This document shows, in pieces, positions 1 through 64,000 of a stretch of DNA of 64,000 bases. Both the position numbers and the translations under genes were made by a program. Below the pieces are notes generated by a model. The model was not told where the DNA came from. It worked only from the letters and a program-made list of their open reading frames with translations, and searched no databases. This DNA is from Haplodiscus bocki (Eukaryota), in assembly GCA_965655095.1 (NCBI GenBank), contig OZ296649.1, positions 11,780,001 through 11,844,000 of the forward strand. The letters are read 5' to 3'. Positions within the stretch are counted from its first letter, which is position 1; each line of letters opens with the position of its first letter.

Positions 1-3000
1 CTTTTTGAAAATTTTTCAAAGTTTCAGTTCTCTATCTTTGAAGATGAGCCTGAAGTTCGCCCCGGTTCACAACTGTAGAAACAATGAGTCTCCAGTCGCT
101 TCTCAAAGATATTTCGGTAGAGGTCAAAATTACTTAGAGGGTTTTTGTTGACAGAACGAGATAGCAGCGCTTTTTTTGATGTTTACAACATTTGTATTAA
201 TTTTCATGTTTTGTGGTAGAGCAGTTACGTTTAAAAGCAATCCAAAAATAAGGATTATGTAACAGACAGGCTGTAGATTTTTGGCCTTTTTTGGGTGGCG
301 ACTAGGACAATTTTAATACAAAAAATGTAACAAACAGGTTTTGAGAGCGAGATTTTATGGTGATTTGAACAATTGTGAAGCTTCAGCCCAGTATCTTGTA
401 AGGAAGGCTGAAAAAGAAGTAGATTCAGCGTTGCAGTAACCATAACGCACCAAAGCATTCCATACTATGTTTTTTTGCACAATCGGAATTTATTGATTGG
501 CTTTTCCGAAGAAAAGTTGATCCCATTTGAATACATCCTAAAAGTTAGGATTCTTGTGAAAACCAAGAAACTCATAGGTTCCATATAGAGGACAATAGTA
601 CGTTTTCCTTATTTTTTTGGGCAATTCGTGCCACAAGCGGGACACTGCACTTTCGGTACCTATTGTTTTTTTTCTCCGCCTCTGATTCCTGACAGGCCGA
701 AATTGTCAAGATTGTTACGTCTAGGTTTTCCAACTAAACATTTTGCATAACTATGAACTACAGACTTCCATCCAATGAAAACTCAACAAAAAATTCTTTG
801 CTTGAGAATTCATCGCTAGGAAATTGATGGATTTTGATCATTGAAACGGAAAACTGGTAGTCCAGAAGGGTCGAAAGGTAACAAAACTTTTGACAAATGC
901 TTTCACTCAAGTTCTCATTTAGCCACAACTCTTGTTTTGAATTAATCCAACAAGGTTTATTTGACGATATTGTCCTGAAAGCAAAGTCTTTAATTCGATT
1001 TACTATGATTTTTGAGTAACCAACAGTTTCTTTATCAGCGGCCGAAAAAGCCGGTGAGCAAATGTTCTAGTTATTTCATCAGAAAAAATGCTCACAGTTT
1101 TCTAGAACTCTTCTGCAGTATAACATTGCCTGCGCAATTGTACTGAAATTTCACTTGAACCGACCATTATAAAAACGTGGAAACTGAAGAATCAAACAAA
1201 AACAACAAAATTTCAATTTCTTCGAAGTCTAAATTGACATTTTTATAATAAATCACAATGTTGTGGAAACCATTTGTTTTATGTCTGATCAATCTTTTCT
1301 ACACCCCTGTGATGGAAAAAATTGCGCTGCGATGGCGCATGTTGGTACTTTGTACCTCAAGGAAAGAAGAACACGTTAAATCGTCCAATCCTTCCTTCCC
1401 ATAACCGACGCCAGGACTGTGTGAATGATAGGTGGAATGTTCATAATTGATAAACTACAAGCTAGTTGCTAACTGATAGGAAAAACTAAACTGATTGCAT
1501 TCGATTTCGCTCATACTTGTAAAGACTTTAGAAACAATTCAGAATGCTGAATTAGTACTAGCTGACGACTGATAATTACTTCTTTGATTTCACAGACGAT
1601 TGCAAGCAGGATATTTCCAACAATCTTTCCTCTGCATTGCTGGCAAAAGCTTTCATGTTCAGCGAGTTTCATGGTTGTTTGAACAATAAGTACGATTTGT
1701 GTCTTCTTCAGCAGAAAACGAAGTGAAGAAAAATGCAAAATGGAATTGTGTGCGATGAGGTTTCGTGTGAACAGGAAAAAACAACTAATGCTGCGGCTCA
1801 GTGGAAATTCAAACATCCAGAAACACTTTTCGAAAATTGGCTTTTTGAAAAAAGGTCAGGAAATTATTGATTTGAAAAAGTTCCCAGAAGAATGCAAGTT
1901 TCGCACAAGAATAATGGGAATCTTTGGTCAATTCATCTTTTACAATTTAGTTCCAGCCAAAAAACAAAGTTGTAGGAGAAATCTTTTAACAAGAGAAACT
2001 TGTTCTTTGAGCTATTTTCGGGCTTTTTGAAAAATTTTCAAAATTTCAGTTCTCTATCTTTGCAGATGAGCCTGAGATGCGCCCCGGTTCATAATTGTAG
2101 AAGCAATGAGTCTCCAGTCTTTTCAAACATATTTCGGTAGAGGTCAAAATTACTTAGAGGGTTTTTGTTGATAGAACGAGATAGCAGCGCTCTTTTTTGA
2201 TGTTTACAACATTTGTGTTAATTTTTATGTTTTGTGGTAGAGCAGTTACGTCTAAAAGCAATCCAAAAATATAGATTATGTAACAAACAGGCTCTAGATT
2301 TTTGGCCTTTTTCGGGTGGCGACTAGGACAATTTTAATACAGAAAATGTAACAAACAGGTTTTGAGAGCGGGATTTTTTGGTGATTTGAAAAATTGTGAA
2401 GCTTCAGCCCAGTATCTTGTAAGGAAGGCTGAAAAAGAAGTAGATTCAGCGTTGCAGTAACCGTAACGCACCAAAGCATTCCATACTATGTTTTTTTGCA
2501 CAATCGGAATTTATTGATTGGCTTTTTCCGAAGAAAAGTTGATCCCATTTAAATACATCCGAAAAGGTATGATTCTTGTGAAAACCAAGAAACTCATAGG
2601 TTCCATATAGAGGTCAATAGTACGTTTTCCTTATTTTTTTGCGCAATTCGTGCCACAAGCGGGACACTGCACTTTCGGTACCTATTGTTTTTTTTCTCCG
2701 CCTGATATCTAACAGGCCGAAAATGTCAAGATTGTTACGTCTAGGTTTTCCAACTAATAACTATGAACTACAGACTTCCATTCATTAAAAACTCAACAAA
2801 AAATTCTTTGCTTGACGAGAATTCATCGCTAGGAAATTGATGGATTTTGATCATTGAAACGGAAAACTGGTAGTCCAGAAGGGTCGAAAGGTAACAAAAC
2901 TTTTGACAAATGCTTTCACTCAAGTTCTCATTTAGCCACAACTCTTGGCTTGAATTAATCCAACAAGGTTTATCTGACGATATTGTCCTGAAAGCAAAAT

Positions 3001-6000
3001 CTTTAACTCGATTTACTATGATTTTTGAGTAATCAACAGTTTCTTTATCAGCGGCCGAAAAAGCCGGTGAGCAAATGTTCTGGTTATTTCATCAGAAATT
3101 AAGCTCGCAGTTTTCTAGAACTCTTCTGCAGTATAACATTGCCTGCGCAATGGTACTGAAATTCCACTTGAACCGAACATTTTTAAAACGTGGAAATTGA
3201 AGAATCAAACAAAAACATCAAAATTTCAATTTCTTCGAAGTCTAAATCGACATTTTTATAATCAATCACAATGTTGTGGAAACCATGTGTTTTATGTCCG
3301 ATCAATCTTTTCTACAATCCTCTGATGGAAAAAATTGCGCTGCGATGGCGCATGTTGGTACTTTGTACCTGAAGGAAAGAACAACACGTTAAATTGTCCA
3401 ATCTTTCCTTCCCAAAATCGACACCAGGACTGTGTGAATGATAGGTGGAATGTTCATATTTGATAAACTACAAACTATTTGCTAACTGATAAGAAAAATT
3501 AAACTGATTGCATTCGATTTCGTTCATACTTGTGAAGAATTTAGAAACAATTCAGAATGCTGAATTAGTACTGGCTGACGACTGATAATTACTTCTTTGG
3601 TTTCACAGACGATTGCAAGCAGGATTCTTTCTACAACCTTCCCTCTGCATTGTTGGCAAAAGCTTTCATGTTCAGCGATTTTCATGGTTGTTTCAACAAT
3701 AAGTACGATTTGGGTCTTCTTCAGCAGAAAACGAAGTGAAGAAAAATGCAAAATGGAATTGTGTGCGATGAGGTTTCGCGTGAACAGGAAAAAACAACTA
3801 ATGCTGCGGCTCAGTGGAAATTCAAACATCCAGAAACACATTTCGAAAATTGGCTTCTCGAAAAAAAGTCAGGAATTTATTGATTTGAAAAAGTTCCCAG
3901 AAGATTGCGAGTTTCGCGCAAGAAAAATGGGAATCATTGGTCGATTCATCTTTTACAATTTAGTTCCAGTCAAAAAACAAAGTTATATGAGAAATCGTTT
4001 AACGAGAGAAACTTTATCTTTGAGCTATTTTCGGCCTTTTTGAAAATTTTTCAAAGTTTCAGTTCTCTATCTTTGAAGATGAGCCTGAAGTTCGCCCCGG
4101 TTCACAATTGTAGAAACAATGAGCCTCCAGTCTCTTCTCAAAGGTATTTCGGTAGAGGTCAGAAATACTTAGAGGATTTTTGTTGATAGAACGAGATAGC
4201 AGCGCTTTTTTTGAAGTTTACAACATTTGTGTTAATTTTTATGTTTTGTGGTGAAGCAGTTACGTTTAAAAGCAATCCAAAAACAGGGAATATGTAACAG
4301 ACAGGCTCTAGATATTTGGCATTTTTTGGGTGGCGACTAGGACAATTTTAATACAAAAAATGTAACAAACAGGTTTTGAGAGCGGGATTTTATGGTGACT
4401 TGAAAAATTGTGAAGCTTCAGCCCAGTATCTTGTAAGGAAGGCTGAAAAAGAAGTAGATTCAGCGTTGCAGTAACCATAACGCACCAAAGCATTCCATAC
4501 TATATTTTTTTGCACAATCGGAATTTATTGATTGGCTTTTTCCGACGAAAAGTTGATCCCATTTGAATACATCCTAATAGTTAGGATTCTTGTGAAAACC
4601 AAGAAACTCATACGTTCCATATAGAGGACAATAGTACGTTTTCCTTATTTTTTTGGGCAATTCGTGCCAAAAGCGAGACACTGCACTTTCGGTACCTATT
4701 GTTTTTTTCTCCGCCTCTGATTCCTGACAAGCCGAAGATGTCAAGATTGTTACGTCTTGGTTTTCCAACTAAAAATTTTGCCTAACTATGAACTACAGAC
4801 TTCAATCCATTAAAAACTCAACAAAAAATTCTTTGCTTGAGGAGAACTCAACGCTAGGAAATTGAAGGATTTTGACCCTTGAAACGGAATTCTGGTAGTC
4901 CAGAATGATCGAAAGGTAATAAAATTTTTGACAAAAGCTTTCACTCAAGTTCTCATTTAGCCACAACTCTTGGTTTGAATTAATCCAACAAGGTTTATCA
5001 GACGATATTGTCCTGAAAGCAAAGTCTTTAACTCGATTTACTATGATTTTTGAGTAATCAACAGTTTCTTTATCAGCGGCCGAAAAAACCGGTGAGCAAA
5101 TGTTCTGGTTATTTCATCAGAAATTAGGCTCATAGTTTTCTAGAACTCTTCTGCAGTATAACAATGCCTGCGCAATTGAACTGAAATTTCACTTGAACCG
5201 AACATTTTTAAAACGTGGAAATTGAAGAATCAAACAAAAACATCAAAATTTCAATTTCTTCGAAGTCTAAATCGACATTTTTATAATCAATCACAATGTT
5301 GTGGAAACCATGTGTTTTATGTCCGATCAATCTTTTCTACAATCCTCTGATGGAAAAAATTGCGCTGCGATGGCGCATGTTGGTACTTTGTACCTGAAGG
5401 AAAGAACAACACGTTAAATTGTCCAATCTTTCCTTCCCAAAATCGACACCAGGACTGTGTGAATGATAGGTGGAATGTTCATATTTGATAAACTACAAAC
5501 TAGTTGCTAACTGATAGGAAAAATTAAACTGATTGCATTCGATTTCGTTCATACTTGTAAAGACTTTGGAAATAATTCAGAATGCTGAATTAGTACTGGC
5601 TGACGACTGATAATTACTTCTTTGATTTCACAGACGATTGCAAGCAGGATTCTTTCTACAACCTTCCCTCTGCATTGCTGGCAAAAGCTTTCATGTTCAG
5701 CGAGTTTCATGGTTGTTTGAACAATAAGTACGATTTGGGTCTTCTTCAGCAGAAAACGAAGTGAAGAAAAATGCAAAAAGGAATTGTGTGCGATGAGGTT
5801 TCGTGTGAACAGGAAGAAACAGCTAATGCTGCGGCTCAGTGGAACTTGAAACATCCAGAAAAACTTTTCGAAAAATGGCGTTTTTGAAAAAAAGTCAGAA
5901 TTTATTGATTTGAAAAAGTTCCCAGAAGAATGCAAGTTTCGCACAAGAATAATGGCAATCATTGGTCGATTCATCTTTTACAATTTAGTTCCAGCCAAAA

Positions 6001-9000
6001 AACAAAGTTATGGGAGAACTCTTTTAACGTGAGAAACTTGATCTTTGAGCTATTTTCAAAGTTTCAGTTCTCTATCTTTGAAGATGAGCCTGAAATGCGC
6101 CCCGGTTCATGATTGTAGAAAAACTAAGTCTCCAGTCTCTTCTCAAAATTACTTCGGTAGAGGTCAAAATTACTTGGAGGGTTTTTGTTGATAGAACGAG
6201 ATAGCAGCGCTTTTTTTTGATTTTTACAACATTTGTGTTAATTTTTATGTTTTGTGGTAGAGCAATTACGTTTGAAAGCAATCAAAAAATAAGGAATATG
6301 TAACAGACAGGCTCTAGCTTTTTGGCTATTTTCGGGTGGCGACTAGGACAATTTTAATACAAAAAAAGTAACAAACAGGTTTTGAGAGCGGGATTTTATG
6401 GTGATTTGAAAAATTGTGAAGCTTCAGCCCAGTTTTTTGTAAGGAAGGCTGAAAAAGAAGTGGATTCAGCGTTGCAGTAACCATAACGCACCAAAGCATT
6501 CCATACTTTGTTTTTTTGCACAATCGGAATTTTTTGATTGGCTTTTTCCGAAGAAAAGTTGATCCCATTTGAATACATCCTAAAAGGTATGATTCTTGTG
6601 AAAACCAAGAAACTCATAGGTTCCATATAGAGGACAATAGTACGTTTTCCTTATTTTTTTGGGCAATTCGTGTCACAAGCGGGACACTGCACTTTCGGTA
6701 CCTATTGTTTTTTTCTCCGCCTCTGATTCCTGACAAGCCGAAAATGTCAAGATTGTTACGTCTATGTTTTCCAACTAATAACTATAAACTACAGACTTCC
6801 ATCCATTAAAAACTCAACAAAAAATTCTTTTCTTGAGGAGAACTCATCGCTAGGAAATTGATGGATTTTGATCCTTGAAACGGAATTCTGGTAGTCGAGA
6901 AAGGTCGAAAGGCAATAAAATTTTTGACAAATGCTTTCACTCAAGTTCTCATTTATCCATAACTCTTGGTTCGAATTTTCTAAAAACGTTTTATTGACGA
7001 TTTTTTCCCTAAAGCAAAGTCTTTCACTCGATTCACTATGATTTTTGCGTAATCAACAGTTTTTTTATCAGCGTTCAAAAATGCCGATGAGCAGCTGTTA
7101 TGGTTTTTTTTCATCGAAATTTAAGCTCATAATTTTCTAAAGCTCTTCTGCAGCATAAGATTGCCTGCGCAATTGTTTTCAAATTTCACTTTAACCCAAC
7201 AATATAGAAACGTGGAAACTGAAGACTCAAACAAGCAAACAGAGCTTCAATTTCTTCGAAATCTAAATCGACATTTTCCTAATCAATCACAATGTTGTCG
7301 AGACCATGTGTTTTTTGTTCCATCAATCTCTTCTACACCCCTCTGAAGGGAAAGATTGCACTGCGATGGCGCATGTTGGTACTTTGTACCTAAAAAAATG
7401 AAGAACACGTATCTTGTCCAATTCTCCTGAAATTCGACACCAGAGCTGTTTGAATGACAGATGGAATATTCAAAAAAGCTAAACCGTGAACTGGTTGATA
7501 AATGATTGGAAACAATCAACTAATTGCCTTCGATATCGTTTATATTTGTAGAAAAATTAGACCCCGTCAAAAACCTAATTTCATGCTGACTGGTGACTGA
7601 TATTTGCTTCTTTGATTTGAGAAATGGTTGCGAGCAGATTGATTTCTACACAAGACTTCCTTCTGCATTGTTGGCAAAATTTTTCCTGCTTAGCGATTTT
7701 CACAGTTGGATAAAAATGAAGAACGATTTGGCCCTCCTTCAGCAGCAAAGGAAGTGAAAGAAAATGCAAAATCGAACTGTGTGCGATGAAGTTTCCTGTC
7801 AACAGGAAAAAACAACAATTGCTGCGGCTCAATTGAACTTCAATTAACCAGAAAAAACTTTCGAAATTAGGCTTTTTGGAAATAATTTATGAAATTATTG
7901 AGTTGAAAAAGTTCCAAAATGAATGCAAGTTTTGGACAATAGTACTTGAAAAGATTGGTCGATTCTTCCTTCACAATTTAGTTCCAGCCAAAAAACCAAT
8001 TTTATTTGAGAAGTCTTTTAACACGAGAAACTTGATTTTCGATCTATTTTCGGCTTTCTGGATGTTTTCTCGACTTTTAACTTGTTTACATTCAGAGATG
8101 AGCCTAAAAATGTCCCAATTGCTCAATTAGGCAAACAATGCGTCTCCAGTTTTTTCTGAAATAACTTTCGTTAGAGGTCAGAAATGTTTTCACGGTTTTT
8201 GGTGACAGAACGTGATAGCACAGCTTTTTTTGATGTTTTCAGCATTTCTGATGAACTTTTTTAGTTTGTGGCAGATACTTTTGAAAAAAATAGAATAATA
8301 TGAAAATTGTAACAGAGAGGCTGCAGGTTTTTTTTTCCTTTTTTGAGTCGCGATCAGAAAAGTTTCATTCAAAAAATTAAGAAGCAAATTGTAAGAGCGG
8401 GATTTCAGCTTATTTTGAAAAAATGTGAACCTTCAATACCGTATCCTGTAAGAAGTTTAAAACAAGAAGTCGATTGAGCGTTACAGTAACCAAAACACTC
8501 CGATGCATTCGATACTATGTTTCTTCGTGCAATCAGAACTTTTTGATTGGTTTTCTGAGAAAAAAACAAACCGTTCTATTTTGGATACTCATTCAAAGTT
8601 AAGATTCCTGTGAAAACCAAGAAGCAACGAGGTGCCATTTAAAAGGCGATGACGTGTTTTTCTTGTGTGTTTTGGGAAACTAATGCCAGAAGCGAGACAC
8701 TGCATTTTCGGTACCTATTGTTTTTTTCTCTGCCTCTAATTCCAGACAGGCCGAAAATGTCAAGAATGTTATGTCTAGGCTTCCAAACTGAAAATTCTCC
8801 ATAACTATGAACTGCAGACTTTCCATCCATTAAAAACTCAACAGGAAGTTCTTTACTTCGTCAGAACTAAACGCTGGAAAACGATAGATTTTGATTATTG
8901 CATAGGAATTTTGGTCGTCCAAAAAGGTCGAAAGTTGATAATTGTTTTGACAGATGCCTTCACTCAAAATCTTATTTCTCCATAACTTTTGGCATGAAGT

Positions 9001-9933
9001 TTTCCAACAAGGTTTTTTCGACGACTCTGTCCCTCAAACAATTTCTTTTTCTCGAATTTCTTTGATTTTTGCGTAATCAACCGTTTTATTGTGAGCGGCC
9101 GAAAATGCCGAAGAGCAACTGTTGTTATTTCGTCAAAATTTCAGCTCATGGTTTCCAACGCTCTTCTGCGGTATAACATTGCCTGCGCAAGTGTACTAAA
9201 CTATTCACTTAAAATGAATATAATAAAAATGTGCAAATTCAAGAATCACACAAGAAAACAGTGACTTCTTCAAAGTCTCTGCCCAAAATTTTCCAGTCAG
9301 TCACAAAATTGTGCAGACCATGTGTTATTTGTCCGATCAACGTTTCCTAGACCTCTTTGATGGAAAAAACTGCACTGCGATGGCGCAGGTTGGTACTATC
9401 TACCTAAAGAAAAGGAGACCACCTAAACTTGTCCAATTCTTCTCAAAATCGACACCAGGGCTGTGTGAATGATAGGTGGAATGTTCATATTTCATACACT
9501 ACAAACTAGTTGCTAACTGATAGGAAAAATTAAACTGACTGCATTTGATTTCGTTTGTACTTGTAGAGAATTTAGAAACAATTCAGAATGCTGAATTAAT
9601 ACTGGCTGACGACTCACATTTACTTCTTTGGTTTCACGGACGGTTGAAAGCAAGATGATTTCTACTCAAGTCTTTCTTCTGCATTGTTTGCAAAATTTCC
9701 CCGGTTTTGCGATGTTCACGGTTGATTGAAAGTTAGGTTACGATTTAAGCCTGCTTCAGCAGAATGCAAAGTGAAGAAAAATGCAAATTCAAAACGTGTG
9801 CGATGAAGTTTCGTCACACCAGGAATATACAACTATTGCTGCCACTCAGTTGAACTTCAAACTTCCAGAAAATGTTTTTTGAAACTCTGTTTTTGAAAAA
9901 AAGCAAAATCAGGAAAGCAGTAAGTTGAAAAAG
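1..9933. repeat. Tandem array (macrosatellite) of a ~2.02-kb unit, ~4.9 copies, open at the window's left edge
   Basis: The unit start (CTTTTTGAAA...TTTCAGTTCTCTATCTTTG.AGATGAGCCTGA) recurs at ~1, 2023, 4036, ~6055 and, degenerate, ~8053. The same short ORFs recur at 255/2294/4308/6326 and 1511/3524/5549/7581. Divergence rises after ~6.9 kb. Confidence 0.97.
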
Positions 9934-12900
9934 TAACAAACTGGACAAAAACTTACTAAATATGTGAAGCGTACACAAGCACTGCAAGCATGCTTGCTTT
10001 GGCATGCCACCTAGTTCTATGGTAGTAGAAACCGTTCTGTCCTGAGACTTAAATTGAGGTTCGCGTTCGACTCACCGATTAAAAAATACATTCGCTCGGC
10101 GTATAATTCCTGAGACACACAAGACTGAGCGTCAAATGCTATTGATAATCTCAAAAAAGCCAAGTAGTTTTTCCTGGCCATGAAATCTGACAACTGAACA
10201 TTGCTTTATCAAAATTCCTGTTTTTGCTCAAGAATTCTTTGTATAAAGGCTCAATTCTATTTCTAAAATTTTGTTTTCAATACTGTTAGATTGCCTGGAA
10301 ATTTAATCAGAAGTAACATGATAGCCCATTGAAATTAAAGGATCGGTAAACAAATCCTGCTTGGAGAAAATTCACCTAGAAAGGATGATTTTAGTCAAAA
10401 AACACTCCTGGACGACCACAACGATCCAAAAAATCACAAAGCTACAAAACACCCGAAGTTTTCAGAGAAATTAGAGTGTGACACACTAAATTTCCAGAAC
10501 CAGAGTTTGAGAAAGCTTTGTCGAAAAATGGTGTCAAATAGAATTGTAGCCAAACAAATTTTGACACGATTTGCAGAAAAAATGGTTAGTTCGGTGCCAA
10601 AAATACGAAAAACAATTCTGAAACAAGGTTGTTTTAACTGGCGGGAAGTGACTTTGTGTTGAACCAGTGATGGAATTTCGTGAGCTTTTTGCCCTAGAAC
10701 AGCAGATTTGACCCGGAAAATACCTGATTATTCTTCGAAAGACAAGCGATCGTTCATGTTTTGGGGTCCAATAGACTCTGAATGCAGTAAAATTCTCACG
10801 TCCGTGAATACCCAGCAGTTGCCAATATTTTGATGTAATGAACAATTTGAAATAAACTTTTGAAAATTGGACCAAATTTTTCGACATGACAGTAACCCAA
10901 TTCACAAGACAAAGAATAAGTTTTTTTTCAAAGAAGATTAATGGCGAGTTTTGGATTGGCCAGTGCATAGTGCAGATCTTATTCATATAGAAAACTTTTG
11001 AGTTATTGTGAAAAACCGTTTGCAGAAACATGAATTTTTATGAGAAAAGATAGAAAGAGTTGCTGAACTTGATCGATGAAAAAACAATGCGACTACTTTG
11101 CGAAGACTATTTTAAAAGGCTGCAATAAGTGAAAACTAAAATAGCAGTGGCGAATGACTATAATTTTCTGTTTGGTTGGTTGGGTTTGTTTTTTTCACAT
11201 TTCGAAGGTGTACAGTTGCTTCTGATTATTCGTTCGAATAGCAAAATCTAACGAGAATTCAAAAAAACTCTCCCCTGAAAATGGGAACAAAAAAGTTTAT
11301 CTTGGCCATTCTTCGTGATTTCAAATTTAAAATGTAACGCCAGAATCAGTTCAACTTTAGATTTTATCACGATGACGTAGTTTCTGAACAGCAACTCGAT
11401 AATCTCTCGGAAACCAAAAAAAAACGCAGAGCCGAACATTTGGAAATTTAGCTATTTTTGCCCACTTCGAAGCAAAAAGTTTTCAAAATTGGCAAAACTG
11501 CCCTTTCAAGTCGGTTTATATTTAATTTGTTACCCAAAAGCTAGTAATAGGGCAATGGAGCGAAAAATCTCAAAAGAGACAGATTTTTTTCAACTTAAAC
11601 ACGTCAAACCAGTCCGCTTTGTTGAGAAATATTGCTGACATTGAACTTGGTATTATTTCTGCAAGCGATTCTACAGTATGGCGTTTTGATGAGCTCGTAG
11701 AAATTATTCAGATTTGGGAGACGAAAGAGCAAAAACACCGAGATAAAACGCGAAATGGAGTTTTCGTCTACATGCAAGTAACAAAACCAGGAGTTTTTGC
11801 TACACTTGAATCATTCAGTCGGAACTGATGAACTTGTGATGAGTTATTTGTAAAATCGTTTAACAAAGCTGGACAGCCGTTTTTTTGACAAAAAAAACAA
11901 AAATTACTAAGTAAATTTTGTATACTTTACTGCACCATATTTAAGTGTGGTTTTCACGAAGAGTTCTCGAAACGTTTATAGCTCATGTTTTCTGTCAACA
12001 GTGGAGTTTGAAAAATTGATTTGGAAAACGAAAATCCGAAAAATTATTGCTTTTACTATAAATTAAAAATGCGAAACCAACTTCGCAGTAATTTTTGCAG
12101 AAGTTTGGAAAGTTCCAGCAACGCATGTCATTGCTACATTAATCGTCGAAAGTTGATTTAGAAGGCCAAAAACCGGAAAATTAACAGGAACTGTTGAAAA
12201 GAAGGCATAATTTTGCCACGAAAACGCGTTCTTTTTCCGGATTCTTTTCTAAGGTTTATATCAATACGAGAAAGAGAACTCCCACGCAATCCGGCACTTG
12301 CTGAATAAGCTGCACACTTGACTCTCAAGCAGCGTACTTGATTATCAAGGCATTGAAACCTGCTTGATACCAGCGGCAGTAATTGCAGAACATCAGCAGT
12401 CGAATAAAATTATACAGCACTAGACATCGCTAGTATAACACAGAGGCGAAGATCAAATTCGCAAATTTGGAAACACTGTAGGAACAACAATTTGAGGTTT
12501 ATCCGATCAAAAAGTTTCGCGAATATTTATTCGAATAAGTTATTCTGCGGTTTTTTGAAAAATTCAAAGTTCACTTTTGGATTTAATCACATAAAGTATG
12601 ACAATGGAGATTACTGGCTGTAGGCAGAACCTAATAGCTGCGAGATGCATCAACAGCGAATTGTTGAATTCCAATCAATAAAGTTCAGGAAAATCACGCT
12701 CGAAAGCATCAATTCGTTTAAATAAACAGAACTAACATTCGAAGTTTGAAGCGACATCATTTTTGAATAACGAATCAAAAGGGTGATCTGTGTCTCCCAA
12801 TAGTTTTTTTCCAAACAGCCAGTGGTTCAATTGACAATACAGTAGTGATTTTAATTAATGCAACAACTTTAATGCATAAGTCAACTTTAAGCACGAATAA

Positions 12901-13109
12901 CTTCGGGAATAATCATTTTGGACAAAAGTACCAGAAACAATATATTTTTAGAATTTTCAGGAGCAAAAACTAGAAAATGCGTTGGGTCTTTTCCGTTATC
13001 AACCCCCCCCCCCCCCCCGGATTATCCCCCCCCCCTAGTCGAAGCTGTAGCTGCCGCCGCCAGTGTATTCACTGAATACGTCTTTTGCGAGTCAGTAGGG
13101 AGTGCACAC

Positions 13110-14328
13110 CAGGGCTTCCTAATATTGTATTGCAATACTATTGTTCATTGAAAATAAAAATTGCTAGAGCCTTTTGGGCAAAAATAATAAATGCCATTTT
13201 CTGTTTCAAGAAAAAACAATTGCAATAATTTTTTATTATTGCTCGACAAATTTACTTATCACGTCATAATCCCAAAATCGTTTATTTATGTACAAAAGCA
13301 GGGTTTCTTCTAAGTTTACTGGAAGCATATTCATTCGATGGTCAGAGAGGACCATTTTTGCCCGACTAAAAAGTCTTTCTACAACGTTCGACGTCGGATT
13401 CAGCCATTCCATGGGTTGATACTCATAGTTTATTTCCTCTGTATTTTATGCCATGAGCAGGACCCGGTCAGCAGGGGATAGGGGTGCACCGATTTCAGAA
13501 GTGAGGACGATTTCCTTACGGAATCGAGCTACCACAAGTTATTCTTCATCGGTCATGACCCCATTCTTTCCAGATATAATTTTGCAGATCCCTCTCTCCA
13601 ATGTTTTTCTGTGAATAATTAAGGCACATTCCCCAAGAAAGTTCTCCATGATTTTGTAGTTTTCTATGAAAAGGTTGAATATGGTACGGGTTTTATATAG
13701 GTTCAGGTCCGTCTTCTCCAGAGTCAGAGCAACAGAATGGAAGTCCTCCAAACTTTCAAATAAATTATGAATAGTTATATTTTCTTGAAGGTTGGCAATA
13801 AGCTAGCGCGTTCGAGGGCGCTAGGGTCTATAAAATCTTCAATGGCAAGGAATCTATCTACCATCGTAAATGTAGAAGTCCATCGTGTGAGTAGAGTTGT
13901 GCGTCCAACCATCCATTATTATGCCCAACGATCCTCGAAGTTCTTTGGTCGTCGGTAACAGGCTCCAATTTGATGTTTTTTCGAACGAAGTTTTTTCCGG
14001 ATACTTGATTTCTCGGTTTTCCATAATAATCCTCGAACCAACAGTAAAGCGGTAGCACTGCAAAAAAGCAAACACACGTCTGTTGGAAGGTGTGAACAAA
14101 GCAAGCGAACGCTATTGGTTGTCTCCCTTTATCTAGGGCACACGCGGCTTGATACGTAAAGACCGCTTAATGCTTCATTAATTGCTGAAATTATTGTTTT
14201 TCGGAATATAAATATTTCAAATTAAAAACCTGGAAAATATTTATGGTCCCGCCTGAATTACTCAAAAAAAATATTTTCTGCAATTATACTGCAATAATTT
14301 TTCCCAAATAACTTTTTAGGAAGCCCTG
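13110..14328 (-). mobile_element. hAT transposon deletion derivative
   Basis: 13-bp TIR CAGGGCTTCCTAA / TTAGGAAGCCCTG. 8-bp TSD GTGCACAC / GTGCACGC; the uninterrupted MITE copies carry this 8-mer only once. Confidence 0.92.
13236..14100 (-). pseudogene. hAT transposase, internally deleted and frameshifted
   Basis: Minus-strand fragments: IIMDGWT (first catalytic D), TRWTSTFTMVDRFL (TRWNS-type motif), and the C-terminal dimerization domain PTSNVVERLFSRAKMVLSDHRMNMLPVNLEETLLLYINKRFW, ending at TAA 13236-13238. Confidence 0.9.
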
Positions 14329-15933
14329 GTGCACGCAATTTACAAATCTCAAGTACCTTCCAAGAAGCTGCTTGCTGAAGCTAGTTACTAGTTAAAGTAA
14401 ACAAACAGGTATTTGCAAAAACTTTATCAAGCAGAAACGAACCATGCTGCTCAGCTGAGAATCTGCTAGGGGGAAATAATAGTTTTGTCAGTAGGGCTGG
14501 GGGAGATAACGGAAAAGACCGAATGCGTTTTTGGCCAATTTTTCCATTCTTTTGTGACTTTCGTAAATTTAAAAATTTATTAAAAGAATTTTACTTAATC
14601 ATTAGATGCCCCTGATGTTTCTGCGACAGCTGAGATCATCTGCTGGCGGAAAAGTTTTCGTAAACGATTCCAAAATTCATCTTGAATCTACTAAATTGGG
14701 AAATCAATGTATTAAAATAGGATGTTATAATTATACTTTTACTTTTTGCAATGTCTTCTAAAAATTCAAAGTTGTGAAAAAAGTGATAATAAAAGCTCTG
14801 GGGAATAACCAAATCTAACAAATTATGTTAATTGTTTCTTGCTTTTTGGCGTTATTGTCAAGATTTTCTACGAAAACTGCCAAAATTAGTCAATATTCGC
14901 AATGCTTGCATAGTTTATTTGCTCAATGTTGGGACGCAATTTTTTACCTCTCTGAAGTACTTGTTTTGGCAAATAAAATAACCATGTGGTAGCCTTTTTA
15001 ATCATCTTTCGCAGAGTTCCTTTGTTTACTCTGATCTCCTATTATTTACTTCTCCACTTAAGATTTTGTAAAGCGTATCAAAATTGCTGAATCGCATTAA
15101 TTAAAATCACTACTGTAGATCAATGCAGTCCGGAAAAAAATCTACTCATTTTTTTTCAAATTATACTCCTGCCAAGCAGGTATCTGAAAGTTCGACGTTT
15201 TTATAGTAATGTTTTCCGGATAATGTAGGAAAATGTGCAACTTTTGCTTCCAGAAGAAAATGCCAATTTTGAGTAGTCGAATTAGGATAAGTTGATTGCA
15301 ACTAGATCATTAGTGCTGAAGAAAATCACTTTCAGGAATCAATGAAAACATCATTCCCATAAAATAAGAATCCAAATTTCGAAGTTTAAAAAGAAATAAT
15401 TTCCTAAACATGAACAGAAACGGAGTTCAGTAGCTCTCAGCGAACTTTAGGAAACGCTTGTAGCTGAATAAATAGTGCTCGAGAGAGTGATCACCCCATT
15501 GAAGCCCCAAATTAGAAAATCAAACAATCTTTTTCGCACATTAGGTTTTTACTTTGCCTCGACGTCGAAGTAATCGACAGTTAGAATTTTCCTGCGCTTT
15601 ATGTTTTCGAAGATAATCTCTTTGACTTTTCTTCTATTAACTAATGGAATAGCTTCTTTCCCACAACAGAGGTAACAGCCACAGCCCGAAGTTAAAATTT
15701 CTTTTCTCTTCCTAGTAAGATAGAATTTTCTCAGAGATATATTTTATCCTCAACTTAACTGAGACTGCACTCAATTTGCTTCGAATATACGTGAAACCAA
15801 AGTCTAGCGTTTTGCAGGCTCTATTCCACTCCCAGGACCTGACTTCATAGGAAAACTTAGTTTCCTAGAATAAGTGTGATTGATAAAATCAAACAGCTCC
15901 CCAACTCTAAAACGAAGGGAGTAGCATCTGTAC

Positions 15934-15988
15934 TTAACTCAGTGGTTATAGACAGTTTTAGAAAAACTGTCTATAACCACTCAGTTAA
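15934..15988. repeat. Near-perfect hairpin (~26-bp stem); possible minimal MITE remnant
   Basis: TTAACTCAGTGGTTATAGACAGTTTT-AGA-AAAACTGTCTATAACCACTCAGTTAA, with one mismatch. Confidence 0.8.
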
Positions 15989-16386
15989 ATTCCAGAAGCT
16001 CGGGAAAAGAATGTTTGCTACGGAACACTCATTAGGGGTCTTGCACCTTATTGTCCCAAATGACATGCCTTATCCAAGAAAGACTCATGTTTTCCTATCT
16101 TCCCAAAGTGGTCCTAAATTTAACACCAGTAAACTTTGAACTTGTCGTTTATAGTTACATTTCATTGCGACTTTGTTAAAAAGATTATGTTTCTGATTTT
16201 TTGTCTTGCCCTTCAGTAATTTTTGTGTTCATAACATAGCTATTCCTAATTTAAATACTTCAATCTAGAAACCTAGTTTCTCCCGATACGCTAAAATTAA
16301 GTCCTTCCTTTCGAACTGACACCTGAGGTGACCTTTGTTGAAGCGTACGAGGGCACCGTCGCAAAATTGCAAATGCCAGATTTCTT

Positions 16387-17248
16387 CCTTAGACTGAAAA
16401 TTTAGCATTTCTTGCAAGAATCTTACAAGATGTCTTGCAAGATCTTGCAAGACAATGCATTATTCTTGCAGACATCTTTCAAGAATCTTGGAAGAATTGC
16501 TTCATTCTTGCAAGTTTCTTGCAAGATTTTAAGGGTTCTTGCAAGTATCTTGCAAGATTTGAAGGGTTCTTGCATGATTCTTGCAAGAATCGCTTTATTC
16601 TTTCAAGTTTCTTGCGAGAATTGCCTTGAGCTCTCAGGGTTTTTTATCGCACAAAACGTATCAAATACTTTCCTAACTTATGTGTTTTCCTCTACAAAAA
16701 TGTAGTAAGAGTCTAACAGTCTATTCAGAACCAAGACTTTCGCATCGGTTTAGAAAACAACCGGAATGATCTTATCTACAAAGACGAGATAAAGTAACTT
16801 TGGACAAAAATTGTTTCATTCTGTATTCTTGTTCAGACAAATTAAGCCACTACAAAACATGTGTTTTTAGAAAATTCCTTATCTCTAATGCTTTTAAAGA
16901 TGTTCGATTACAAAATACGTTCAACAGGTGTAAAGTTCATCAAATTTTACCTCTAACGGTTGATTATGCTTGCTTTTTGGTGAAATGCATAAATTATCAG
17001 AACGTAATGTGTATACAGATGAATTATTTCTTGCTTCTTGCAAGATCTTGCAAGATTCTTGTGATAGAGCACAAATTCTTGCAAGAATCTTGCAAGATTT
17101 TCCTTCTTGAGATAGAGCACCGTTTCTTGCAAGAACTTTGCAAGAATCTTGCAAAAAAGCCATTGCATCCAAGAATCTTGCATGAATTGAACTTTTTCGC
17201 AAGAAACTTGCAATATCTTGCAAAAAATAAATTTTTTGTCAACTATGG
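16387..17248. mobile_element. Foldback/MITE-like element with terminal clusters of the palindrome TCTTGCAAGA
   Basis: Two clusters of (T)CTTGCAAG(A) repeats at ~16410-16620 and ~17030-17225 around a unique core. Ends are degenerate inverted repeats (CCTTAGACTGAAAATTT / TTTGTCAACTATGG); no clear TSD. Confidence 0.55.
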
Positions 17249-17320
17249 TTTACTCAGGTGCGAAGCGGTGTTTTGCAACACTTGTTTTAACGGAAGATTA
17301 TTGAACAAATTGAACAAGTA

Positions 17321-17505
17321 ACATATTTTTGATAGCGCCACGGTACTACAAAAACGGTTATATAACAATGAAACAGAAAATTAAATTTAGTTTATTTTTT
17401 CAAACTTTTAGACATATTTTTGATAGCGCCACGGTACTACAAAAACGGTTATATAACAATGAAACAGAAAATTAAATTTAGTTTATTTTTTCAAACTTTT
17501 AGACA
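17321..17505. repeat. Perfect 91-bp direct tandem duplication
   Basis: ACATATTTTTGATAGCGCCACGGTACTAC...CAAACTTTTAG starts at 17321 and again at 17412. Confidence 0.95.
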
Positions 17506-19278
17506 ATTGCAACAAGTACGAACGGCTTTGAGAATAGTCTGGCTTTATATTCAAAACAAACACGCACGCTGCAAAATGGCCCACGTCAAAAATTTTTGCA
17601 GCTATGCCAGAATGATTGAACAAACCTTTGCAAGAAAACCAAAACGCGTGAACAAAATATAGAAACATTCGAATCGAATATCAGAACAAAATGCGAGTTG
17701 CGAAAAGATCGAAAAATGAAGTGTCAAAAGCCTGTCGTATGACACCTGCTTGCGCAAGTGTTATGATTCATACTAAGAGACTGGAATTTTTTCAGTTTCT
17801 CACACCATTTCCAAGTAAATTCACCCCATGTCTATTACTTCACAGTAAAAACAAGTTTGATATCTAATGAACTCGTAGAAAAGCTCTTTTTCAAGCAAAG
17901 TTTTCGCATCGAGAACCCGCTTCTATCAATAAATGTGAATATAAATATGAATGACAGGAGGAAAATTGAAAGTTTTATATTTGCCCGCTTTCACGGCTAC
18001 TTTTTTGCTCCGTCCGTATGATAGTACGGATAGTACCGATTTCCTCAGTTCAGAAGAGGTCGCAAAATGTCGTTTGAGGAAGAGTTGCTAAAAAATCGAG
18101 TAACACTATCAGTAGTATAGGAAGGGGTGTTTAGAGCCATTTATGACTCTTTCCATATTAGGACGTGCCATTACAGCCACTTACCGCTCCTCAATCTTAA
18201 TACGTTACCAACTACTAGTTTATCCTAATCACAGCTTTGGCAGCTTATCTAGTTCAACTTTCTAGTTCAACAGATGTCAAACAATGAAGTTAAGAATTCG
18301 CTGTGGTTCAAATGTCAATTAATATACCAATACTGAAGGAAATGTTAAAACCTCATCGTCTTCTATATTATTTCCGTATTGGAAACCAAAGTTTACCGGA
18401 TCGAATCTGAAGAACTTGACCAATTTGAAATCAAAGCGCATTTTGCCTCGCAAAATACGAAGATTGAACTGCAAAATAGAAAAAAAAATGAGAAAACGTT
18501 CACCGGTTGAAACAAATTATGGTAGGAAACTCTTCTGCCGGATTGATAGACCAACTTTTCAATCGGTTCGAGATTTTTACCGATCCGTTTTCATTGCCAC
18601 TATCACCACGCGTAATAACTAAAGCAGACGCGTGAATATGGCGGCCGATTTGGCATACTCGCTCGCCGACTTCCTTCGGCAGGATCGTCGTGACGTCATC
18701 GCGAAAACACAATCACTGTTTCATTAACTAGAGTTTTGTTGGCTCGCTATTTTCATTTGCTGACTTCAGTCGTTCGGTAATGACCTGAAAAACAATTTGA
18801 TAGGTTTGGAAGCCGAGACACGGCCCACTCTCCATTTAATATAGGATTCTATGAAAACTGAACGAAACTAGTATACACAGCATTTTCAAAGTGAATTTCG
18901 ACAAGGACATTTAGTATAAACTAACGATACCTGAACGTTGTAAGAATCCCATAATCTTTTTCAAGGTTCCTCAGAAAGATAATCCCGTGTGACGAATGCC
19001 AATAAATTTTCACATCGAAACGCACTTTGTATCAGCAAACTCACAAAAAACACATTAAAGAGCCAACCTTGAATCTGCGTTATTTCGTATGTAGTCATTG
19101 CGACCAGAAAATCTTTTCTTCGTTCAAATTTCTTCTCCACATTCAAACGATTCATGATTGAACTGGAAAAATCAAATGTCTCTCTTTTTCAGTTGTATTC
19201 GGAAGCGAAGATTTGCTCGAACCTCTTGAAACATAAATCCATTTACCAGCCTCCGCTTGTGCTATCTTTCGACGCGCT

Positions 19279-22200
19279 GTGTCCGATCAAAACCTGCAAA
19301 CTTTTTACGTTCAAACTTGGATCAAAGATACACTCCATGTTTTCCGAACAAACCTCAAACGAAAAAACGTGGAGCCTTTCCATTTTCTAACCTCCGGTGA
19401 GGAGAGTATCATATCGTTTATCAACGAAAAACTGTCATTACTAGGGTCGAACAGAGGAGAGATAACTAAACTTGTTAAACTGTGCAAATTGTTGGAAGAG
19501 GAACGTGTTAGTGTGTACTGTCATTCAGCAAAGAGCGTGTTGAGCGTGAGATTTAATCCGAGACAATTTTATCAACATGATTGATGCAATATTTATTTTC
19601 ACAATTAAATGTGTGTTGCTCTGGTCGCGCAGGATGGGCGGTGGAAACCCTAAAAACGTTGGATATTAGATTAGCTGGCCTCTTCAAAGGAACAGCTTCA
19701 TCTTCTATGGAGACCCCCGATGAACTGATAAACGTAGACCGACGTTTGCTCAACATAAAGAATAAAGATGATTTCTGCTTTCTTTACTCCGTATCTGCAG
19801 GCATTTTTCCTCACAAAAAGCATGTTGAACGACCGTCTACTTATACGCCGTACATGAACCTGCTTGTCTGTAAGCTATCTGATTTTCCAACGAGTTTGAC
19901 CAAAGCTCCAAGTTTTGAGAATCTGAATAACGTTTCCTTCGCCTTGTTCTGAATAGCTTGCCTTGTTTATCGATTCGAACAAGGCAAGCTGCTGATTGTT
20001 TTTCAAAGCAAAAAACGAAAACACAAACGAAAAGTGAAACTGTTGCTGCTTGCTGACCATGACAAAAGTCACCATTGCTTGATAAGGAAGTTTTTGGACT
20101 GTATGCAACATCTGACTCCATCTTCGTCGAAAAAAAGTTGAAGGGGCAAGAAGTAGATGTCGCGGCAACTATATGCCATCAATTGCGGAACACAACTTCA
20201 GCAATCACGTTCACTTTTCTGAGCACCACAAACCACTGAAGGTAAAAATGCCAGACAACAACAAATGGCTGACTTTCGAAAATTGGCAGAAAATGCAACT
20301 AAATCTTTTGCTATTTATGCAGATCTAGAGGCAATTGATGTGGCTTCTGATGGTGCTGGTGAAAACAATAACGCAACCACAACAGAAATTGAACAACAAT
20401 GTCCTGCTATCTTTGGAGCTATAACTGGTTAACTCCAATTAAAAGTGTTTTGCTCAGCTTGTCGGACCTAGATGATGGATTATCTGAGCTGCTATTTTTG
20501 GAAGCAAATCATTTACTGGGTTATTTGAAGTTTTACGCTTTTTTGTTTCAGCACGATCAATTGAGGAGTCGGCCTTTTATCGAGGAACAGATTGTATTTC
20601 AAAGCCTATGCAAAATCCCCGTTGATGGTTGAAATGGGTGTACAGAGAAAAACAAATCTTTAGGCGGCTTCAACTTTCTGCGTTGATTGTCATATATATT
20701 TACCGCCAATGAAAATCAATTGTTGCATGTGTGGAGATTCATTTATTCAATCCGAGAGTGTTAGTCGACACTGTCTTTTAACGCACGAAATCTTTGGAGT
20801 GGCTCATTCCTCCTGCAACTGAAACGCGAGATCAACAAATTATCTGCTGAAATTTTTGCATAAGCTTTCACGTTACGATGCTCATCACAATATCACAAAT
20901 CTGACTCCTGAAAACTTTTCTGCCATTTCGGGAACCGAAGAAAGGTAAAATTCTTCTAGCGTTTCTGTTCATGTCGCGTCTTATTGTACAAGGAACCATA
21001 CAGGTTTAACAATTACAAACAATCTCAGATTTCTCGATGGTTTCAAGTTCATGTCTCAAAGTTCAGACTCTCTTGCAAAAAAATTGAAAACTCATGATTT
21101 TTTTAAGACATTTTTTTCATCAACACGTCCAACAGTCATTTGGAAGCTACTTACTCAAAAAAGCTATTTTGCCTGCATATATTTGAACTCGTTCCCAAAG
21201 AGGTTTTTTAAAGTTATGTAGACAACTGGAAGAACACCTTGATTGTGAAAATTGACATTTCCAAAGCAGACGTTGGTTAAGTCTTCAAAATTTACACTTT
21301 GTTCGGTTGTCGCTACTTGGGCGATTACTATGATGGGTACTTATGGACCGATGTCTTAATTCTGGCTCATGTTTTTCGGAAATTCCTGCAAGTTTATAAG
21401 GAAGTTTATCACTTAGATTCAGTTCACTTCTTCTCAGCCCGCACCCTGAGCTGGGACGCAATGCTATTTACTACTCGCGTTGATTTCAGTCCCTCGAGTG
21501 ATTTTGACATGTTGCTGTTTTTCGAGAGAGGAATTCGTGGAGCTATTAAGGGAATTGGTGAGCTGCGCCAATTTCAAGCTAACAGTAGAGATTTGCATGA
21601 CTTTGATGAATCAAAGGCGGATAATTACGGTGCGTTCTTTGATGTCACTTCTTTTTATGCCAGTACCTAGCAAAAGCTTTATTGTGGATAGTTAAGAGTA
21701 GAATGAAACAATCACAATGACAGAAATCTTTGCTACAAGGGACAATTCAGTTGTTGCATTTTTGTAGAAATCGATATCACCTATCCGTCTTCTTTGCATG
21801 AGTCTCACAATGATTGCCTCTGGCGCCCGAAAAGTTAATAATTCAGAAGTCATGGTTGTCACCCTATACACAATCTTTCAATCTCAAATTACCAACTGAC
21901 GGTCGAGAAAAGATAGTTGCGACATTATTGAATAAATGTCATTACGTTTGCCATTACCGAAACCTTAAATGTTACGTCAACTGTGGTCTCAAAATTCAAA
22001 GGCTTCATTGTGTCATTCAGTTTCGTCAAAACAAATGCCCGGATCATTACTTTTCGAAAAACACTATAACGAGGAAACAAGCCACCAATGATTTTGAGGA
22101 AAATTTCTATAAAGTTTTGAGCATTGCTTGTTTGGGAAAATCTATGGAAAACTTGATAAAAAGAAAAAAAACTTTTTTGTTAACAACGAAAAACAAGTTT

Positions 22201-22880
22201 AGAAATTGTTGTTAAAACCTACCTTCAAACCTTATCAAACTTTTCATAATAGCTTAGTTTCCGTTTCTTTCATCTCGAACAAAATTGTTTGGTCAAAACC
22301 TACCCGTGTGGGAGATTCCATATTTGATTTGTCTATACCGAGCCTCTACAATTTTGACAAGAATGAAATGAAACCACCTTTTGTTGACGAAATGAAAGTA
22401 TGTTACCAGGAACCGAACTCACTTTTGTATGGAGTCAAGAATGAAAACCTGTACTCAGAAATGGCCACCTTGAAGCGTTTCTTGGCCTTGTCAGGTTACC
22501 CCGAAAAACCTTTTTCGCATGACAAAACGAATAATAAGATTCCGGTTGAGATGAGAGATAGATCGCAAGCGAAAGTATTGAGTGAAACTGTTTGCCTCCC
22601 AAACTTGAGTGTTCAATTTGAAGGCAGTGTCAAAAAGTGCAAAAGGCGTACAAAAAGTGTCAAAAAAGCCCGAAATCACGAATTGTTCACAGACAAGGTT
22701 GCTGAGCAAAGATTAAAGGAAAACTGAAACTGGTTATGGCTCAACTATGATGATCCAAAATCATCAAATTCTTGTCAATTCTGTGCACAAAGTTGAACTG
22801 AGCAGTTATGATGACAAACGGTAACTACACAATGATGGCATTCGTTCACTCGCATACGGACACTACAAAACTGAGTGCGA
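19279..22880 (+). pseudogene. Protein-primed B-family DNA polymerase (pPolB) with endonuclease-VII-like insertion
   Basis: Frameshifted motifs in order: GRAGW..NIKNKDDFCF..HVERPSTY; IYADLEA (Exo I); CCMCG..RHCLLT..GVAHSSCN (EndoVII-like); LHKLSRYDAH; LRFLDGFKFM; YLWTDVLILAHVF; DVTSFY; PLAPE; YKVLSIACLGKSMEN; KPTRVG..IFDLS; YQEPNS (decayed YTDTDS); SSYDDKR..DGIRSLAYGHY. Confidence 0.93.
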
Positions 22881-23689
22881 GCCATGTAGCAGTGGTTTTC
22901 CTCCTCTTCACATTGGCTGGGAACGTTCACAATAAAAAACTCTGATAATTTTTTCTTTGTATTTTTCAGAATCTGACGCTTCGTCACTTTTCAGTCATAG
23001 CTACGATGAAAGTTCCTGCTACTCAAACAATGCTCCAAATGACACGGATGTAGATTACAACCAACGCTCAACTCCGCCAACTTCACACTCTTTCCTGCAA
23101 GATTAGGAATGTTTTTTGTTAAAAAGCTTGAATTGCTTTTTTTATCATTGGTTCTCAATTATCTGGATTTCAAAAAAGTCGATAGTTCCAGCGCTTTTTG
23201 ACACCGGTTTCTACCAACCTCACTATTCAAACGTCGATAATGAAAAGCATTGCATTGGATGGGAACGCTTCGATTACTTGATCGCAGAGGCTGAAGAGGT
23301 TGAACTCAGCAATACATGTCCATTCATAGACGGAGAAGTTTGGGCCGATTGAAGATGATGTTCAGGAAAAATTTCCTGATTATACTAGTAAGGATAAATT
23401 TTCAGCGACCGCGAAAAAAAAATGTAAACTTGTTCTGTATAGTGATAGCAGTGTCACTGACAATTTGAACTGAGTATGCAAAACTACTAGTTGTTATTAC
23501 TCTGTGTATAACAAACATTATATCCAAAACTGCATATACAGTGCATTTTGAATTAACAAAAAAGTCAATCTTGGGAACAGATGTTTCTTTGTAAAGGGAA
23601 CGGCTGCTAAAAAAGGGTTTTTTTTGATGTGGAGCTTTTCCTTCTTTTTCAGAAAAACCTAGAGACGTTCTCAGCGAAGCGAATTTCGT

Positions 23690-24133
23690 TTAATTAGTGG
23701 ATCATAAACAAACAGCACAGTTCGCATAGGTTAGAACTAAGTTTTGCATAAGGAAAACTATCTCAAATGATCTGATTGTTCTCGATGAAAGAGCAGCTTG
23801 TCGTTTTTGTTTTTTTTGTAGCTTTTGAAGGGCTGACCCAAAATATCACATAGGAAAATCAATATTATTGCATCTTATAGATCTTACAGCCTGCTTTGTT
23901 GAAGGATCCAACAAAATGCGTGACAATCAAAAGCCAATGCTCTCCCGCTGGTGTCTGGGTTGAAACTCTTTTCAATATGATAGAAATTTTTGGCCAGTTG
24001 TGACGGTCGAGTCTTTTACATTATCGAAGTTTCGATCCGAAAGAAAGTTTTCAGACAAAATCATATCAAATTTTTGTTTGAAAAGAATGGGAGAGCAGTT
24101 ATCCGCCATTTGAATTCAAGTGGAGCTATCCAT
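23690..24133 (-). pseudogene. Polinton cysteine (adenain-like) maturation protease
   Basis: Minus-strand fragments STQTPAGEHWLLIV (catalytic His), FLCDILGQPFKSY (Asp) and MQNLSSNLCELCCLF (Q...C), immediately downstream of MCP. Confidence 0.75.
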
Positions 24134-24134
24134 T

Positions 24135-25500
24135 GACCAAAAGCGAAATCTTTGCAACATTTCGAGAACTGTCAATAAAAACATGACTGAATTTTTCTCG
24201 AAGTAGAAATAACTCGATTGCCTCAAGCTGCTGAAAGATAATTTCAAAGTTAATCCTGTTCTCGTCCATTTGGGAAAAAGTTTCAAACATTTGCTGGCTT
24301 CTCTTGTTGATAGGTCGAATACTAGGTGGAAATCTTTATACTGATAGTCTTATAAGGTAAAGCCGTTGCGCCGCTTTTGAATCACAAAGCTGTTTTGGTA
24401 ATAAAAAACAGTCGGGTGTTGTTCGATGTATCCAATGGCGTTGCTGCAATACGCAAACCGTTTTTTCACAGCACCTCGACCTTTTGCAAGTCAACTTTTT
24501 CATAACTAAAGGGCGCTAAAGCAGTCGTTGTTCCGTGGAAATAACAATTCCGAACCATCCACATTGTTAAGCGACGAATGGATTAAGTGCCGAAATTGTT
24601 CTTTTAAAAATTTTTCTGTCCGGATTGTATGATAAAACTTTTTGTTGAACTTTCTATGTACCGATTTACTGCACAACGCTTCTTGAGCACCCGTTCAATG
24701 CTAAGTTTCAAGAGATACGACAATCTTGTTTCTAACAAGGGACGCTTCCTCAATTATCACTACGGGGAGTTTTTTATCAGAACTTTTACATGCATCTGCT
24801 TCCAATTCGGTCCAAGTTTCCAACACGCAATCTTTGGGCGAGCAATAGAAGCGCAAGTGAAGTGTCGCGACTGGCAATAGTAACCGCTGGCAATCCAATA
24901 ACTCGACATGTGGAGCTCAATACAGCTAAAGTGAGCAGCTACCTAAATCAGCTATTTTTTTCAAGATTTTATTTTATTTTTTACTTCTAGATTCCTGTCT
25001 TTGTTAAGTCGATAACGGTAGCCCATAGAAACCGTCCATGTCTAAATGCTGAGGGGGTCTGTTATTAGTTATGTTTCGGAAAAAAAGCGGCATGATGGTA
25101 GATGTCGTTGCTACTGGATATCAAATTGCCGTTAAGAAACAATTCAACACTTGAGAACAAAGATTGTAGCGTATTGTTGGATAAAAGTACATTGTCTGGC
25201 GTTGCAGCATCTTTTCTATCTGGGTTTTATAGTTGTACGGCCAATGCCAAACAAATTTGGTTCAAGTCAATGCAGTTTTTTTGTCTGACGTGACGAAAAA
25301 AATTGAGCTGAGACCTTCCGCTACCTACAAGACGAAAAACACCTTGATCGACCGATCCTTCGTAATTTATCAGTACGGACGGTTTTTGAAAGAAGTCAAG
25401 AGCCGTGTGGGTTACGGGATTTTCAATTTTACTGCAGGCTCCAACAATGAGGTTTTGGTGGTACTGCTGGTACTCATCACTCCCTCTTTCGTTTTCTACC
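24135..25500 (-). pseudogene. Polinton major capsid protein (double jelly-roll)
   Basis: Fragments ALDFFQKP, IDL, NNTLQSLFSSVELFLNGNLISSSNDIY, IEEASLVRNK, SIERVL..KSFIIQSGQ..IRRL..PFSY, LVFDLS, IELFLL..VFIDSSRNV match the Polinton MCP pattern. Confidence 0.85.
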
Positions 25501-25559
25501 GCTTGCTAGTCTGGTTCTTCAATAGCTGTAGAACGCCACACCAGAGAGTAAATCGGACT

Positions 25560-26119
25560 GACTTCTCGTAGCAGATTTCTTTCGATTAACAATTTTCGCA
25601 ATTTATTGTCTCGTGTTTGTCGCCCGAACGACGGCCTGCTCGCCGCCTGACGTCTGCCGGGTCCACCAGGGGCCGCTCGCCGCCCGCCCACCTGCTTCAT
25701 CTCGCGCCGCCCGCCACGGCACGGCAATCGGTCCCCCAGTCTCAGGTACACTTGCAATTGGTTTATTTGATGTATATGCGCGAGCATCATCTCTTTTTGA
25801 AGAAGCTATGGCGAAGGAGGTCGAAGCAATGGTTTTTGCAACACTTTTCTCCAGTTTCCCACCGCACAGCCTTTGGTCTTTTTTTACCCGAGATGACGTT
25901 TGACGTTTTTGGCACAAATGCCGCTAATAAATTCTTTGCAAACTCCTTGGCCACAAACAGCACGTATTGTTTTACGAGAGGGATCGCCACGTGGCCAATA
26001 CGCATGGCGAAACCAGTCAGTCCTCCAGTTACATACTGACGCGCAGGCACGCAAAAAGCGACTGCATTATGAGTGCGAATCGTCTTTTGCTTGATTTCAA
26101 TTGCAAAGTGAGCACCCAA
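25560..26119 (-). pseudogene. Small basic amphipathic Polinton protein (adenovirus core/membrane-lytic-like candidate)
   Basis: ARQ..GGLTGFAMRIGHVAIPLVKQYVLFVAKEFAKNLLAAFVP..ISGKKRPK followed by an Arg/Gly-rich tail; located between penton and MCP. Confidence 0.55.
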
Positions 26120-26411
26120 AAATCTGTGTTGTTCTACTTATCTCCGTGTCTGTTTTTCCTAACGGCCACAGTAAAGAAGATAATTTTCTCTGGCTGTCTT
26201 CTGTTATAGGTTGCGATCGGAAAAATCTCGTTACTGTTAGTTGGTTGGATGGATGGATGGAAGCTGCCTACAAGGAGCAAGACTGGTTCATCTAACTTTC
26301 AATTTAGAGAATGGGGAGAACGACAAAATTTAGAAAAAAGCACGCGGAGCTAGGAAGGATGACTGTAGTAACAACAAGTCAAGTAGACAACGTGGGCGAT
26401 CGCTCTGGAAG

Positions 26412-27360
26412 TTATTTTGTTTGTCCAAATTGCAGAGTCATGTTTGTTCCTCTACGAATCAAAAAAGGAATGAGACCACCGGTTTCATTTCGGAGTGCAA
26501 TGGTTGATGAAAGAATTGAAGACATTATCACTCAACTTTTTGGGAATTTTCGATGTCTTTTACTGTCACCGAGTGTTACGGCTCTGAGTAGTGCTGTTCG
26601 TGTATCGTTTTGAAGCAAATCACAGTAAACGAACATAGTGAGACGATTGTTACCTGTTTGCTCGGTTATTTAGCCGCGCCTTTCAACTTTTTTGGTTTTT
26701 TAAAACGTCGGGGACCTTTAAACCGTAACATCCTTCAGGGTGTTTGTTGTCATCATTCGTTTGGCTACAGTCAAATAAGTACTCCAAACCGAGCATAAAT
26801 TTCAAATCTTGGGAAACAGCTGAGTCATAATATTTTTTCATGATTTGAAGTCTCGCTGAACATTAGGTGCAGTAACCGAGATGCTTCGCAAATGTCCCAG
26901 CTTAGCGGCAATTGACTGAAGTTCTAGCCAAGACTGCTGGAGAGTTGTCGCACGCGGATTAGAGGATGGAGTTGACCCAGCTGTAACAGCCTTTCGTTAT
27001 GGAATAAAACTTCTCAGATGAAAATTCTTGTTAAAGCGCAGAACTGTTCCATTTGAACAAGTTCGTGGGAACATACATGGAAACATTCCGTTACGAAAAC
27101 TCGGCCGCTCAACAATAGTTTCCTGTATGGACGTATCACGGTTTCCTTCATCTCGAATAAATTGATTACTGCACAAACTTTCTGTCACGTTTTCAACCAA
27201 GCCGGGCCTTGACAACTCCACCCAGCCAATCTCCCATGTACCTTGGAGCACTATTGACTGTGGCAGTAAGGTTGATATTTCAACAAGCGTGTTATGGTGA
27301 AACATTTGACATGAAAGCGTTAGAGACCAAGGTATTGGTGAAGCTTTGCTGTTTACTCAT
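26412..27360 (-). pseudogene. Polinton minor capsid protein (penton)
   Basis: N-terminus MSKQQSFTNTLVSNA..NTL...LLPQSIVLQGTWEIG; C-terminus MFVYCDLL..ALLRAV..IALRNETGGLIPF..GTNMTLQF*. Confidence 0.85.
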
Positions 27361-27369
27361 CTTTTTACT

Positions 27370-28360
27370 TTACAATGAATTATTGGTGCTCTGCTCGTTG
27401 TCTTTCTCGAACCGTACAAGCTCGCTCTCGTAGAATTTCCCTTGAACCAACTGTTTTTGCATTATCCGAGTGAAAAAGTAGGGGGATTCAGTTTTTCCAC
27501 TGCTGCAACCTGGAATACCTCCCAGTAATTTGGATTCCATATCCACAATGGATCAGATCAAATTTGCCCCGAATCTTAACGCTTTGTCCAAATTTGAACT
27601 TTGATTTTTCGGAGGGGTTACAATTTAGTAAGGATGCTAGAAACGATTTGTCATATATGTTCACTTGGTTTGGTGGCGGGTTGGTGACACGCTTGACTCT
27701 AGAATTTATGTTAACAAAGGCTTGTAATTGTTCATGATACACATCATTGTTGTTTTTGTGAAGGGATTTGAATTTTAGAATTTTGGTTGATCTAAAAATC
27801 CTTTCAGCAAACACCGATTTGGTTTCACTGCAAGTCGAATAGAATTGAGTTCTGGATTGTTAACAAAAGTTGGAAAACTCACGTGGAAACTACCAGCTTT
27901 CATCTACACAAATCTTTTCTGGGTTTAGTGATACAGGCCTCGAACCCAGGCAGAACAGAGGTTGCAAAACAGGTGGGCGGCGTTCACTGCACTTAATGAC
28001 GTCAATCAGGGCTTGTCGACAGGCTGCTGCTGTTTTTTGTTTATGTTAAAAACCCACAGGAACCGGCTGAAAGTATTTACTACAACCAAACCAAAACGTT
28101 AGTCTCTGAATAAATTTGAGAGCTGCAGCACATCGGCCAAATCAATTGAACGGATTTCATTGAGTCAGTAGTTTTGAATTGTTAGTCCTGTGAAGTTTCT
28201 TCGAGCTAGTTTAAATTTTGTGTATGTTTCAATTTTCTGTAAGAAATAGTCATTCTGTTTGGAGGCGGAAATTGACTCTTTGTTTAGGGAGCTCCTACTT
28301 TCCATTTATGCAGGATTTTGCCAAGAAGTGTATATGTTATGCAGCTCAATGTAAGCGATC
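27370..28360 (-). pseudogene. Polinton retroviral-like (rve) integrase
   Basis: NEIRSIDLADV, PEKICVDE..EFSNFC, YSTCSETKSVFAERIFRS, KFKFGQSVKI..GY. Confidence 0.87.
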
Positions 28361-29626
28361 GTTTCTTGAGTCGCTTGAACTAAACGACGCGTTCTTGAAG
28401 ACTTTGAACACAAATTTTTCTCCCCAAATTTTGCGTACTCGGTTACAGTTGTCAATTCACTGCTTTGGTAATGAACCCAACCGCAAACGTTGCACCAAAT
28501 GGAGTTTTTTACGCGATCCTTCTCGGAGAAGTTTTCGGCAATTGCCAGAAGTGTTTTTTGCTTCTCGCAGGTGCTTTTCGTCGCTTAATCATGATAAACG
28601 TAAACTGCCGATTCGTGGGATCACCTTGAGACTGGTTTAGTTCGGTATAGACGCAGCCATTTAACGTGTTCAATATTGGGTCGATGATATGATTTGCGCA
28701 GCCTTTCATCGACCTCGTTTCATCTACTTTTCATTTCTGAGGTCACTTTTTTTCAGAAGTGTTTACGAGAAAACTTTTTTTAAACGCAAACGCTTCATTC
28801 TTCATTAAGTCCAGGCTTAATTTGTCAATCTTGTTAGTAGCTATTCAAATATCCGAAAAAAACTGCCAATCCTGTGTCTGTATCATGTAAGTAGATTCAC
28901 CCAAAATGATGTAGTTGTTAGAAACATGTTCACTACGGCTGATTTTTCTATTTTTGACCAATTTGTAGAGCTCTCTCGACCTTTCCAATAATCAACCTGC
29001 AAGAAAAGAAATCTAAAATAACTTTTTCTCAGTTCACAGCTGTCGCTACCGTCTCAGTGCGTTTGGAGTCAGAGACATTGCTCGTTGTTTCTTTGCTGAA
29101 CCTGATTTTCAAAATCATTCGCGCACTTCTTGATGCTCTTCGAAGTGTTGTGGAGTTTCGATTGAGTTTTCGAGGGTTAGTTTCGCACATGTTTCTGAAC
29201 TCCTACTTCTAGTGTGATTGAGGTTCACGGAACGTGGATGTGAATTGAGATTTTGGATTCGTCGATTGTTATAAGGATAAAGTCTTTTGTCCTACCACTC
29301 GATGCTATGGCGTTTCTCTAAAAGTCGAGAAATTGAAGGTTGTATCAAAGGCAGCAGTTTAAATCCTTGGCTAGCTGACAAATTTTGTCACTCTCGCATT
29401 AATCCCACCTTCTTGTTACAAAAAATTTTCATCCATCTTCTGTGCCTCCCAAATTTTTTCTCGGACACATTCTCAGCCCTTGCAATGAGTCCACCGACGG
29501 TGTTCGAATGACAGTTACAGAAAAGTTTTATGAGTTTTTTTCAACAATGTAAACGATACAATTGCCTAATTATTGGTTTCAACGTTACAAAAAACTCAAC
29601 ATTTAAAGCTCTTGATGACTGATTGG

Positions 29627-30320
29627 TCAAGTTTTTCTCTGTTGTTCCTTGATGATAAAGAAAACCGATGGTCCAGTTCCTGAGCGGATGGAGCAAAATG
29701 TTAGTTTAGCATGTGTGTGAGAATCAAAGTCAATCATCATATGACCGAAAGGGGCCTGTGTTGCCTTCTCATATGCGCCGATTAGTAGTTGTCGATCACT
29801 CATCTGTCGGCCGAGCACACCTATCTGTTCCACGTCACGGGGGCTCTAGAACAAAATCATCCTTGTGGCAATCAGTTCGATTGTTTTTGAAAGCTTTGAT
29901 TGTTGAAAAAGATGGTTTTACAGTGCAATCAAATGAAGAATTCGATATCTTCCCACAATTACCGAGGGTAAAAAGTATTCAATTTCGCCGGCTTGTTGAT
30001 ACAATTTGTCAAGTGACACAAGTATTCTTAGCTTTCGAGCTTAGCATTTTTCAACTGGTGACCAATTAAGGCACCGCTAAAACTCGATGGATTTTTTGTC
30101 AATCTCATAGTTGACCAAGAGGGTGTCCAAAGGTTCCTGGTAATGATTATATTGATAAACAAATTTGTTGAACATAATTGAAAAATTTTGCAATGATTCT
30201 TAAGATATTCAATGTCAGATGCGTTTTTACGCTCCCGCATGGTCCTACAATGAAAATGAAACAATGACGGTTGGTGCGAATTCGCCTATCCGTTGATTTC
30301 CTCTCGGTACCAAGTAACCG
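29627..30320 (-). pseudogene. Polinton A32-like packaging ATPase
   Basis: Walker A FIVGPCGSVKT; C-terminal SPRDVEQIGVLGRQ..AYEKATQAPFGHMMIDF. Confidence 0.88.
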
Positions 30321-30324
30321 ATTC

Positions 30325-32232
30325 ATGTAGACAAAATTGCGATAATCCCAGCTTTTATTGAACTGTTCGTAGCGCAACCTAGGTATGCAATGGAGAATAG
30401 AAGAGCACCAATGGTGAAATAATGAAAGAACTAAAAAAGAGCGGTTAGATTGAATTTAGCCCGAAGAGCAGCCTCCATTGAACTGCAATGGAGGTCACTT
30501 TCACTAACATCAAAGATTATATCATTTGTTGGGGTGATCTGCCAAATCTACGTTTACAGGCTGGACTGTCGATTCCTGTCATTTCGGATACTGAGGTCGT
30601 AGTGTGTTTTTTCATTGGGATAAAATGTTTCTGGATACTTTCAAGTTGAATGTGACATGAAATGTTTTGTTTAGTTTTACTAGCTCAGTTAAAGCCAGCC
30701 GATTATTCGATTTCTTACCATTGGTGTTTTGCTCAACCAAAGTTTTGGGATCTTGCGTCAAAAGAGGAGCCTTCAGCAATACTCCTTCGGAAATAGGTAA
30801 TGAGATGGTAATCAAAGGCAGCTCCAGTGCAACTGACGATTTCGCCAATTTTTGTGATGATTAGAATGCAAACTGCTCGTAATGTGTGCCGTGGAACAAC
30901 TTCAGAGCACGCTACTACGTTAAACCAGATAAATATCCAAGCGGCATGTTAATCACGAAAAGTAGTTTTTCTGTAACTGCGTCAACTAGAAACTACATCA
31001 AAATTACACTTCATGAACACAAACAAAGTCGTTAAAAATCGCATGCATACGGAGAAGTTTGAATTAACCCGAGCATCGATCCAAGTAATATTTGCCGGGA
31101 CCTATAAGCCCACCATAAGGAGCGAAATAGTTTATATCATGGAGACTTACCTTTCTTTCTAGACAGTAACAAGATGCCAGAAAGGCGTTTTTACTTTCCG
31201 GATTTCTCGTAAAGGACCATTTAAAGGGTTGAAATTGTTTTTCATTTACTGTGCATCAACTAATTCTCGCATGAATTCTAGGTATCCGAAAAAGCAACTG
31301 CTTTTGTCAAGTTTTCAACTGATAATGAACTGGTTACACAAATTGAGCATTTTCGTCTATGGAAGAAAACAAACTAGGATCAAATTTGGTGATTTTCTCT
31401 CTTTAACTTCGAATGCAGAGTCTGAAGCTTCAGTGCAATCAGAACACCGGCACTGAGCATGGGAATAGCCAAAATCTACATTGGAACCTTAATATGGTGT
31501 GCAATGTTGATGTTCCCAAAAGCACGTTGAAGTAAGTGCATAAAATCAATCACACAATCTTCGAAGACTACGTTGGACTTCTGCAGTTCCGCTATTTTTC
31601 TGCACAAATAAGATAGTTTCTCGGAGAGTTCATTAACGTCAATTTCAGTTGAACAAGACCGCTGAAATTCTCACACATTCAACTTGACATCCCAAGTATT
31701 TTGTCGATTTAGTTTGCAACATCGATTTCATTCTCTTGCCATGTATGAAGAGTCGGTTGCCTCCATAACTTCTCTCCCTTGAAACAGTTTTCCGATACGA
31801 TACTGTAAAAAACTTCACGAAGCCAATTCGAATTTTAAAGGTGGTTTTGCTCGTGATATTTTCACTGTTGCTTTCCTTCATGAAGTTTTCTGCTCCCACG
31901 AAAGATTTCAAGTAGAGGAAAATATGATAATGTTCTCCAGTAAAATTCAAACAAACATCTTGTTTCAGCATAAATTGCTGGGTTTTGGCAACGTATGCTG
32001 TATTCACAATGTGTGCTGCTCAGCAGGGTTTTAGGAAGCGACAATAGCTGTGGGCCAATTTTGGTTGCCGAAACTTTCGCATACTCAACGTTTTCCAAAG
32101 GATTCTCTTCATGCTCTTTCCATTCTCCTCCTTCAGTAAATGAGGAAACCAAGTAATGGAATTGTGATGGAACTTCACTCAGAACACTTGTGATCGCAAA
32201 ATTTCACAGTAGAACGGTCAAGGATTTTTCAT
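30325..32232 (-). pseudogene. Decayed type-I membrane glycoprotein-like gene (possible fusogen) inside the Polinton
   Basis: Reconstructed signal peptide MKKSLTVLL*NFAITSVLS/EVP (one frameshift), heptad-like DVNELSEKLSYLCRKIAELQKSN, LLFVINMPL, scattered Cys, and C-terminal hydrophobic FFHYFTIGALLFSIAYLGC. Many stops and frameshifts, so the reconstruction is tentative. Confidence 0.4.
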
Positions 32233-33573
32233 TTCTATGGTTTTTTCCGAAAACAATTGACATTGTTGCCAGCACAGTTCCACTGCCGTTCTGGTGGTTT
32301 CGGTGATCGTCCGAGAACAATGTGCTTTGGATGTTGGACTGTGCTAGCTGCGAATTGGTTTAACAACAAATTGGTCTCTGGTGGGGAGTCGATTTTTTCG
32401 ACTCCTCATATTTGAAATTAACAATTATTTTTCATTCTTCTTCGCGCTTCTCCTGGTTTACGATCTTCGGAATTTATCGAATGCAAACTTAGTATGGATC
32501 AAATGTTGCAGGTTAATTTTGCATATTTAACAAGTCAAAAATTAAAATCTAACATCGTTTAAATTATGCCACTCCTACTTCAGTTTGTTTTAGTTCAAAC
32601 AGCTGTCATGGCTGTCGCAAGAATAAACTAGCCAAGCTGTTGGAGTTGTCATCAAGTGAAACTACGAGTTGGTAACGTATTAAGATTGAGGAGCAATAAG
32701 TGGCTCTAACGGCACGTCCTATATATATACTTACTGATTCTTTGATCCATCGTCTTTAATCATGTCGTTCCACAGATGCAAAAACTGCTGGAGAAATTAT
32801 TCAGTGACAATATTGAATTAGCTAATTGAACTATTTGAAAAAATTAATTGTATTTTGAATATTCGTCTGGGATCTCCCATGAGATGAGTCAAGATTCCAG
32901 AGAAGAGGGTGTCAATTGAATTGAGTCTAATCTATTAAATTACTCGTCCAGTCCACTACTGACGTTTCCACTATTCACTGACTGGTCCGACAGTTCTCGT
33001 CGAGTAGCTGGGAAAGCACCAGAATTTTGCAAGTCGCTGAAATATTTTCTCATTAAATTGATTGATCGTTTTCAAATTACACCTTTAAATTGACTGTAAT
33101 GTTCTGACAGCGCTAATTAGCGGTTAGCCAAGTGAAAACGATTCATCAGTGACGGATCATTTTATTAGCAGTTTTCCAGATGGCATATTTTGTTCCGAAA
33201 GCTAGTCTTCAGAATTGAAGCAGCGGAAAGTCATATCACATTCACATGAATTCTCAGAACTTCTACACAGATCATGTTAGGTATGTCGGCGACCATGGGC
33301 ATTGTAAAGTCAAAATAGGTTTCTCATTAGTACAAAATGTTTGAGAACAGTGAGCCGCAATAGAACGCTAATGTTTTTATTTTTGCAAACACTAATTCTC
33401 AAAAACAACGATCGTTAAACTAGCCTAAGAACCATGCCTCTATGCAATCAATAGAATTCTGAATTTCCAAAAATAAGCATTGAACGCTCAGAATTCAGCA
33501 TAGTAAACTTCGTATTGAGCGAAATTAAGACAAACTTGAGAAAATTTGCTTTACTACATGTACCTGTTAACGA

Positions 33574-33650
33574 AGATTGAACAGTAGTGGAAATAGAGAC
33601 AGATGCGAACTAGATTGAACAGTAGTGGAAATAGAGACAGATGCGAACTA
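33574..33650. repeat. 38-bp direct tandem duplication
   Basis: AGATTGAACAGTAGTGGAAATAGAGACAGATGCGAACT x2. Confidence 0.95.
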
Positions 33651-33752
33651 AGTTTTCTACTACTGATTTACTTTCATTGATTTCAATTTACTTCGAAGCG
33701 TAAGTGGATACTTCTCCGAGGCGAAGTCAATATATATGAAATAAAACAAATA

Positions 33753-34411
33753 CAGTAGTGTTTAAAAAGAATGGAGCTCCTATGCATAAATTGACCAACT
33801 TTAGACATCAATATCTGTGAAACTATTCGAAATGGTTACTTTTGGTAGAAAGAAAAGTTTCTTAGATTTTTATCTAGTTTACAATCGTTTTGCGACCAAT
33901 AGAGGAAAAGTTAGAAATGGTCATTTTTGGACAAATTTAATTAAATTTCGTGTATTTTTGATATTTAAAGTCCTCAATGAAATTTTGTTTCGATAAAATT
34001 TGTACGTAAATGTTCATCTAAATGTCTTGAAACCATTAATATTCTTCGTTTTCAAAAATATTTCAAATTGCGCATAAAATGGCTGCTTTTATACAACGAA
34101 ATTTGGAATTACATTTTAAGATAGGTTTTAAGATTTGTATTTTGAAAATTTGCGAATTCTATTTATATTCAAAATATTTCGGCAATCAAAATATATCACA
34201 GAATTCAAGAAATTCTGGGGAATTTTTGTGGTACATAATTTTTTGGAAAAGTTTTTTTCAAACTTGGTCAAACTTCAAAAAAACGACAGCGATTACCAAA
34301 ATTGGCAAATATTAACCAATGAGATTGCGAATTGAGAGCAAATAACGAGATCCTATTGGCTGAGAAGCGTCAGCGGACGCTCTTGAGCTCCATTCTTTAA
34401 AAACACTACTG
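33753..34411. mobile_element. Tc1/pogo-like MITE
   Basis: 27-bp TIR CAGTAGTGTTTAAAAAGAATGGAGCTC (2 mismatches) with TA on both sides; same CAGTAGTG terminus as the element at 12840. Confidence 0.88.
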
Positions 34412-34469
34412 TACGTAGAAACTAACCGGTTCACTTTACTGCTTAACCAGCTAAATATGAATCGATTTG

Positions 34470-35823
34470 CGAAATATGCTCGAAAAAGCTTCAAGAAATT
34501 TAGAAGTAAAGTCTTCCTCGGAAATATCCGATGTGAGAGCATAAAATTGGTTTACACAAGGATAAAATGCATTTCGAGGATTACTTCATCATCCTTAAAT
34601 ACAAGATCTGAAATTAAAAACCTCACATAGTTAGTTGGATGACACACTTATGTAACAAAGGTGGGCGTCAGAATTTGAGATAAATAACTGGCATGCCCAA
34701 TTTACCGAAGAGCAAGGAAAGAATGGCGTCAATGCGGAAAAACTTGCAGTCATGCTGGCTTGAAATTGAATTTCCATGGCGCAGTTTGTTCGCCGTATAA
34801 AAATTCGAGGTTACAGATCTTGGTCATAGAATTTATTGAGCGTTTTCAAATTAGTCAGTTCAGTTCCATGATGGGAAGTGCCAACCCAAGTCACTTTTGG
34901 AGATGAATGAGTATCTGCGAAATTTCCACTATACTATTTCTTTGCAAATCATTCATGAAGCTGATTAACGGTGACAATAGGGAAACTGACACAGATGCGA
35001 CGCTGCGCTTCACAACACTTGCGCCAACGGAAAACTAGTGAACATATCGAAAAAACAACTGATTTCTGGAGGGGTCACGATAATACGAATATCAACTGTA
35101 CAAAAACTCAGTAAATTCTAGTACATTTATATGCAAGAGACGCTATAGTACGTCCCTTCAATCGCTTGATATTTTAAATGAAAATACTAATTCTCAAGCG
35201 ATAATATCACAGTCAGTAGAACATGCAGAGAAAAGATCTGCCATCACGCGCTATTCTTATACCAGATGAACTGCCGGAAAATGTAAGTTGAATGGTTTAC
35301 CTTCCAAGATGTTTTCCATTCGAGTGGTTGTTCAGATCACTTGTCCGGAATGTAACTCTCGCCATGTCGGCCAAACGGCCCGACATGGAAGTACTCGTCT
35401 GCAGAGCACAGTAAGCATTTCTAATTACTCCAGAGGAGCTTACCATCTACATTCAAAACTTATTTTCTCAAATTAAAATACTCTAGAGCGAGCTACCAGA
35501 TTTCCCTTGACCTTGTCTCTTGAAGCCCTGTATGTCCGGAAACTGAAACTTACCTTCAATCCAAGATGTATTTAATCTAAGGAGCTCTCCGAGATTGAGC
35601 TGAATGTGGTCGCAAGAACATTGGTTTTATCAAATGAAGATTTCATCTAACTACATAATGTTTTCTGTTGCTTTTGATTTCGGATATTGTTTCACTGATG
35701 ATGAAGTAATCCTCGAAATGAATTTCATCCGAATGTAATTAATTCTATGCTCTAACATCACATGATATTTCCAAGGAAGATTTTTCTTTTTTCACACCTT
35801 CACGTCTTCTCGAGCAATTTTCG
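34470..35823 (+). mobile_element. Truncated Penelope-like retroelement with inverted 5' pseudo-LTR
   Basis: RT-thumb-like TDTDATLRFTTLAP; GIY-YIG VVVQITCPECNSRHVGQTARHGSTRL and LEALYVRKLKLTFN. A ~125-bp inverted repeat (34470-34593 vs 35697-35823) contains CTGATGA...GAAA. Confidence 0.8.
35690..35735 (+). ncRNA. Degenerate minimal hammerhead ribozyme motif in the Penelope pLTR
   Basis: CTGATGA-tgaagtaatcctc-GAAA-TGAAT-TTCAT-C with near-palindromic stem III and an AUC triplet; stems I and II imperfect. Copies at ~34550-34595 (minus) and ~56662. Confidence 0.5.
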
Positions 35824-36255
35824 TTAGGTTGATGAGCTTAATGCCTAAAAAACTGTAAGCTTGAGAGAGGTCAATTGTCCGTAACAGAATGCCTACAGGT
35901 ATTTTTAATTTGGCAAAAGATTACCCAATCTTGCTCGCATAAATCAAAGACAATCTTTGGAGACATTTCTAAAGTTAGTTTCCAATTTGATGATGTAAGT
36001 GAAAAAAATTAACCTCAAAGTTTGCAGCACAGCTGAATTGTGTGTTAGGTAATTCTCAGTCTGTATTAGCTCGTCTGATATTTCTTTTACTCTGAAATCA
36101 TCAACAAGCTGCACAGAGTACGTTCTCAAGAACGATTATTATTTGACTTGTTTTGTCCATCAAAATAACATTCAGTTAAATCTCTTCAAAACGGAAGTAC
36201 ACACTGAAAAAGTTAAATTATCTCATCGACTATCAATCGATATGAAATTTTGGAT

Positions 36256-36515
36256 GGCTCTTTCCCGTTATCCCCCCCCCCCGCCCTACTGACAAAATTA
36301 TTATCCCCCCTTCCTAGCTGATGCTCAGATGAGCAGTATGGTTGAAGTTTCTGTTTAATATAAAGTTATTGCAAATACCTGTTTGTTTAACTAGCTTCAG
36401 CAAGCAGTCAGCTTCTTGGAGGGTACTTGAGAGTTGTGTATTGTGTGCACAGTCTACTGACTCGCAAAAGACGCTACAGCTTCGATTGGGGGGGGGGGAT
36501 AACGGGAAAAAACCC
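36256..36515. mobile_element. Mutator-like MITE (~260 bp)
   Basis: TIR GGCTCTTTCCCGTTATCCCC / GGGGATAACGGGAAAAAACCC; 9-bp TSD ATTTTGGAT / AATTTGGAT. Confidence 0.85.
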
Positions 36516-36673
36516 AATTTGGATATTTAATGCTCAAACTGCCAAGTATGCCTGAGTTTTTTAAAATTTCCTTTGAAAAATCATCGAAAAATCCCAGCTT
36601 TTTCTAAAATAACCCACATTCTGGACCCAAAATATGTTTTTGGCTGGCGTTGCTTTTCTGAAGAAGTGCCGAC

Positions 36674-36873
36674 NNNNNNNNNNNNNNNNNNNNNNNNNNN
36701 NNNNNNNNNNNNNNNNNNNNNNNNNNNNNNNNNNNNNNNNNNNNNNNNNNNNNNNNNNNNNNNNNNNNNNNNNNNNNNNNNNNNNNNNNNNNNNNNNNNN
36801 NNNNNNNNNNNNNNNNNNNNNNNNNNNNNNNNNNNNNNNNNNNNNNNNNNNNNNNNNNNNNNNNNNNNNNNNN
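36674..36873. other. Assembly gap (200 N)
   Basis: Run of N. Confidence 1.
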
Positions 36874-37719
36874 GTATAAGAATTCGAGGTTACAGATCTT
36901 GGTCATCGAATTTATTGAGCGTTTTCAAATTAGTCAGTTCAGTTCCATGATGGAAAGTGCCAAGCCAAGTCACTTTTGGAGATGAATCAGTACCTGCCAA
37001 ATTTTCACTATACTATTTCTTTGCAAACCATTGATGAAGCTAATTAACGGTGACAATAGGGAAACTGACACAGATGCGACGCTGCGCTTCACAACACTTG
37101 CGCCAACGGAAAACTGGAGAACATATTGAAAAAACAACTGATTTTTGGAGGGGTCACGATAATACGAATATGAGCTGTACAAAAACTCAGTAAATTCTAG
37201 TACATTTATATGCAAGAGACGCTATAGTACTTCAATCGCTTGATATTTTAATAAAAATACTAATTCTCGAGCGATAATATCACAGTCAGTAGAACATGCA
37301 GAGAAAAGATCTGCCATCACGCGCTATTCTTATACCAGATGAACTGCCGGAAAATGTAAGTTGAATGGTTTAACTTCCAAGATGTTTTCCATTCGAGTGG
37401 TTGTTCAGATCAGTTGTCCGGAACGTAACTCTCTCCATGTCGACCAAACGGCTCGACATGGAAGTACTCGTCCGCAGAGCAGAGCAAGCATTTCTAATCA
37501 CTCCAGAGCTTACCATCTACATTCAAAACTTATTTTCTCAAATCAAAATACTCTAGAGCGATCTACCAGATTTCCCTTGACGCCTGTATGTCCGGGAACT
37601 GAAACTTACTCTCAATCCAAGATGTATTTAATCTAAGGAGCTCTCTGATATTGACCTGAATGTGATCGCAAGAGCATTGGTTTTATTAAATGAGCATTTC
37701 ATCTAGCTAACTACATAAT
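36874..37719 (+). mobile_element. Second copy of the Penelope remnant (copy B, left part), interrupted by the LTR element
   Basis: GIY-YIG remnant at 37361-37636; the sequence resumes at 56625. Confidence 0.85.
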
Positions 37720-40342
37720 TGTCGCCCGTAGTAGGGGGTATTGCAAATCTATTAGTTACTTAGTTGTGCTGGCGGTTGACTAAGTCAGCACTGCTGTGTT
37801 GTAGCGACGGCAATTCTTTATATTTCTCAATAGTGTGCCTTGCTTATCCGTGCGAACAAACGGATTGCGTGAATTCAAGCAAGGACTTGTGAGCTATAGC
37901 GGAGGATAATACAACGGAAAGTTAAATTATCAGTATTTCAATATTTTGAATTGCTGAAAGGAATATGACTGCACGTACGTAAGGGGGAATTACTCAGCTC
38001 TGGAGGAGTGAACGTATAAATAACATCACACTAATTCAGACTAGTTTAATTCAGTCTGATTTGAAATGATAAAAATAAATATAAAAGTTGAATTGGTTTA
38101 ATTAAATCAAATTAAGATTTTATAAAACCACAATGAGACGATCGGACTCTCTCAACTTCGTCGAAATGAATTTTGAACTGAATTTTCAAAATTAGAAAAT
38201 CGGATTCTTTCAATTCAGTCCAAATGAAGTATAAGTTATAAAGTAATAAAAATAGGCTGATACAGGATAGCTGCTGTCGGAACTGGAACATCCGTAAATA
38301 GAGCAACAACATACACCAATTTACTTTTTGACTAGTGCGGTGATTACCTTTCCGTCTTATCGAGTCAGGTTATTTTAGCCAGTTTGTTTTACGTTTAGCT
38401 AAACCACGTTATGCTCTAGTTTTCCAGGCCAACGGGTTCACCTCCTGGTCCCTGTTTTAGTCCTCGCTGCACAGGCCAGTCTTTGAGGGAAGGGAGTGCA
38501 ATTTACATGCATTTTACATTACTCTTAGTATAAAAAATCACCTCCGTGCGGTATAAAACCAGCTTGTAGGGTTTAATCTTAAGACTGGTATTTAGTCACC
38601 TGCTGATTAACAGTCCGGACCCACGGGACACCAGCAATTAAATTTTACTCTTTTAACTGCGACCAGGACATTAGTCAAGGACTGTCAACTAGTCGTGATT
38701 ATTATATGTGTTTTACTTTTACCAATCAATTCTAAGTCTTAGTAAAAAAAAGGAAAAATTCAAAAAAAAGGAATTTTAGAAAAGTAGGAAAAGTAACAAA
38801 AAGGTCCGCGGTGCGGTGATTAAACCCTGCTACCGGGCAGCTAATCCTACGTCAAATCTTGAGGAGATGTCCTCTATTAGCAACCGTAACTATAACTAAC
38901 AGAGGCTGGCGTGAATCGCGTAGGTGCTGCTTGTAGGATGATTACTGGCGGTTGCGTGAGTGCTGGTTGATGGATGAATGCTGGTTGCTGTTGCTGCTGT
39001 TGATAGCTGCTGCTGGTTGCGGCTGGGATACTGCTTGTTGGATGATTGCTGCCGCTGGTATACTGCTTGCTGGCGAAAAAGTCTTTGAATATTTTCAGGA
39101 TATTGATGATTTGCGGCTAAGACAATTCTGCAGTCGAAACAGTCTTTGAACATTTTCGGGATATTGATGATTTGCGGTTAAGACAAATCTGCAGGCGAAA
39201 AAGTCTTTGAATTTTTCCGAGATATTGATGATGTGCGGCTAAGACAACTCTGCAGGCGAAAAAGTCTTTGAATATTTTCGCTGAAGTGATGAGGAAAATA
39301 AATCAATGAGGAATTTATTTTAAATTCTTGATGAGATTGGAGTGGAAAAGAGGTTCGCCTCGGGTAAGTAGGCTAGCAGGTGGTAGGAAGCGGTTCTGAG
39401 AAATAGAGTGTACGGGGTATTCATACCCTGTTATGGCGCAATCGAATAATTAACCAATAGGAGAGCGCTGCAGATAGCAATGTTAACGAAGATCATTTAG
39501 TCGGTAGGAATAGTTTGTATTTTGCAAAAAGGGACGGTTTCTGCATATTTAATCCGTGTATTGGAAATTAGAATGAAGTCTAATTGCCACGGACGCAGAC
39601 GAGGTGAGATATGATCTATGTAACGTCAACTCTCTTTCATAGGAACCTCGTGGGGTCGTGCAGTTTAAGATTTATTCATGCTTCAGAACCGGAGCTCGTC
39701 AGCGGAATTCGCACACGCTAATACCGAAGCTAGCGTTAGTGGACACTGTGTTTAGACTCCAGCGGCAAAAGTATAGAATGAAGATGCGAGAAGGAATAAT
39801 TTTCTAACCCAGAATATTTTTATCCGAAGGAAGAGGAAAGAGAATTTAGATTAATTTTATCCAAGCAAAAGGGAAGAGGAACGTAAGGTAAAAAGGAAAG
39901 GAAAGAAAGTAAAGGGGAAGAGGAGAGTAAAATAAGGTAAAAGGGAAAGGAGTAAGGCGTTCCGTTCCGTCCGGTGAGCGAGTTAGTGAATAATGATCGA
40001 GTTCCTTTCCCGGACCAGCTCCCAAATGAAGCTATGTCGAAATACCACGTGACCAGTCACGTGATCATGCAAGCAGGGTGCATGTCTAAATTTGAATATT
40101 GAGCCAATCGCGTTGAGCCACGTTCCAACGCATTTAGAAACTTTGCTTTTCCTTCCTTTGTGCAATTCCAATCCTTCAGCTTTCTTTTATACCGCGTGTT
40201 ATTTTATCCCGTCCAGCTCCCACGTTAGTCAATAACGTCTGCAGTTCTCTTTGTTAATCATTAATCATTTCCTGTTTAACAGCTTACTGCACGTATTTGA
40301 GAAATAAAACACATTTGTTTAAGCATTAGCTATAACCCGACA
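37720..40342 (-). repeat. 3' LTR (2623 bp)
   Basis: TGTCGCCC...CCCGACA; homologous to 53590-56624. Confidence 0.95.
39069..39280. repeat. 61-bp tandem repeat (~3.5 copies) within the 3' LTR
   Basis: GCAGGCGAAAAAGTCTTTGAATATTTTCGGGATATTGATGATTTGCGGCTAAGACAATTCT, with unit starts at 39130, 39191 and 39252. Confidence 0.9.
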
Positions 40343-40395
40343 ACTCACCGGGGTTAAAAGGATAGAAAAGTGTTTGGGGGGTTCTATAAAAAGCA

Positions 40396-41043
40396 TCATG
40401 GTTGGGATGTGGAAGGTGTGGCGCCTTCAGGGTCACATAGGTCGGTGAACTTTATCTCCAAATATAAAGTATTATTTAAAAGAAAGTTTTCAGTTTTGCA
40501 GAACAACTTGCTGTATGGGAAGAAGTTGAAGTTCGTCAGGGTAGGACATGGTTCTCGGGTAGGCGTTCGAAAGGATATCTTCTCGGAGGGTGCGAAGGTG
40601 ATAGTCCACTTATTCTGGGCGTCAAGTTGATCACAGACTGATAGATGAGTCGCTTTAGGGAACGGCCATGCCAATAAGCCATCGTAATCGCCGGGGAAAA
40701 AGGCGAACATAATTGAGGCGTGATTTCCAGTGGCAGAGTCCAAACGCTAGGGGTAAAACTGAACAAAGAAGTTATAGCCATGAGGGTGTGTGCGGTACAC
40801 AGGTCTATCATAATGAGTACTGGGGTTTGTGGCAGCATCGTCAAGTCGGACAGCAGATTTGGCAGTGTCGAAAACTAATGTCAAGGAAGTTAATTTCCAC
40901 AGGATATTGTCGGAGCCTCCAGACTCCAAGGCTCGGAATCTGTCATACAGAAAGGAAGGTAAATTGGGATCGGTAGATGGATATAATCGTTTCTCGACAC
41001 TTTCTTGCCTTAGTAACTTCTTCCAGTTGTTTGACTCGGGCTT
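40396..41043 (-). pseudogene. TRAF-type MATH domain with short coiled coil, captured by the LTR element
   Basis: EARVKQLEE..RFRALESGGSDNILWKL..PVYRTHPHGYNFFVQFYP*..TGNHASIMFAFFPGDYDGLLAWPF..LSVCDQ..FAP..SFRTP..FLLNNTLYLEI. One frameshift and one stop; preceded by the acceptor TTTTGTTAG. Confidence 0.9.
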
Positions 41044-41105
41044 CTAACAAAATGAAATTATTAAATGAAAAACAGCTAATAAGGATAACGCTCAAATTAT
41101 CCTAA

Positions 41106-43213
41106 TCAAACAGGGGAAAGAGCGATAGTATGATGATGAACAATCGGGTAAATGTGTTCTTCCTTCTTCTTATTTTCATCTACTGGATCTCTAGTCTCGT
41201 CTTCTATTCTTGTGGATATTGGTTCAGATTCCAACGCTTGTAGAAGAGGAGCTTGGGGATTGAATAGTGACGTTAGATTAGACGTCAAAAACAAACTGTA
41301 AGAAGCGCTCAGGGGTGCCTTGCCAAATCCAAGTGATGCGCCAGTAGGACGGTTAGCTTTCATGTGTCGTAAGATCATAACTATGATATCGACGATGAGC
41401 TTGATAAACAGGAAGCAAGAGAAATATATTCCACAAAATTCCAAAACATAGGCAACTAATCCAAACGTGTCCATAAACTGATTTTTGAAATAACTGGGGG
41501 AAATCATGTTGTCCACAGAGAATGCCATTCCTGGGGCATAATAAGAGTATTGTTCTGGTCCATGAATTGCTGTGTTGGGGACAAGGAGTTCTCAAGAGAA
41601 ATTTTATAAAGTTTTCCTTGAAGCAGCGCTGATAAGGATATTGTCCCAGAATCCAGATAACTGTGCTCGTGTGTAGATTCCAGCATCTCCTGCTTCACCA
41701 AAAGCTCTTCTGGATACAGGAGTCACATCCTTTGGTCCGAACACTGCAGGGCGTTTCCTGTGTTCGAGTGGGTGTAATAGTGAACCAAGAGTTCTCATAT
41801 TCCATGTCAAATTGAAAGAGATTCTTAATCCGGTCCGAACAATTTTGAACTTGGGCATGTGGGTAGCTTTGCCTGGTGATTGGGTCAACAAAGAAGCTGG
41901 CATTTTTGTAGAAGATAGGGATTTTGTCATAGCATTGGTTAATCACATGTGGCGGAGAACGCATCAGAGGGCAGTGATATAGCCAAGCGAGGCTGCCATC
42001 GGTACTGAGGAACATAGAGCGATTCCCAGTTACCATATAACCAGTTAGACGTGGGTTTTCCATTGAAAGCATCAAAATAGTCAATATTTCGGTTCTTTCT
42101 TGTTCGCATAGGTTCTTCAAAAGTTGTATCTCGGAGCCTTCAAGCATCTTTGAGCTTTCGAAGAATAGATAATCCAGTTTGGTTCCCTCATGGAGTTTAC
42201 AGTGTACGTTGAGGTATTGAGGCGTTTCTGGGTTAGGTTTATTTGTATGGGGTGACTCAGACTTATGTACGAATAGCCTGCCGTCAGATGAAACTGGAGG
42301 CTGGTAGTATTGTAGATGTTGTGTTCCTCCTGAGAATTCCATTCTTTTCCCAGAAGCTAGATCGAATCCACCAAAGTCGACAACCACGTATAATGAATCG
42401 TAGTTGGTCGGGTATACTTGTACTGGTTTGTTACAGAAGATCTTTGCTTCCGATTTTACTTCGAACAGATACTGGCTGCTGTTGTTTCGTCCACTGACGA
42501 TATAATAAATGTTTTTTACTTATTGATCATGTTAACGTCTTCTTTCCGATGAATAGCTAACACCCAACTGTCAGGGGCGTCCCATGGTAATTGCAATCCG
42601 TCTTCGCTCATAACTTGGCCATCCTTATTACGTATTTCAAGCACGACGTCTCGTACATGGCCTTCAAATGTCTTGCGATTTACCCATCCATATGAGTCGC
42701 ATTGACTTGTATATTTGTCGCTGAGGTCCGCTCCATCGTTATCAAAATCCTTTATTTTACAACCGTTGTTTTGACTCCTTTCTTGAACTCGAGTGTCTCA
42801 TCGTTTAAAGTGATTGAACCTCCTTTCGCTAAGGTTCTGCATTAAGATGCTGTAACGGTTAAGTCTATTGTTATTCCTCCTGTATGATGGGCGTCCATGC
42901 TTGAGTCGACTCCAAAGCCACAGTGACATTGTTCGCGCTGATATTTGACTCTACAGACTGTTGCGTTGATTTCTTGTCGAAAATGTTTTGTGTAGATAGT
43001 AATTTTTGCTCTGCTGACTTCTAGGTTCTCGGGAGCAATGTTGCATTTGGAAACTTGGTTTAAGGCGTAGGGGTTGTTCGCTGTCATCTCTCCACAGTCA
43101 TATTGTGTCACTTTGAGTTGGGAGGCTATGTCGTGCAAATCTGCGTTTTCGAGCTTGCCATTTGTGAAACTGGCTAAAACAATTAGGAACAAGACCTGGT
43201 CTATAACATCCAT
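41106..43213 (-). pseudogene. env: env: class III fusion glycoprotein (herpesvirus gB / chuvirus G-like)
   Basis: Signal peptide MDVIDQVLFLIVLASFTNG; YDC; CRVKYQREQCHCG; LDYLFF..LCEQER..ENPRLTGY..LYHCP..CYDKIPI..FVDPITR..QNC; C-terminal TM VAYVLEFCGIYFSCFLFIKLIVDIIVMIL. Frameshifted. Confidence 0.85.
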
Positions 43214-43339
43214 TGCATTTGCAAATGGGAAGGGTAGAGAGGAATGTTTCATCACAACTACCAAGAGAAAAGAGACAGCCGTAATATATTTTACCGGCTA
43301 CTTCGTAGGCACTAACAAGAAGCGGTAGCACTAAATTTA

Positions 43340-43585
43340 TAGAGTCGCTACACTACTCTAAAAAACGACGCCGAGATTTTTATAAAGGGTGCCGGACTAA
43401 AACCGGTATCACCAAAAAAGTGCGCCGGACTAAAACCGGTATCGTCAAAAAAGTGCCAAAAAAAAATTTATCTTACTTCCACCATAGGTAATAGATGATT
43501 GTAGTTCCCAGTTGGCTCGCACGTTCAACTATCCGGGTTTTGTTTGTTTGTAGTTCCCAGTTGGCCCTTACGTCCAACTATCAGA
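43340..43585 (-). promoter_or_regulatory. Putative internal promoter upstream of env
   Basis: Minus-strand TATAAAAA at 43384-43377, just downstream of two duplicated motifs (GCCGGACTAAAACCGGTATC x2; TTGTAGTTCCCAGTTGGC x2) and ~170 bp upstream of the env ATG. Confidence 0.4.
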
Positions 43586-43674
43586 AATTTGTTTATTGGT
43601 GAAGCAGATTGGTTGATTTGAATGTGTTGCTAAGACTTTGTAGGGGTTGTGAACAACTCATCTACCTTCTTCGT

Positions 43675-44085
43675 CTATTGTCTGAGTTCCAGGTCGTAAA
43701 GATTGCAAAGTTCGTGCAATAGGTTGATCAGTGACACCCCAGTGTAGGTCCCAAGGTTAGCTTTCATATACGCCAGGAGATCTACTAATCTTTGATTTTC
43801 CGTCGTGTCTAAAATCGGAGTGGCCAAGTTCCGACCGGCAATTGTGAGGGTCACAAAGAGGTTGGCGAATTCTGCTGCGCGGGCAGGTATTGGGATAACA
43901 ATTACAGTGGGTAGATTCTCAATCGGGTTGGTTCGGACTTGTAAAGGACTCCCGGCGGGTAGCGAAAAAATATTAGTGATTTTACACTCTCCCAAATTAA
44001 TTGAAGTCCAGTTGCAATTGAAATTAACTCTGTTGAGTGGTGTGTTTGTGTGTGACTGGGAGATTGATATTTCTAATTGATGCAT
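43675..44085 (-). CDS. Accessory ORF of unknown function (136 aa)
   Basis: Intact ATG-to-stop ORF between pol and env, abutting the upstream ORF (TGA-ATG). Confidence 0.6.
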   Translation of the reverse strand: MHQLEISISQSHTNTPLNRVNFNCNWTSINLGECKITNIFSLPAGSPLQVRTNPIENLPTVIVIPIPARAAEFANLFVTLTIAGRNLATPILDTTENQRLVDLLAYMKANLGTYTGVSLINLLHELCNLYDLELRQ

Positions 44086-44307
44086 TCAAATGATGAGTTC
44101 TTCCTTTCCACACTCCAGGTCTCCTGGAATATAAATGTCTGTTGCGAACAGTCGTCTGATGTGTTTGTAGTTGATTGATGTTTGTGGACACTTGTAGACT
44201 TCGAGATTCCCCTCTCCGTCTTCTGTATGGATATAGATCGCTGTTGATGAGGACTTCAGGTCAAACTTTTTGATACACTTCAAATACCCATCAATTTTGA
44301 CATACAT
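44086..44307 (-). CDS. Accessory ORF of unknown function (73 aa, possibly 5'-frameshifted)
   Basis: Protein-like composition; its stop directly precedes the next ATG. Confidence 0.5.
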   Translation of the reverse strand: MYVKIDGYLKCIKKFDLKSSSTAIYIHTEDGEGNLEVYKCPQTSINYKHIRRLFATDIYIPGDLECGKEELII

Positions 44308-44794
44308 CGTTCATAGCAAATCTGAGGATGTACTCTTCAGTTAATTCATTGCTAACGATGTATAATTTAGGTAAGTATTATATATAGTAACTATGTACTA
44401 AATAATGTAGGAATTTAGGAAACTAGGTTTTTCGTACTATCAACTAAAAAATCAAATAAAATGAATAAAATGTGTATAAAAGTTTTGGTGGCATCCTCTT
44501 TTTTTGTTTCGTTCTGCTGTCCTCGTCACTGCAGGGCCTTCCGGGGGTTAGAAGGGTAAGGTAGGCGTTTATAAGTTTAGGGCGAAATTCAAATAAACAA
44601 CTGGGAGAGAATCCTTCAGCACTGTTTTTGGTTCCGGGAGAATAGCCTAGAGCTATCTCTTGTCGGGAGCTCTTCGATTTCTTATCATTGACCTGTCGGC
44701 AAGGGGCAGCATCATTGTGCCGAATAGGATAGAGGCGTCATATTAAAAGCAGGATGGTCGTAGGTTCCAAGGGTTAAGGTAAAATTATTGCAGG

Positions 44795-45347
44795 ATGGAC
44801 AGTGACTCGGACTCCTACTACGAGGAAAATTGTGAAAATGAACAAGAGGTGGCGAGCCCCCTACACAATCGTGCAAGTAAATCTGGAGGACTCTACAGAA
44901 TCCCCACAGCCAGGTCCTCCGTCGCCCTTGCTGCCACCGCAACCAATTCCTGTGGGCGAATTGTCCCCCGTCTGGGAGCTGCCAGACGACGGGACGAATT
45001 TTATAAATTTTTTCACAAGAGCAGATGTGCTCGACCTAAAACAAAGGTCAGAGGCAACGCGACAAAGAAGAAATGAAGAAGGGTATATGGTGGAGGAGCC
45101 AATGCTGTCTCTGAAGTTTGTTTCGTTCCTCATAGAGTATCACGGTACTCAATGGGAACTTAAATTCATGCGGGCAGCGGCAGAGCCGTTGTTCGCCCAG
45201 TTATTGGGGTATGTAGCGGGTTATGCGCGGCTAACCAGCCACAACAAAAAGATCTTCCGCCAGGGATTCGAGACCTGGTCCGTGGAGGTCAAAAGGGAGC
45301 AGCTGAGGTTGTTGGCGGAGTCGGTCGGTTTCCTCGGATTAGAGTAA
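44795..45347 (+). CDS. Antisense accessory ORF (~180 aa)
   Basis: 181-aa open frame opposite to gag/pol/env, with a Pro-rich linker and helical C-terminus; probably starts with the acidic MDSDSDSYYEENCENEQEV via one frameshift. Confidence 0.55.
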
Positions 45348-48300
45348 GCTGCTCGGCTCTGTCGGTCGTCGGGGGCCTTTTAGCCTTCGGCGGTCTTTAT
45401 ATTGTCTTGTGCCATAGTTCACTGTGCAGCTTTCTTCTTTGGAATTGCACAACAAATAAAAATATTTTTGGCTTTACTGCAATATTTTTGTAAAAACTTG
45501 TAGAAAACATCAATCAGAAGTTGAAGTGGCGAGCAGAGGGTAAGTTGAATCGTCCACAGTGGAGGATCTTAGCAATATTGCTCAAGGTAATCGGAAATCA
45601 AGCAAAAGCAATAACTCCGAATAGGAAATAATGGTGCATGTAATATGAAAGTTATAAAATCGTGGCAATGTTATAAAAGGGATCAAAGTTCATAGCCCTG
45701 CCGGGTGATGGTTCTCAATACTGACTGAGAATTGGGTTGGTCTGGCTCTGAGCGGTTATATTTGGGCTCTTTAGAAAGCAATTTAACGCTATTTCCAGCC
45801 ATGCCGGCGGCACTGTTACGAAAAAATTGTTGAATTGGACTGAGAGGTTCCTTGGGCGACGATTGAGCAGCTTGTGCATACTGTGAAGAAGATGAATGGG
45901 TGGCTGATGTTCCAATAAGAATTGCGGGTGATAGCACAGGAGTTCGAGAAGAAGCACGTGGAGAAGTAATTCCTGAATTGTTACTGTGCGTACTAGGTCG
46001 TTTCGGCTTGTTTGTGGACCAAATAGCTCGTAACGGTTCTATTGGGAATGAGAAGGAGTCATGCTCTTGTTATACTTGGGTTTTTCAAATCTCGGGCGCG
46101 TTGTTCCCTAAAGCGTTTGTAGAAATTGTTCTGTTGATCAGGAGGTACATATTCTTCGATCATCGCGGGTAGGGATCCTTCTTTGGGGTAATACTCGACA
46201 AGGTGATTTCGATGAACAGTTTTGATAATCGTGGGGTCTTTATCATCCTGAATTTGATAGGTGGTATTCGTGATAAGCTTGGTGACAGTAAAGGGTCCAA
46301 GTCGTCGCTGTTGAAAATTTTGGCTTCGAGTAAGGTCTTGTTTGTGATTTTCATAGAGAAATTTCTGTCCTACTTCGAGGTGATGTCCCAGCTTGAAACG
46401 ATTGCGATAGGCGTGTGATCGTGCACTTTGTTCACGGCAACGTTCAAAGGTTGATGAATAGATTTGTTTGAAGGTTAGTTCTCTGTCTAAGAGAGCTTGT
46501 GATAATTGCGGCTGAAGTAGCTTGTCTAACAATTCGTTTTTTAAGCTGTTCTCGCTATGAGAAAGAGGGGGGCGGTCCTTACAGAAGTTAGAGCAGCAAA
46601 GCTTGTGCTTATTCCGATAAAGTTCCAATCTGAGGGACATAGGAATTTGGGGTTTAGTCAAGAAGACAATTTCATATGGGGTTCTCCCAGTTGTGTAGTT
46701 GAAACTTGTGTTGTGGGCGAATGCAAACTTGGGTGCTAGCGAAGACCAGTTGTTTCCGGTATCGTTCAGAAAGTTTCGCCAGAATCGAGCAATATGTTGG
46801 TTCTGGGTTTGAATTTTACCATTTGTCCAGGGTGAATGAGCTGTACGAGGTCTTAGGGTAATTCCAAGTTCTTTGGTCCAGTTGACGAACTCTGTATTAA
46901 TAAAGGCAGTGCATCGATCATGGATGATTGATTGCGAGATTCCACAGGAAAGGATCCACTTTTCCACAGTTGTAATAGTTGCTAGTGCTGTTGTATCACG
47001 TACTGGGTAGACCATCAAAAATCGAGAGAAGGCATCAATGATTAAGAGACAATGTACATTGTTGGCACCAATTGGGTGAAGAGGTCCCTTATGATCAATG
47101 TGCACAGTGCGAAAGGGAACTGTTTCGTTTTGCCATTCCTCTAGTGGAACTTCATTCCGATGCTTTGGTTTAGGTTTATTATTCTGGCAAGTAAGGCAAT
47201 CGGCTGTCAAAGCACATATCCAACCAAACATTCCAGGCCAAAAGTAAAATCTCTTGGCATTGGCATAGGTTTGGTTGCTCCCTTGTGTCCACCCATTTCG
47301 TTGTAGTGTCCCACTCGGAAGCATGCAAGGAAGATGCATAAAGGGAGGCAAATACGGAGATTCTCTTCTAGCTTGTCTGACGGTTCATTATAGCAAAGGA
47401 GCTGTCCTTCTTCTTCAATAAGACGTCTATCTAATTCTTGACAGTATCGTAGGAAACCTTTAGACTGTTGGATCTCTGGTGATATAGTATCGGGAGGAGT
47501 GTTTCTACGAATCCATGAACGTATAGAACCAAGGACTGGACCTTCATTTGTCCTGTGAGGATAGTCGATACGTCGAAGTCGACTGTCTTCGCAATCTCAT
47601 CAAGTTTCCGGATTAACGCCTTGGTATCTAGATGAAAAGCATCACAGGTTGTTAGGAATTTCTTGACTAGCGAAGCATCAGTTTTCCCAAGCACCAGGTC
47701 GTGAGCTTCTTTGGCTTGACAGAGTCGGGCTCCGTCAGCTTGAATACTGATATCACAGGCGATATTGTCATCTTTTGAGTCGGTACTAATGTGGTGTGAG
47801 TCATCGCCGGGGCTCGTCGAGTCTGCTGTGTCATCTTGGGACGGCCTAAAGGAGTTGATTGAACTATAGTCGGTATTGGATGCGTTGGGAGAGACGCTTG
47901 ATTGGGTCTCTGGTCCACATATTCGTCTAAATTGGTTGATAAGTCTTCCCATTCGGAAACAGCCTGAAGCCTGTTGGATTGAAGTGATTGGAAATTTGTC
48001 GAGCATACAACTGACGGTAAAGTCCTCGCCATCGTTTTGTAATCTCAGTATTTTTTCTTCGTTGCCGCGTTCGTACTTTATTGGGTAGAAATCGTTGCAG
48101 GTATTATTAGGGTTGTCTTCATGTTGAATTTGGTAAGACACCGGAGTGCCGTGTTAGTCGAAAAACTCAATATCACGCGGAATACGTTTGTGTTGCATTT
48201 GGTGCTTTTGATATTCTTCGATCATGATGTTTCTGCTGACAGTATCTGGAAAGGCTAAGTTCGAGCCTGGCGTCCAAATGATCTTCAAGTTCTGGGATTT

Positions 48301-49879
48301 CGTAATGATCACCTGATATCGGAAAAAGCGATGCGATAGTTGTCATTTTCGGCCCCATAGATGAAGAATTGGTTCATGATTACAATAGAGATAAATGGGA
48401 AACGCTGATCCAATAAAGTGGTGTTCGTATGTCTGGAGAGCTGATACGATTCCACATAGTTCTCGATGGAGAGTGGACAATTTTTGTTCTGCTTTGTCAA
48501 ATACACGCGAATTGAAAGAGATAATTCTCTTTCCCTGAGGGAATTGTTGGATAAGAATACAACCTGTACCAACATCTGAAGAGTCCACGTGAATATGAAA
48601 CGGGTAATCGGTAGAAGGAACTGCTAGAACTGTACCTTTGTGAATTCGTTCCTTAATGGTGTTGAACAAATTTTCGTGTTCTTCAGTCCAGTGGAAAAGT
48701 GTAGAATCTTTAGGTCATAAAAGGGCTGACTATCAACGTGTAAGTTCTTGATAAAGTAGCTGTAGAAACTAAGACATCCCAAGACAATCATAACGTCTCG
48801 CCTACTCGGTGGTGACTTGAGGTTCCTCAGGGCGTCCACACGCTTTGCTATTGGTTGAATCCCATCTGGTGAGATAACGTGTCCCAAGAACTTTACTTTC
48901 TTGAGAAGAAAAACGTCTTGTCGTGGGCAGCTTTTAACCCAGCCTTCCGCAGAAGGGTGTGATATTCATTGATGATGGTGAACATCTCGCCTCTAGTTTG
49001 CGATTGCATAATGGTGTCATCAATGTAGGTAATTGCTTGCTTTTTCCTGATCAGTGGGTCAAAATGAACCGTCATCAAGCGATTGAAGATGTTTGGTAGG
49101 CCACACAGACTGTAAAAACCTCGGGTGAAAGTATATTGCCGTCCACCGAAGATGAAGCTTGTCAATTTCTGTGTTTCGAAGCTAAGAGGTACTTGATGGT
49201 ATGCACAGGACAGGCCGCTGACTGAGAAGAACTTTCCATTTACTCTCATCATAATCATCTGAACGGGTCCTAATGGCCAGGAATAGTTTGTGAGGTCGGT
49301 CACTGAGTTCACATAGCGAGCATCAATCACTAGTTTGACGTAGTCATTCTTTGGCATCAGGAATATTGGGTTAACAAAGAGAGCTCCCATCTCGTCGTCA
49401 TCACCCATTTCTCGAATGATTTCGGCGTCCTCAAATTGTGTCAGCAGTTTCTCGAGTTTGTCTCTCAGATGTAACGGTACTTTGTTAGCTTGCTTGCGTT
49501 TCAGTTCCACGTTCGGTTTTAATATAACGTGAAATTTTCGTTGGGTTTTTCCAACATCGAATTTGTGGAGGGAATACACATCCTTCGAGTCGATTAGCAT
49601 ATCAATAAGGAGGGTCAATTCATTGTCAGTGATGTCTGAGTACTGAAAATCGAATCGTTTAACGTAATCAATTAGCTCTTTAGGCTGATACTGAAGATAG
49701 TGGTCAAAAAGAGCGAGCTTCGTTTTCTTCTTTCGGGCGTAGAACGGGAAATTGTTATCGCAAACTGGTTGACAGGACTTGGCGTCGCTGGTAAAATCAG
49801 TTACAAATTCCCTTTCGTTCAAATGAAATTCCTCGCTATATCGGTCTATCTCATCTTCGGCATAACTCAGCGGAAATAG

Positions 49880-50050
49880 CGTGAATTGCGTGTTCGTCTA
49901 ATGAGTAGACCACGTTTTGTATATCTGAATAGGCAAAGATATTTCGTAGGAGCTTTACTACATCTTGCCAGTTCATCTGGTCAAGACCACATCCAATCTT
50001 TGGTATGGCAATCGTTGAAACTCCGTGCATTGTAGAGCGTGCTTGCAATC
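49880..50050 (-). pseudogene. C-terminal half of a TARG1/OARD1 (DarG-like) macrodomain within pol
   Basis: MHGVSTIAIPKIGCGLDQMNWQDVVKLLRNIFAYSDIQNVVYSL matches the PxIGCGLD.L.W..V...F....I.VY.L signature. Confidence 0.85.
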
Positions 50051-50877
50051 GTTGTACTGTTCGTTTGTCGAAAAGATTGCGTTCGTTAGCTCATAAGGGT
50101 CCCGTACTTGGTACTCTGGTTCATCGTTGTCGGAGACGTCCAATGATGAAAAGCCAATTCGGCCCTTAGGCAAAGTAATTTGGTGATTCTTGTTAATTTC
50201 CATAAGTATAGTTAGTTTTGATTCTGATGGAGTGCATAGCACAGTGACAAATGATAGTCCCGTAGTGACAGCATTGCGATTTGGGTGAAAAGTTGATCCA
50301 GGAGGGAAATGAGCGTGAGGATCTTCAGGAGAATACTTCCAGCATCTTGCGCTCTTGGCTTTAATGTGCATTGCATGCGGAGTTCGTATTGTTAGGATTT
50401 GCGAAATGAAAGGGTGCGATTTGTTCTGATGAAGGCTTCCATAACACACAGTATTTGGTGGGTCTTTAAGTGCAATTCCGGGTGAATCAAAAGGAATACC
50501 AGATTTTTGCTTTTGACAGAAGTCCATGCCCAGGAGGTTCTGAGTCTTCATTTTGGTAATCCAGGCAGTCAAGGGGAAAGAAAATTGTCCATCCGGATCG
50601 TAACAGAGTGTTAATGTAGCAAAGCCAATCATAGGCACAACTTGACCAGAATAAGTCCTTGTTTGTGTAGTGTTTCTTTTCACCTTGATTGGATGTTGGG
50701 TTTGGCATATTCCCCGAATGGTTCGATAGTTTATGACTGAGCTAGAAGCTCCAGTATCTAACACGAATCCAAATTCTAAGCCACTATCTTTTTGAGTGTC
50801 TCCGGTGGCAAAGAAGAAAAAGTTAAAGCTGAGTCTTGAATTCTTGGACGGATTAGTAGTAGTTGAACTTGGAGACC

Positions 50878-52264
50878 TTAATAGTTTAAAGGGCATAGTC
50901 CCGATAGTTCATTCATTTCATCGTCTGTTGTATTGAACCGAAAGACGTTCGGCTGACCACCATTATTGGAGGTTGGGAACTTCTTGTTTTAGGGATTAAC
51001 ACTGAAGGATTAGGCGAGTTGAGTCGGGGTTGTCTGCGGGAATCCGTAAAAGATGAACCTTGTCCTGCCGTTGAAGGCGATCGCGAATAGTTATTGTTAC
51101 TTCCCCAATTCCTAGATTGATCTTGGTCGGACTGATATGGTTGGTGATCTCGCTCTGCAGTCGCTGAACCGATTATTGTTGTTACTCGGGTAGTCTCCTC
51201 GCTCGAAAGGTCTGTTTTGTCTGAATCTGCTAGAAATCTGATTACTTGGCCGAAGTTTCCTCCAGTAAAAGATCGGGGGGTTGACATCATAGCCCCATTA
51301 TCATCGTTCTGTCTGGTCCAATTCCCAGATCTATGGGAAGGTCCACGTCACTTGTTGTAGTCATGGGTGAACGTAATCTTTTTCTCGGCTGTGGCTTCAT
51401 TCTGTAACTTCTTGACTTCTTCATATCGTATCTTCTTTCTGCAAAAACTAGGAGTCTGACCATTGGTTCTACAGTATCCACAAAATCTTGTAGCATTCTG
51501 TCTTCTCTTCTGGTTAGGGTCAATGGTTTTCTGGTTCCCTTCTAAAGCGTTTATTCTGTGTTCCTTCAGATCAGTTCGTAGGTTTTTTAATTGTCCCAAG
51601 GAGGCCATTTGAGCCTTGTTCTGATCTTCGTCGTTCAGGAAGCTAGTAGACTTGATAAGATACGTCTTTGTAGATTAAATAGGTTAGAAATCGTTCCAAG
51701 TTGCATTTGGATGTTCCATCAGATATTCCTGAGCCTTTCGTTGTAGATACCTTGGTCTGAGTCCCCTTAGTGTGTAATCGATGTATCTTTATCGTCTCTG
51801 GCGAACTTGTGCGGTGCGTTCGGCGGCCTGTTCAGCTGCTACAACTCCATCCATATCGTCGGGCCAGCCTTTGTCCACTGTTTTCATTAACCGGTGAAGG
51901 AAGTTTCGAATCTCTTCTCCATCTGCTCGTAAACAATGTTCAACTTCCATTCTGTGTCTGAAAATGTTTCTTCCATCTGAAAATCTGGTTATGAACAGAG
52001 TTCGGACCTCATTCGAAGTCATTGCATCTTGAATAGTTCCCCATACCATTCAGCTGCTGGTGCTCTTAGCAATGAAGAAAATAAGACTTTCTTTCTGAAT
52101 AAATAAATAACATGTTCTGCATCGGCTTCGTCTGGTTCGGTTCCGAGAGCAAAATTATTCTAGCACTCTATTAAGCGGATGAATGCTTCTGCAACTTGGT
52201 CTGGGTCTGTGCCAGAGAATTTGTCCAGTGCCAAGTCTGGGTAAGCTAGATGAGTATTGGCCAT
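50878..52264 (-). pseudogene. gag: gag
   Basis: MANTHLAYPDLALDKFSGTDPD..LLRAPAAEW..FITRFSD..GEEIRNFLHRL; Zn knuckle CGYCRTNGQTPSFC (His lost). Stops and frameshifts. Confidence 0.88.
50884..50890 (-). promoter_or_regulatory. -1 ribosomal frameshift heptamer U-UUA-AAC at the gag/pol junction
   Basis: The gag frame reads ..TGC CCT TTA AAC TAT TAA; the -1 frame TTT AAA CTA is the open protease frame. Confidence 0.65.
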
Positions 52265-52282
52265 TTTAGCAATTATATCTTC

Positions 52283-53100
52283 TCAAAACAAGAAGTCTAG
52301 TTGTTCTCCAAGAATATGAAGTTGGTGGGAGTTCAAGTGGGGTTCAGGGAAATCCACGTCATCGTTTAGTGCCTCTGATAGAGATTCAAGTAAAGGGTGA
52401 TGTTTCTTAATGTTTATTCGTTTCGAATTATTTGGGTTTTCTTCTGGATGGGCAGTCATTCTGATCCAAAAAGTCCATTTCAAGCACGTAATGATGGCTG
52501 CTAGGGTTTCGTGTCTTGGGAGGTGATATTCCAGAGGCAAATCAGTGGAATATGTTTGCAGTCTTCTTCGGGTAGCTCGTCCAAATTCGTTATCGAACTT
52601 TCAAATTTTTGTGGCATTAGTTCTCAACACGAATTTATTATGAAAGAACAATTGAAGTTGTCTATGTATATTGGTTCACCACTGGGTCAGTATGGAGTGA
52701 ATTGATAACTGTCAAGTCCAATTCGGGAAATCCAAGTTCTGGAAAATCGTGACATCTTTGAATAGCAGCGATTGAAGCAAAATGTTCGTGGAATCTCAGT
52801 GTAATAAATTTAATAAATAGGGGTTCCCCAGTGGGATGGACTTGTAAACGAAGCCGAAACTGTCGGTGAAGGGTGAAATCAATCCTTGCTATTGTCACTT
52901 CTAGTTGTTCGGTTGGGGTTTTTATTGTCCACGGGCAGAACGGGAATACTGGTTTGAATTCGTTGTATTCGAAGAAGTACCAATGTTGGTTTGGGTCCTT
53001 TCCAAATTCCAGGGGCATTAGCTAATTATTCGTCAGATTGCTTGTTCAGAATTTGCCCAATTTTAATAACTGCCAAGATATAACTGGGTCCCAAGTGTAG
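52283..53100 (-). pseudogene. Pre-gag accessory ORF of unknown function (fragmented, ~250 aa)
   Basis: ORF pieces at 52662-53018 and 52283-52540, linked by a protein-like frame and ending just before the gag ATG. Confidence 0.5.
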
Positions 53101-53359
53101 AGGTAGCAAAAGAATCAGCACGAGATACAGGAAAAGCACGAGGTCTCCTCTCATTTCCGAATGGTAGAGTTGCTGTGATTCAGATTGTCGTCAATCTCGG
53201 ATAGTGCATCCAAAAGGGCAGGATTCAGCAAAAAAAACCAATACTATTAAAAGCAGCAGATATAAATAAATTATTAAATCGTGATTCATCTCCTTAAAAA
53301 ATAAATTAGTTTATCAAAAACAGTGGTAAAGCACATTTGAAGCACCCAAAAACGATGGA

Positions 53360-53563
53360 TTAATTCTTAGGAAAGATTCTCAGCAGGTTCGAGTGAAAAA
53401 GGCTCTGATAGAAGTCTAAAGCCCAATCGATCATTATTCCAAAATAAGCGCTTGTAATAAAGGAAACAGAAGCACCCAGTATAAGAATTAAAGTGAAAAT
53501 TAAAAATGACCATGTTGGCAAAAGGGAGAAAAAACTATCTGATACTTCACAAGTATAGCTCAT
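53360..53563 (-). CDS. Small hydrophobic (transmembrane) leader ORF, 67 aa
   Basis: Starts just after the PBS; contains LLPTWSFLIFTLILILGASVSFITSAYFGIMI. Confidence 0.45.
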   Translation of the reverse strand: MSYTCEVSDSFFSLLPTWSFLIFTLILILGASVSFITSAYFGIMIDWALDFYQSLFHSNLLRIFPKN

Positions 53564-53570
53564 TGATGTG

Positions 53571-53586
53571 CTTCACTGTCGCGCCA
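53571..53586 (-). promoter_or_regulatory. Primer-binding site TGGCGCGACAGTGAAG (tRNA not assigned)
   Basis: TGG begins 3 nt inside the 5' LTR end. Confidence 0.75.
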
Positions 53587-53589
53587 GTT

Positions 53590-56500
53590 TGTCGCACGTG
53601 GTAGGGGGTATTGCAAATCCATTAGTTACTTAGTTGTGCTGGCGGTTGACTAAGTCAGCACTGCTGCGTTGTAGCGACGGCTATTCCTTATAAGTCTCAA
53701 TAGTGTGCCTTGCTTCACCGTGCGAGCAAAGGGATTTCGTGAATTCAAGCAAGGACTTGTGAGCTATAGCGGAGAATAATACAAAGGAAAGTTAAATTAT
53801 CAGTGAAGGTATTTCAATATGTTGAATTGCTGAAAGGAATATGACTGCATGTACGTAAGGGGGAATTACTCAGCTCTGTCTGAGGCTGTAAACATGGGAT
53901 AGCACAGGGGAAATTGCCATATGGTCTTTAAATTTACGTTACGCAGTTATACTATATATCCAACTTTCTCTCCTTTTATTTCAAATTAAACATTATCCAT
54001 AGAAATTTATATAAAATTCTATCTTCAATTATTCCACTTTAATTAAATTAAACCGTGGATTTAGTGGAAAGAAAGCATTTTATTCAGCAAGAAGTCAGAA
54101 GTTTAAAAACAGGGTTAAAGGGGGATGCAACAAATTGTTAGAATTTAAAAAAGTTATAAACCGGGAACGTTAAATTAGTTTCACTTTAGGAGTGAACGTA
54201 TAAATAACAACACACTAATTCAGACTAGTTTAATTTAGTCTGATTTGAAATGATAAAATTAAATATAAAAGTTGAATTGGTTCAATTAAATCAAATTAAG
54301 AATTTAAAAAACCACAATGAGAAGATCGGACTCTTTCAATTTCGTCCAAATGAATTTTTAATTGAATCGTCAAAATTAGAAAATAGGATTCTCTCAATTC
54401 AGTCGAAATGAAGTATAAGTTATAACATATTAAAATTAAGCTGATACACGATAGCTGCTGTCAGAATTGGAACATCTGTAAATAGAGCAACAACATACAC
54501 CATTTTACTTTTTGACTAGTGCGTTGATTTCCTTTCCGTCTCATTTAGTCGGCTTTTTTTACCCAGTTTGTTTTCCGGTTTGTTTTACGTTTAGCTAAAC
54601 CACGTTATGCTCTAGTTTTCCAGGCCACCGATTCAACCTCCTAGTCCGTTTTAGTCCTCGCTGGATAGGCCAGTCTTTGAGGGAATGGAGTTCAATTTAC
54701 ATGCATTTTAATTACATGCATTTTACACTACTCTTAATATAAAAAATCACCTCCGTGCGGTATAAAACCGGCTTGTCGGGTTTAATGTTAAGGCTGGTAT
54801 TTAGTCACCTGCCGATTAACAAACCGGACCCACGGGACACCAGCAATTAAATATTACTCTTTCATCTGCGACCAGGACAATAATAGAAGAACTGTCAACT
54901 GGTCGTGATTATTATATGTGTTTCACTTTTGCCAATCAATTAATTCTACGTCTTAGTAAAAAAAGGAAAAATTCAAAAGGAGGGCATTTTAGAAAAAAAA
55001 GGATAAGTAACAAAATGGGCCTCGGTGCGGTGATTACACTCTGGTACCGGGCAGCTAATCCTACGTCAAATGCTGAGGAGATGTCCTCTCTTAGCAACCG
55101 TAATGATAACTAACAGAGGCTGGCGTGAATCGCGTAGGTGCTGCTTGTAGGATGAATACTGGCGGTTGCGTGAGTGCTGGTTGATGGATGAATGCTGGTT
55201 GCTGTTGCAGATTGCTGCTGTTGATAGCTGCTGCTGGTTCCGGCAGGGATACTGCGAGTTGGATGATTGCTGCTGCCGGGATACTGATTGCTGGTGAGAA
55301 AATCTTTGAAGATTTCCAGGATGTTGATGATTTGCGGCTAAGACAATTGTGCAGGCGAAAAAGTCTTTGAACATTTTCGGGATATTGATGATTTGCGGCT
55401 AAGACAATTCTGCAGGCGAAAACGTCTTTGAATAATTTCGGGATATTGATGATTTGCGGCTAAGACAATTCTGCAGGCGGAAAGTCTTTGAATACTTTCG
55501 GGATATTGATGATTTGCGGCTAAGACAATTCTGCAGGCGAAAAAGTCTTTGAATATTTTCGCTGAAGTGATGAGGAAAAAAAATTCAATGAGGAATTTAT
55601 TTTAAATTCTTGATGAGATTGGAGTGGAAAAGAGGTTCGCCTCGGGGAAGTAGGCTAGCTGGTGGTAGGAAGCGGGTCTGAGAAATAGAGTGTACGGGGT
55701 ATTCATACCCTGTTATGGCGCAATCGAATAATTAACCAATAGGAGAGCGCTGCAGATAGCAATGTTAACGAAGATCATTTAGTCGGTAGGAATAGTTTGT
55801 ATTTTGCAAAAAGGGACGGTTTCTGCATATTTAATCCGTGTATTGGAAATTAGAATGAAGTCTAATTGCCACGGACGCAGACGAGGTGAGATATGATCTA
55901 TGTAACGTCAACTCTCTTTCATAGGAACCTCGTGGGGTCGTGCAGTTTAAGATTTATTCATGCTTCAGAGCCGGAGCTCGTCAGCGGAATTCGCACACGC
56001 TAATACCGAAGCTAGCGTTAGTGGACACTGTGTTTAGACTCCAGCGGCAAAAGTATAGAATGAAGATGCGAGAAGGAATAATTTTCTAACCCAGAATATT
56101 TTTATCCGAAGGAAGAGGAAAGAGAATTTAGATTAATTTTATCCAAGCAAAAGGGAAGAGGAATGTAAGGTAAAAAGGAAAGGAAAGAAAGTAAAGGGGA
56201 AGAGGAGAGTAAAATAAGGTAAAAGGGAAAGGAGTAAGGCGTTCCGTTCCGTCCGGTGAGCGAGTTAGTGAATAATGATCGAGTTCCTTTCCCGGACCAG
56301 CTCCCAAATGAAGCTATGTCGAAATACCACGTGACCAGTCACGTGATCATGCAAGCATGGTGCATGTATAAATTTGAATATTGAGCCAATCGCGTTGAGC
56401 CACGTTCCAACGCATTTAGAAACTTTGCTTTTCCTTCCTTTGTGCAATTCCAATCCTTCAGCTTTCTTTTATACCGCGTGTTATTTTATCCCGTCCAGCT

Positions 56501-56624
56501 CCCACGTTAGTCAATAACGTCTGCAGTTCTCTTTGTTAATCATTAATCATTTCCTGTTTAACAGCTTACTGCACGTATTTGAGAAATAAAACACATTTGT
56601 TTAAGCGTTAGCTATAACGCGACA
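53590..56624 (-). repeat. 5' LTR (3035 bp)
   Basis: TGTCGCAC...CGCGACA; has an extra ~0.3 kb (53879-54187) and ~4.5 copies of the 61-bp repeat (55290-55561). Confidence 0.95.
55679..55740 (-). promoter_or_regulatory. Putative LTR core promoter: CCAAT, TATGAATA, Inr-like TCAG
   Basis: TATGAATA at 55707-55700 lies 28 nt upstream of the A of TCAG (55679); CCAAT at 55736-55740. Coincides with the LTR divergence step. Confidence 0.55.
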
Positions 56625-57621
56625 ATGTTTTCTGTTGCTTTTGATTTCGGATATTGTTTCACTGATGATGACGTAATCCTCTAAATGAATTTTATCCAAA
56701 TGTAATTAATTAATTAATTCTATGCTCCAACATCACATGATATTTCCAAGGAAGATTTTTCTTTTTCACACCTTCACGTCGTTTCGAGCAATTTTCGTTA
56801 GGTTGATGAGTTTAATGCCTAAAAAGCTGTAAGCTTGAGAAAGGTCAATTGTCCGTAACAGAATGCCTACAGGTATTTTTAATTTGGCAGAAAGATTACC
56901 CAATCTTGCTCACATAAATCCAAAAGAATCTTTGGAGACATTTCTATAGTTAGTTTCCAATTTGATGATGTAAGTGAAATAAATTAACCTCAAAGTTTGC
57001 AGCACAGCTGAATTGTGTGTTAGGTAATTCTCTGTTTGTATTAGCTCATCTGATATTTCTTTTACTCTGAAATCATCAACAAGCTGCACAGAGTACATTC
57101 TCAAGAACGATTATTATTTGACTTGCTGCGTCCATCAAAATAACATCTCTTCAAAACGGAAGTACACAGAAAAAGCCAAATTATCTTATCGACTATCAAT
57201 CGATATTAAATTTTGGATGGGTCTTTTCCGTTATCCGCCCCTCGCCTACTGACAAAATTATTATCCCCCCCCCCCCAGCTGATGCTCAGCTGAGCACTAT
57301 GGTTCAAGTTTCTGTTTAATACAAAGTTCTTGCAAATACCTGTTTGATTACTTTAACTAGCTTCAGCAAGCAGTCAGCTTCTTGGAGGGCACTTGAGATA
57401 TGTGTATTGTGTGCACAGTCTACTGACTCGCAAAAGACGCTACAGCTTCGACTGGGAGGGGGGGGGATAACAGAAAAGACCCATTTTGGATATTTAATGC
57501 TCAAACTGCCAAGTATGCCTGAATTTTCCAAATTTCCTTTGAAAAATCATCGAAAAATCCCAAGTTTTTCTCAAAAATAACCCACATTCTGGACCCAAAA
57601 TATGTTTTTGGTTGGCGCTGC
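56625..57621 (+). repeat. Copy B (right part) of the duplicated segment
   Basis: Homologous to ~35658-36652. Confidence 0.92.
57219..57482. mobile_element. Mutator-like MITE
   Basis: TIR GGGTCTTTTCCGTTATCC / GGATAACAGAAAAGACCC; perfect 9-bp TSD ATTTTGGAT. Confidence 0.9.
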
Positions 57622-58076
57622 GATACCCCTTGTTCTATTTACTGGATTTTTTGGGAAAGCAAACAGGGAAAATATTCGCGATACACCCTTTCAATTTTCC
57701 ATTTTTCCCGAAAACACAATTACCAAAAATTTAAAACCCGTTTGCAAATACCGGAAAATCAGAAAAAGGAATTACCGGGAAAAGTCAAACACCAAAAAAT
57801 TGATACTATCCACTTGTCCCTCGATTATCCGCCACATTAGTCAGCATGCTTCTTCGCTGCGGTAAATAACCGCCAAACTCGACAAAATGATTATAATTTT
57901 GACCTTTCATTGTTTAAAATAAGACAACCGAACTTGGTCCCACTCAAAAATGCGCGAATGGTGGCGAAAACTGGAGGGATCACTATACTTTTCTTTGGCA
58001 TACAAAATTTTCCCGAAAAATTGTCAAAACAACAAGGGTCTGGCCGTTCTTGGTTTGTTGAATATTATTTTTTCTC

Positions 58077-60476
58077 TCATTCGGCAGCAAATTTGTAGAT
58101 TTTCGTGGTGAAAAATCTCTGAGGTCTACAAGTTTTCGTTGAAACAACGCACTCAGCGAGAGAAGGATTAACAATGAAATCTATCGGAAGCCCGTAATGC
58201 CAACAAACATCTCTGCTCCATATCCAACAATTGTTTTCCTTCAATTCTGCAAATCTTTTGACAAATTAACCATCAGATTGATCGGACAATCTTGCCCTAC
58301 TCTGGGGTTCCTAATAAGCGGCACCCCCACTTAATGTTACAGACCTAAAATTACTAACACGCCGCCAACTGAACCCCCCCTCCCCCCAAGGAGGCTTAGA
58401 TATGCCAAGCGAAATTTCCACAAAACTTTCAAACTTTTAGATTTGAAGGGAGAAAATTTTTCATAAAATGGACTCTAACGTTTTCGTGAGCGGAACTGAA
58501 CAAAAATTCATCCCTCCAAAAGAAAAAAGACCCCCCGCTCAATAAAACTTTCCCGATGATTAGGAACCCAAGAGTACAACCGAGAAACAGTCTTCTAATA
58601 CTATATGTCACCTCATTGATTACCTAAACATTGGGGCGCCAACATTTTGGTTCTAGTTAACTTTACAGATAGTACTGAATCATCAGCTGTTATCAAAACA
58701 TTACAAGAGCGATAAAACACACACGTTTTCAGTACCAATTGGGAACATTAACATGAAACCCCATTCTGAAGGCATGAGACTTAAAGGTAGCAAAATTTTT
58801 CCAACCTCACCCACCTTTTGCGGAGAATCTTTTGTTCTTCTCTCATTCTCGAAAATGTCTTTCCCATCGAAGGCAAAAAGGAACTTTCGAATATTTCTTG
58901 GTATTTTTCTCGGGCCTAAACAACACATAAGGTTTTTCAAGAAATTAACTCAGAAACGAGGGCAATCATTGCATATGTCGGTCGGACCCCCACTTTTCAT
59001 CATGCAATATCTCGGTAATTGCAATTTGCGTCAGAAAACTCGACTTGGAATTTTTATTTTTCAAATGAAGTCTCAAGGCTGTGAGTGCAAGTTGCTATTT
59101 ATGACTCCAAAAACTGATTTTTAAATTTCATGACTTAGCAAGCTTTGTTTTTGGCTAGTATTGAAACCAGTATATTAACCACCTTCATATTTTCTTCTCG
59201 GGGATACATACCTGGCAACAGATTTTGCATACTCCTGGGAGGCACCTCTGACAAAATATAGGGGGGTTCTGGGGGACCCAGGTAACTAAGGATTACTGAC
59301 AACTGCACAGATAAGAAAAAAAAAGCGGCACTTACTTCTACAATGTCTTTGGTAAGATTGTGAAATTCTTTCTGGAGATCGGACAACTTTCCGCACAGTT
59401 CACTTGTCACTTTATTCACGTGAACTATGTCCAAGAACAAATTGCCCGCATGTTCGTGCCAGTCTTTGAAATTTTGCTTGAAAGCCTGAAGCAAAAATAA
59501 AAAATACCAAAACTTTTCAAGTGTGCCTACCAATTATTCTTGAGAATTATCAATTTAATCTTTAATCAAGTTCATGTTATTGGTACCTAAAAATGACAGC
59601 GACCACCGAAGTCGATTGAAATATTTTATTGAAGAGACGGCAACAGTTGACGTCAGTGCAAAGCAAGGCCTCATTTACAAGAATATTATAAGTCAGGAAC
59701 GCTCAAGTCGGCGCTGTTCATAAGGCTTAAAATATGTTAAAGGGGATGAAATGAGGAAAATAACAAAAACGGGACACTTTCTCGAAAGAATTTTTTGGAC
59801 ATTGCCAGTCTCGAACTGTATTTTATTGCTTCAAAGTCCGACCCTCTATATTACCAGGACACAACTTTCTTTTCAACGTCACCTTAAATTTTAGTTGAAT
59901 TTTTTGGACCTTTTAGCTGTGGAAAAAAGAAGTCACTGTAATAGACTGTTACAATATACTTATATCATAATAATAATTATACAATATAATATAATAATAT
60001 AAATATTTATAAATAAATAATTATAATAATAAATATAATATTATATAATATTTTATACTGTAATAATAATAGACTTGTTACTGAAGTAAAGCGCCGACTA
60101 AAAACACAAAAAAGTCATCAAAGACTTGATTGAATTCAAAAACTTAAGCTTCAATTAAACAATATTTTTTTTTCAAAATATCATAAACTTTCCTCGAAAT
60201 TGTATTTAGCTTTGGGCAACGACCAAAAAGCATCAACGGCTGGACCAAAAAGCATCAACGGATGGTTTTTATTCGGCACATGCCCAAAACATTTTAAATC
60301 GTTGCGAAAAATAAACGACTAACATGCAATAGAAGAATGGCTTCATTGTACAAACTGATCATTTTTTGTCTGAAACACGAATTGTTAACGTTCACAAAAC
60401 CAAACGACGCAAAGACCCGAATAATTTTGAAGTTACCTGTTATGTTTTTGATCCATGCTTGCAAATTGGCATTGCG
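58077..60476 (-). CDS. 3' exons of an unidentified spliced host gene
   Basis: Phase-compatible GT-AG exons 60437-60476, 60324-60369, 59336-59485, 59212-59302, 58811-58915 and 58077-58246 give an open frame ..QFASMDQKHNRQKMISLYNEAILLLHAFKQNFKDWHEH..PPEPPYILSEVPP..CWIWSRDVCWHYGLP..FAAE*. Upstream exons not resolved. Confidence 0.55.
58300..58574. mobile_element. 275-bp MITE with TA target site (intronic)
   Basis: 16-bp TIR CTCTGGGGTTCCTAAT / ATTAGGAACCCAAGAG (1 mismatch), TA on both sides. Confidence 0.8.
59950..60072. repeat. AT-only low-complexity tract (TAA/TA)
   Basis: Composition. Confidence 0.85.
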
Positions 60477-63400
60477 CTGAAACAAAGTATACAAAATACG
60501 CTAGTTAAAATTATTTAAAAAATTAGAAAGGATGATTACAGTGATCACTTCAAATGTTTCACTTTTGAATGTATTCTCGTTTAAGCTTCCTGTAAAACAT
60601 TCTACTTCTCATATAAAAAGACTTGGAGCGACATACATTTTGGGACTTTTGGCGCCTATTTCACTAAAAGTTCAATACCATGCCCTGCGGGGATTGATGG
60701 CCGACGTAATTAACCAAAATCCAGAAAACAATTTGATTTGACCACTGAAAAAATGGTGAAAATGCCTGAAAATGGGGGTCTCAAACTCTGAATATTCGTT
60801 TGGATTGAATTTCCATCAAATAAAAGCTTTTGTAATCTTATAAATAAAAAAGACTTTAAAAAGGCTAATTTTTGCTCAGGAGCTCAATCAATTGAAATCA
60901 GTACTGTATGCGCAGCGATAGATTCATGTTGCAAAATGATCACAAAATAGGTTTGAATCTTAAACTAAGTTCGAAAGTGATCTGCTTTTGTTTAAGAAAC
61001 GGAATCTGAGCACAAAATATGAAAAATGATGCCAATGCCCTAACAAAGGACCAAAGTCGATCAAAGCTTTCTGCAAGATTTGATATGTTCTGATTCAAAT
61101 ACCTTGCCGGTGGAACTTTCCGGCACGATCTATTTCATGGACCTCAGAGACTTGAATGAGCACCAAAAAATCTCCCCTTTGCATCGTGGTTACTTGCTTC
61201 GATAAACACGTAAATTCTTTTAAGCTGATCAAATTTTAAGATAGTAGCACATCAGCTGTTGACCGAATGCCTATTGGCTGAACTCATTGGATGATTCTAT
61301 CCACGTATAAAGTAGTTGAACAAACTTCCAGCAGCGCATGGAGAAGTTGGAAAAAAAGCAGCAGTCGGGCAAACATCACATGAAGTTTCATGTTTCATCG
61401 GGGGACAAACTACCTTTAATTGCTACCTTAATCTTCAGGTGTGAGAGTTTATACTGTATTTGTCTGAATAAAAGTCGCAGCATTTAATTGAAAGTCGGTT
61501 CCATTTCCGGAAAATTCTGGAAAAAAGCTTCAACAAGGTCTATAGTACAAGTTTTGGACATCAACGTTAACATTACGATAATTGAAACGCTGGAGATGAA
61601 CGCACGACAGCACGTAGTTGAATCATTCAGCAATGACTTCAGTTTCAGTATTTTGAGATAATTCATATAAAAGTTACGGCTTGCCTTCGATGGCGGCTTT
61701 AATTTTGAAAAATCGCAATTGCGGCTTTTATTCGAATGAAAAGGGTGCTTAAGTGATGAACAATTTTCCAATGAGCCGAAATGCATCGAACCTGAGGACA
61801 GCATGAAATCTGCAAAATTACAGGTGCTCATATCTTAACCACTTGATGAAAAGATAGGCAGTGAGACAAATAGTACTGTCTCCTACACATTCCAACCGCA
61901 GGGAAAAGTCACTAACGTTTATTCTGCAGTTTCTGACGGCAGATCTTGCCAAAAATATCTCTAGCATCTTGATTTATCAGCCCCATTCTTTTAACACTAA
62001 AACAGAATCTCAAACTGATTATAAAGATTTGAACAACCTGATTTGAAAGGCCGATTATAGCACGAGAATACGTTGAAGTCAAAATGAGGGCTAGGCAACA
62101 GAAAGCATGTTCTTTCGGGCTTCCAAATTTACCTTTAGTTCCGTTTCGAGTTTCGACACCCACTACTCGATTTATCCGAATCATGGTAAAGCGATACAAA
62201 CAGCACGAGATCCATTCGAAATTTATTGGACAATATTAGGTTGGGTCCCCATTTGCACACTACTTCACTGCGTAATAACACATCAGACCGTTAATACACG
62301 TCAATACGGTTACATATCAAAATCTCCTACATTATCTTTACGCCCAGACGCACGAGCGTCATTAAGTTAATTTGTAAAGTAATCTCCATCAACTAGGAAA
62401 TTTTGGCATTGGAAATTTTGACATGGTATTTTTTCATTAGAACATATAGTCAAAAGGAAATTAATTTTGTTACACTATGAGCAAGACACACGGCAACAAC
62501 CGGGATGTTTTAACCCCTCTAACTTTGTTTAAAAAGCGTTTTAGATTCAAAAAAACATTCCACAGCAAGATTACAGTTTTTTCCAAGTTAAAAAAACAAA
62601 ACCCTAAACATCTGTCGAAAAAAGCATTAGTGGGAACTATTACCCATCTATAAGCAATCTTCAACAAACTTGCATTTTTTCTTGCTTCGAAAAGTTATCG
62701 TAAAATTTTCAGACTTTTTATAACAAAACCATTTAATTTGGTAGAGAAGGCGTTTTGAACAACTATTAGTAATTCAACGCATTTCAGAGCAGATTTGCTG
62801 TAAGTTGGTGAGAAAAAAACCAAAGTTAGCAATCGCACAGTTTGCGAAATTTCTCTGAATCTTGCAACTGGCAAGCAAATGTAAAAAAGCGCACTCATCG
62901 AGATTTTCACCTATATTATAAACATGGCGGAAAGTAAAAAAAACAAACGTCGTTCAACATTTCACATACTTCTACAGCTATCACAAGCTATCAAGCAATA
63001 TATGCCAGTTACTCTGAAAGAAATTCAAACGCATCTAAGTAATCACTCAAGAATCATTCTTTACAAGTTCATGTGTGTTCCTTCTGCAATCGATACAACT
63101 TTTTCATATTTCATCTTGCTTCCTACTAGGTTGGGCCAATTCGGTTGTTTCCAAAAATTGGATCGCGCCAGTTATTTTGATAGAACTCGAATTGGTCAAT
63201 CTCCCAATCGAATGGTCATTCTGTTTATCCATTCTCATATAATCTATTCACAAAAAAACACTATCCCCTTTGTTTGCCACTTTTCTCCATTAAAAGATGC
63301 AACGTTGTAATTTAACCGGCGCCACGTTAACCGAGCGCCCTTCAAACAGATATTCATTTTGCGTATTGTGCTAAAAGCTATCTTGGTTCGGCGAAAACTG

Positions 63401-64000
63401 AGGACATCGCTGTAACTACGTTGCTATTTCAAATTCAAACAAATTGCAGGACGCTTAACAGAGGCTGCATCTGTACGGCCATGACACCGTCACTTGATAT
63501 AATAAGGGGAGTCAAGCCATTGTGTCATAATTCGCATGACACAGAGACCTTCAGCAGTTTGCCGCGTTCCGCAGAGTTCAAAACTAAAGCAGTGGATTGC
63601 ATCTGTGTCAGTGACGTGGATATCAAATGATGCGTCTCTATGGTTCCCGTGTTCCAAATATGATCACATCTCCAACTAATGCAGGCTGGCTTTCTTGAAA
63701 ATACATTAAGTGGTAGTCTTTTATATTGCCAAGGAAAAAAGATGACAAGTCACCGACTGTCCCTATATTCGTTGTCTCAGAAAGAAAAGAGATTCTTTCT
63801 TACAGGAAAGCCCGTGTTGTAATGTGAAACCTGCTCCACAGCCATCACATTTTGTTGGCAATTTTGAGGTTGCATGTTGGAGTGGGATAGCCTGAAATAT
63901 TCTTCAGTGCAAAATTTTGCTTGTTGGACTGGCTGGTTAGCCAGGAAGATGCTAGAAAAATAATCGAACTCTGTAAAGTTCTTCTTCGCAGCTGACTGAG

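Follow-up and report, generated by a model that had tools for sequence, protein, structure and literature searches.

A decayed Ty3/Gypsy provirus with a class III-type envelope gene and accessory cargo in Haplodiscus bocki

The window, a stretch of 64,000 nucleotides of Haplodiscus bocki DNA, contains a provirus, now decayed, from a Ty3/Gypsy lineage of high copy number. We lean towards the view that this lineage, whose intact members encode a class III-type envelope protein, a macrodomain of the TARG1 class and ten accessory ORFs, likely spreads in enveloped form and turns part of its cargo against host defences.

The window copy and its intact siblings

The element is 18,905 bp long and occupies positions 37720-56624 on the minus strand, the strand of every feature below unless stated otherwise. 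As originally predicted, it is bounded by a pair of LTRs with TG..CA ends. The 5' LTR (53590..56624; 3,035 bp, with TGTCGC...GCGACA ends) contains a 61-bp tandem array at 55299-55561, and the 3' LTR (37720..40343; 2,624 bp) is shorter by a stretch of 308 bp that only the 5' LTR has. The two differ at 138 of 2,620 aligned bases, with 99% identity over the first 1 kb and approximately 90% thereafter. The target duplication is mismatched (ACAT/ATTA) and the primer-binding site (53571..53586) is degenerate. At the 3' LTR junction, the expected place of a polypurine tract, none is present and a conserved GGTGAGT (40344..40350) is found instead. Pfam searches of 76 window frames returned aspartyl protease, a weak Macro match, RT, RNase H, integrase, a Monjiviricetes fusion protein and TRAF/MATH; for 51 frames from the rest of the window, Pfam gave no match. 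The gag, pol and env genes are interrupted by frameshifts and stops, and deletions have cost the copy two small genes, half of the TRAF gene and the greater part of the macrodomain.

Intact siblings of 21-22 kb were recovered, with LTRs 98.9-99.97% identical and 4-bp target duplications (exact in 8 of the 10 copies with both flanks, and matching at three of four bases in one). The lineage has been active recently, as seen from these recent insertions, and 1,761 exact LTR-primer junctions are present in the genome. In siblings, the primer-binding site can pair with the 3' end of a tRNA whose anticodon is CAT (Met), and a Met tRNA primes reverse transcription of the lineage. A scan of three loci with ARAGORN detected no free tRNA gene. 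In full, the plan opens with four pre-gag ORFs, followed by gag and a frameshifted pol in which a macrodomain of the TARG1/DarG class separates protease from RT. After these come one antisense and three small ORFs, an env of Monjiviricetes/gB type, a Met-less frame and a TRAF without a RING. Three accessory ORFs, one of them antisense, had been predicted; the antisense and small ORFs exist, but each intact sibling carries ten. The gene order recurs in at least five families and is shared by B, C, E and F, across which the accessory proteins are mostly only 25-65% identical. Among 20 copies chosen by RT alone, the macrodomain is present in all 20, env in 19, and TRAF, frame x and the antisense ORF in 18 each. 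The cargo is family-wide, not confined to the window copy, and the proposed complex, retrovirus-like organisation is common to the whole lineage.

Both gag and a pol that contains a macrodomain and is predicted to be entered by a -1 frameshift were found, although in the window copy the two genes are broken and the macrodomain is reduced to its C-terminal ~50 residues. Stops and frameshifts interrupt gag (50878..52264), which in siblings encodes Retrotrans_gag and one CCHC knuckle. Directly before the gag stop lies a slippery heptamer, T TTA AAC (50884..50890), kept in 32 of 33 copies, where a -1 frameshift into pol is predicted; Gag-Pol would be produced in this way. A test for a frameshift-stimulating structure gave z values of 0.95 in the window and -2.2 in one sibling. 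The broken pol (45683..50890) comprises protease, macrodomain, RT (YIDD), RNase H, a 300-residue bridge with no match in Pfam, NCBIfam or the PDB, and integrase.

Placement among reverse-transcribing elements

The element has the traits of Metaviridae (Ty3/Gypsy): TG..CA LTRs, a 4-bp duplication (4-6 bp is usual for the family), PR-RT-RH-IN order, a Ty3-type RNase H and an H2C2 integrase. The best named reference for its RT-RH is Ty3 (E 1e-32), compared with 1e-23 for foamy, 5e-19 for caulimovirus-type and 1e-12 for gammaretrovirus sequences. Retroviridae, lokiretroviruses and Odin carry a second, acquired RNase H after a tether; in our element we found a single RT_RNaseH with catalytic motifs and no match to a second one. 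The Pfam families of gag and pol domains specific to BEL/Pao elements (Belpaoviridae) gave no match; Ty3-type families match instead. Troyka/Kuafuorterviruses, with CG..CG ends, a 3-bp duplication, an xADD RT motif and no env, were rejected, as the element has TG..CA, 4 bp, YIDD and an env. The RT lies on a long branch, its outside relatives being at most 33% identical among the matches listed, and metagenome contigs contain only generic Gypsy matches (26-32%). In the tree the RT clade is separate from the other pols, which are unnamed ones.

Accessory-rich genomes with antisense genes are regarded as a trait of vertebrate retroviruses, and HTLV-1 carries an antisense gene. Our element resembles complex vertebrate retroviruses and fish ERVs in having accessory genes that precede gag and surround env, as well as an antisense gene and macrodomain cargo. 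In Retroviridae, however, a second RNase H accompanies a class I env, whereas our element combines a single RNase H of Ty3 type with an env of class III type; because these types differ, the likeness is convergent. Ten accessory ORFs, eight of them clearly selected, kept in five families and in over 1,700 copies, point to convergent complexity once an envelope had been gained. Fish ERVs with macro domains are described in PMC4977317. A bolder claim, which we consider unlikely, is that the lineage forms a deep, so far unnamed branch of the reverse-transcribing viruses whose complex-retrovirus toolkit (an entry protein of class III, an antisense gene, an eraser of ADP-ribose, a TRAF antagonist and several new folds) evolved independently of Retroviridae, and that it would still pass between animals as an infectious particle.

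Gypsy elements with a gB-type env are already known (PMC13524379). The HSV/gB-type 'ancient errantiviruses' of Chary and Hayashi (PMC13524379) are alike in their Ty3/Gypsy pol, gag-pol-env order, class III-type env and many young copies, but they are described as three-ORF elements, and the words 'macro', 'TRAF' and 'accessory' are absent from the main text of that paper. Traits of that group are an env trimer of five domains with fusion loops and cysteine bridges, and a pol bridge made of an RNase H and a 'mini' domain. Its first filter allowed a pol-env gap of at most 1 kb and a total of at most 10 kb, compared with ~2.65 kb and ~15 kb here; errantivirus screens limited by size can overlook such elements. 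Could the lineage nevertheless be an already described group, namely a Repbase Gypsy clade or a Tor-like or Burro-related element? We think this improbable. According to the review PMC6431247, Burro/GYPSM1 of planarians is likewise a giant Gypsy-like element with thousands of copies, a MATH/TRAF-C domain and env homology, and is proposed to interfere with host apoptosis and ubiquitination. It is, however, a single 4,873-residue polyprotein in which env is fused in frame between gag and pol and which includes BIR/BCL2/ankyrin cargo and, between PR and RT, a dUTPase, whereas our element has separate ORFs, env after pol, a TARG1 macrodomain at the PR-RT position and an antisense gene. Oikopleura Tor3/Tor4 are also divergent, env-bearing Gypsy elements of a marine animal, with env expressed from spliced or internally promoted transcripts and a soma-to-germ-line model (PMC4402516); the accessible text of that source describes no accessory gene set, compared with ten ORFs here. 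The RT tree contains no named Tor or Burro, which leaves some room for this alternative. On the other side, five element motifs and the primer-binding site are not among the entries listed in the errantivirus supplements, and our literature search found no published element with the whole combination. The suggestion that this is an undescribed system would apply to the combination and not to its parts, as gB-env Gypsy elements, MATH in Burro and macrodomains in other pols provide precedents.

Accessory ORFs under selection

The predicted pre-gag ORFs are found in the window copy. The hydrophobic u1 (53360..53563) has 67 residues here and 72 in siblings, and u2 (52662..53018) is open with 118 residues and is a paralogue of u3 and u4. 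The latter two survive as a broken remnant (52286..52617), in which the first part of u3 runs into the last part of u4 across a deletion of ~360 bp. Downstream, m1 (44086..44307; 73 residues) and m3 (43675..44085; 136 residues) are open, and the m2 adjoining m1 is deleted. The antisense ORF (44795..45347, plus strand) has a frameshift near its start; in siblings it encodes ~184 residues with an acidic start and a predicted helical domain. The sense frames across it have 5-6 stops each. The downstream genes are likely expressed through splicing and stop-start coupling. Conserved putative splice acceptors precede x, m1 and env; contigs of four runs of unspecified kind, all from one study, contained no listed GT..AG joint, which does not bear on splicing either way.

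Purifying selection is clear in eight of the ten accessory ORFs and weak in two. In the eight, pairwise dN/dS is 0.10-0.25, compared with 0.45-1.03 in every frame of three spacers, and codon likelihood rejects omega = 1 (2dlnL 62-680), which excludes neutral evolution; for u1 and m3, omega is ~0.63-0.65, scarcely separable from neutral. Antisense alleles are 54-62% identical in copies whose RT is 95-98% identical. Accessory genes in general diverge much faster than RT, which fits host conflict.

For eight small proteins, neither a family nor a fold was matched; the lineage yields several small protein families without known relatives. The u4 model (pLDDT 85) has its best Z score, 4.2, with PH-like domains and the antisense model one of 3.6, neither significant; fold searches with both gave no viral match at E < 0.001. 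In the ESM Atlas, the antisense protein had no match at >=0.9 and the C-terminal part of x had none. Cluster look-ups yielded no informative names. A common fold for the u proteins, m1/m2 and m3 was considered and rejected, as profile comparison was weak (best E 0.004).

Macrodomain, TRAF-like protein and envelope

The macrodomain of the window copy is a C-terminal remnant of the TARG1/DarG class (49899..50046), its upstream two thirds being deleted. The domain matches human TARG1 (E 6e-23) and DarG (E 6e-12), differing from both in being embedded in a retroelement, and its dN/dS is 0.06. The Lys and Asp motifs, which we take to be the catalytic residues of the TARG1/DarG macrodomain, are both exactly present in 26 of 33 copies; the Lys motif is deleted from the window copy. 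The protease would excise the domain, which would travel in the particle and strip ADP-ribose from proteins or nucleic acid of the element. In the host, 31 matches to PARP domains are present. Because unrelated Gypsy-like pols (P0184, P0219, P0201, P0240, P0254, P0255 and P0267, of undefined env status) contain TARG1-like domains as well, the macrodomain may serve retrotransposition generally rather than immunity. The closest environmental relatives of the element have no macrodomain.

The 'TRAF exon' of the original prediction (40396..41047) is instead a remnant, because a 1.3-kb deletion took the N-terminal half of the TRAF gene together with the upstream frame x, leaving the end of the coil and the MATH domain. 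In siblings, the ORF is intact, intronless and 433-438 residues long. It matches MATH/TRAF-C (PF21355, E 1e-19; TRAF-C of TRAF5, E 7e-16) and is only 21-22% identical to the sole intron-bearing host TRAF found; no homologues of the host TRAF exon were found. Pfam detects no RING or zinc fingers, and there are 3 Cys in 436 residues. The protein resembles TRAF1-like RING-less TRAFs in this respect and differs from signalling TRAFs (TRAF2-6), which have an N-terminal RING and zinc fingers. It is predicted to trimerise, with a score of 0.73 compared with 0.01 for the best control (pLDDT 83, 90% contact agreement between runs), although the predictor may remember solved TRAFs; of the reference cases, 21 of 30 solved pairs attained the score mark, as did 0 of 23 single chains. 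The receptor-binding loop, R-x-Y-LNGDG in solved TRAFs, is remodelled to x-x-Y-PYG in all element families examined. The proposed signalling decoy is thereby weakened in its receptor-binding form, and the protein probably does not act by competing for the classical receptor motif. The coil and TRAF-C are retained in every family. The RING-less protein would act as a ubiquitin-ligase-dead adaptor that diverts stress, NF-kB or death signalling.

These two cargo genes likely help to blunt host defences. Alternatively, the cargo may serve the element's own replication: the macrodomain would remove ADP-ribose of the PARP1 type from intermediates of reverse transcription or integration, and the TRAF-like protein, like the small ones, would be a scaffold for RNA export, assembly or budding. 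We regard this as possible, if on the doubtful side. The fusion of the macrodomain within pol and its recurrence in other Gypsy-like pols are in its favour, as are the changed TRAF loop, the link of TARG1 to DNA repair (PMC4695847) and two non-autonomous derivatives that retain only gag and x. It is less readily reconciled with accessory genes that outpace the core genes and with the family-wide retention of coil and TRAF-C, and we continue to favour a role against host defences. The lineage provides a natural system to ask whether, in animals other than vertebrates, retroelements are restricted by ADP-ribosylation and TRAF signalling.

The predicted class III env (41106..43252) is broken in the window copy but matches the Monjiviricetes/gB-type fusion glycoprotein in Pfam (PF24664, E 2e-31 and 6e-40). 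It follows pol and in siblings encodes 722-735 residues with a C-terminal membrane segment. An R-x-K/R-R site is absent from env, the PDB holds no sequence match and no relatives were found in viral contigs. The element may be infectious: enveloped particles likely take the lineage from cell to cell, and env likely carries it from soma to germ line. An opposing explanation is that the element now moves only within cells, with env and accessory ORFs as passengers or recently relaxed relics. Only 11 of the 20 RT-chosen copies have an open env, and gag-only derivatives are common (all 4 short-leader copies retrieved). That open fraction, however, resembles other long genes (gag is open in 14 of 20), and env is retained in all five autonomous families with a dN/dS of 0.04, as low as pol. 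Intracellular movement alone is very improbable, being largely refuted by the selection results.

A decayed copy of a recently active family

The element is an 18,905-bp LTR-bounded provirus on the minus strand of the window (37720–56624). Its 5' LTR (53590–56624) and 3' LTR (37720–40343), both on the minus strand, end in TGTCGC...GCGACA. A Pfam scan of 76 frames, each at least 55 aa, confirmed the domain order of the original prediction: protease, a weak Macro match, RT, RNase H, integrase, a Monjiviricetes fusion protein and TRAF/MATH. Stops and frameshifts interrupt gag, pol and env, and comparison with sibling copies reveals four deletions, which took away most of u3 and u4, two-thirds of the macrodomain, m2, and x together with the N-terminal half of TRAF. 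The piece previously described as a TRAF exon is therefore a deletion remnant, since the siblings hold one uninterrupted TRAF ORF of 433–438 aa. Identity between the two LTRs is 99% within the first 1 kb and approximately 90% further on; together with the mismatched target duplication, this suggests gene conversion or recombination. The insertion interrupts a single copy of a different 2-kb repeat unit (34795–37719 and 56625–57621), with an empty site in the adjoining copy; a 200-bp N gap is present at 36674–36873.

Used as queries against the 1.5-Gb host assembly, env, TRAF and RT yielded more than 1,000 first-look candidates each. The assembly contains 1,761 exact copies of the 26-nt LTR-primer junction and 2,547 occurrences of an LTR start sequence, with zero occurrences of either reversed control. 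We sampled 32 siblings of this family, family A: 12 through TRAF or env matches and 20 as the highest-ranked RT matches, irrespective of cargo. The five family A copies with both flanks are 21.2–21.9 kb long, with LTR identities of 98.9–99.97%. An exact 4-bp target duplication was found in 8 of 10 copies (five of family A, four of family B and the window copy). The env-bearing Ty3/Gypsy lineage to which the element belongs is real and has been active recently. Tandem arrays of 57–61 bp, in few to dozens of copies, are found in sibling LTRs (e.g. locus L022). A joint at L048:3713–7198, present in contigs of several runs, skips approximately 3.5 kb between an early point in env and the TRAF region, and is likely an internally deleted derivative.

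Accessory genes and the selection acting on them

The siblings share one plan: LTR, primer site, four pre-gag ORFs (u1–u4; 72, 120, 117 and 113 aa), gag, pol, an antisense ORF of about 184 aa, three small ORFs (m1–m3; 73, 73 and 136 aa), env, x (227 codons, without Met), the TRAF-like ORF and LTR. Among the 20 RT-picked copies, scored for cargo at 50% identity or more inside the fetched stretch, the macrodomain is present in 20, env and the pre-gag ORFs in 19 each, and TRAF, x and the antisense ORF in 18 each; the accessory genes are not confined to the window copy, as the original prediction required. The intact members it called for were also recovered, as full-plan siblings, with every frame open in 4 of 33 copies.

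Pairwise dN/dS, counted on open-frame copies with broken ones excluded (17–32 of 33 open per gene), is 0.04 for env, 0.10 for gag and 0.06 for the macrodomain; 0.10–0.25 for u2, u3, u4, antisense, m1, m2, x and TRAF; and 0.38–0.40 for u1 and m3. Three spacers, in all frames, gave 0.45–1.03. A fixed-tree codon model rejected omega=1 for the same eight ORFs (2dlnL 62–680), and u1 and m3 reached only 6 and 10. The per-ORF analysis proposed earlier thus rejects neutrality for eight accessory ORFs, and weakly for u1 and m3. The antisense ORF is truly antisense, as the three overlying sense frames average 5–6 stops. The accessory gene set of this lineage is unusually rich, is under selection, and converges on that of complex retroviruses.

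For the macrodomain, matches were obtained with human TARG1/OARD1 (E 6e-23) and, below the full-length cut-off, with DarG (E 6e-12). The Lys and Asp motifs, which we take to be catalytic, occur together in 26 of 33 copies. At least seven Gypsy-like pols unrelated to this one also have TARG1-like domains, at other positions, and the environmental relatives are without one; both observations speak against uniqueness. In the host assembly, several PARP-domain matches lie inside open frames of 1,700–2,500 aa, and three long PARP frames hold two matches about 0.5–0.7 kb apart.

The TRAF-like protein consists of a coil and TRAF-C (TRAF5 match, E 7e-16), is devoid of RING and zinc finger, and has a receptor loop that is remodelled in every family. 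It is predicted to form a trimer (score 0.73 versus 0.01 for the best control; pLDDT 83; contact agreement 90%), above a mark reached by 21 of the 30 solved pairs and by none of the 23 single chains; the prediction may reflect solved TRAFs already known to the folding model. The single intron-bearing host TRAF found is 21–22% identical to the element protein, so capture was either old or from another paralogue. This host gene (L077–L079) encodes a zinc finger and a split MATH, and is flanked by decayed pieces of the retroelement clade. The macrodomain and TRAF would most probably serve in counter-defence, a reading we hold with moderate confidence; the main rival, that they support replication instead, is less likely. 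Models of u4 (a beta-meander plus helices, confident at pLDDT 85) and of the antisense protein (a helical domain) gave no significant structural match in fold searches.

Replication and expression signals

In 32 of 33 copies the heptamer T TTA AAC directly precedes the stop codon of gag, and G TTA AAC occupies the corresponding site in families B, C and E; pol would be expressed from gag by a -1 frameshift. For a structure that might stimulate the shift, z was 0.95 in the window and -2.2 in one sibling. In nine copies (e.g. L161:1484–1529 and L160), about half of the primer tRNA (CAT anticodon; loop CTCATAA, Met) is kept at the LTR junction, which directly records priming by the tRNA accompanied by over-copying. 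No polypurine tract precedes the 3' LTR at any of the 36 junctions found (window 40344–40363 and siblings), with 7–11 purines per 20 nt. The 3' LTR junction carries a splice-donor-like G[GT]TGAGT (GGTGAGT), and GTAGGTGAGTTG, which resembles it, lies downstream of m3 in 29 copies. Acceptor-like sites are found upstream of x, m1 and env, and an ATGA is shared by x and the start of TRAF. Element transcripts are probably spliced.

Related families and described elements

Family B (six copies of about 18 kb, found with divergent TRAF) and families C, E and F (five copies, found by primer site alone) keep the gene order of family A, with one u gene and a varying number of m genes. Their RTs are 84–93% identical to that of A, and their antisense, x and TRAF proteins mostly 25–45%. 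TRAF is present in four of the five primer-picked copies. Paralogy is seen among u2, u3 and u4, and between m2 and the family-B pair of m2. Four more primer-picked copies (L128, L130, L132 and L134) are short, non-autonomous, gag-only derivatives with the same primer site; two retain an x ORF with its own Met. In a tandem array (G000:C4:103366642–103404733), units of approximately 1.8 kb match the family-B TRAF segment, many with open frames of about 307 aa; satellite formation or domestication is possible.

Among solved structures, the RT-RH is nearest to Ty3. The best 150 RT matches from 1.84 billion representatives comprise a few environmental pols at 38–50% identity, then sequences at 33% or less. 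These pols group with the host families in a single long-stemmed clade (SH-aLRT 100) of a rapid 88-row tree whose reference pols are all unnamed, with support 1.0 once the longest row is removed.

A gB-type env is widespread in Gypsy elements (Chary and Hayashi, PMC13524379); a term search of the main text and seven supplements gave no mention of macrodomain, TRAF or accessory gene, and the first filter of that screen would be likely to discard the present layout. Planarian Burro carries MATH and env within one polyprotein (PMC6431247, a review). The comparison also took in Tor elements (PMC4402516), the macro domains of fish ERVs (PMC4977317), lokiretroviruses (PMC7947760), TARG1 (PMC4695847), Kuafuorterviruses (PMC11673190), Troyka (PMC12440569) and Odin (PMC9040795). 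In searches of openly accessible papers, we found no element combining gB-type env, macrodomain, TRAF and accessory genes.

Elsewhere in the window, a 2.0-kb unit occupies positions 1–10000 in five tandem copies, 60–97% identical, with no Pfam match in the scanned frames. At 16410–17155, TCTTGCAAGA-like units form inverted arrays approximately 500 bp apart, likely the ends of a small DNA element.

Follow-up and report, generated by a model that had tools for sequence, protein, structure and literature searches.

A step in LTR identity within an apparently old Ty3/gypsy-like element of Haplodiscus bocki resembles that of a converted LTR pair

Which part of an LTR pair records the age of an insertion when the parts disagree? 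The question is raised by an LTR retrotransposon in a 64,000-nucleotide stretch of the Haplodiscus bocki genome (contig OZ296649.1 of assembly GCA_965655095.1, positions 11,780,001 to 11,844,000; this whole stretch is the window, and coordinates are those of the window), in which the two LTRs are nearly identical in one part and diverged in the other. A preliminary description of this DNA placed the step in identity at a predicted transcription start, and attributed it to a young insertion copied from two co-packaged RNAs. The step is real and its best explanation is an ordinary one; the locus works like a converted LTR pair. The features that bear on this reading are collected in Table 1.

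Table 1. Features of the element, its LTRs and its flanks in the window
Feature	Position	Strand	Remarks
Whole element	37720-56624	-	LTR, pol, env-like remnant, LTR
5' LTR	53590-56624	-	3035 bp; TG...CA ends; terminal inverted word TGTCGC; self-BLAST and alignment
3' LTR	37720-40342	-	2623 bp; TG...CA ends; self-BLAST and alignment
Putatively homogenised tract, 5' LTR (putative U3)	55677-56606	-	4 differences in 930 bp from its partner
Putatively homogenised tract, 3' LTR	39395-40324	-	Partner of 55677-56606
U3 tip	56607-56624	-	Differs from 40325-40342 at 2 of 18 bp; taken to lie outside the tract
Diverged part of 5' LTR (putative R-U5)	53590-55676	-	
Diverged part of 3' LTR	37720-39394	-	Shorter at 9 of 10 indels
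61-bp tandem array, 5' LTR	55299-55561	-	4.3 copies
61-bp tandem array, 3' LTR	39068-39280	-	3.5 copies
308-bp segment	53880-54187	-	In 5' LTR, missing from 3' LTR; covered by family contigs
Candidate promoter A	56443-56473	-	Perfect TATAAAAG at 56473; initiator-like A at 56443; AATAAA at 55958; motif prediction
Candidate promoter B	55679-55740	-	Reverse CCAAT at 55740; TATA-like word (1 mismatch) at 55707; initiator-like A at 55679 (39397 in 3' LTR); motif prediction
Primer-binding-site-like stretch	53569-53586	-	TGG...; starts 3 nt past 5' LTR
pol, broken	45686-50908	-	Protease, RT, RNase H, integrase (H2C2, rve, p58-C); several stops and frame breaks; Pfam
env-like gene, broken	41695-43297	-	PF24664 Monjiviricetes_fusion in two pieces, E 2e-16 and 3e-6
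MATH frame	40399-40746	-	TRAF/meprin MATH domain, PF21355, E 5e-12; between env remnant and 3' LTR
Empty site	34795-36653	.	Both flanks again, directly adjoining, element absent; junction near 35655
200-N gap	36674-36873		After the empty-site copy
Left flank, filled site	36874-37719	.	46 of 839 columns differ from empty copy
Right flank, filled site	56625-57621	.	59 of 979 columns differ from empty copy

The two LTRs are direct repeats with TG...CA ends, as in LTR retrotransposons generally, and the Pfam domains of pol are ordered PR-RT-RH-IN, as in Ty3/gypsy. An env-like fusion gene is placed after pol, which makes the element an errantivirus in the operational sense, though the gene is broken; we file it as a putative env-carrying Ty3/gypsy element by structure, not by tree. 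Pfam gave no credible gag match in the element, and just a short purine-rich word is seen before the 3' LTR, where the polypurine tract is expected. The TGG primer word is common to the family contigs save one position, the primer site differs at one position from 99.8-100% of contig depth, and the primer-site motif has no match in seven supplement files of PMC13524379. The word GCGACA occurs twice, 6 nt apart, within 53575-53597, the primer-site-like stretch echoing the final bases of the LTR. Self-priming, considered for this resemblance, was rejected, with no complementary word near either candidate start in an alignment inspected by eye.

Elements of Ty3/gypsy type that bear env are widespread in invertebrates (PMC13524379). 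The window element shares with the errantiviruses described there, which carry a gB-type env, the arrangement of LTR, primer site, PR-RT-RH-IN, env-like gene and LTR as well as the fusion-protein Pfam match, but differs from those described in having all of its frames broken, LTRs of 2.6-3.0 kb, and an extra MATH frame after env. The words MATH and TRAF have no occurrence in the main text of that paper, and the frame is possibly a captured host signalling domain.

Comparisons with the family were made with the assembled contigs of sequencing runs, including X1, X2 and X4, in which rare variants are dropped. The run search listed five runs, all as contigs and none of them RNA. With 22,494-26,704 matching contigs in each of X1, X2 and X4 the family is very large, and 1166 contigs of a further run, labelled coral metagenome, also match it. 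Integrase searches gave 809 relatives among 2636 candidates, the best 120 of which have 58-86% identity, self excepted. No related locus was found in viral contigs, including by an LTR motif search, or in prokaryote genomes, and 2 of 183 candidate related loci from a metagenome search were confirmed, neither with an LTR. A high ratio of LTR to internal depth was rejected as a count of solo LTRs, the internal leader being too diverged for contigs to align.

Global alignment of the LTRs (56624-53590 against 40342-37720) shows six mismatches and no indels in the 948 columns from 56624 to 55677 (40342 to 39395 in the 3' LTR). Beyond 55677/39395, 142 of 1673 columns (8.5%) are mismatched and there are 10 indels; the counts are identical under four alignment settings. 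The near-identical U3 and diverged R-U5 reported earlier are thus confirmed, with a Fisher p of 2e-21 for a split at 39397 and a change-point LR of 98, the maximum in 1000 permutations being 20. The LTRs therefore contain a tract of significantly higher identity inside diverged sequence, as is characteristic of intra-element conversion. The tip of 18 bp holds two of the six U3 differences (post hoc p 0.005). Divergence over the whole LTR is 148/2621 (5.6%), which understates the R-U5 value by about one third; whole-LTR dating fails here, as had been anticipated, with U3 and R-U5 giving different ages.

The step is real but its position is softer than the preliminary description stated. The first mismatch, at 55676/39394, does lie 3 nt past the candidate initiator A at 55679/39397, and the longest stretch free of differences (293 bp) ends with it. 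A model with one change-point nonetheless peaks at 55529 (95% interval 55689-55506) when all columns are used, and when the 61-bp array and the tip are left out and indels are counted the peak moves to 55676 (95% interval 55709-55117), with just 45% of the posterior at or upstream of 55676. In the segment 55676-55566, 3 of the 100 columns that are not near gaps are mismatched, which is above the U3 core (4/930) and below the remainder (7.4%).

The start site is likewise a matter of motif prediction. A scan of the 5' LTR for TATA (at most one mismatch) plus initiator gave six candidates, two of which have a perfect initiator-like word (56473/56443 and 55707/55679). The step boundary fits the predicted start of promoter B, for which the earlier proposal of a TATA/Inr start is plausible, with a CCAAT word and an AATAAA at 55601/39319, 78 nt downstream of the start; promoter A competes with it, having a perfect TATA and an initiator-like word as well. 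Contig joints that skip the promoter A TATA (56402-56594) are present in all four runs, and joints that end right before the promoter B TATA (55708-56324) in three of the four; their sides are just 19-22 letters long and they are not counted, although they give a hint in favor of promoter B. Contig depth is almost nil at 55678-55683 in all four runs and carries no weight as evidence. The depth of 12.8 in X1 there, against 4-11 for single-copy sequence, would fit two real copies, but depth is not copy number and the value was unrepeated in X2. As a rough estimate, the boundary would match a predicted start by chance in a few percent of cases, given several candidate promoters.

The diverged R-U5 parts have several features of their own. 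Without the array, a T-run and gap-adjacent columns they differ at 96 of 1296 columns (7.4%), and CpG decay accounts for little of the divergence (14 of the 142 mismatches). Outside the array and T-run the mismatches are Poisson-like (p 0.28); selection between two active lineages, considered for an overdispersion of R-U5 mismatches, was rejected when the overdispersion vanished on removal of these two. The indels are one-sided, with 9 of 10 shortening the 3' LTR (p 0.02), and R-U5 is richer in transversions than the flanks (transitions to transversions 63:79 versus 63:42). No run over 61 bp is shared by the two chromosomal R-U5s. The array units of both LTRs are 0-3 changes in 45 nt from one central unit with private changes in each LTR, and look as if both LTRs had decayed. 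The 308-bp skip is absent among the 15 of 573 contig joints listed.

Departures from the family contigs, for which 40 of 833 rows were listed, also distinguish the two parts. In U3, all 11 listed departures of the 5' LTR carry the same letter in the 3' LTR; in R-U5, three of seven listed alignable departures are shared by both LTRs and four are confined to the 5' LTR, with four more in gaps. The segment 53053-53566 is represented by one unbranched contig of 514 bp with no differences in X1 and by 381 bp in X2, and no near-identical sister or parent copy was seen for it among the listed contigs of these two runs, which drop rare variants.

A comparison of both flanks with the empty site shows 105 differences in 1818 columns (5.8%) and 17 gaps. 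The duplicated flanks are probably two alleles, 5.8% apart, set in tandem in the assembly across the 200-N gap, a kind of gap that scaffolded assemblies use. A contig from another sample (X4), covering about 220 bp, agrees with the empty copy at six of six listed places and has eight other letters, where the two window copies differ at eight; this match suggests that the empty copy is a segregating allele, with the filled haplotype an old outlier. No empty-type flank contig is listed in X1 or X2, so that heterozygosity within one individual is unsupported, and the flanks are possibly a tandem duplication rather than alleles.

Measured against the empty site, the target duplication is just 2 bp (AT, at 37718-37719 and 56625-56626), whereas most LTR elements make target duplications of 4-6 bp (PMC12440569). 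Either slippage in an AAT repeat, shortening a 5-bp duplication, or a family trait would account for this. Troyka, considered for its short duplication, was rejected, having CG ends and 3-bp duplications (PMC12440569). The divergence of the flanks should bound that of R-U5, and the higher R-U5 value (7.4-8.5% against 5.8%; p 0.08 after trimming) therefore counts against a plain old insertion; one-sided indels and the excess of transversions are also unexplained by plain symmetric decay.

Pol provides another set of clocks. The longest integrase frame of the window, aligned with the 39 best-scoring of the 120 listed relatives, departs at 26 of 267 near-invariant columns and ranks 37th of 40 rows (row range 0.8-11.8%); a single base change would explain 22 of these departures, and 12 score below zero in BLOSUM. 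The corresponding d is 0.041 (0.027-0.059), not baseline-corrected, and two departures would be expected at the U3 age. One relative, L001, is less decayed, with an intact 968-codon pol frame at 1-2904 (RNase H to integrase C-terminus), and has 79% DNA identity to window positions 48579-44251 over 4.3 kb. With P0112 as the outgroup, window-only and L001-only changes number 40 versus 8 in RT-RNase H and 25 versus 4 in the integrase, and the window exceeds L001 in private amino-acid changes in all ten outgroup tests, eight of them with p<0.05 and two not significant. In a triplet with a further relative, L002, the counts are 26/274 versus 8/256 residues, which puts the window 0.027 per site in excess. 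Synonymous counts are equal (27 versus 24); at codons common to L001 and L002, private nonsynonymous changes are just 6 versus 2 (p 0.45).

Relative to the 968-codon frame the window has two stops and three frame breaks, with more breaks upstream. Expected stops are 5.6 at d 0.042 (P 0.08) versus 0.43 at d 0.0032 (P 0.07); the stop and frame-break counts lie between both predictions and give a lower age than the substitutions. From these comparisons we estimate that pol has decayed by approximately 3-4% per site (2.7-4.1%). Decay in pol may also be inherited, where young copies carry an old parent along (PMC5668417), and this possibility counts against pol as proof of an old insertion.

Per lineage, the values are 2.7-4.1% for pol, 2.9% for the flanks, 3.7-4.2% for half of the R-U5 divergence, and 0.2-0.3% for half of that of U3. 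The substitution clocks agree with half the R-U5 divergence or with the flanks, and none agrees with U3. The independent age thus matches the diverged part of the LTRs, as in conversion, with stop and indel counts giving less. U3 had been taken earlier as the clock of a young insertion, at 0.2-0.3% per lineage; the 5.8% pairwise difference between flanks and empty site, the 2-bp duplication, the decay of pol and the two tip mismatches all point instead to an old one.

From the step, pol decay, flank divergence and tip mismatches seen directly at the locus we infer conversion as the cause, and an old insertion whose U3 was homogenised later is the reading that we regard as probable. Long ago, the element would have inserted with identical LTRs that then decayed neutrally by about 3-4% per site. 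Much later, only about one twentieth of the element age before the present as judged from 4 differences in 930 bp, non-reciprocal recombination would have overwritten approximately 930 bp of one LTR with the sequence of the other. The tract would begin no more than about 18 bp inside the outer end and extend as far as 55677-55710, and R-U5 would retain the true age. The tip mismatches would be accounted for by a conversion tract that stopped short of the end; reverse transcription copies both U3s to the very end from one template, and these mismatches therefore favor recombination.

Three other explanations have to be weighed against late homogenisation. The heterodimer origin proposed in the preliminary description, a young insertion from two co-packaged RNAs, would have strong-stop DNA of RNA1 jump to RNA2, the minus strand continue through the R-U5 of RNA2, and the resulting heteroduplex resolve discordantly. 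The boundary 3 nt from candidate initiator B and the one-sided indels are consistent with this, and the rare letter in the primer site would fit an unprimed RNA2. There are also precedents, in that defective old copies take part in transposition by recombining in pairs, chiefly within R (PMC5668417), first-strand transfer may pass between molecules (PMC6894440, PMC5651808), and intermolecular strand transfers occur in HIV-1 (PMC5651808). The reviewed model of intermolecular first-strand transfer, however, yields two identical mosaic LTRs (PMC6894440), and discordance needs the extra heteroduplex step. A heterodimer would also need an RNA2 parent decayed by 3-4%, none being seen among the listed contigs, and a second decayed partner for the 3' R-U5, which lacks 308 bp of family sequence and has private changes in its array units. 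It would further need a young insertion, with a 2-bp target duplication, to have landed on a haplotype that differs from the empty one by 5.8%, and two new mutations to have arisen within the first 18 bp (p 0.005), where U3 identity is expected to reach the tip; every old clock would have to be coincidence. We thus consider this origin very unlikely.

An ectopic chimera, in which an old solo LTR or element recombined with another copy, its cDNA or a circle, with a long conversion tract at the crossover and R-U5s from two insertions, would account for the old flanks, the tip mismatches, the higher divergence of R-U5 than of the flanks and the one-sided indels; the last two together with the low transition share leave room for it. 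The very large size of the family also speaks for it, and in yeasts Tf1 cDNA recombines into existing Tf2 copies to give tandems and conversions (PMC11042837). Against it, internal decay equals half of the distance between the R-U5s, an agreement that one old insertion produces with no need of coincidence, and both R-U5s share rare letters at three of seven listed places, so that we rate it unlikely. An assembly artefact, by which collapse, polishing or a misjoin made the U3s alike or joined two elements through U3, is suggested by the 200-N gap and duplicated flank that adjoin the element and by the high copy number of the family, and none of the listed contigs spans an LTR. One empty site nevertheless matches both outer junctions, the junction of right flank and U3 is on a 494-bp contig with no differences in X2, and the U3s are not identical (4 core differences). 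Copies 8% diverged are easily separated by long reads, which also counts against an artefact, though the read type here may differ; we find this explanation as improbable as the heterodimer.

With about an even chance overall, U3 was homogenised late with the other chromosomal LTR as template, in ordinary break repair or unequal exchange; if the break lay at the promoter, this could have fixed one end of the tract. A more doubtful candidate is the element's own reverse transcript (cDNA). The LTR of this transcript would have the 3'-type U3 joined at the start site to the 5'-type R-U5, by the mechanism of reverse transcription reviewed in PMC6894440. It would pair perfectly with the 5' LTR over about 2 kb, getting past the 8% mismatch barrier, and would rewrite the 5' U3 alone, setting out from the start site and stopping slightly before the tip, so that the 5' promoter would be swapped for the 3' U3. 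A cDNA template would explain a boundary at the start site, and would require that a decayed copy be transcribed, packaged in trans, and primed despite the difference in its primer site. The coincidence of the boundary with a predicted start may therefore reflect either chance, a promoter break, or the element's own cDNA as template. No animal case of U3-only self-conversion by cDNA was found in the literature searched, with most subscription papers outside its coverage. If such self-conversion is true, identity steps anchored at start sites would be expected in old animal elements, and could be used as a map of start sites.

Late homogenisation has counterparts in other systems. Conversion within an element was reported for 25% of LTR pairs in plants, with tracts mostly of 100-1000 bp (PMC7251063, Jedlicka et al. 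2020), and for 36-55% of spruce elements (PMC5751070, Cossu et al. 2017). The window element resembles these in having a patch of near-identity within the LTRs of an older element, a tract in the 100-1000 bp range, and a whole-LTR age that is too low; it differs in that the tract ends at a predicted start, a tie that the available text of the plant surveys does not make, and in that the empty allele supplies an outside clock. Recombination of Tf1/Tf2 cDNA (PMC11042837) is similar in that reverse transcripts pair with resident elements and convert them without integrase, but the demonstrations used induced elements in yeasts and pairs of related elements, whereas U3-only self-conversion would have to be supposed here. 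The recombinant LTRs of Onsen (PMC5668417; reviewed in PMC6894440) likewise join U3 and R-U5 of different origin in R with participation of old copies, but both product LTRs in that model are identical mosaics, whereas the window LTRs disagree and the locus appears old.

The identity of an LTR pair can thus understate age more than tenfold over one third of an LTR, as judged here with an outside clock available, and a segment of low divergence need not be the clock. Conversion among human LTRs is reportedly described in one study, and Ty1 cDNA also recombines into resident copies. If other old copies of the family step at the same place, this would point to reverse-transcript-driven repair of resident animal elements, and a shared step position, if found, would give a sequence-only test for such repair.

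The window contains several further repeats. Positions 1-9909 are occupied by about five units of approximately 2020 bp that are 77-87% alike, the array running off the window start. A dispersed repeat of about 200 bp, 78-80% alike, is present at 14329-14520, 36259-36450 and 57220-57416, inverted relative to the copies in the two flank versions. Short tandem arrays at 16410-17099, 17321-17505 and 33574-33650 consist of repeats built on TCTTGCAAG and of two perfect duplications, of 91 bp and 38 bp.

Follow-up and report, generated by a model that had tools for sequence, protein, structure and literature searches.

The presence of a TRAF-type domain between the envelope gene and the 3' LTR of a retroelement from Haplodiscus bocki raises the question of what this gene is, how it is expressed and what it does for the element. 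The locus was analysed in a stretch of 64,000 nucleotides, hereafter called the window. The original prediction saw there a captured coiled coil plus a full TRAF-C/MATH domain, devoid of any start codon, whose coding frame opens just after a splice acceptor. The reading favoured here, to which we give a probability of roughly two in three, is that the element family carries two accessory genes after env, a spliced ORF-X and a RING-less TRAF, which are likely expressed from one message and the second of which likely enters host TRAF trimers.

The features of the window copy are listed in Table 1. All the characteristics of a Ty3/gypsy element with env are found: paired LTRs with TG...CA ends, a gag followed by protease, RT, RNase H and integrase, and a fusion glycoprotein encoded after pol (Pfam). 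The glycoprotein matches PF24664 (E 2.1e-16 in the window copy and 1.1e-33 in a young copy), and the MATH domain, of TRAF type, matches PF21355 on the minus strand at 40399-40956 (E 5.5e-16; 59.5 bits for a cut-off of 27.4). Three parts of the original prediction are thus recovered, namely the TRAF-C/MATH domain, its location between env and the 3' LTR, and the lack of RING and zinc fingers, none of which was found in the window TRAF. As its LTRs are only 90.5-92% alike and its gag, pol and env are each in several pieces, the window copy is, on these comparisons, an old insertion. The flanks have only AT in common, which does not define a target-site duplication. The TRAF remnant is itself damaged. 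The coiled-coil residues form a short stretch ahead of MATH, from 41047 to about 40950, and a frameshift near 40950 separates the coiled coil in frame -3 (to 40946) from MATH in frame -1 (from 40956), which contains an in-frame stop at 40749-40747. Therefore, both announced domains are present but they do not make up one coding frame. Globally, the window carries an env-bearing Ty3/gypsy element that has decayed and has lost an internal segment by deletion.

Table 1. Features of the LTR element in the window and their positions
Feature	Positions	Strand	Remarks
LTR element overall	37720-56624	-	5' LTR, small ORFs, gag, pol, small ORFs, env, TRAF remnant, 3' LTR
3' LTR	37720-40342	-	TG...CA ends; begins 54 nt past the TRAF stop
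TRAF gene, 3' half (second coiled coil and MATH/TRAF-C)	40396-41047	-	decayed; own stop 40398-40396
Deletion junction mimicking an acceptor	41045-41047	-	shared TTA
T-rich intron-end remnant, env stop to deleted acceptor	41048-41105	-	
env, Monjiviricetes-type fusion glycoprotein (PF24664)	41106-43330	-	at least 4 pieces; inside the putative intron of the accessory message
ATG GTG GAA / GTAAGA, putative ORF-X Met-Val-Glu start and splice donor	43471-43485	-	ATG 43485, GT 43476
Small accessory ORFs mA and mC between pol and env	43675-44310	-	mB undetected in window copy; no Pfam match
pol: protease, Macro, RT, RNase H, integrase (Ty3/gypsy order)	45731-50896	-	Pfam; broken
gag	50881-52267	-	broken in window copy; Retrotrans_gag match in young copy
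Small paralogous ORFs upstream of gag	52286-53045	-	no Pfam match
5' LTR	53590-56624	-	TG...CA ends; 90.5-92% identity to 3' LTR

Between protease and RT, the pol gene encodes a Macro domain (window 49851-50090; in a young copy it matches PF01661 at E 1e-4), which might oppose ADP-ribosylation defences. Upstream of gag lie three to four small ORFs, three of them paralogues, and three others lie between pol and env, all devoid of Pfam match; several abut stop-to-ATG, including mA/mB and mB/mC, and in family B (see below) a relative of the pre-gag paralogues sits between pol and env. Both LTRs of the window copy contain 61-nt tandem units and a CAG/CAA-rich tract, and the whole element is embedded in a ~2.07-kb tandem repeat (34795-37709 and 56615-57622) whose units are 91-97% alike.

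As announced, TTTCATTTTGTTAG is present in the window copy, with an AG at 41045-41044 and a frame open from 41043. However, on comparison with sister copies, this AG is the junction of a deletion of about 1.35 kb rather than an acceptor. Extra DNA at 41045 is found in 27 of the 29 sister copies, which match the window on both sides of it (1.29-1.36 kb in 26 copies and 0.77 kb in one); the two others have no upstream match. Both breakpoints share TTA, and the first ~29 codons past the AG are the coiled coil read out of frame. The scar is composite, its T-rich left side being the end of a real intron and its AG deriving from Leu-Glu codons within the TRAF gene. In a DNA search of the own genome, the other 39 of the best 40 of 1009 candidates are 85-88% alike and start at query base 64 or beyond; none of these 39 covers bases 1-63 contiguously, and therefore the deletion is not common to the best matches. 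The deletion removed the true acceptor, the entire ORF-X, the TRAF ATG, the PAM2-like motif and the first coiled coil; accordingly, no ORF-X match is found in the window.

In undeleted copies, the env stop is followed by a pyrimidine tract, an AG, an ORF-X of about 227 codons without any Met, and a TRAF ORF of 433-436 codons that has its own ATG. The acceptor AG is retained at 20 of the 26 locatable sites (among 29 copies), with 8-12 pyrimidines in the 12 positions before it. An ATG occupies the TRAF start column in 20 of 28 DNA-selected copies (the window copy and the frame-reference copy being left out), every time as an ATGA overlapping the ORF-X stop. This upstream in-frame ATG in intact copies is what had been set beforehand as refuting a TRAF without start codon. 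A protein search gave 4540 candidates; 65 of the 97 scored are stop-free over the TRAF frame of about 433 aa. Of the 20 copies retrieved together with 20 kb of surrounding sequence, 16 have LTR pairs 95-100% alike, which indicates recent activity of the family. The arrangement of a 1.35-kb gap hiding an ORF-X and an ATG-started 433-aa TRAF is almost certainly correct.

A search with a more distant TRAF revealed three further families (B, C and D, besides A). All four display env, ORF-X, TRAF and LTR in that order, in elements of about 19-21 kb with the order gag-pol-env, and all keep an ORF-X C-terminal domain of about 50 residues. The RT cores of families B-D are 77-93% identical to that of family A (the RT tree comprises copies from the H. 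bocki genome only) and their TRAFs just 27-38%. The public protein set contains 298 relatives, and no relatives were confirmed in metagenome contigs. Pol-less derivatives also occur (L185-L186 and L183-L184 on G000 C11; protein P0224), whose LTRs, 99.8% and 99.5% alike, indicate that they are young. In these, an internal deletion joins the env N-terminus in frame to MATH, giving frames of 277 aa and 169 aa; among 150 genome TRAF matches, frames of these two lengths or of 280 aa appear 18 times, two of them having been seen in context. The suggestion that the domain is joined to Env is therefore true of such fusions, but these are deleted derivatives.

The question of how an ORF-X devoid of Met is started finds an answer upstream of env. 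An ATG GTN GAR followed by GT lies about 140-270 nt before env in 20 of 20 family A copies and in 5 of 5 copies of families C/D; it is found in none of three family B copies, where ORF-X has an internal ATG. Nine genomic loci of family C carry the exact junction between this donor and the acceptor following env, with env gone (reversed control 0), and seven of them are open for 198-211 codons from Met-Val-Glu. In family A, one locus displays this exact join too (control 0), its frame running open through 229 codons to the ATGA; at a second locus the acceptor is the same but the GT donor is another one, with one mismatch. Reverse transcription of spliced RNA leaves genomic copies from which an intron is missing precisely between its GT and AG ends; since ten copies have lost env exactly at donor and acceptor, the splice is established indirectly, and since the nine family C loci are only 78-97% alike mutually, more than one event is probable. 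It is thus very probable that a splice from ATG-GTN-GAR/GT to the post-env acceptor removes env and would produce a Met-Val-Glu-ORF-X protein, predicted to be about 210-230 aa long. The idea of an accessory gene reached by splicing is therefore retained, since a splice does remove env and open the 3' region, but its acceptor serves the neighbouring ORF-X.

Other junctions were also considered. The tandem second AG gave no genomic junction as an acceptor. Four sequence runs placed on a young copy proved to be contigs spanning all 30 bins, and the env intron is absent from the 15 joints listed out of 484, which says nothing either way about the splice. Loci with changed sequence before the acceptor numbered 26, and the 20 examined comprised 17 unrelated sequences, two local env-end deletions and one splice-like join. 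At one locus (L210, G000 C6:13211002), a GT donor inside mC is joined to the ORF-X acceptor; this join would create a stop right at the junction, and the TRAF ATG would then be nearly the first start downstream. In 16 of 20 family A copies (E12130-12205), a strong AG/GTGAGT donor directly follows the stop of mC; it is altered in the window copy (~43665-43655). An ACG start of ORF-X via this donor was entertained; 15 of its 16 spliced-product matches were examined and all belong to an unrelated multicopy repeat that is near-identical on several chromosomes (L213-L227), and the proposal was dropped once the Met-Val-Glu donor had been found.

As for ORF-X itself, its model (pLDDT 76.5) includes a predicted C-terminal five-strand SH3-like barrel, whose structural match is weak (best Z 3.6, rmsd 2.9, 49 aligned positions, among SH3-like folds such as Tudor, chromo barrel and integrase C-terminal domain). 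No match was obtained in Foldseek at E 0.001 and none was significant in Pfam, PDB sequences or viral folds; derivation from the integrase C-terminal domain of the element itself was rejected for want of a profile match (probability 0.2%). As the protein combines an acidic N-terminus and a basic patch ahead of this small barrel, our guess is that it might be a nuclear regulator. Its dN/dS between subfamilies, estimated from 16 stop-free copies of a protein-chosen set, is 0.21.

The TRAF gene follows ORF-X so closely that stop and start lie within 5 nt in all four families, through four different sequences: ATGA (A), TAATG (C), TGATG (D) and TAA-AC-ATG (B). Moreover, in each of the 17 family A copies compared in register, ORF-X contains only 0-3 ATGs in any frame versus 6.6-8.4 in shuffles, of which no more than 3 in 300 reach so low a count, the copies being related and not independent; since the first 680 nt of TRAF are likewise ATG-poor (3-7), this depletion is partly generic. 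Coupled termination-reinitiation at AUGA or UAAUG is documented in caliciviruses, influenza B and SART1, where, as at ORF-X/TRAF, stop and start overlap or adjoin between two long ORFs (PMC5972666, accessible part). TURBS-type restart also depends on an upstream UGGGA motif and RNA structure. TGGGA cores lie at -98 in five of five junctions, where invariant Trp-Asp codons force them, and also at -113, where Trp-Glu codons do so; six other junctions have none. Furthermore, dS reaches 0.83 in the last 70 ORF-X codons, so that synonymous sites ahead of the stop-start are unconserved, which argues against a constrained RNA restart element. Ribosomes would reach the TRAF ATG by restart at the stop-start and/or by scanning through the ATG-poor ORF-X, and translation of TRAF from the ORF-X message by one or both of these routes is probable.

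The element TRAF contains a PF21355 MATH domain and has TRAF5 and TRAF4 as best PDB matches (E 1e-10). Unlike the canonical TRAF2/3/5/6 E3 ligases, which carry an N-terminal RING and TRAF zinc fingers, it lacks both: Pfam detected neither in eight element proteins or in the acoel host relatives, including Convolutriloba macropyga XP_075250303.1 (482 aa) and a 474-aa relative, and found both in the control P0142. At the top of the genome's PF21355 matches stand two host genes (L101 and L102), around which no element sequence lies for 70 kb. The alignment of the element TRAF with one of them extends over 327 aa and takes in the first coiled coil (27%, E 7e-43); with the other it is confined to the MATH region. 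The ~49 kb upstream of each gene revealed no RING exon, and their first exons were likewise not found. Since acoel host relatives are RING-less too, the missing RING is not a truncation due to capture and, on the proteins compared, its loss predates the capture. The acoel RING-less TRAFs (XP_075250303.1, L101 and L102) share with the element TRAFs a first coiled coil motif, a low-complexity linker, a second coiled coil and MATH, but they have introns and a short Cys/His N-terminal remnant, whereas the element TRAFs are intronless, 24-28% identical to them and, in families A, C and D, have a PAM2-like motif at the N-terminus. Indeed, L101 and L102 both have an intron near the C-terminal end of MATH and the element TRAF is continuous across this site, so that capture via spliced RNA is the simplest reading.

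As called for in the original prediction, phylogeny was used to compare element and host TRAFs. The tree comprises 38 domains, one short row having been dropped; it unites element TRAFs with RING-less host TRAFs (support 100/99), apart from canonical TRAFs, and places families A, C and D in a clade of their own (100/100). A single capture of all element TRAFs is not rejected (AU p 0.196); family B may derive from a separate capture. Five RING-less TRAFs of the protein set (P0135, P0213, P0232, P0235 and P0237) include the sequence of the last host exon and group with or near element families; these are possibly element-borne TRAFs of other lineages or species. P0135 is intronless and has no close match in the H. 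bocki genome. With good confidence, if less than for the splice, the TRAF gene can be proposed to come from the acoel RING-less clade via spliced RNA and to be selected during element replication.

In families A, C and D, whose TRAFs are 33-38% identical, the N-terminus displays a PAM2-like motif, absent from family B. PAM2 (PF07145) is the sole Pfam match of three of four N-terminal peptides, at E 0.004-0.01 and 15.9-17.2 bits, below the curated cut-off of 20. Among 120 family A proteins, 60 retain the N-terminus, and 50 of these display the strict PAM2 pattern; it is found in none of 14 host or other TRAFs and nowhere in 51,881 background residues. In the protein-chosen set, dN/dS between subfamilies is 0.07 over residues 1-30; in the DNA-selected set, residues 1-15 have an omega-like ratio of 0.33, from 10 shared variants only, and are no tighter than the rest. 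The only MLLE match found in the genome (L191, G000 C4:53459528) is partial, in one frame, and adjoins a HECT-like segment, an arrangement that we take to be UBR5-like. The search gave no whole host MLLE domain in the genome, and a PABP MLLE was not found in a first look. PAM2 binds the MLLE domain, and PABPC1 and EDD are the two MLLE proteins (PMC9753129, accessible part).

In cells expressing the element, its TRAF would enter host TRAF trimers and, through a changed receptor-binding strand and the added PAM2-like tip, would divert or dampen TRAF-dependent stress or death signalling. Such co-assembly and dampening, close to the signalling decoy first suggested, are a prediction from modelling that we consider slightly short of even odds. 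The mixed trimer modelled, with two domains of host type and one from the element, reached a score of 0.66 versus 0.00 for the best of three controls, a score that is blind to hetero- versus homo-trimer preference and for which the host chain was P0129, not an H. bocki gene; contacts agree at 92% or more and partner pLDDT is at least 80. The mark is reached by 51 of 78 solved pairs and 2 of 108 mismatched pairs, and the score of 0.66 may reflect mere likeness to solved TRAF trimers. The MATH strand to which receptor peptides bind in mammalian TRAFs varies among the four element families and is constant in the host clade. Toll-like receptors, proposed as one target of the decoy, are an unlikely one, as none was found in the six xenacoelomorphs surveyed (PMC8609888, accessible part). 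Furthermore, a viral TRAF need not be a decoy, since that of the megalocytivirus ISKNV, ORF111L, reportedly binds TRADD and induces apoptosis (PMC3352826, accessible part).

Several alternatives must be weighed against the two-gene reading. A TRAF domain that is itself start-less and spliced in through the AG at 41045 has become hardly credible. The AG, the T-rich tract and the frame open from 41043 all exist in the window copy, and joining the phase-0 donor at 43476 to 41043 would lead in frame into MATH, up to the stop at 40749, which is a one-in-three coincidence; however, 27 of 29 sister copies lack the site, which is the scar of a deletion, TRAF has its ATG in 20 of 28 copies, and the window copy is an old one (LTR identity 90.5%) with breaks in gag, pol, env and TRAF alike. 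As a trait of the family, this acceptor is refuted by the comparison of copies. It is also very improbable that TRAF is a neutral passenger, picked up once and copied along. Many copies are broken, the pol-less derivatives retain only part of TRAF, and singleton, i.e. private, variants are neutral (omega-like ratio 1.15). However, the variants found in at least three of the 28 DNA-selected copies are mostly synonymous (144, versus 112 non-synonymous and 2 stops), giving an omega-like ratio of 0.31 (0.19 in the first coiled coil, 0.23 in the second coiled coil and MATH, 0.52 in the linker), and the frame is kept across four families despite the divergence of RT and TRAF (RTs differ by 8-23%, TRAFs by 62-73%). 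The contrast between shared and private variants therefore indicates that the protein is under selection as long as the element replicates and that it decays once a copy has inserted, and the shared-variant ratio largely refutes the neutral reading. Pairwise dN/dS between subfamilies is 0.20 (29 copies), this value, like the 0.21 of ORF-X, coming from a set picked by protein likeness, which lowers dN. The idea of a captured host gene in a nef/bel-like position, for which purifying selection across copies had been proposed as a check, is thus borne out.

The two other alternatives concern expression and function. TRAF could have its own transcript, from an internal promoter or via a second acceptor inside ORF-X, the stop-start overlap being mere tight packing. 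The lack of a conserved synonymous signal upstream of the junction and the codon-dictated TGGGA motifs would suit this view, but it is unlikely given that the spacing stays at 5 nt or less in four families through four sequences, that mA/mB and mB/mC abut stop-to-ATG too, and that ATGs are scarce in ORF-X; translation from the ORF-X message is preferred. As for function, TRAF could be an adaptor, whose MATH would bind host targets and whose PAM2-like tip would recruit PABP or UBR5/EDD, resulting in control of RNA fate or in a ligase brought in to replace the missing RING. The conservation of the N-terminal motif in three families with such divergent TRAFs, the dN/dS of 0.07 over residues 1-30 and the MLLE encoded beside a HECT-like segment all speak for it, as does the presence of MLLE in PABPC1 and EDD (PMC9753129, accessible part). 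However, the PF07145 score is under the Pfam cut-off, the motif is missing in family B and residues 1-15 are not more constrained in the DNA-selected set, which makes the adaptor rather doubtful and less likely than entry into host trimers with dampened signalling.

The two-gene 3' cassette can be compared with several known systems. In foamy viruses (tas/bet) and lentiviruses (nef/tat/rev), the stretch from env to the 3' LTR likewise carries accessory genes expressed by splicing, env lying within the intron. These are Retroviridae and the Haplodiscus element is of Ty3/gypsy type; the likeness seen is one of layout. The closest precedent is the planarian Burro/GYPSM1, a giant Ty3/gypsy element that combines env homology (mononegavirus fusion proteins) with a MATH_TRAF_C domain in a worm host; this domain lies inside ORF1 in Schmidtea and in an upstream accessory ORF in Dugesia tigrina (PMC6431247, accessible part). 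Burro is about 30 kb long and encodes one polyprotein of about 5,000 aa, with env between gag and pol and with BIR, BCL2, ankyrin and SUMO-like domains (PMC6431247). By comparison with this description of Burro only, the Haplodiscus element has separate gag, pol and env ORFs and is devoid of BIR, BCL2 and ankyrin; moreover, its TRAF, from an acoel host clade, forms a last gene of its own downstream of env and has a spliced ORF-X as partner. The ancient errantiviruses are, similarly, multicopy and recently active gag-pol-env Ty3/gypsy elements of invertebrates (PMC13524379, accessible part); the accessible text contains neither TRAF, acoel nor Xenacoel- and describes no 3' accessory cassette, and the seven supplements do not include the terms TRAF, Convolutriloba, Symsagittifera, Hofstenia or Xenacoelomorpha. 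ISKNV ORF111L is likewise virus-borne and related to host TRAFs, but it belongs to a large DNA virus and keeps a RING-type finger (PMC3352826, accessible part). In the freely accessible literature searched, neither a spliced two-gene 3' cassette nor an acoel TRAF-bearing element was found. TRAF capture by an env-bearing gypsy element is known from Burro, and the spliced two-gene 3' cassette is apparently new.

Complex vertebrate retroviruses are typified by accessory genes that manage the host, and such genes have barely been described for invertebrate LTR elements. Here, a selected, host-derived TRAF is kept by a whole clade of elements within one animal genome, with at least 97 near-full-length copies in family A alone, and the splice that expresses the 3' region is recorded in the genome itself. 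Among 150 matches, most of the best TRAF matches in the genome are element-borne copies, and TRAF gene counts in such genomes can therefore be inflated. About eight small accessory genes, an env inside an intron and a spliced two-gene 3' message are traits resembling those of complex retroviruses. That a gypsy lineage independently evolved a genome of this kind, together with a PAM2-tipped TRAF coupling host trimers to PABP or UBR5, is more doubtful still than the adaptor; if true, this would be a transposon-encoded signalling adaptor, with a borrowed ligase or a handle on RNA control in place of the RING, and this in an animal group devoid of Toll-like receptors. Together with Burro, these elements suggest repeated capture of TRAF in worms without Toll-like receptors, and such repeated capture would point to a TRAF-dependent pathway that restrains retroelements.
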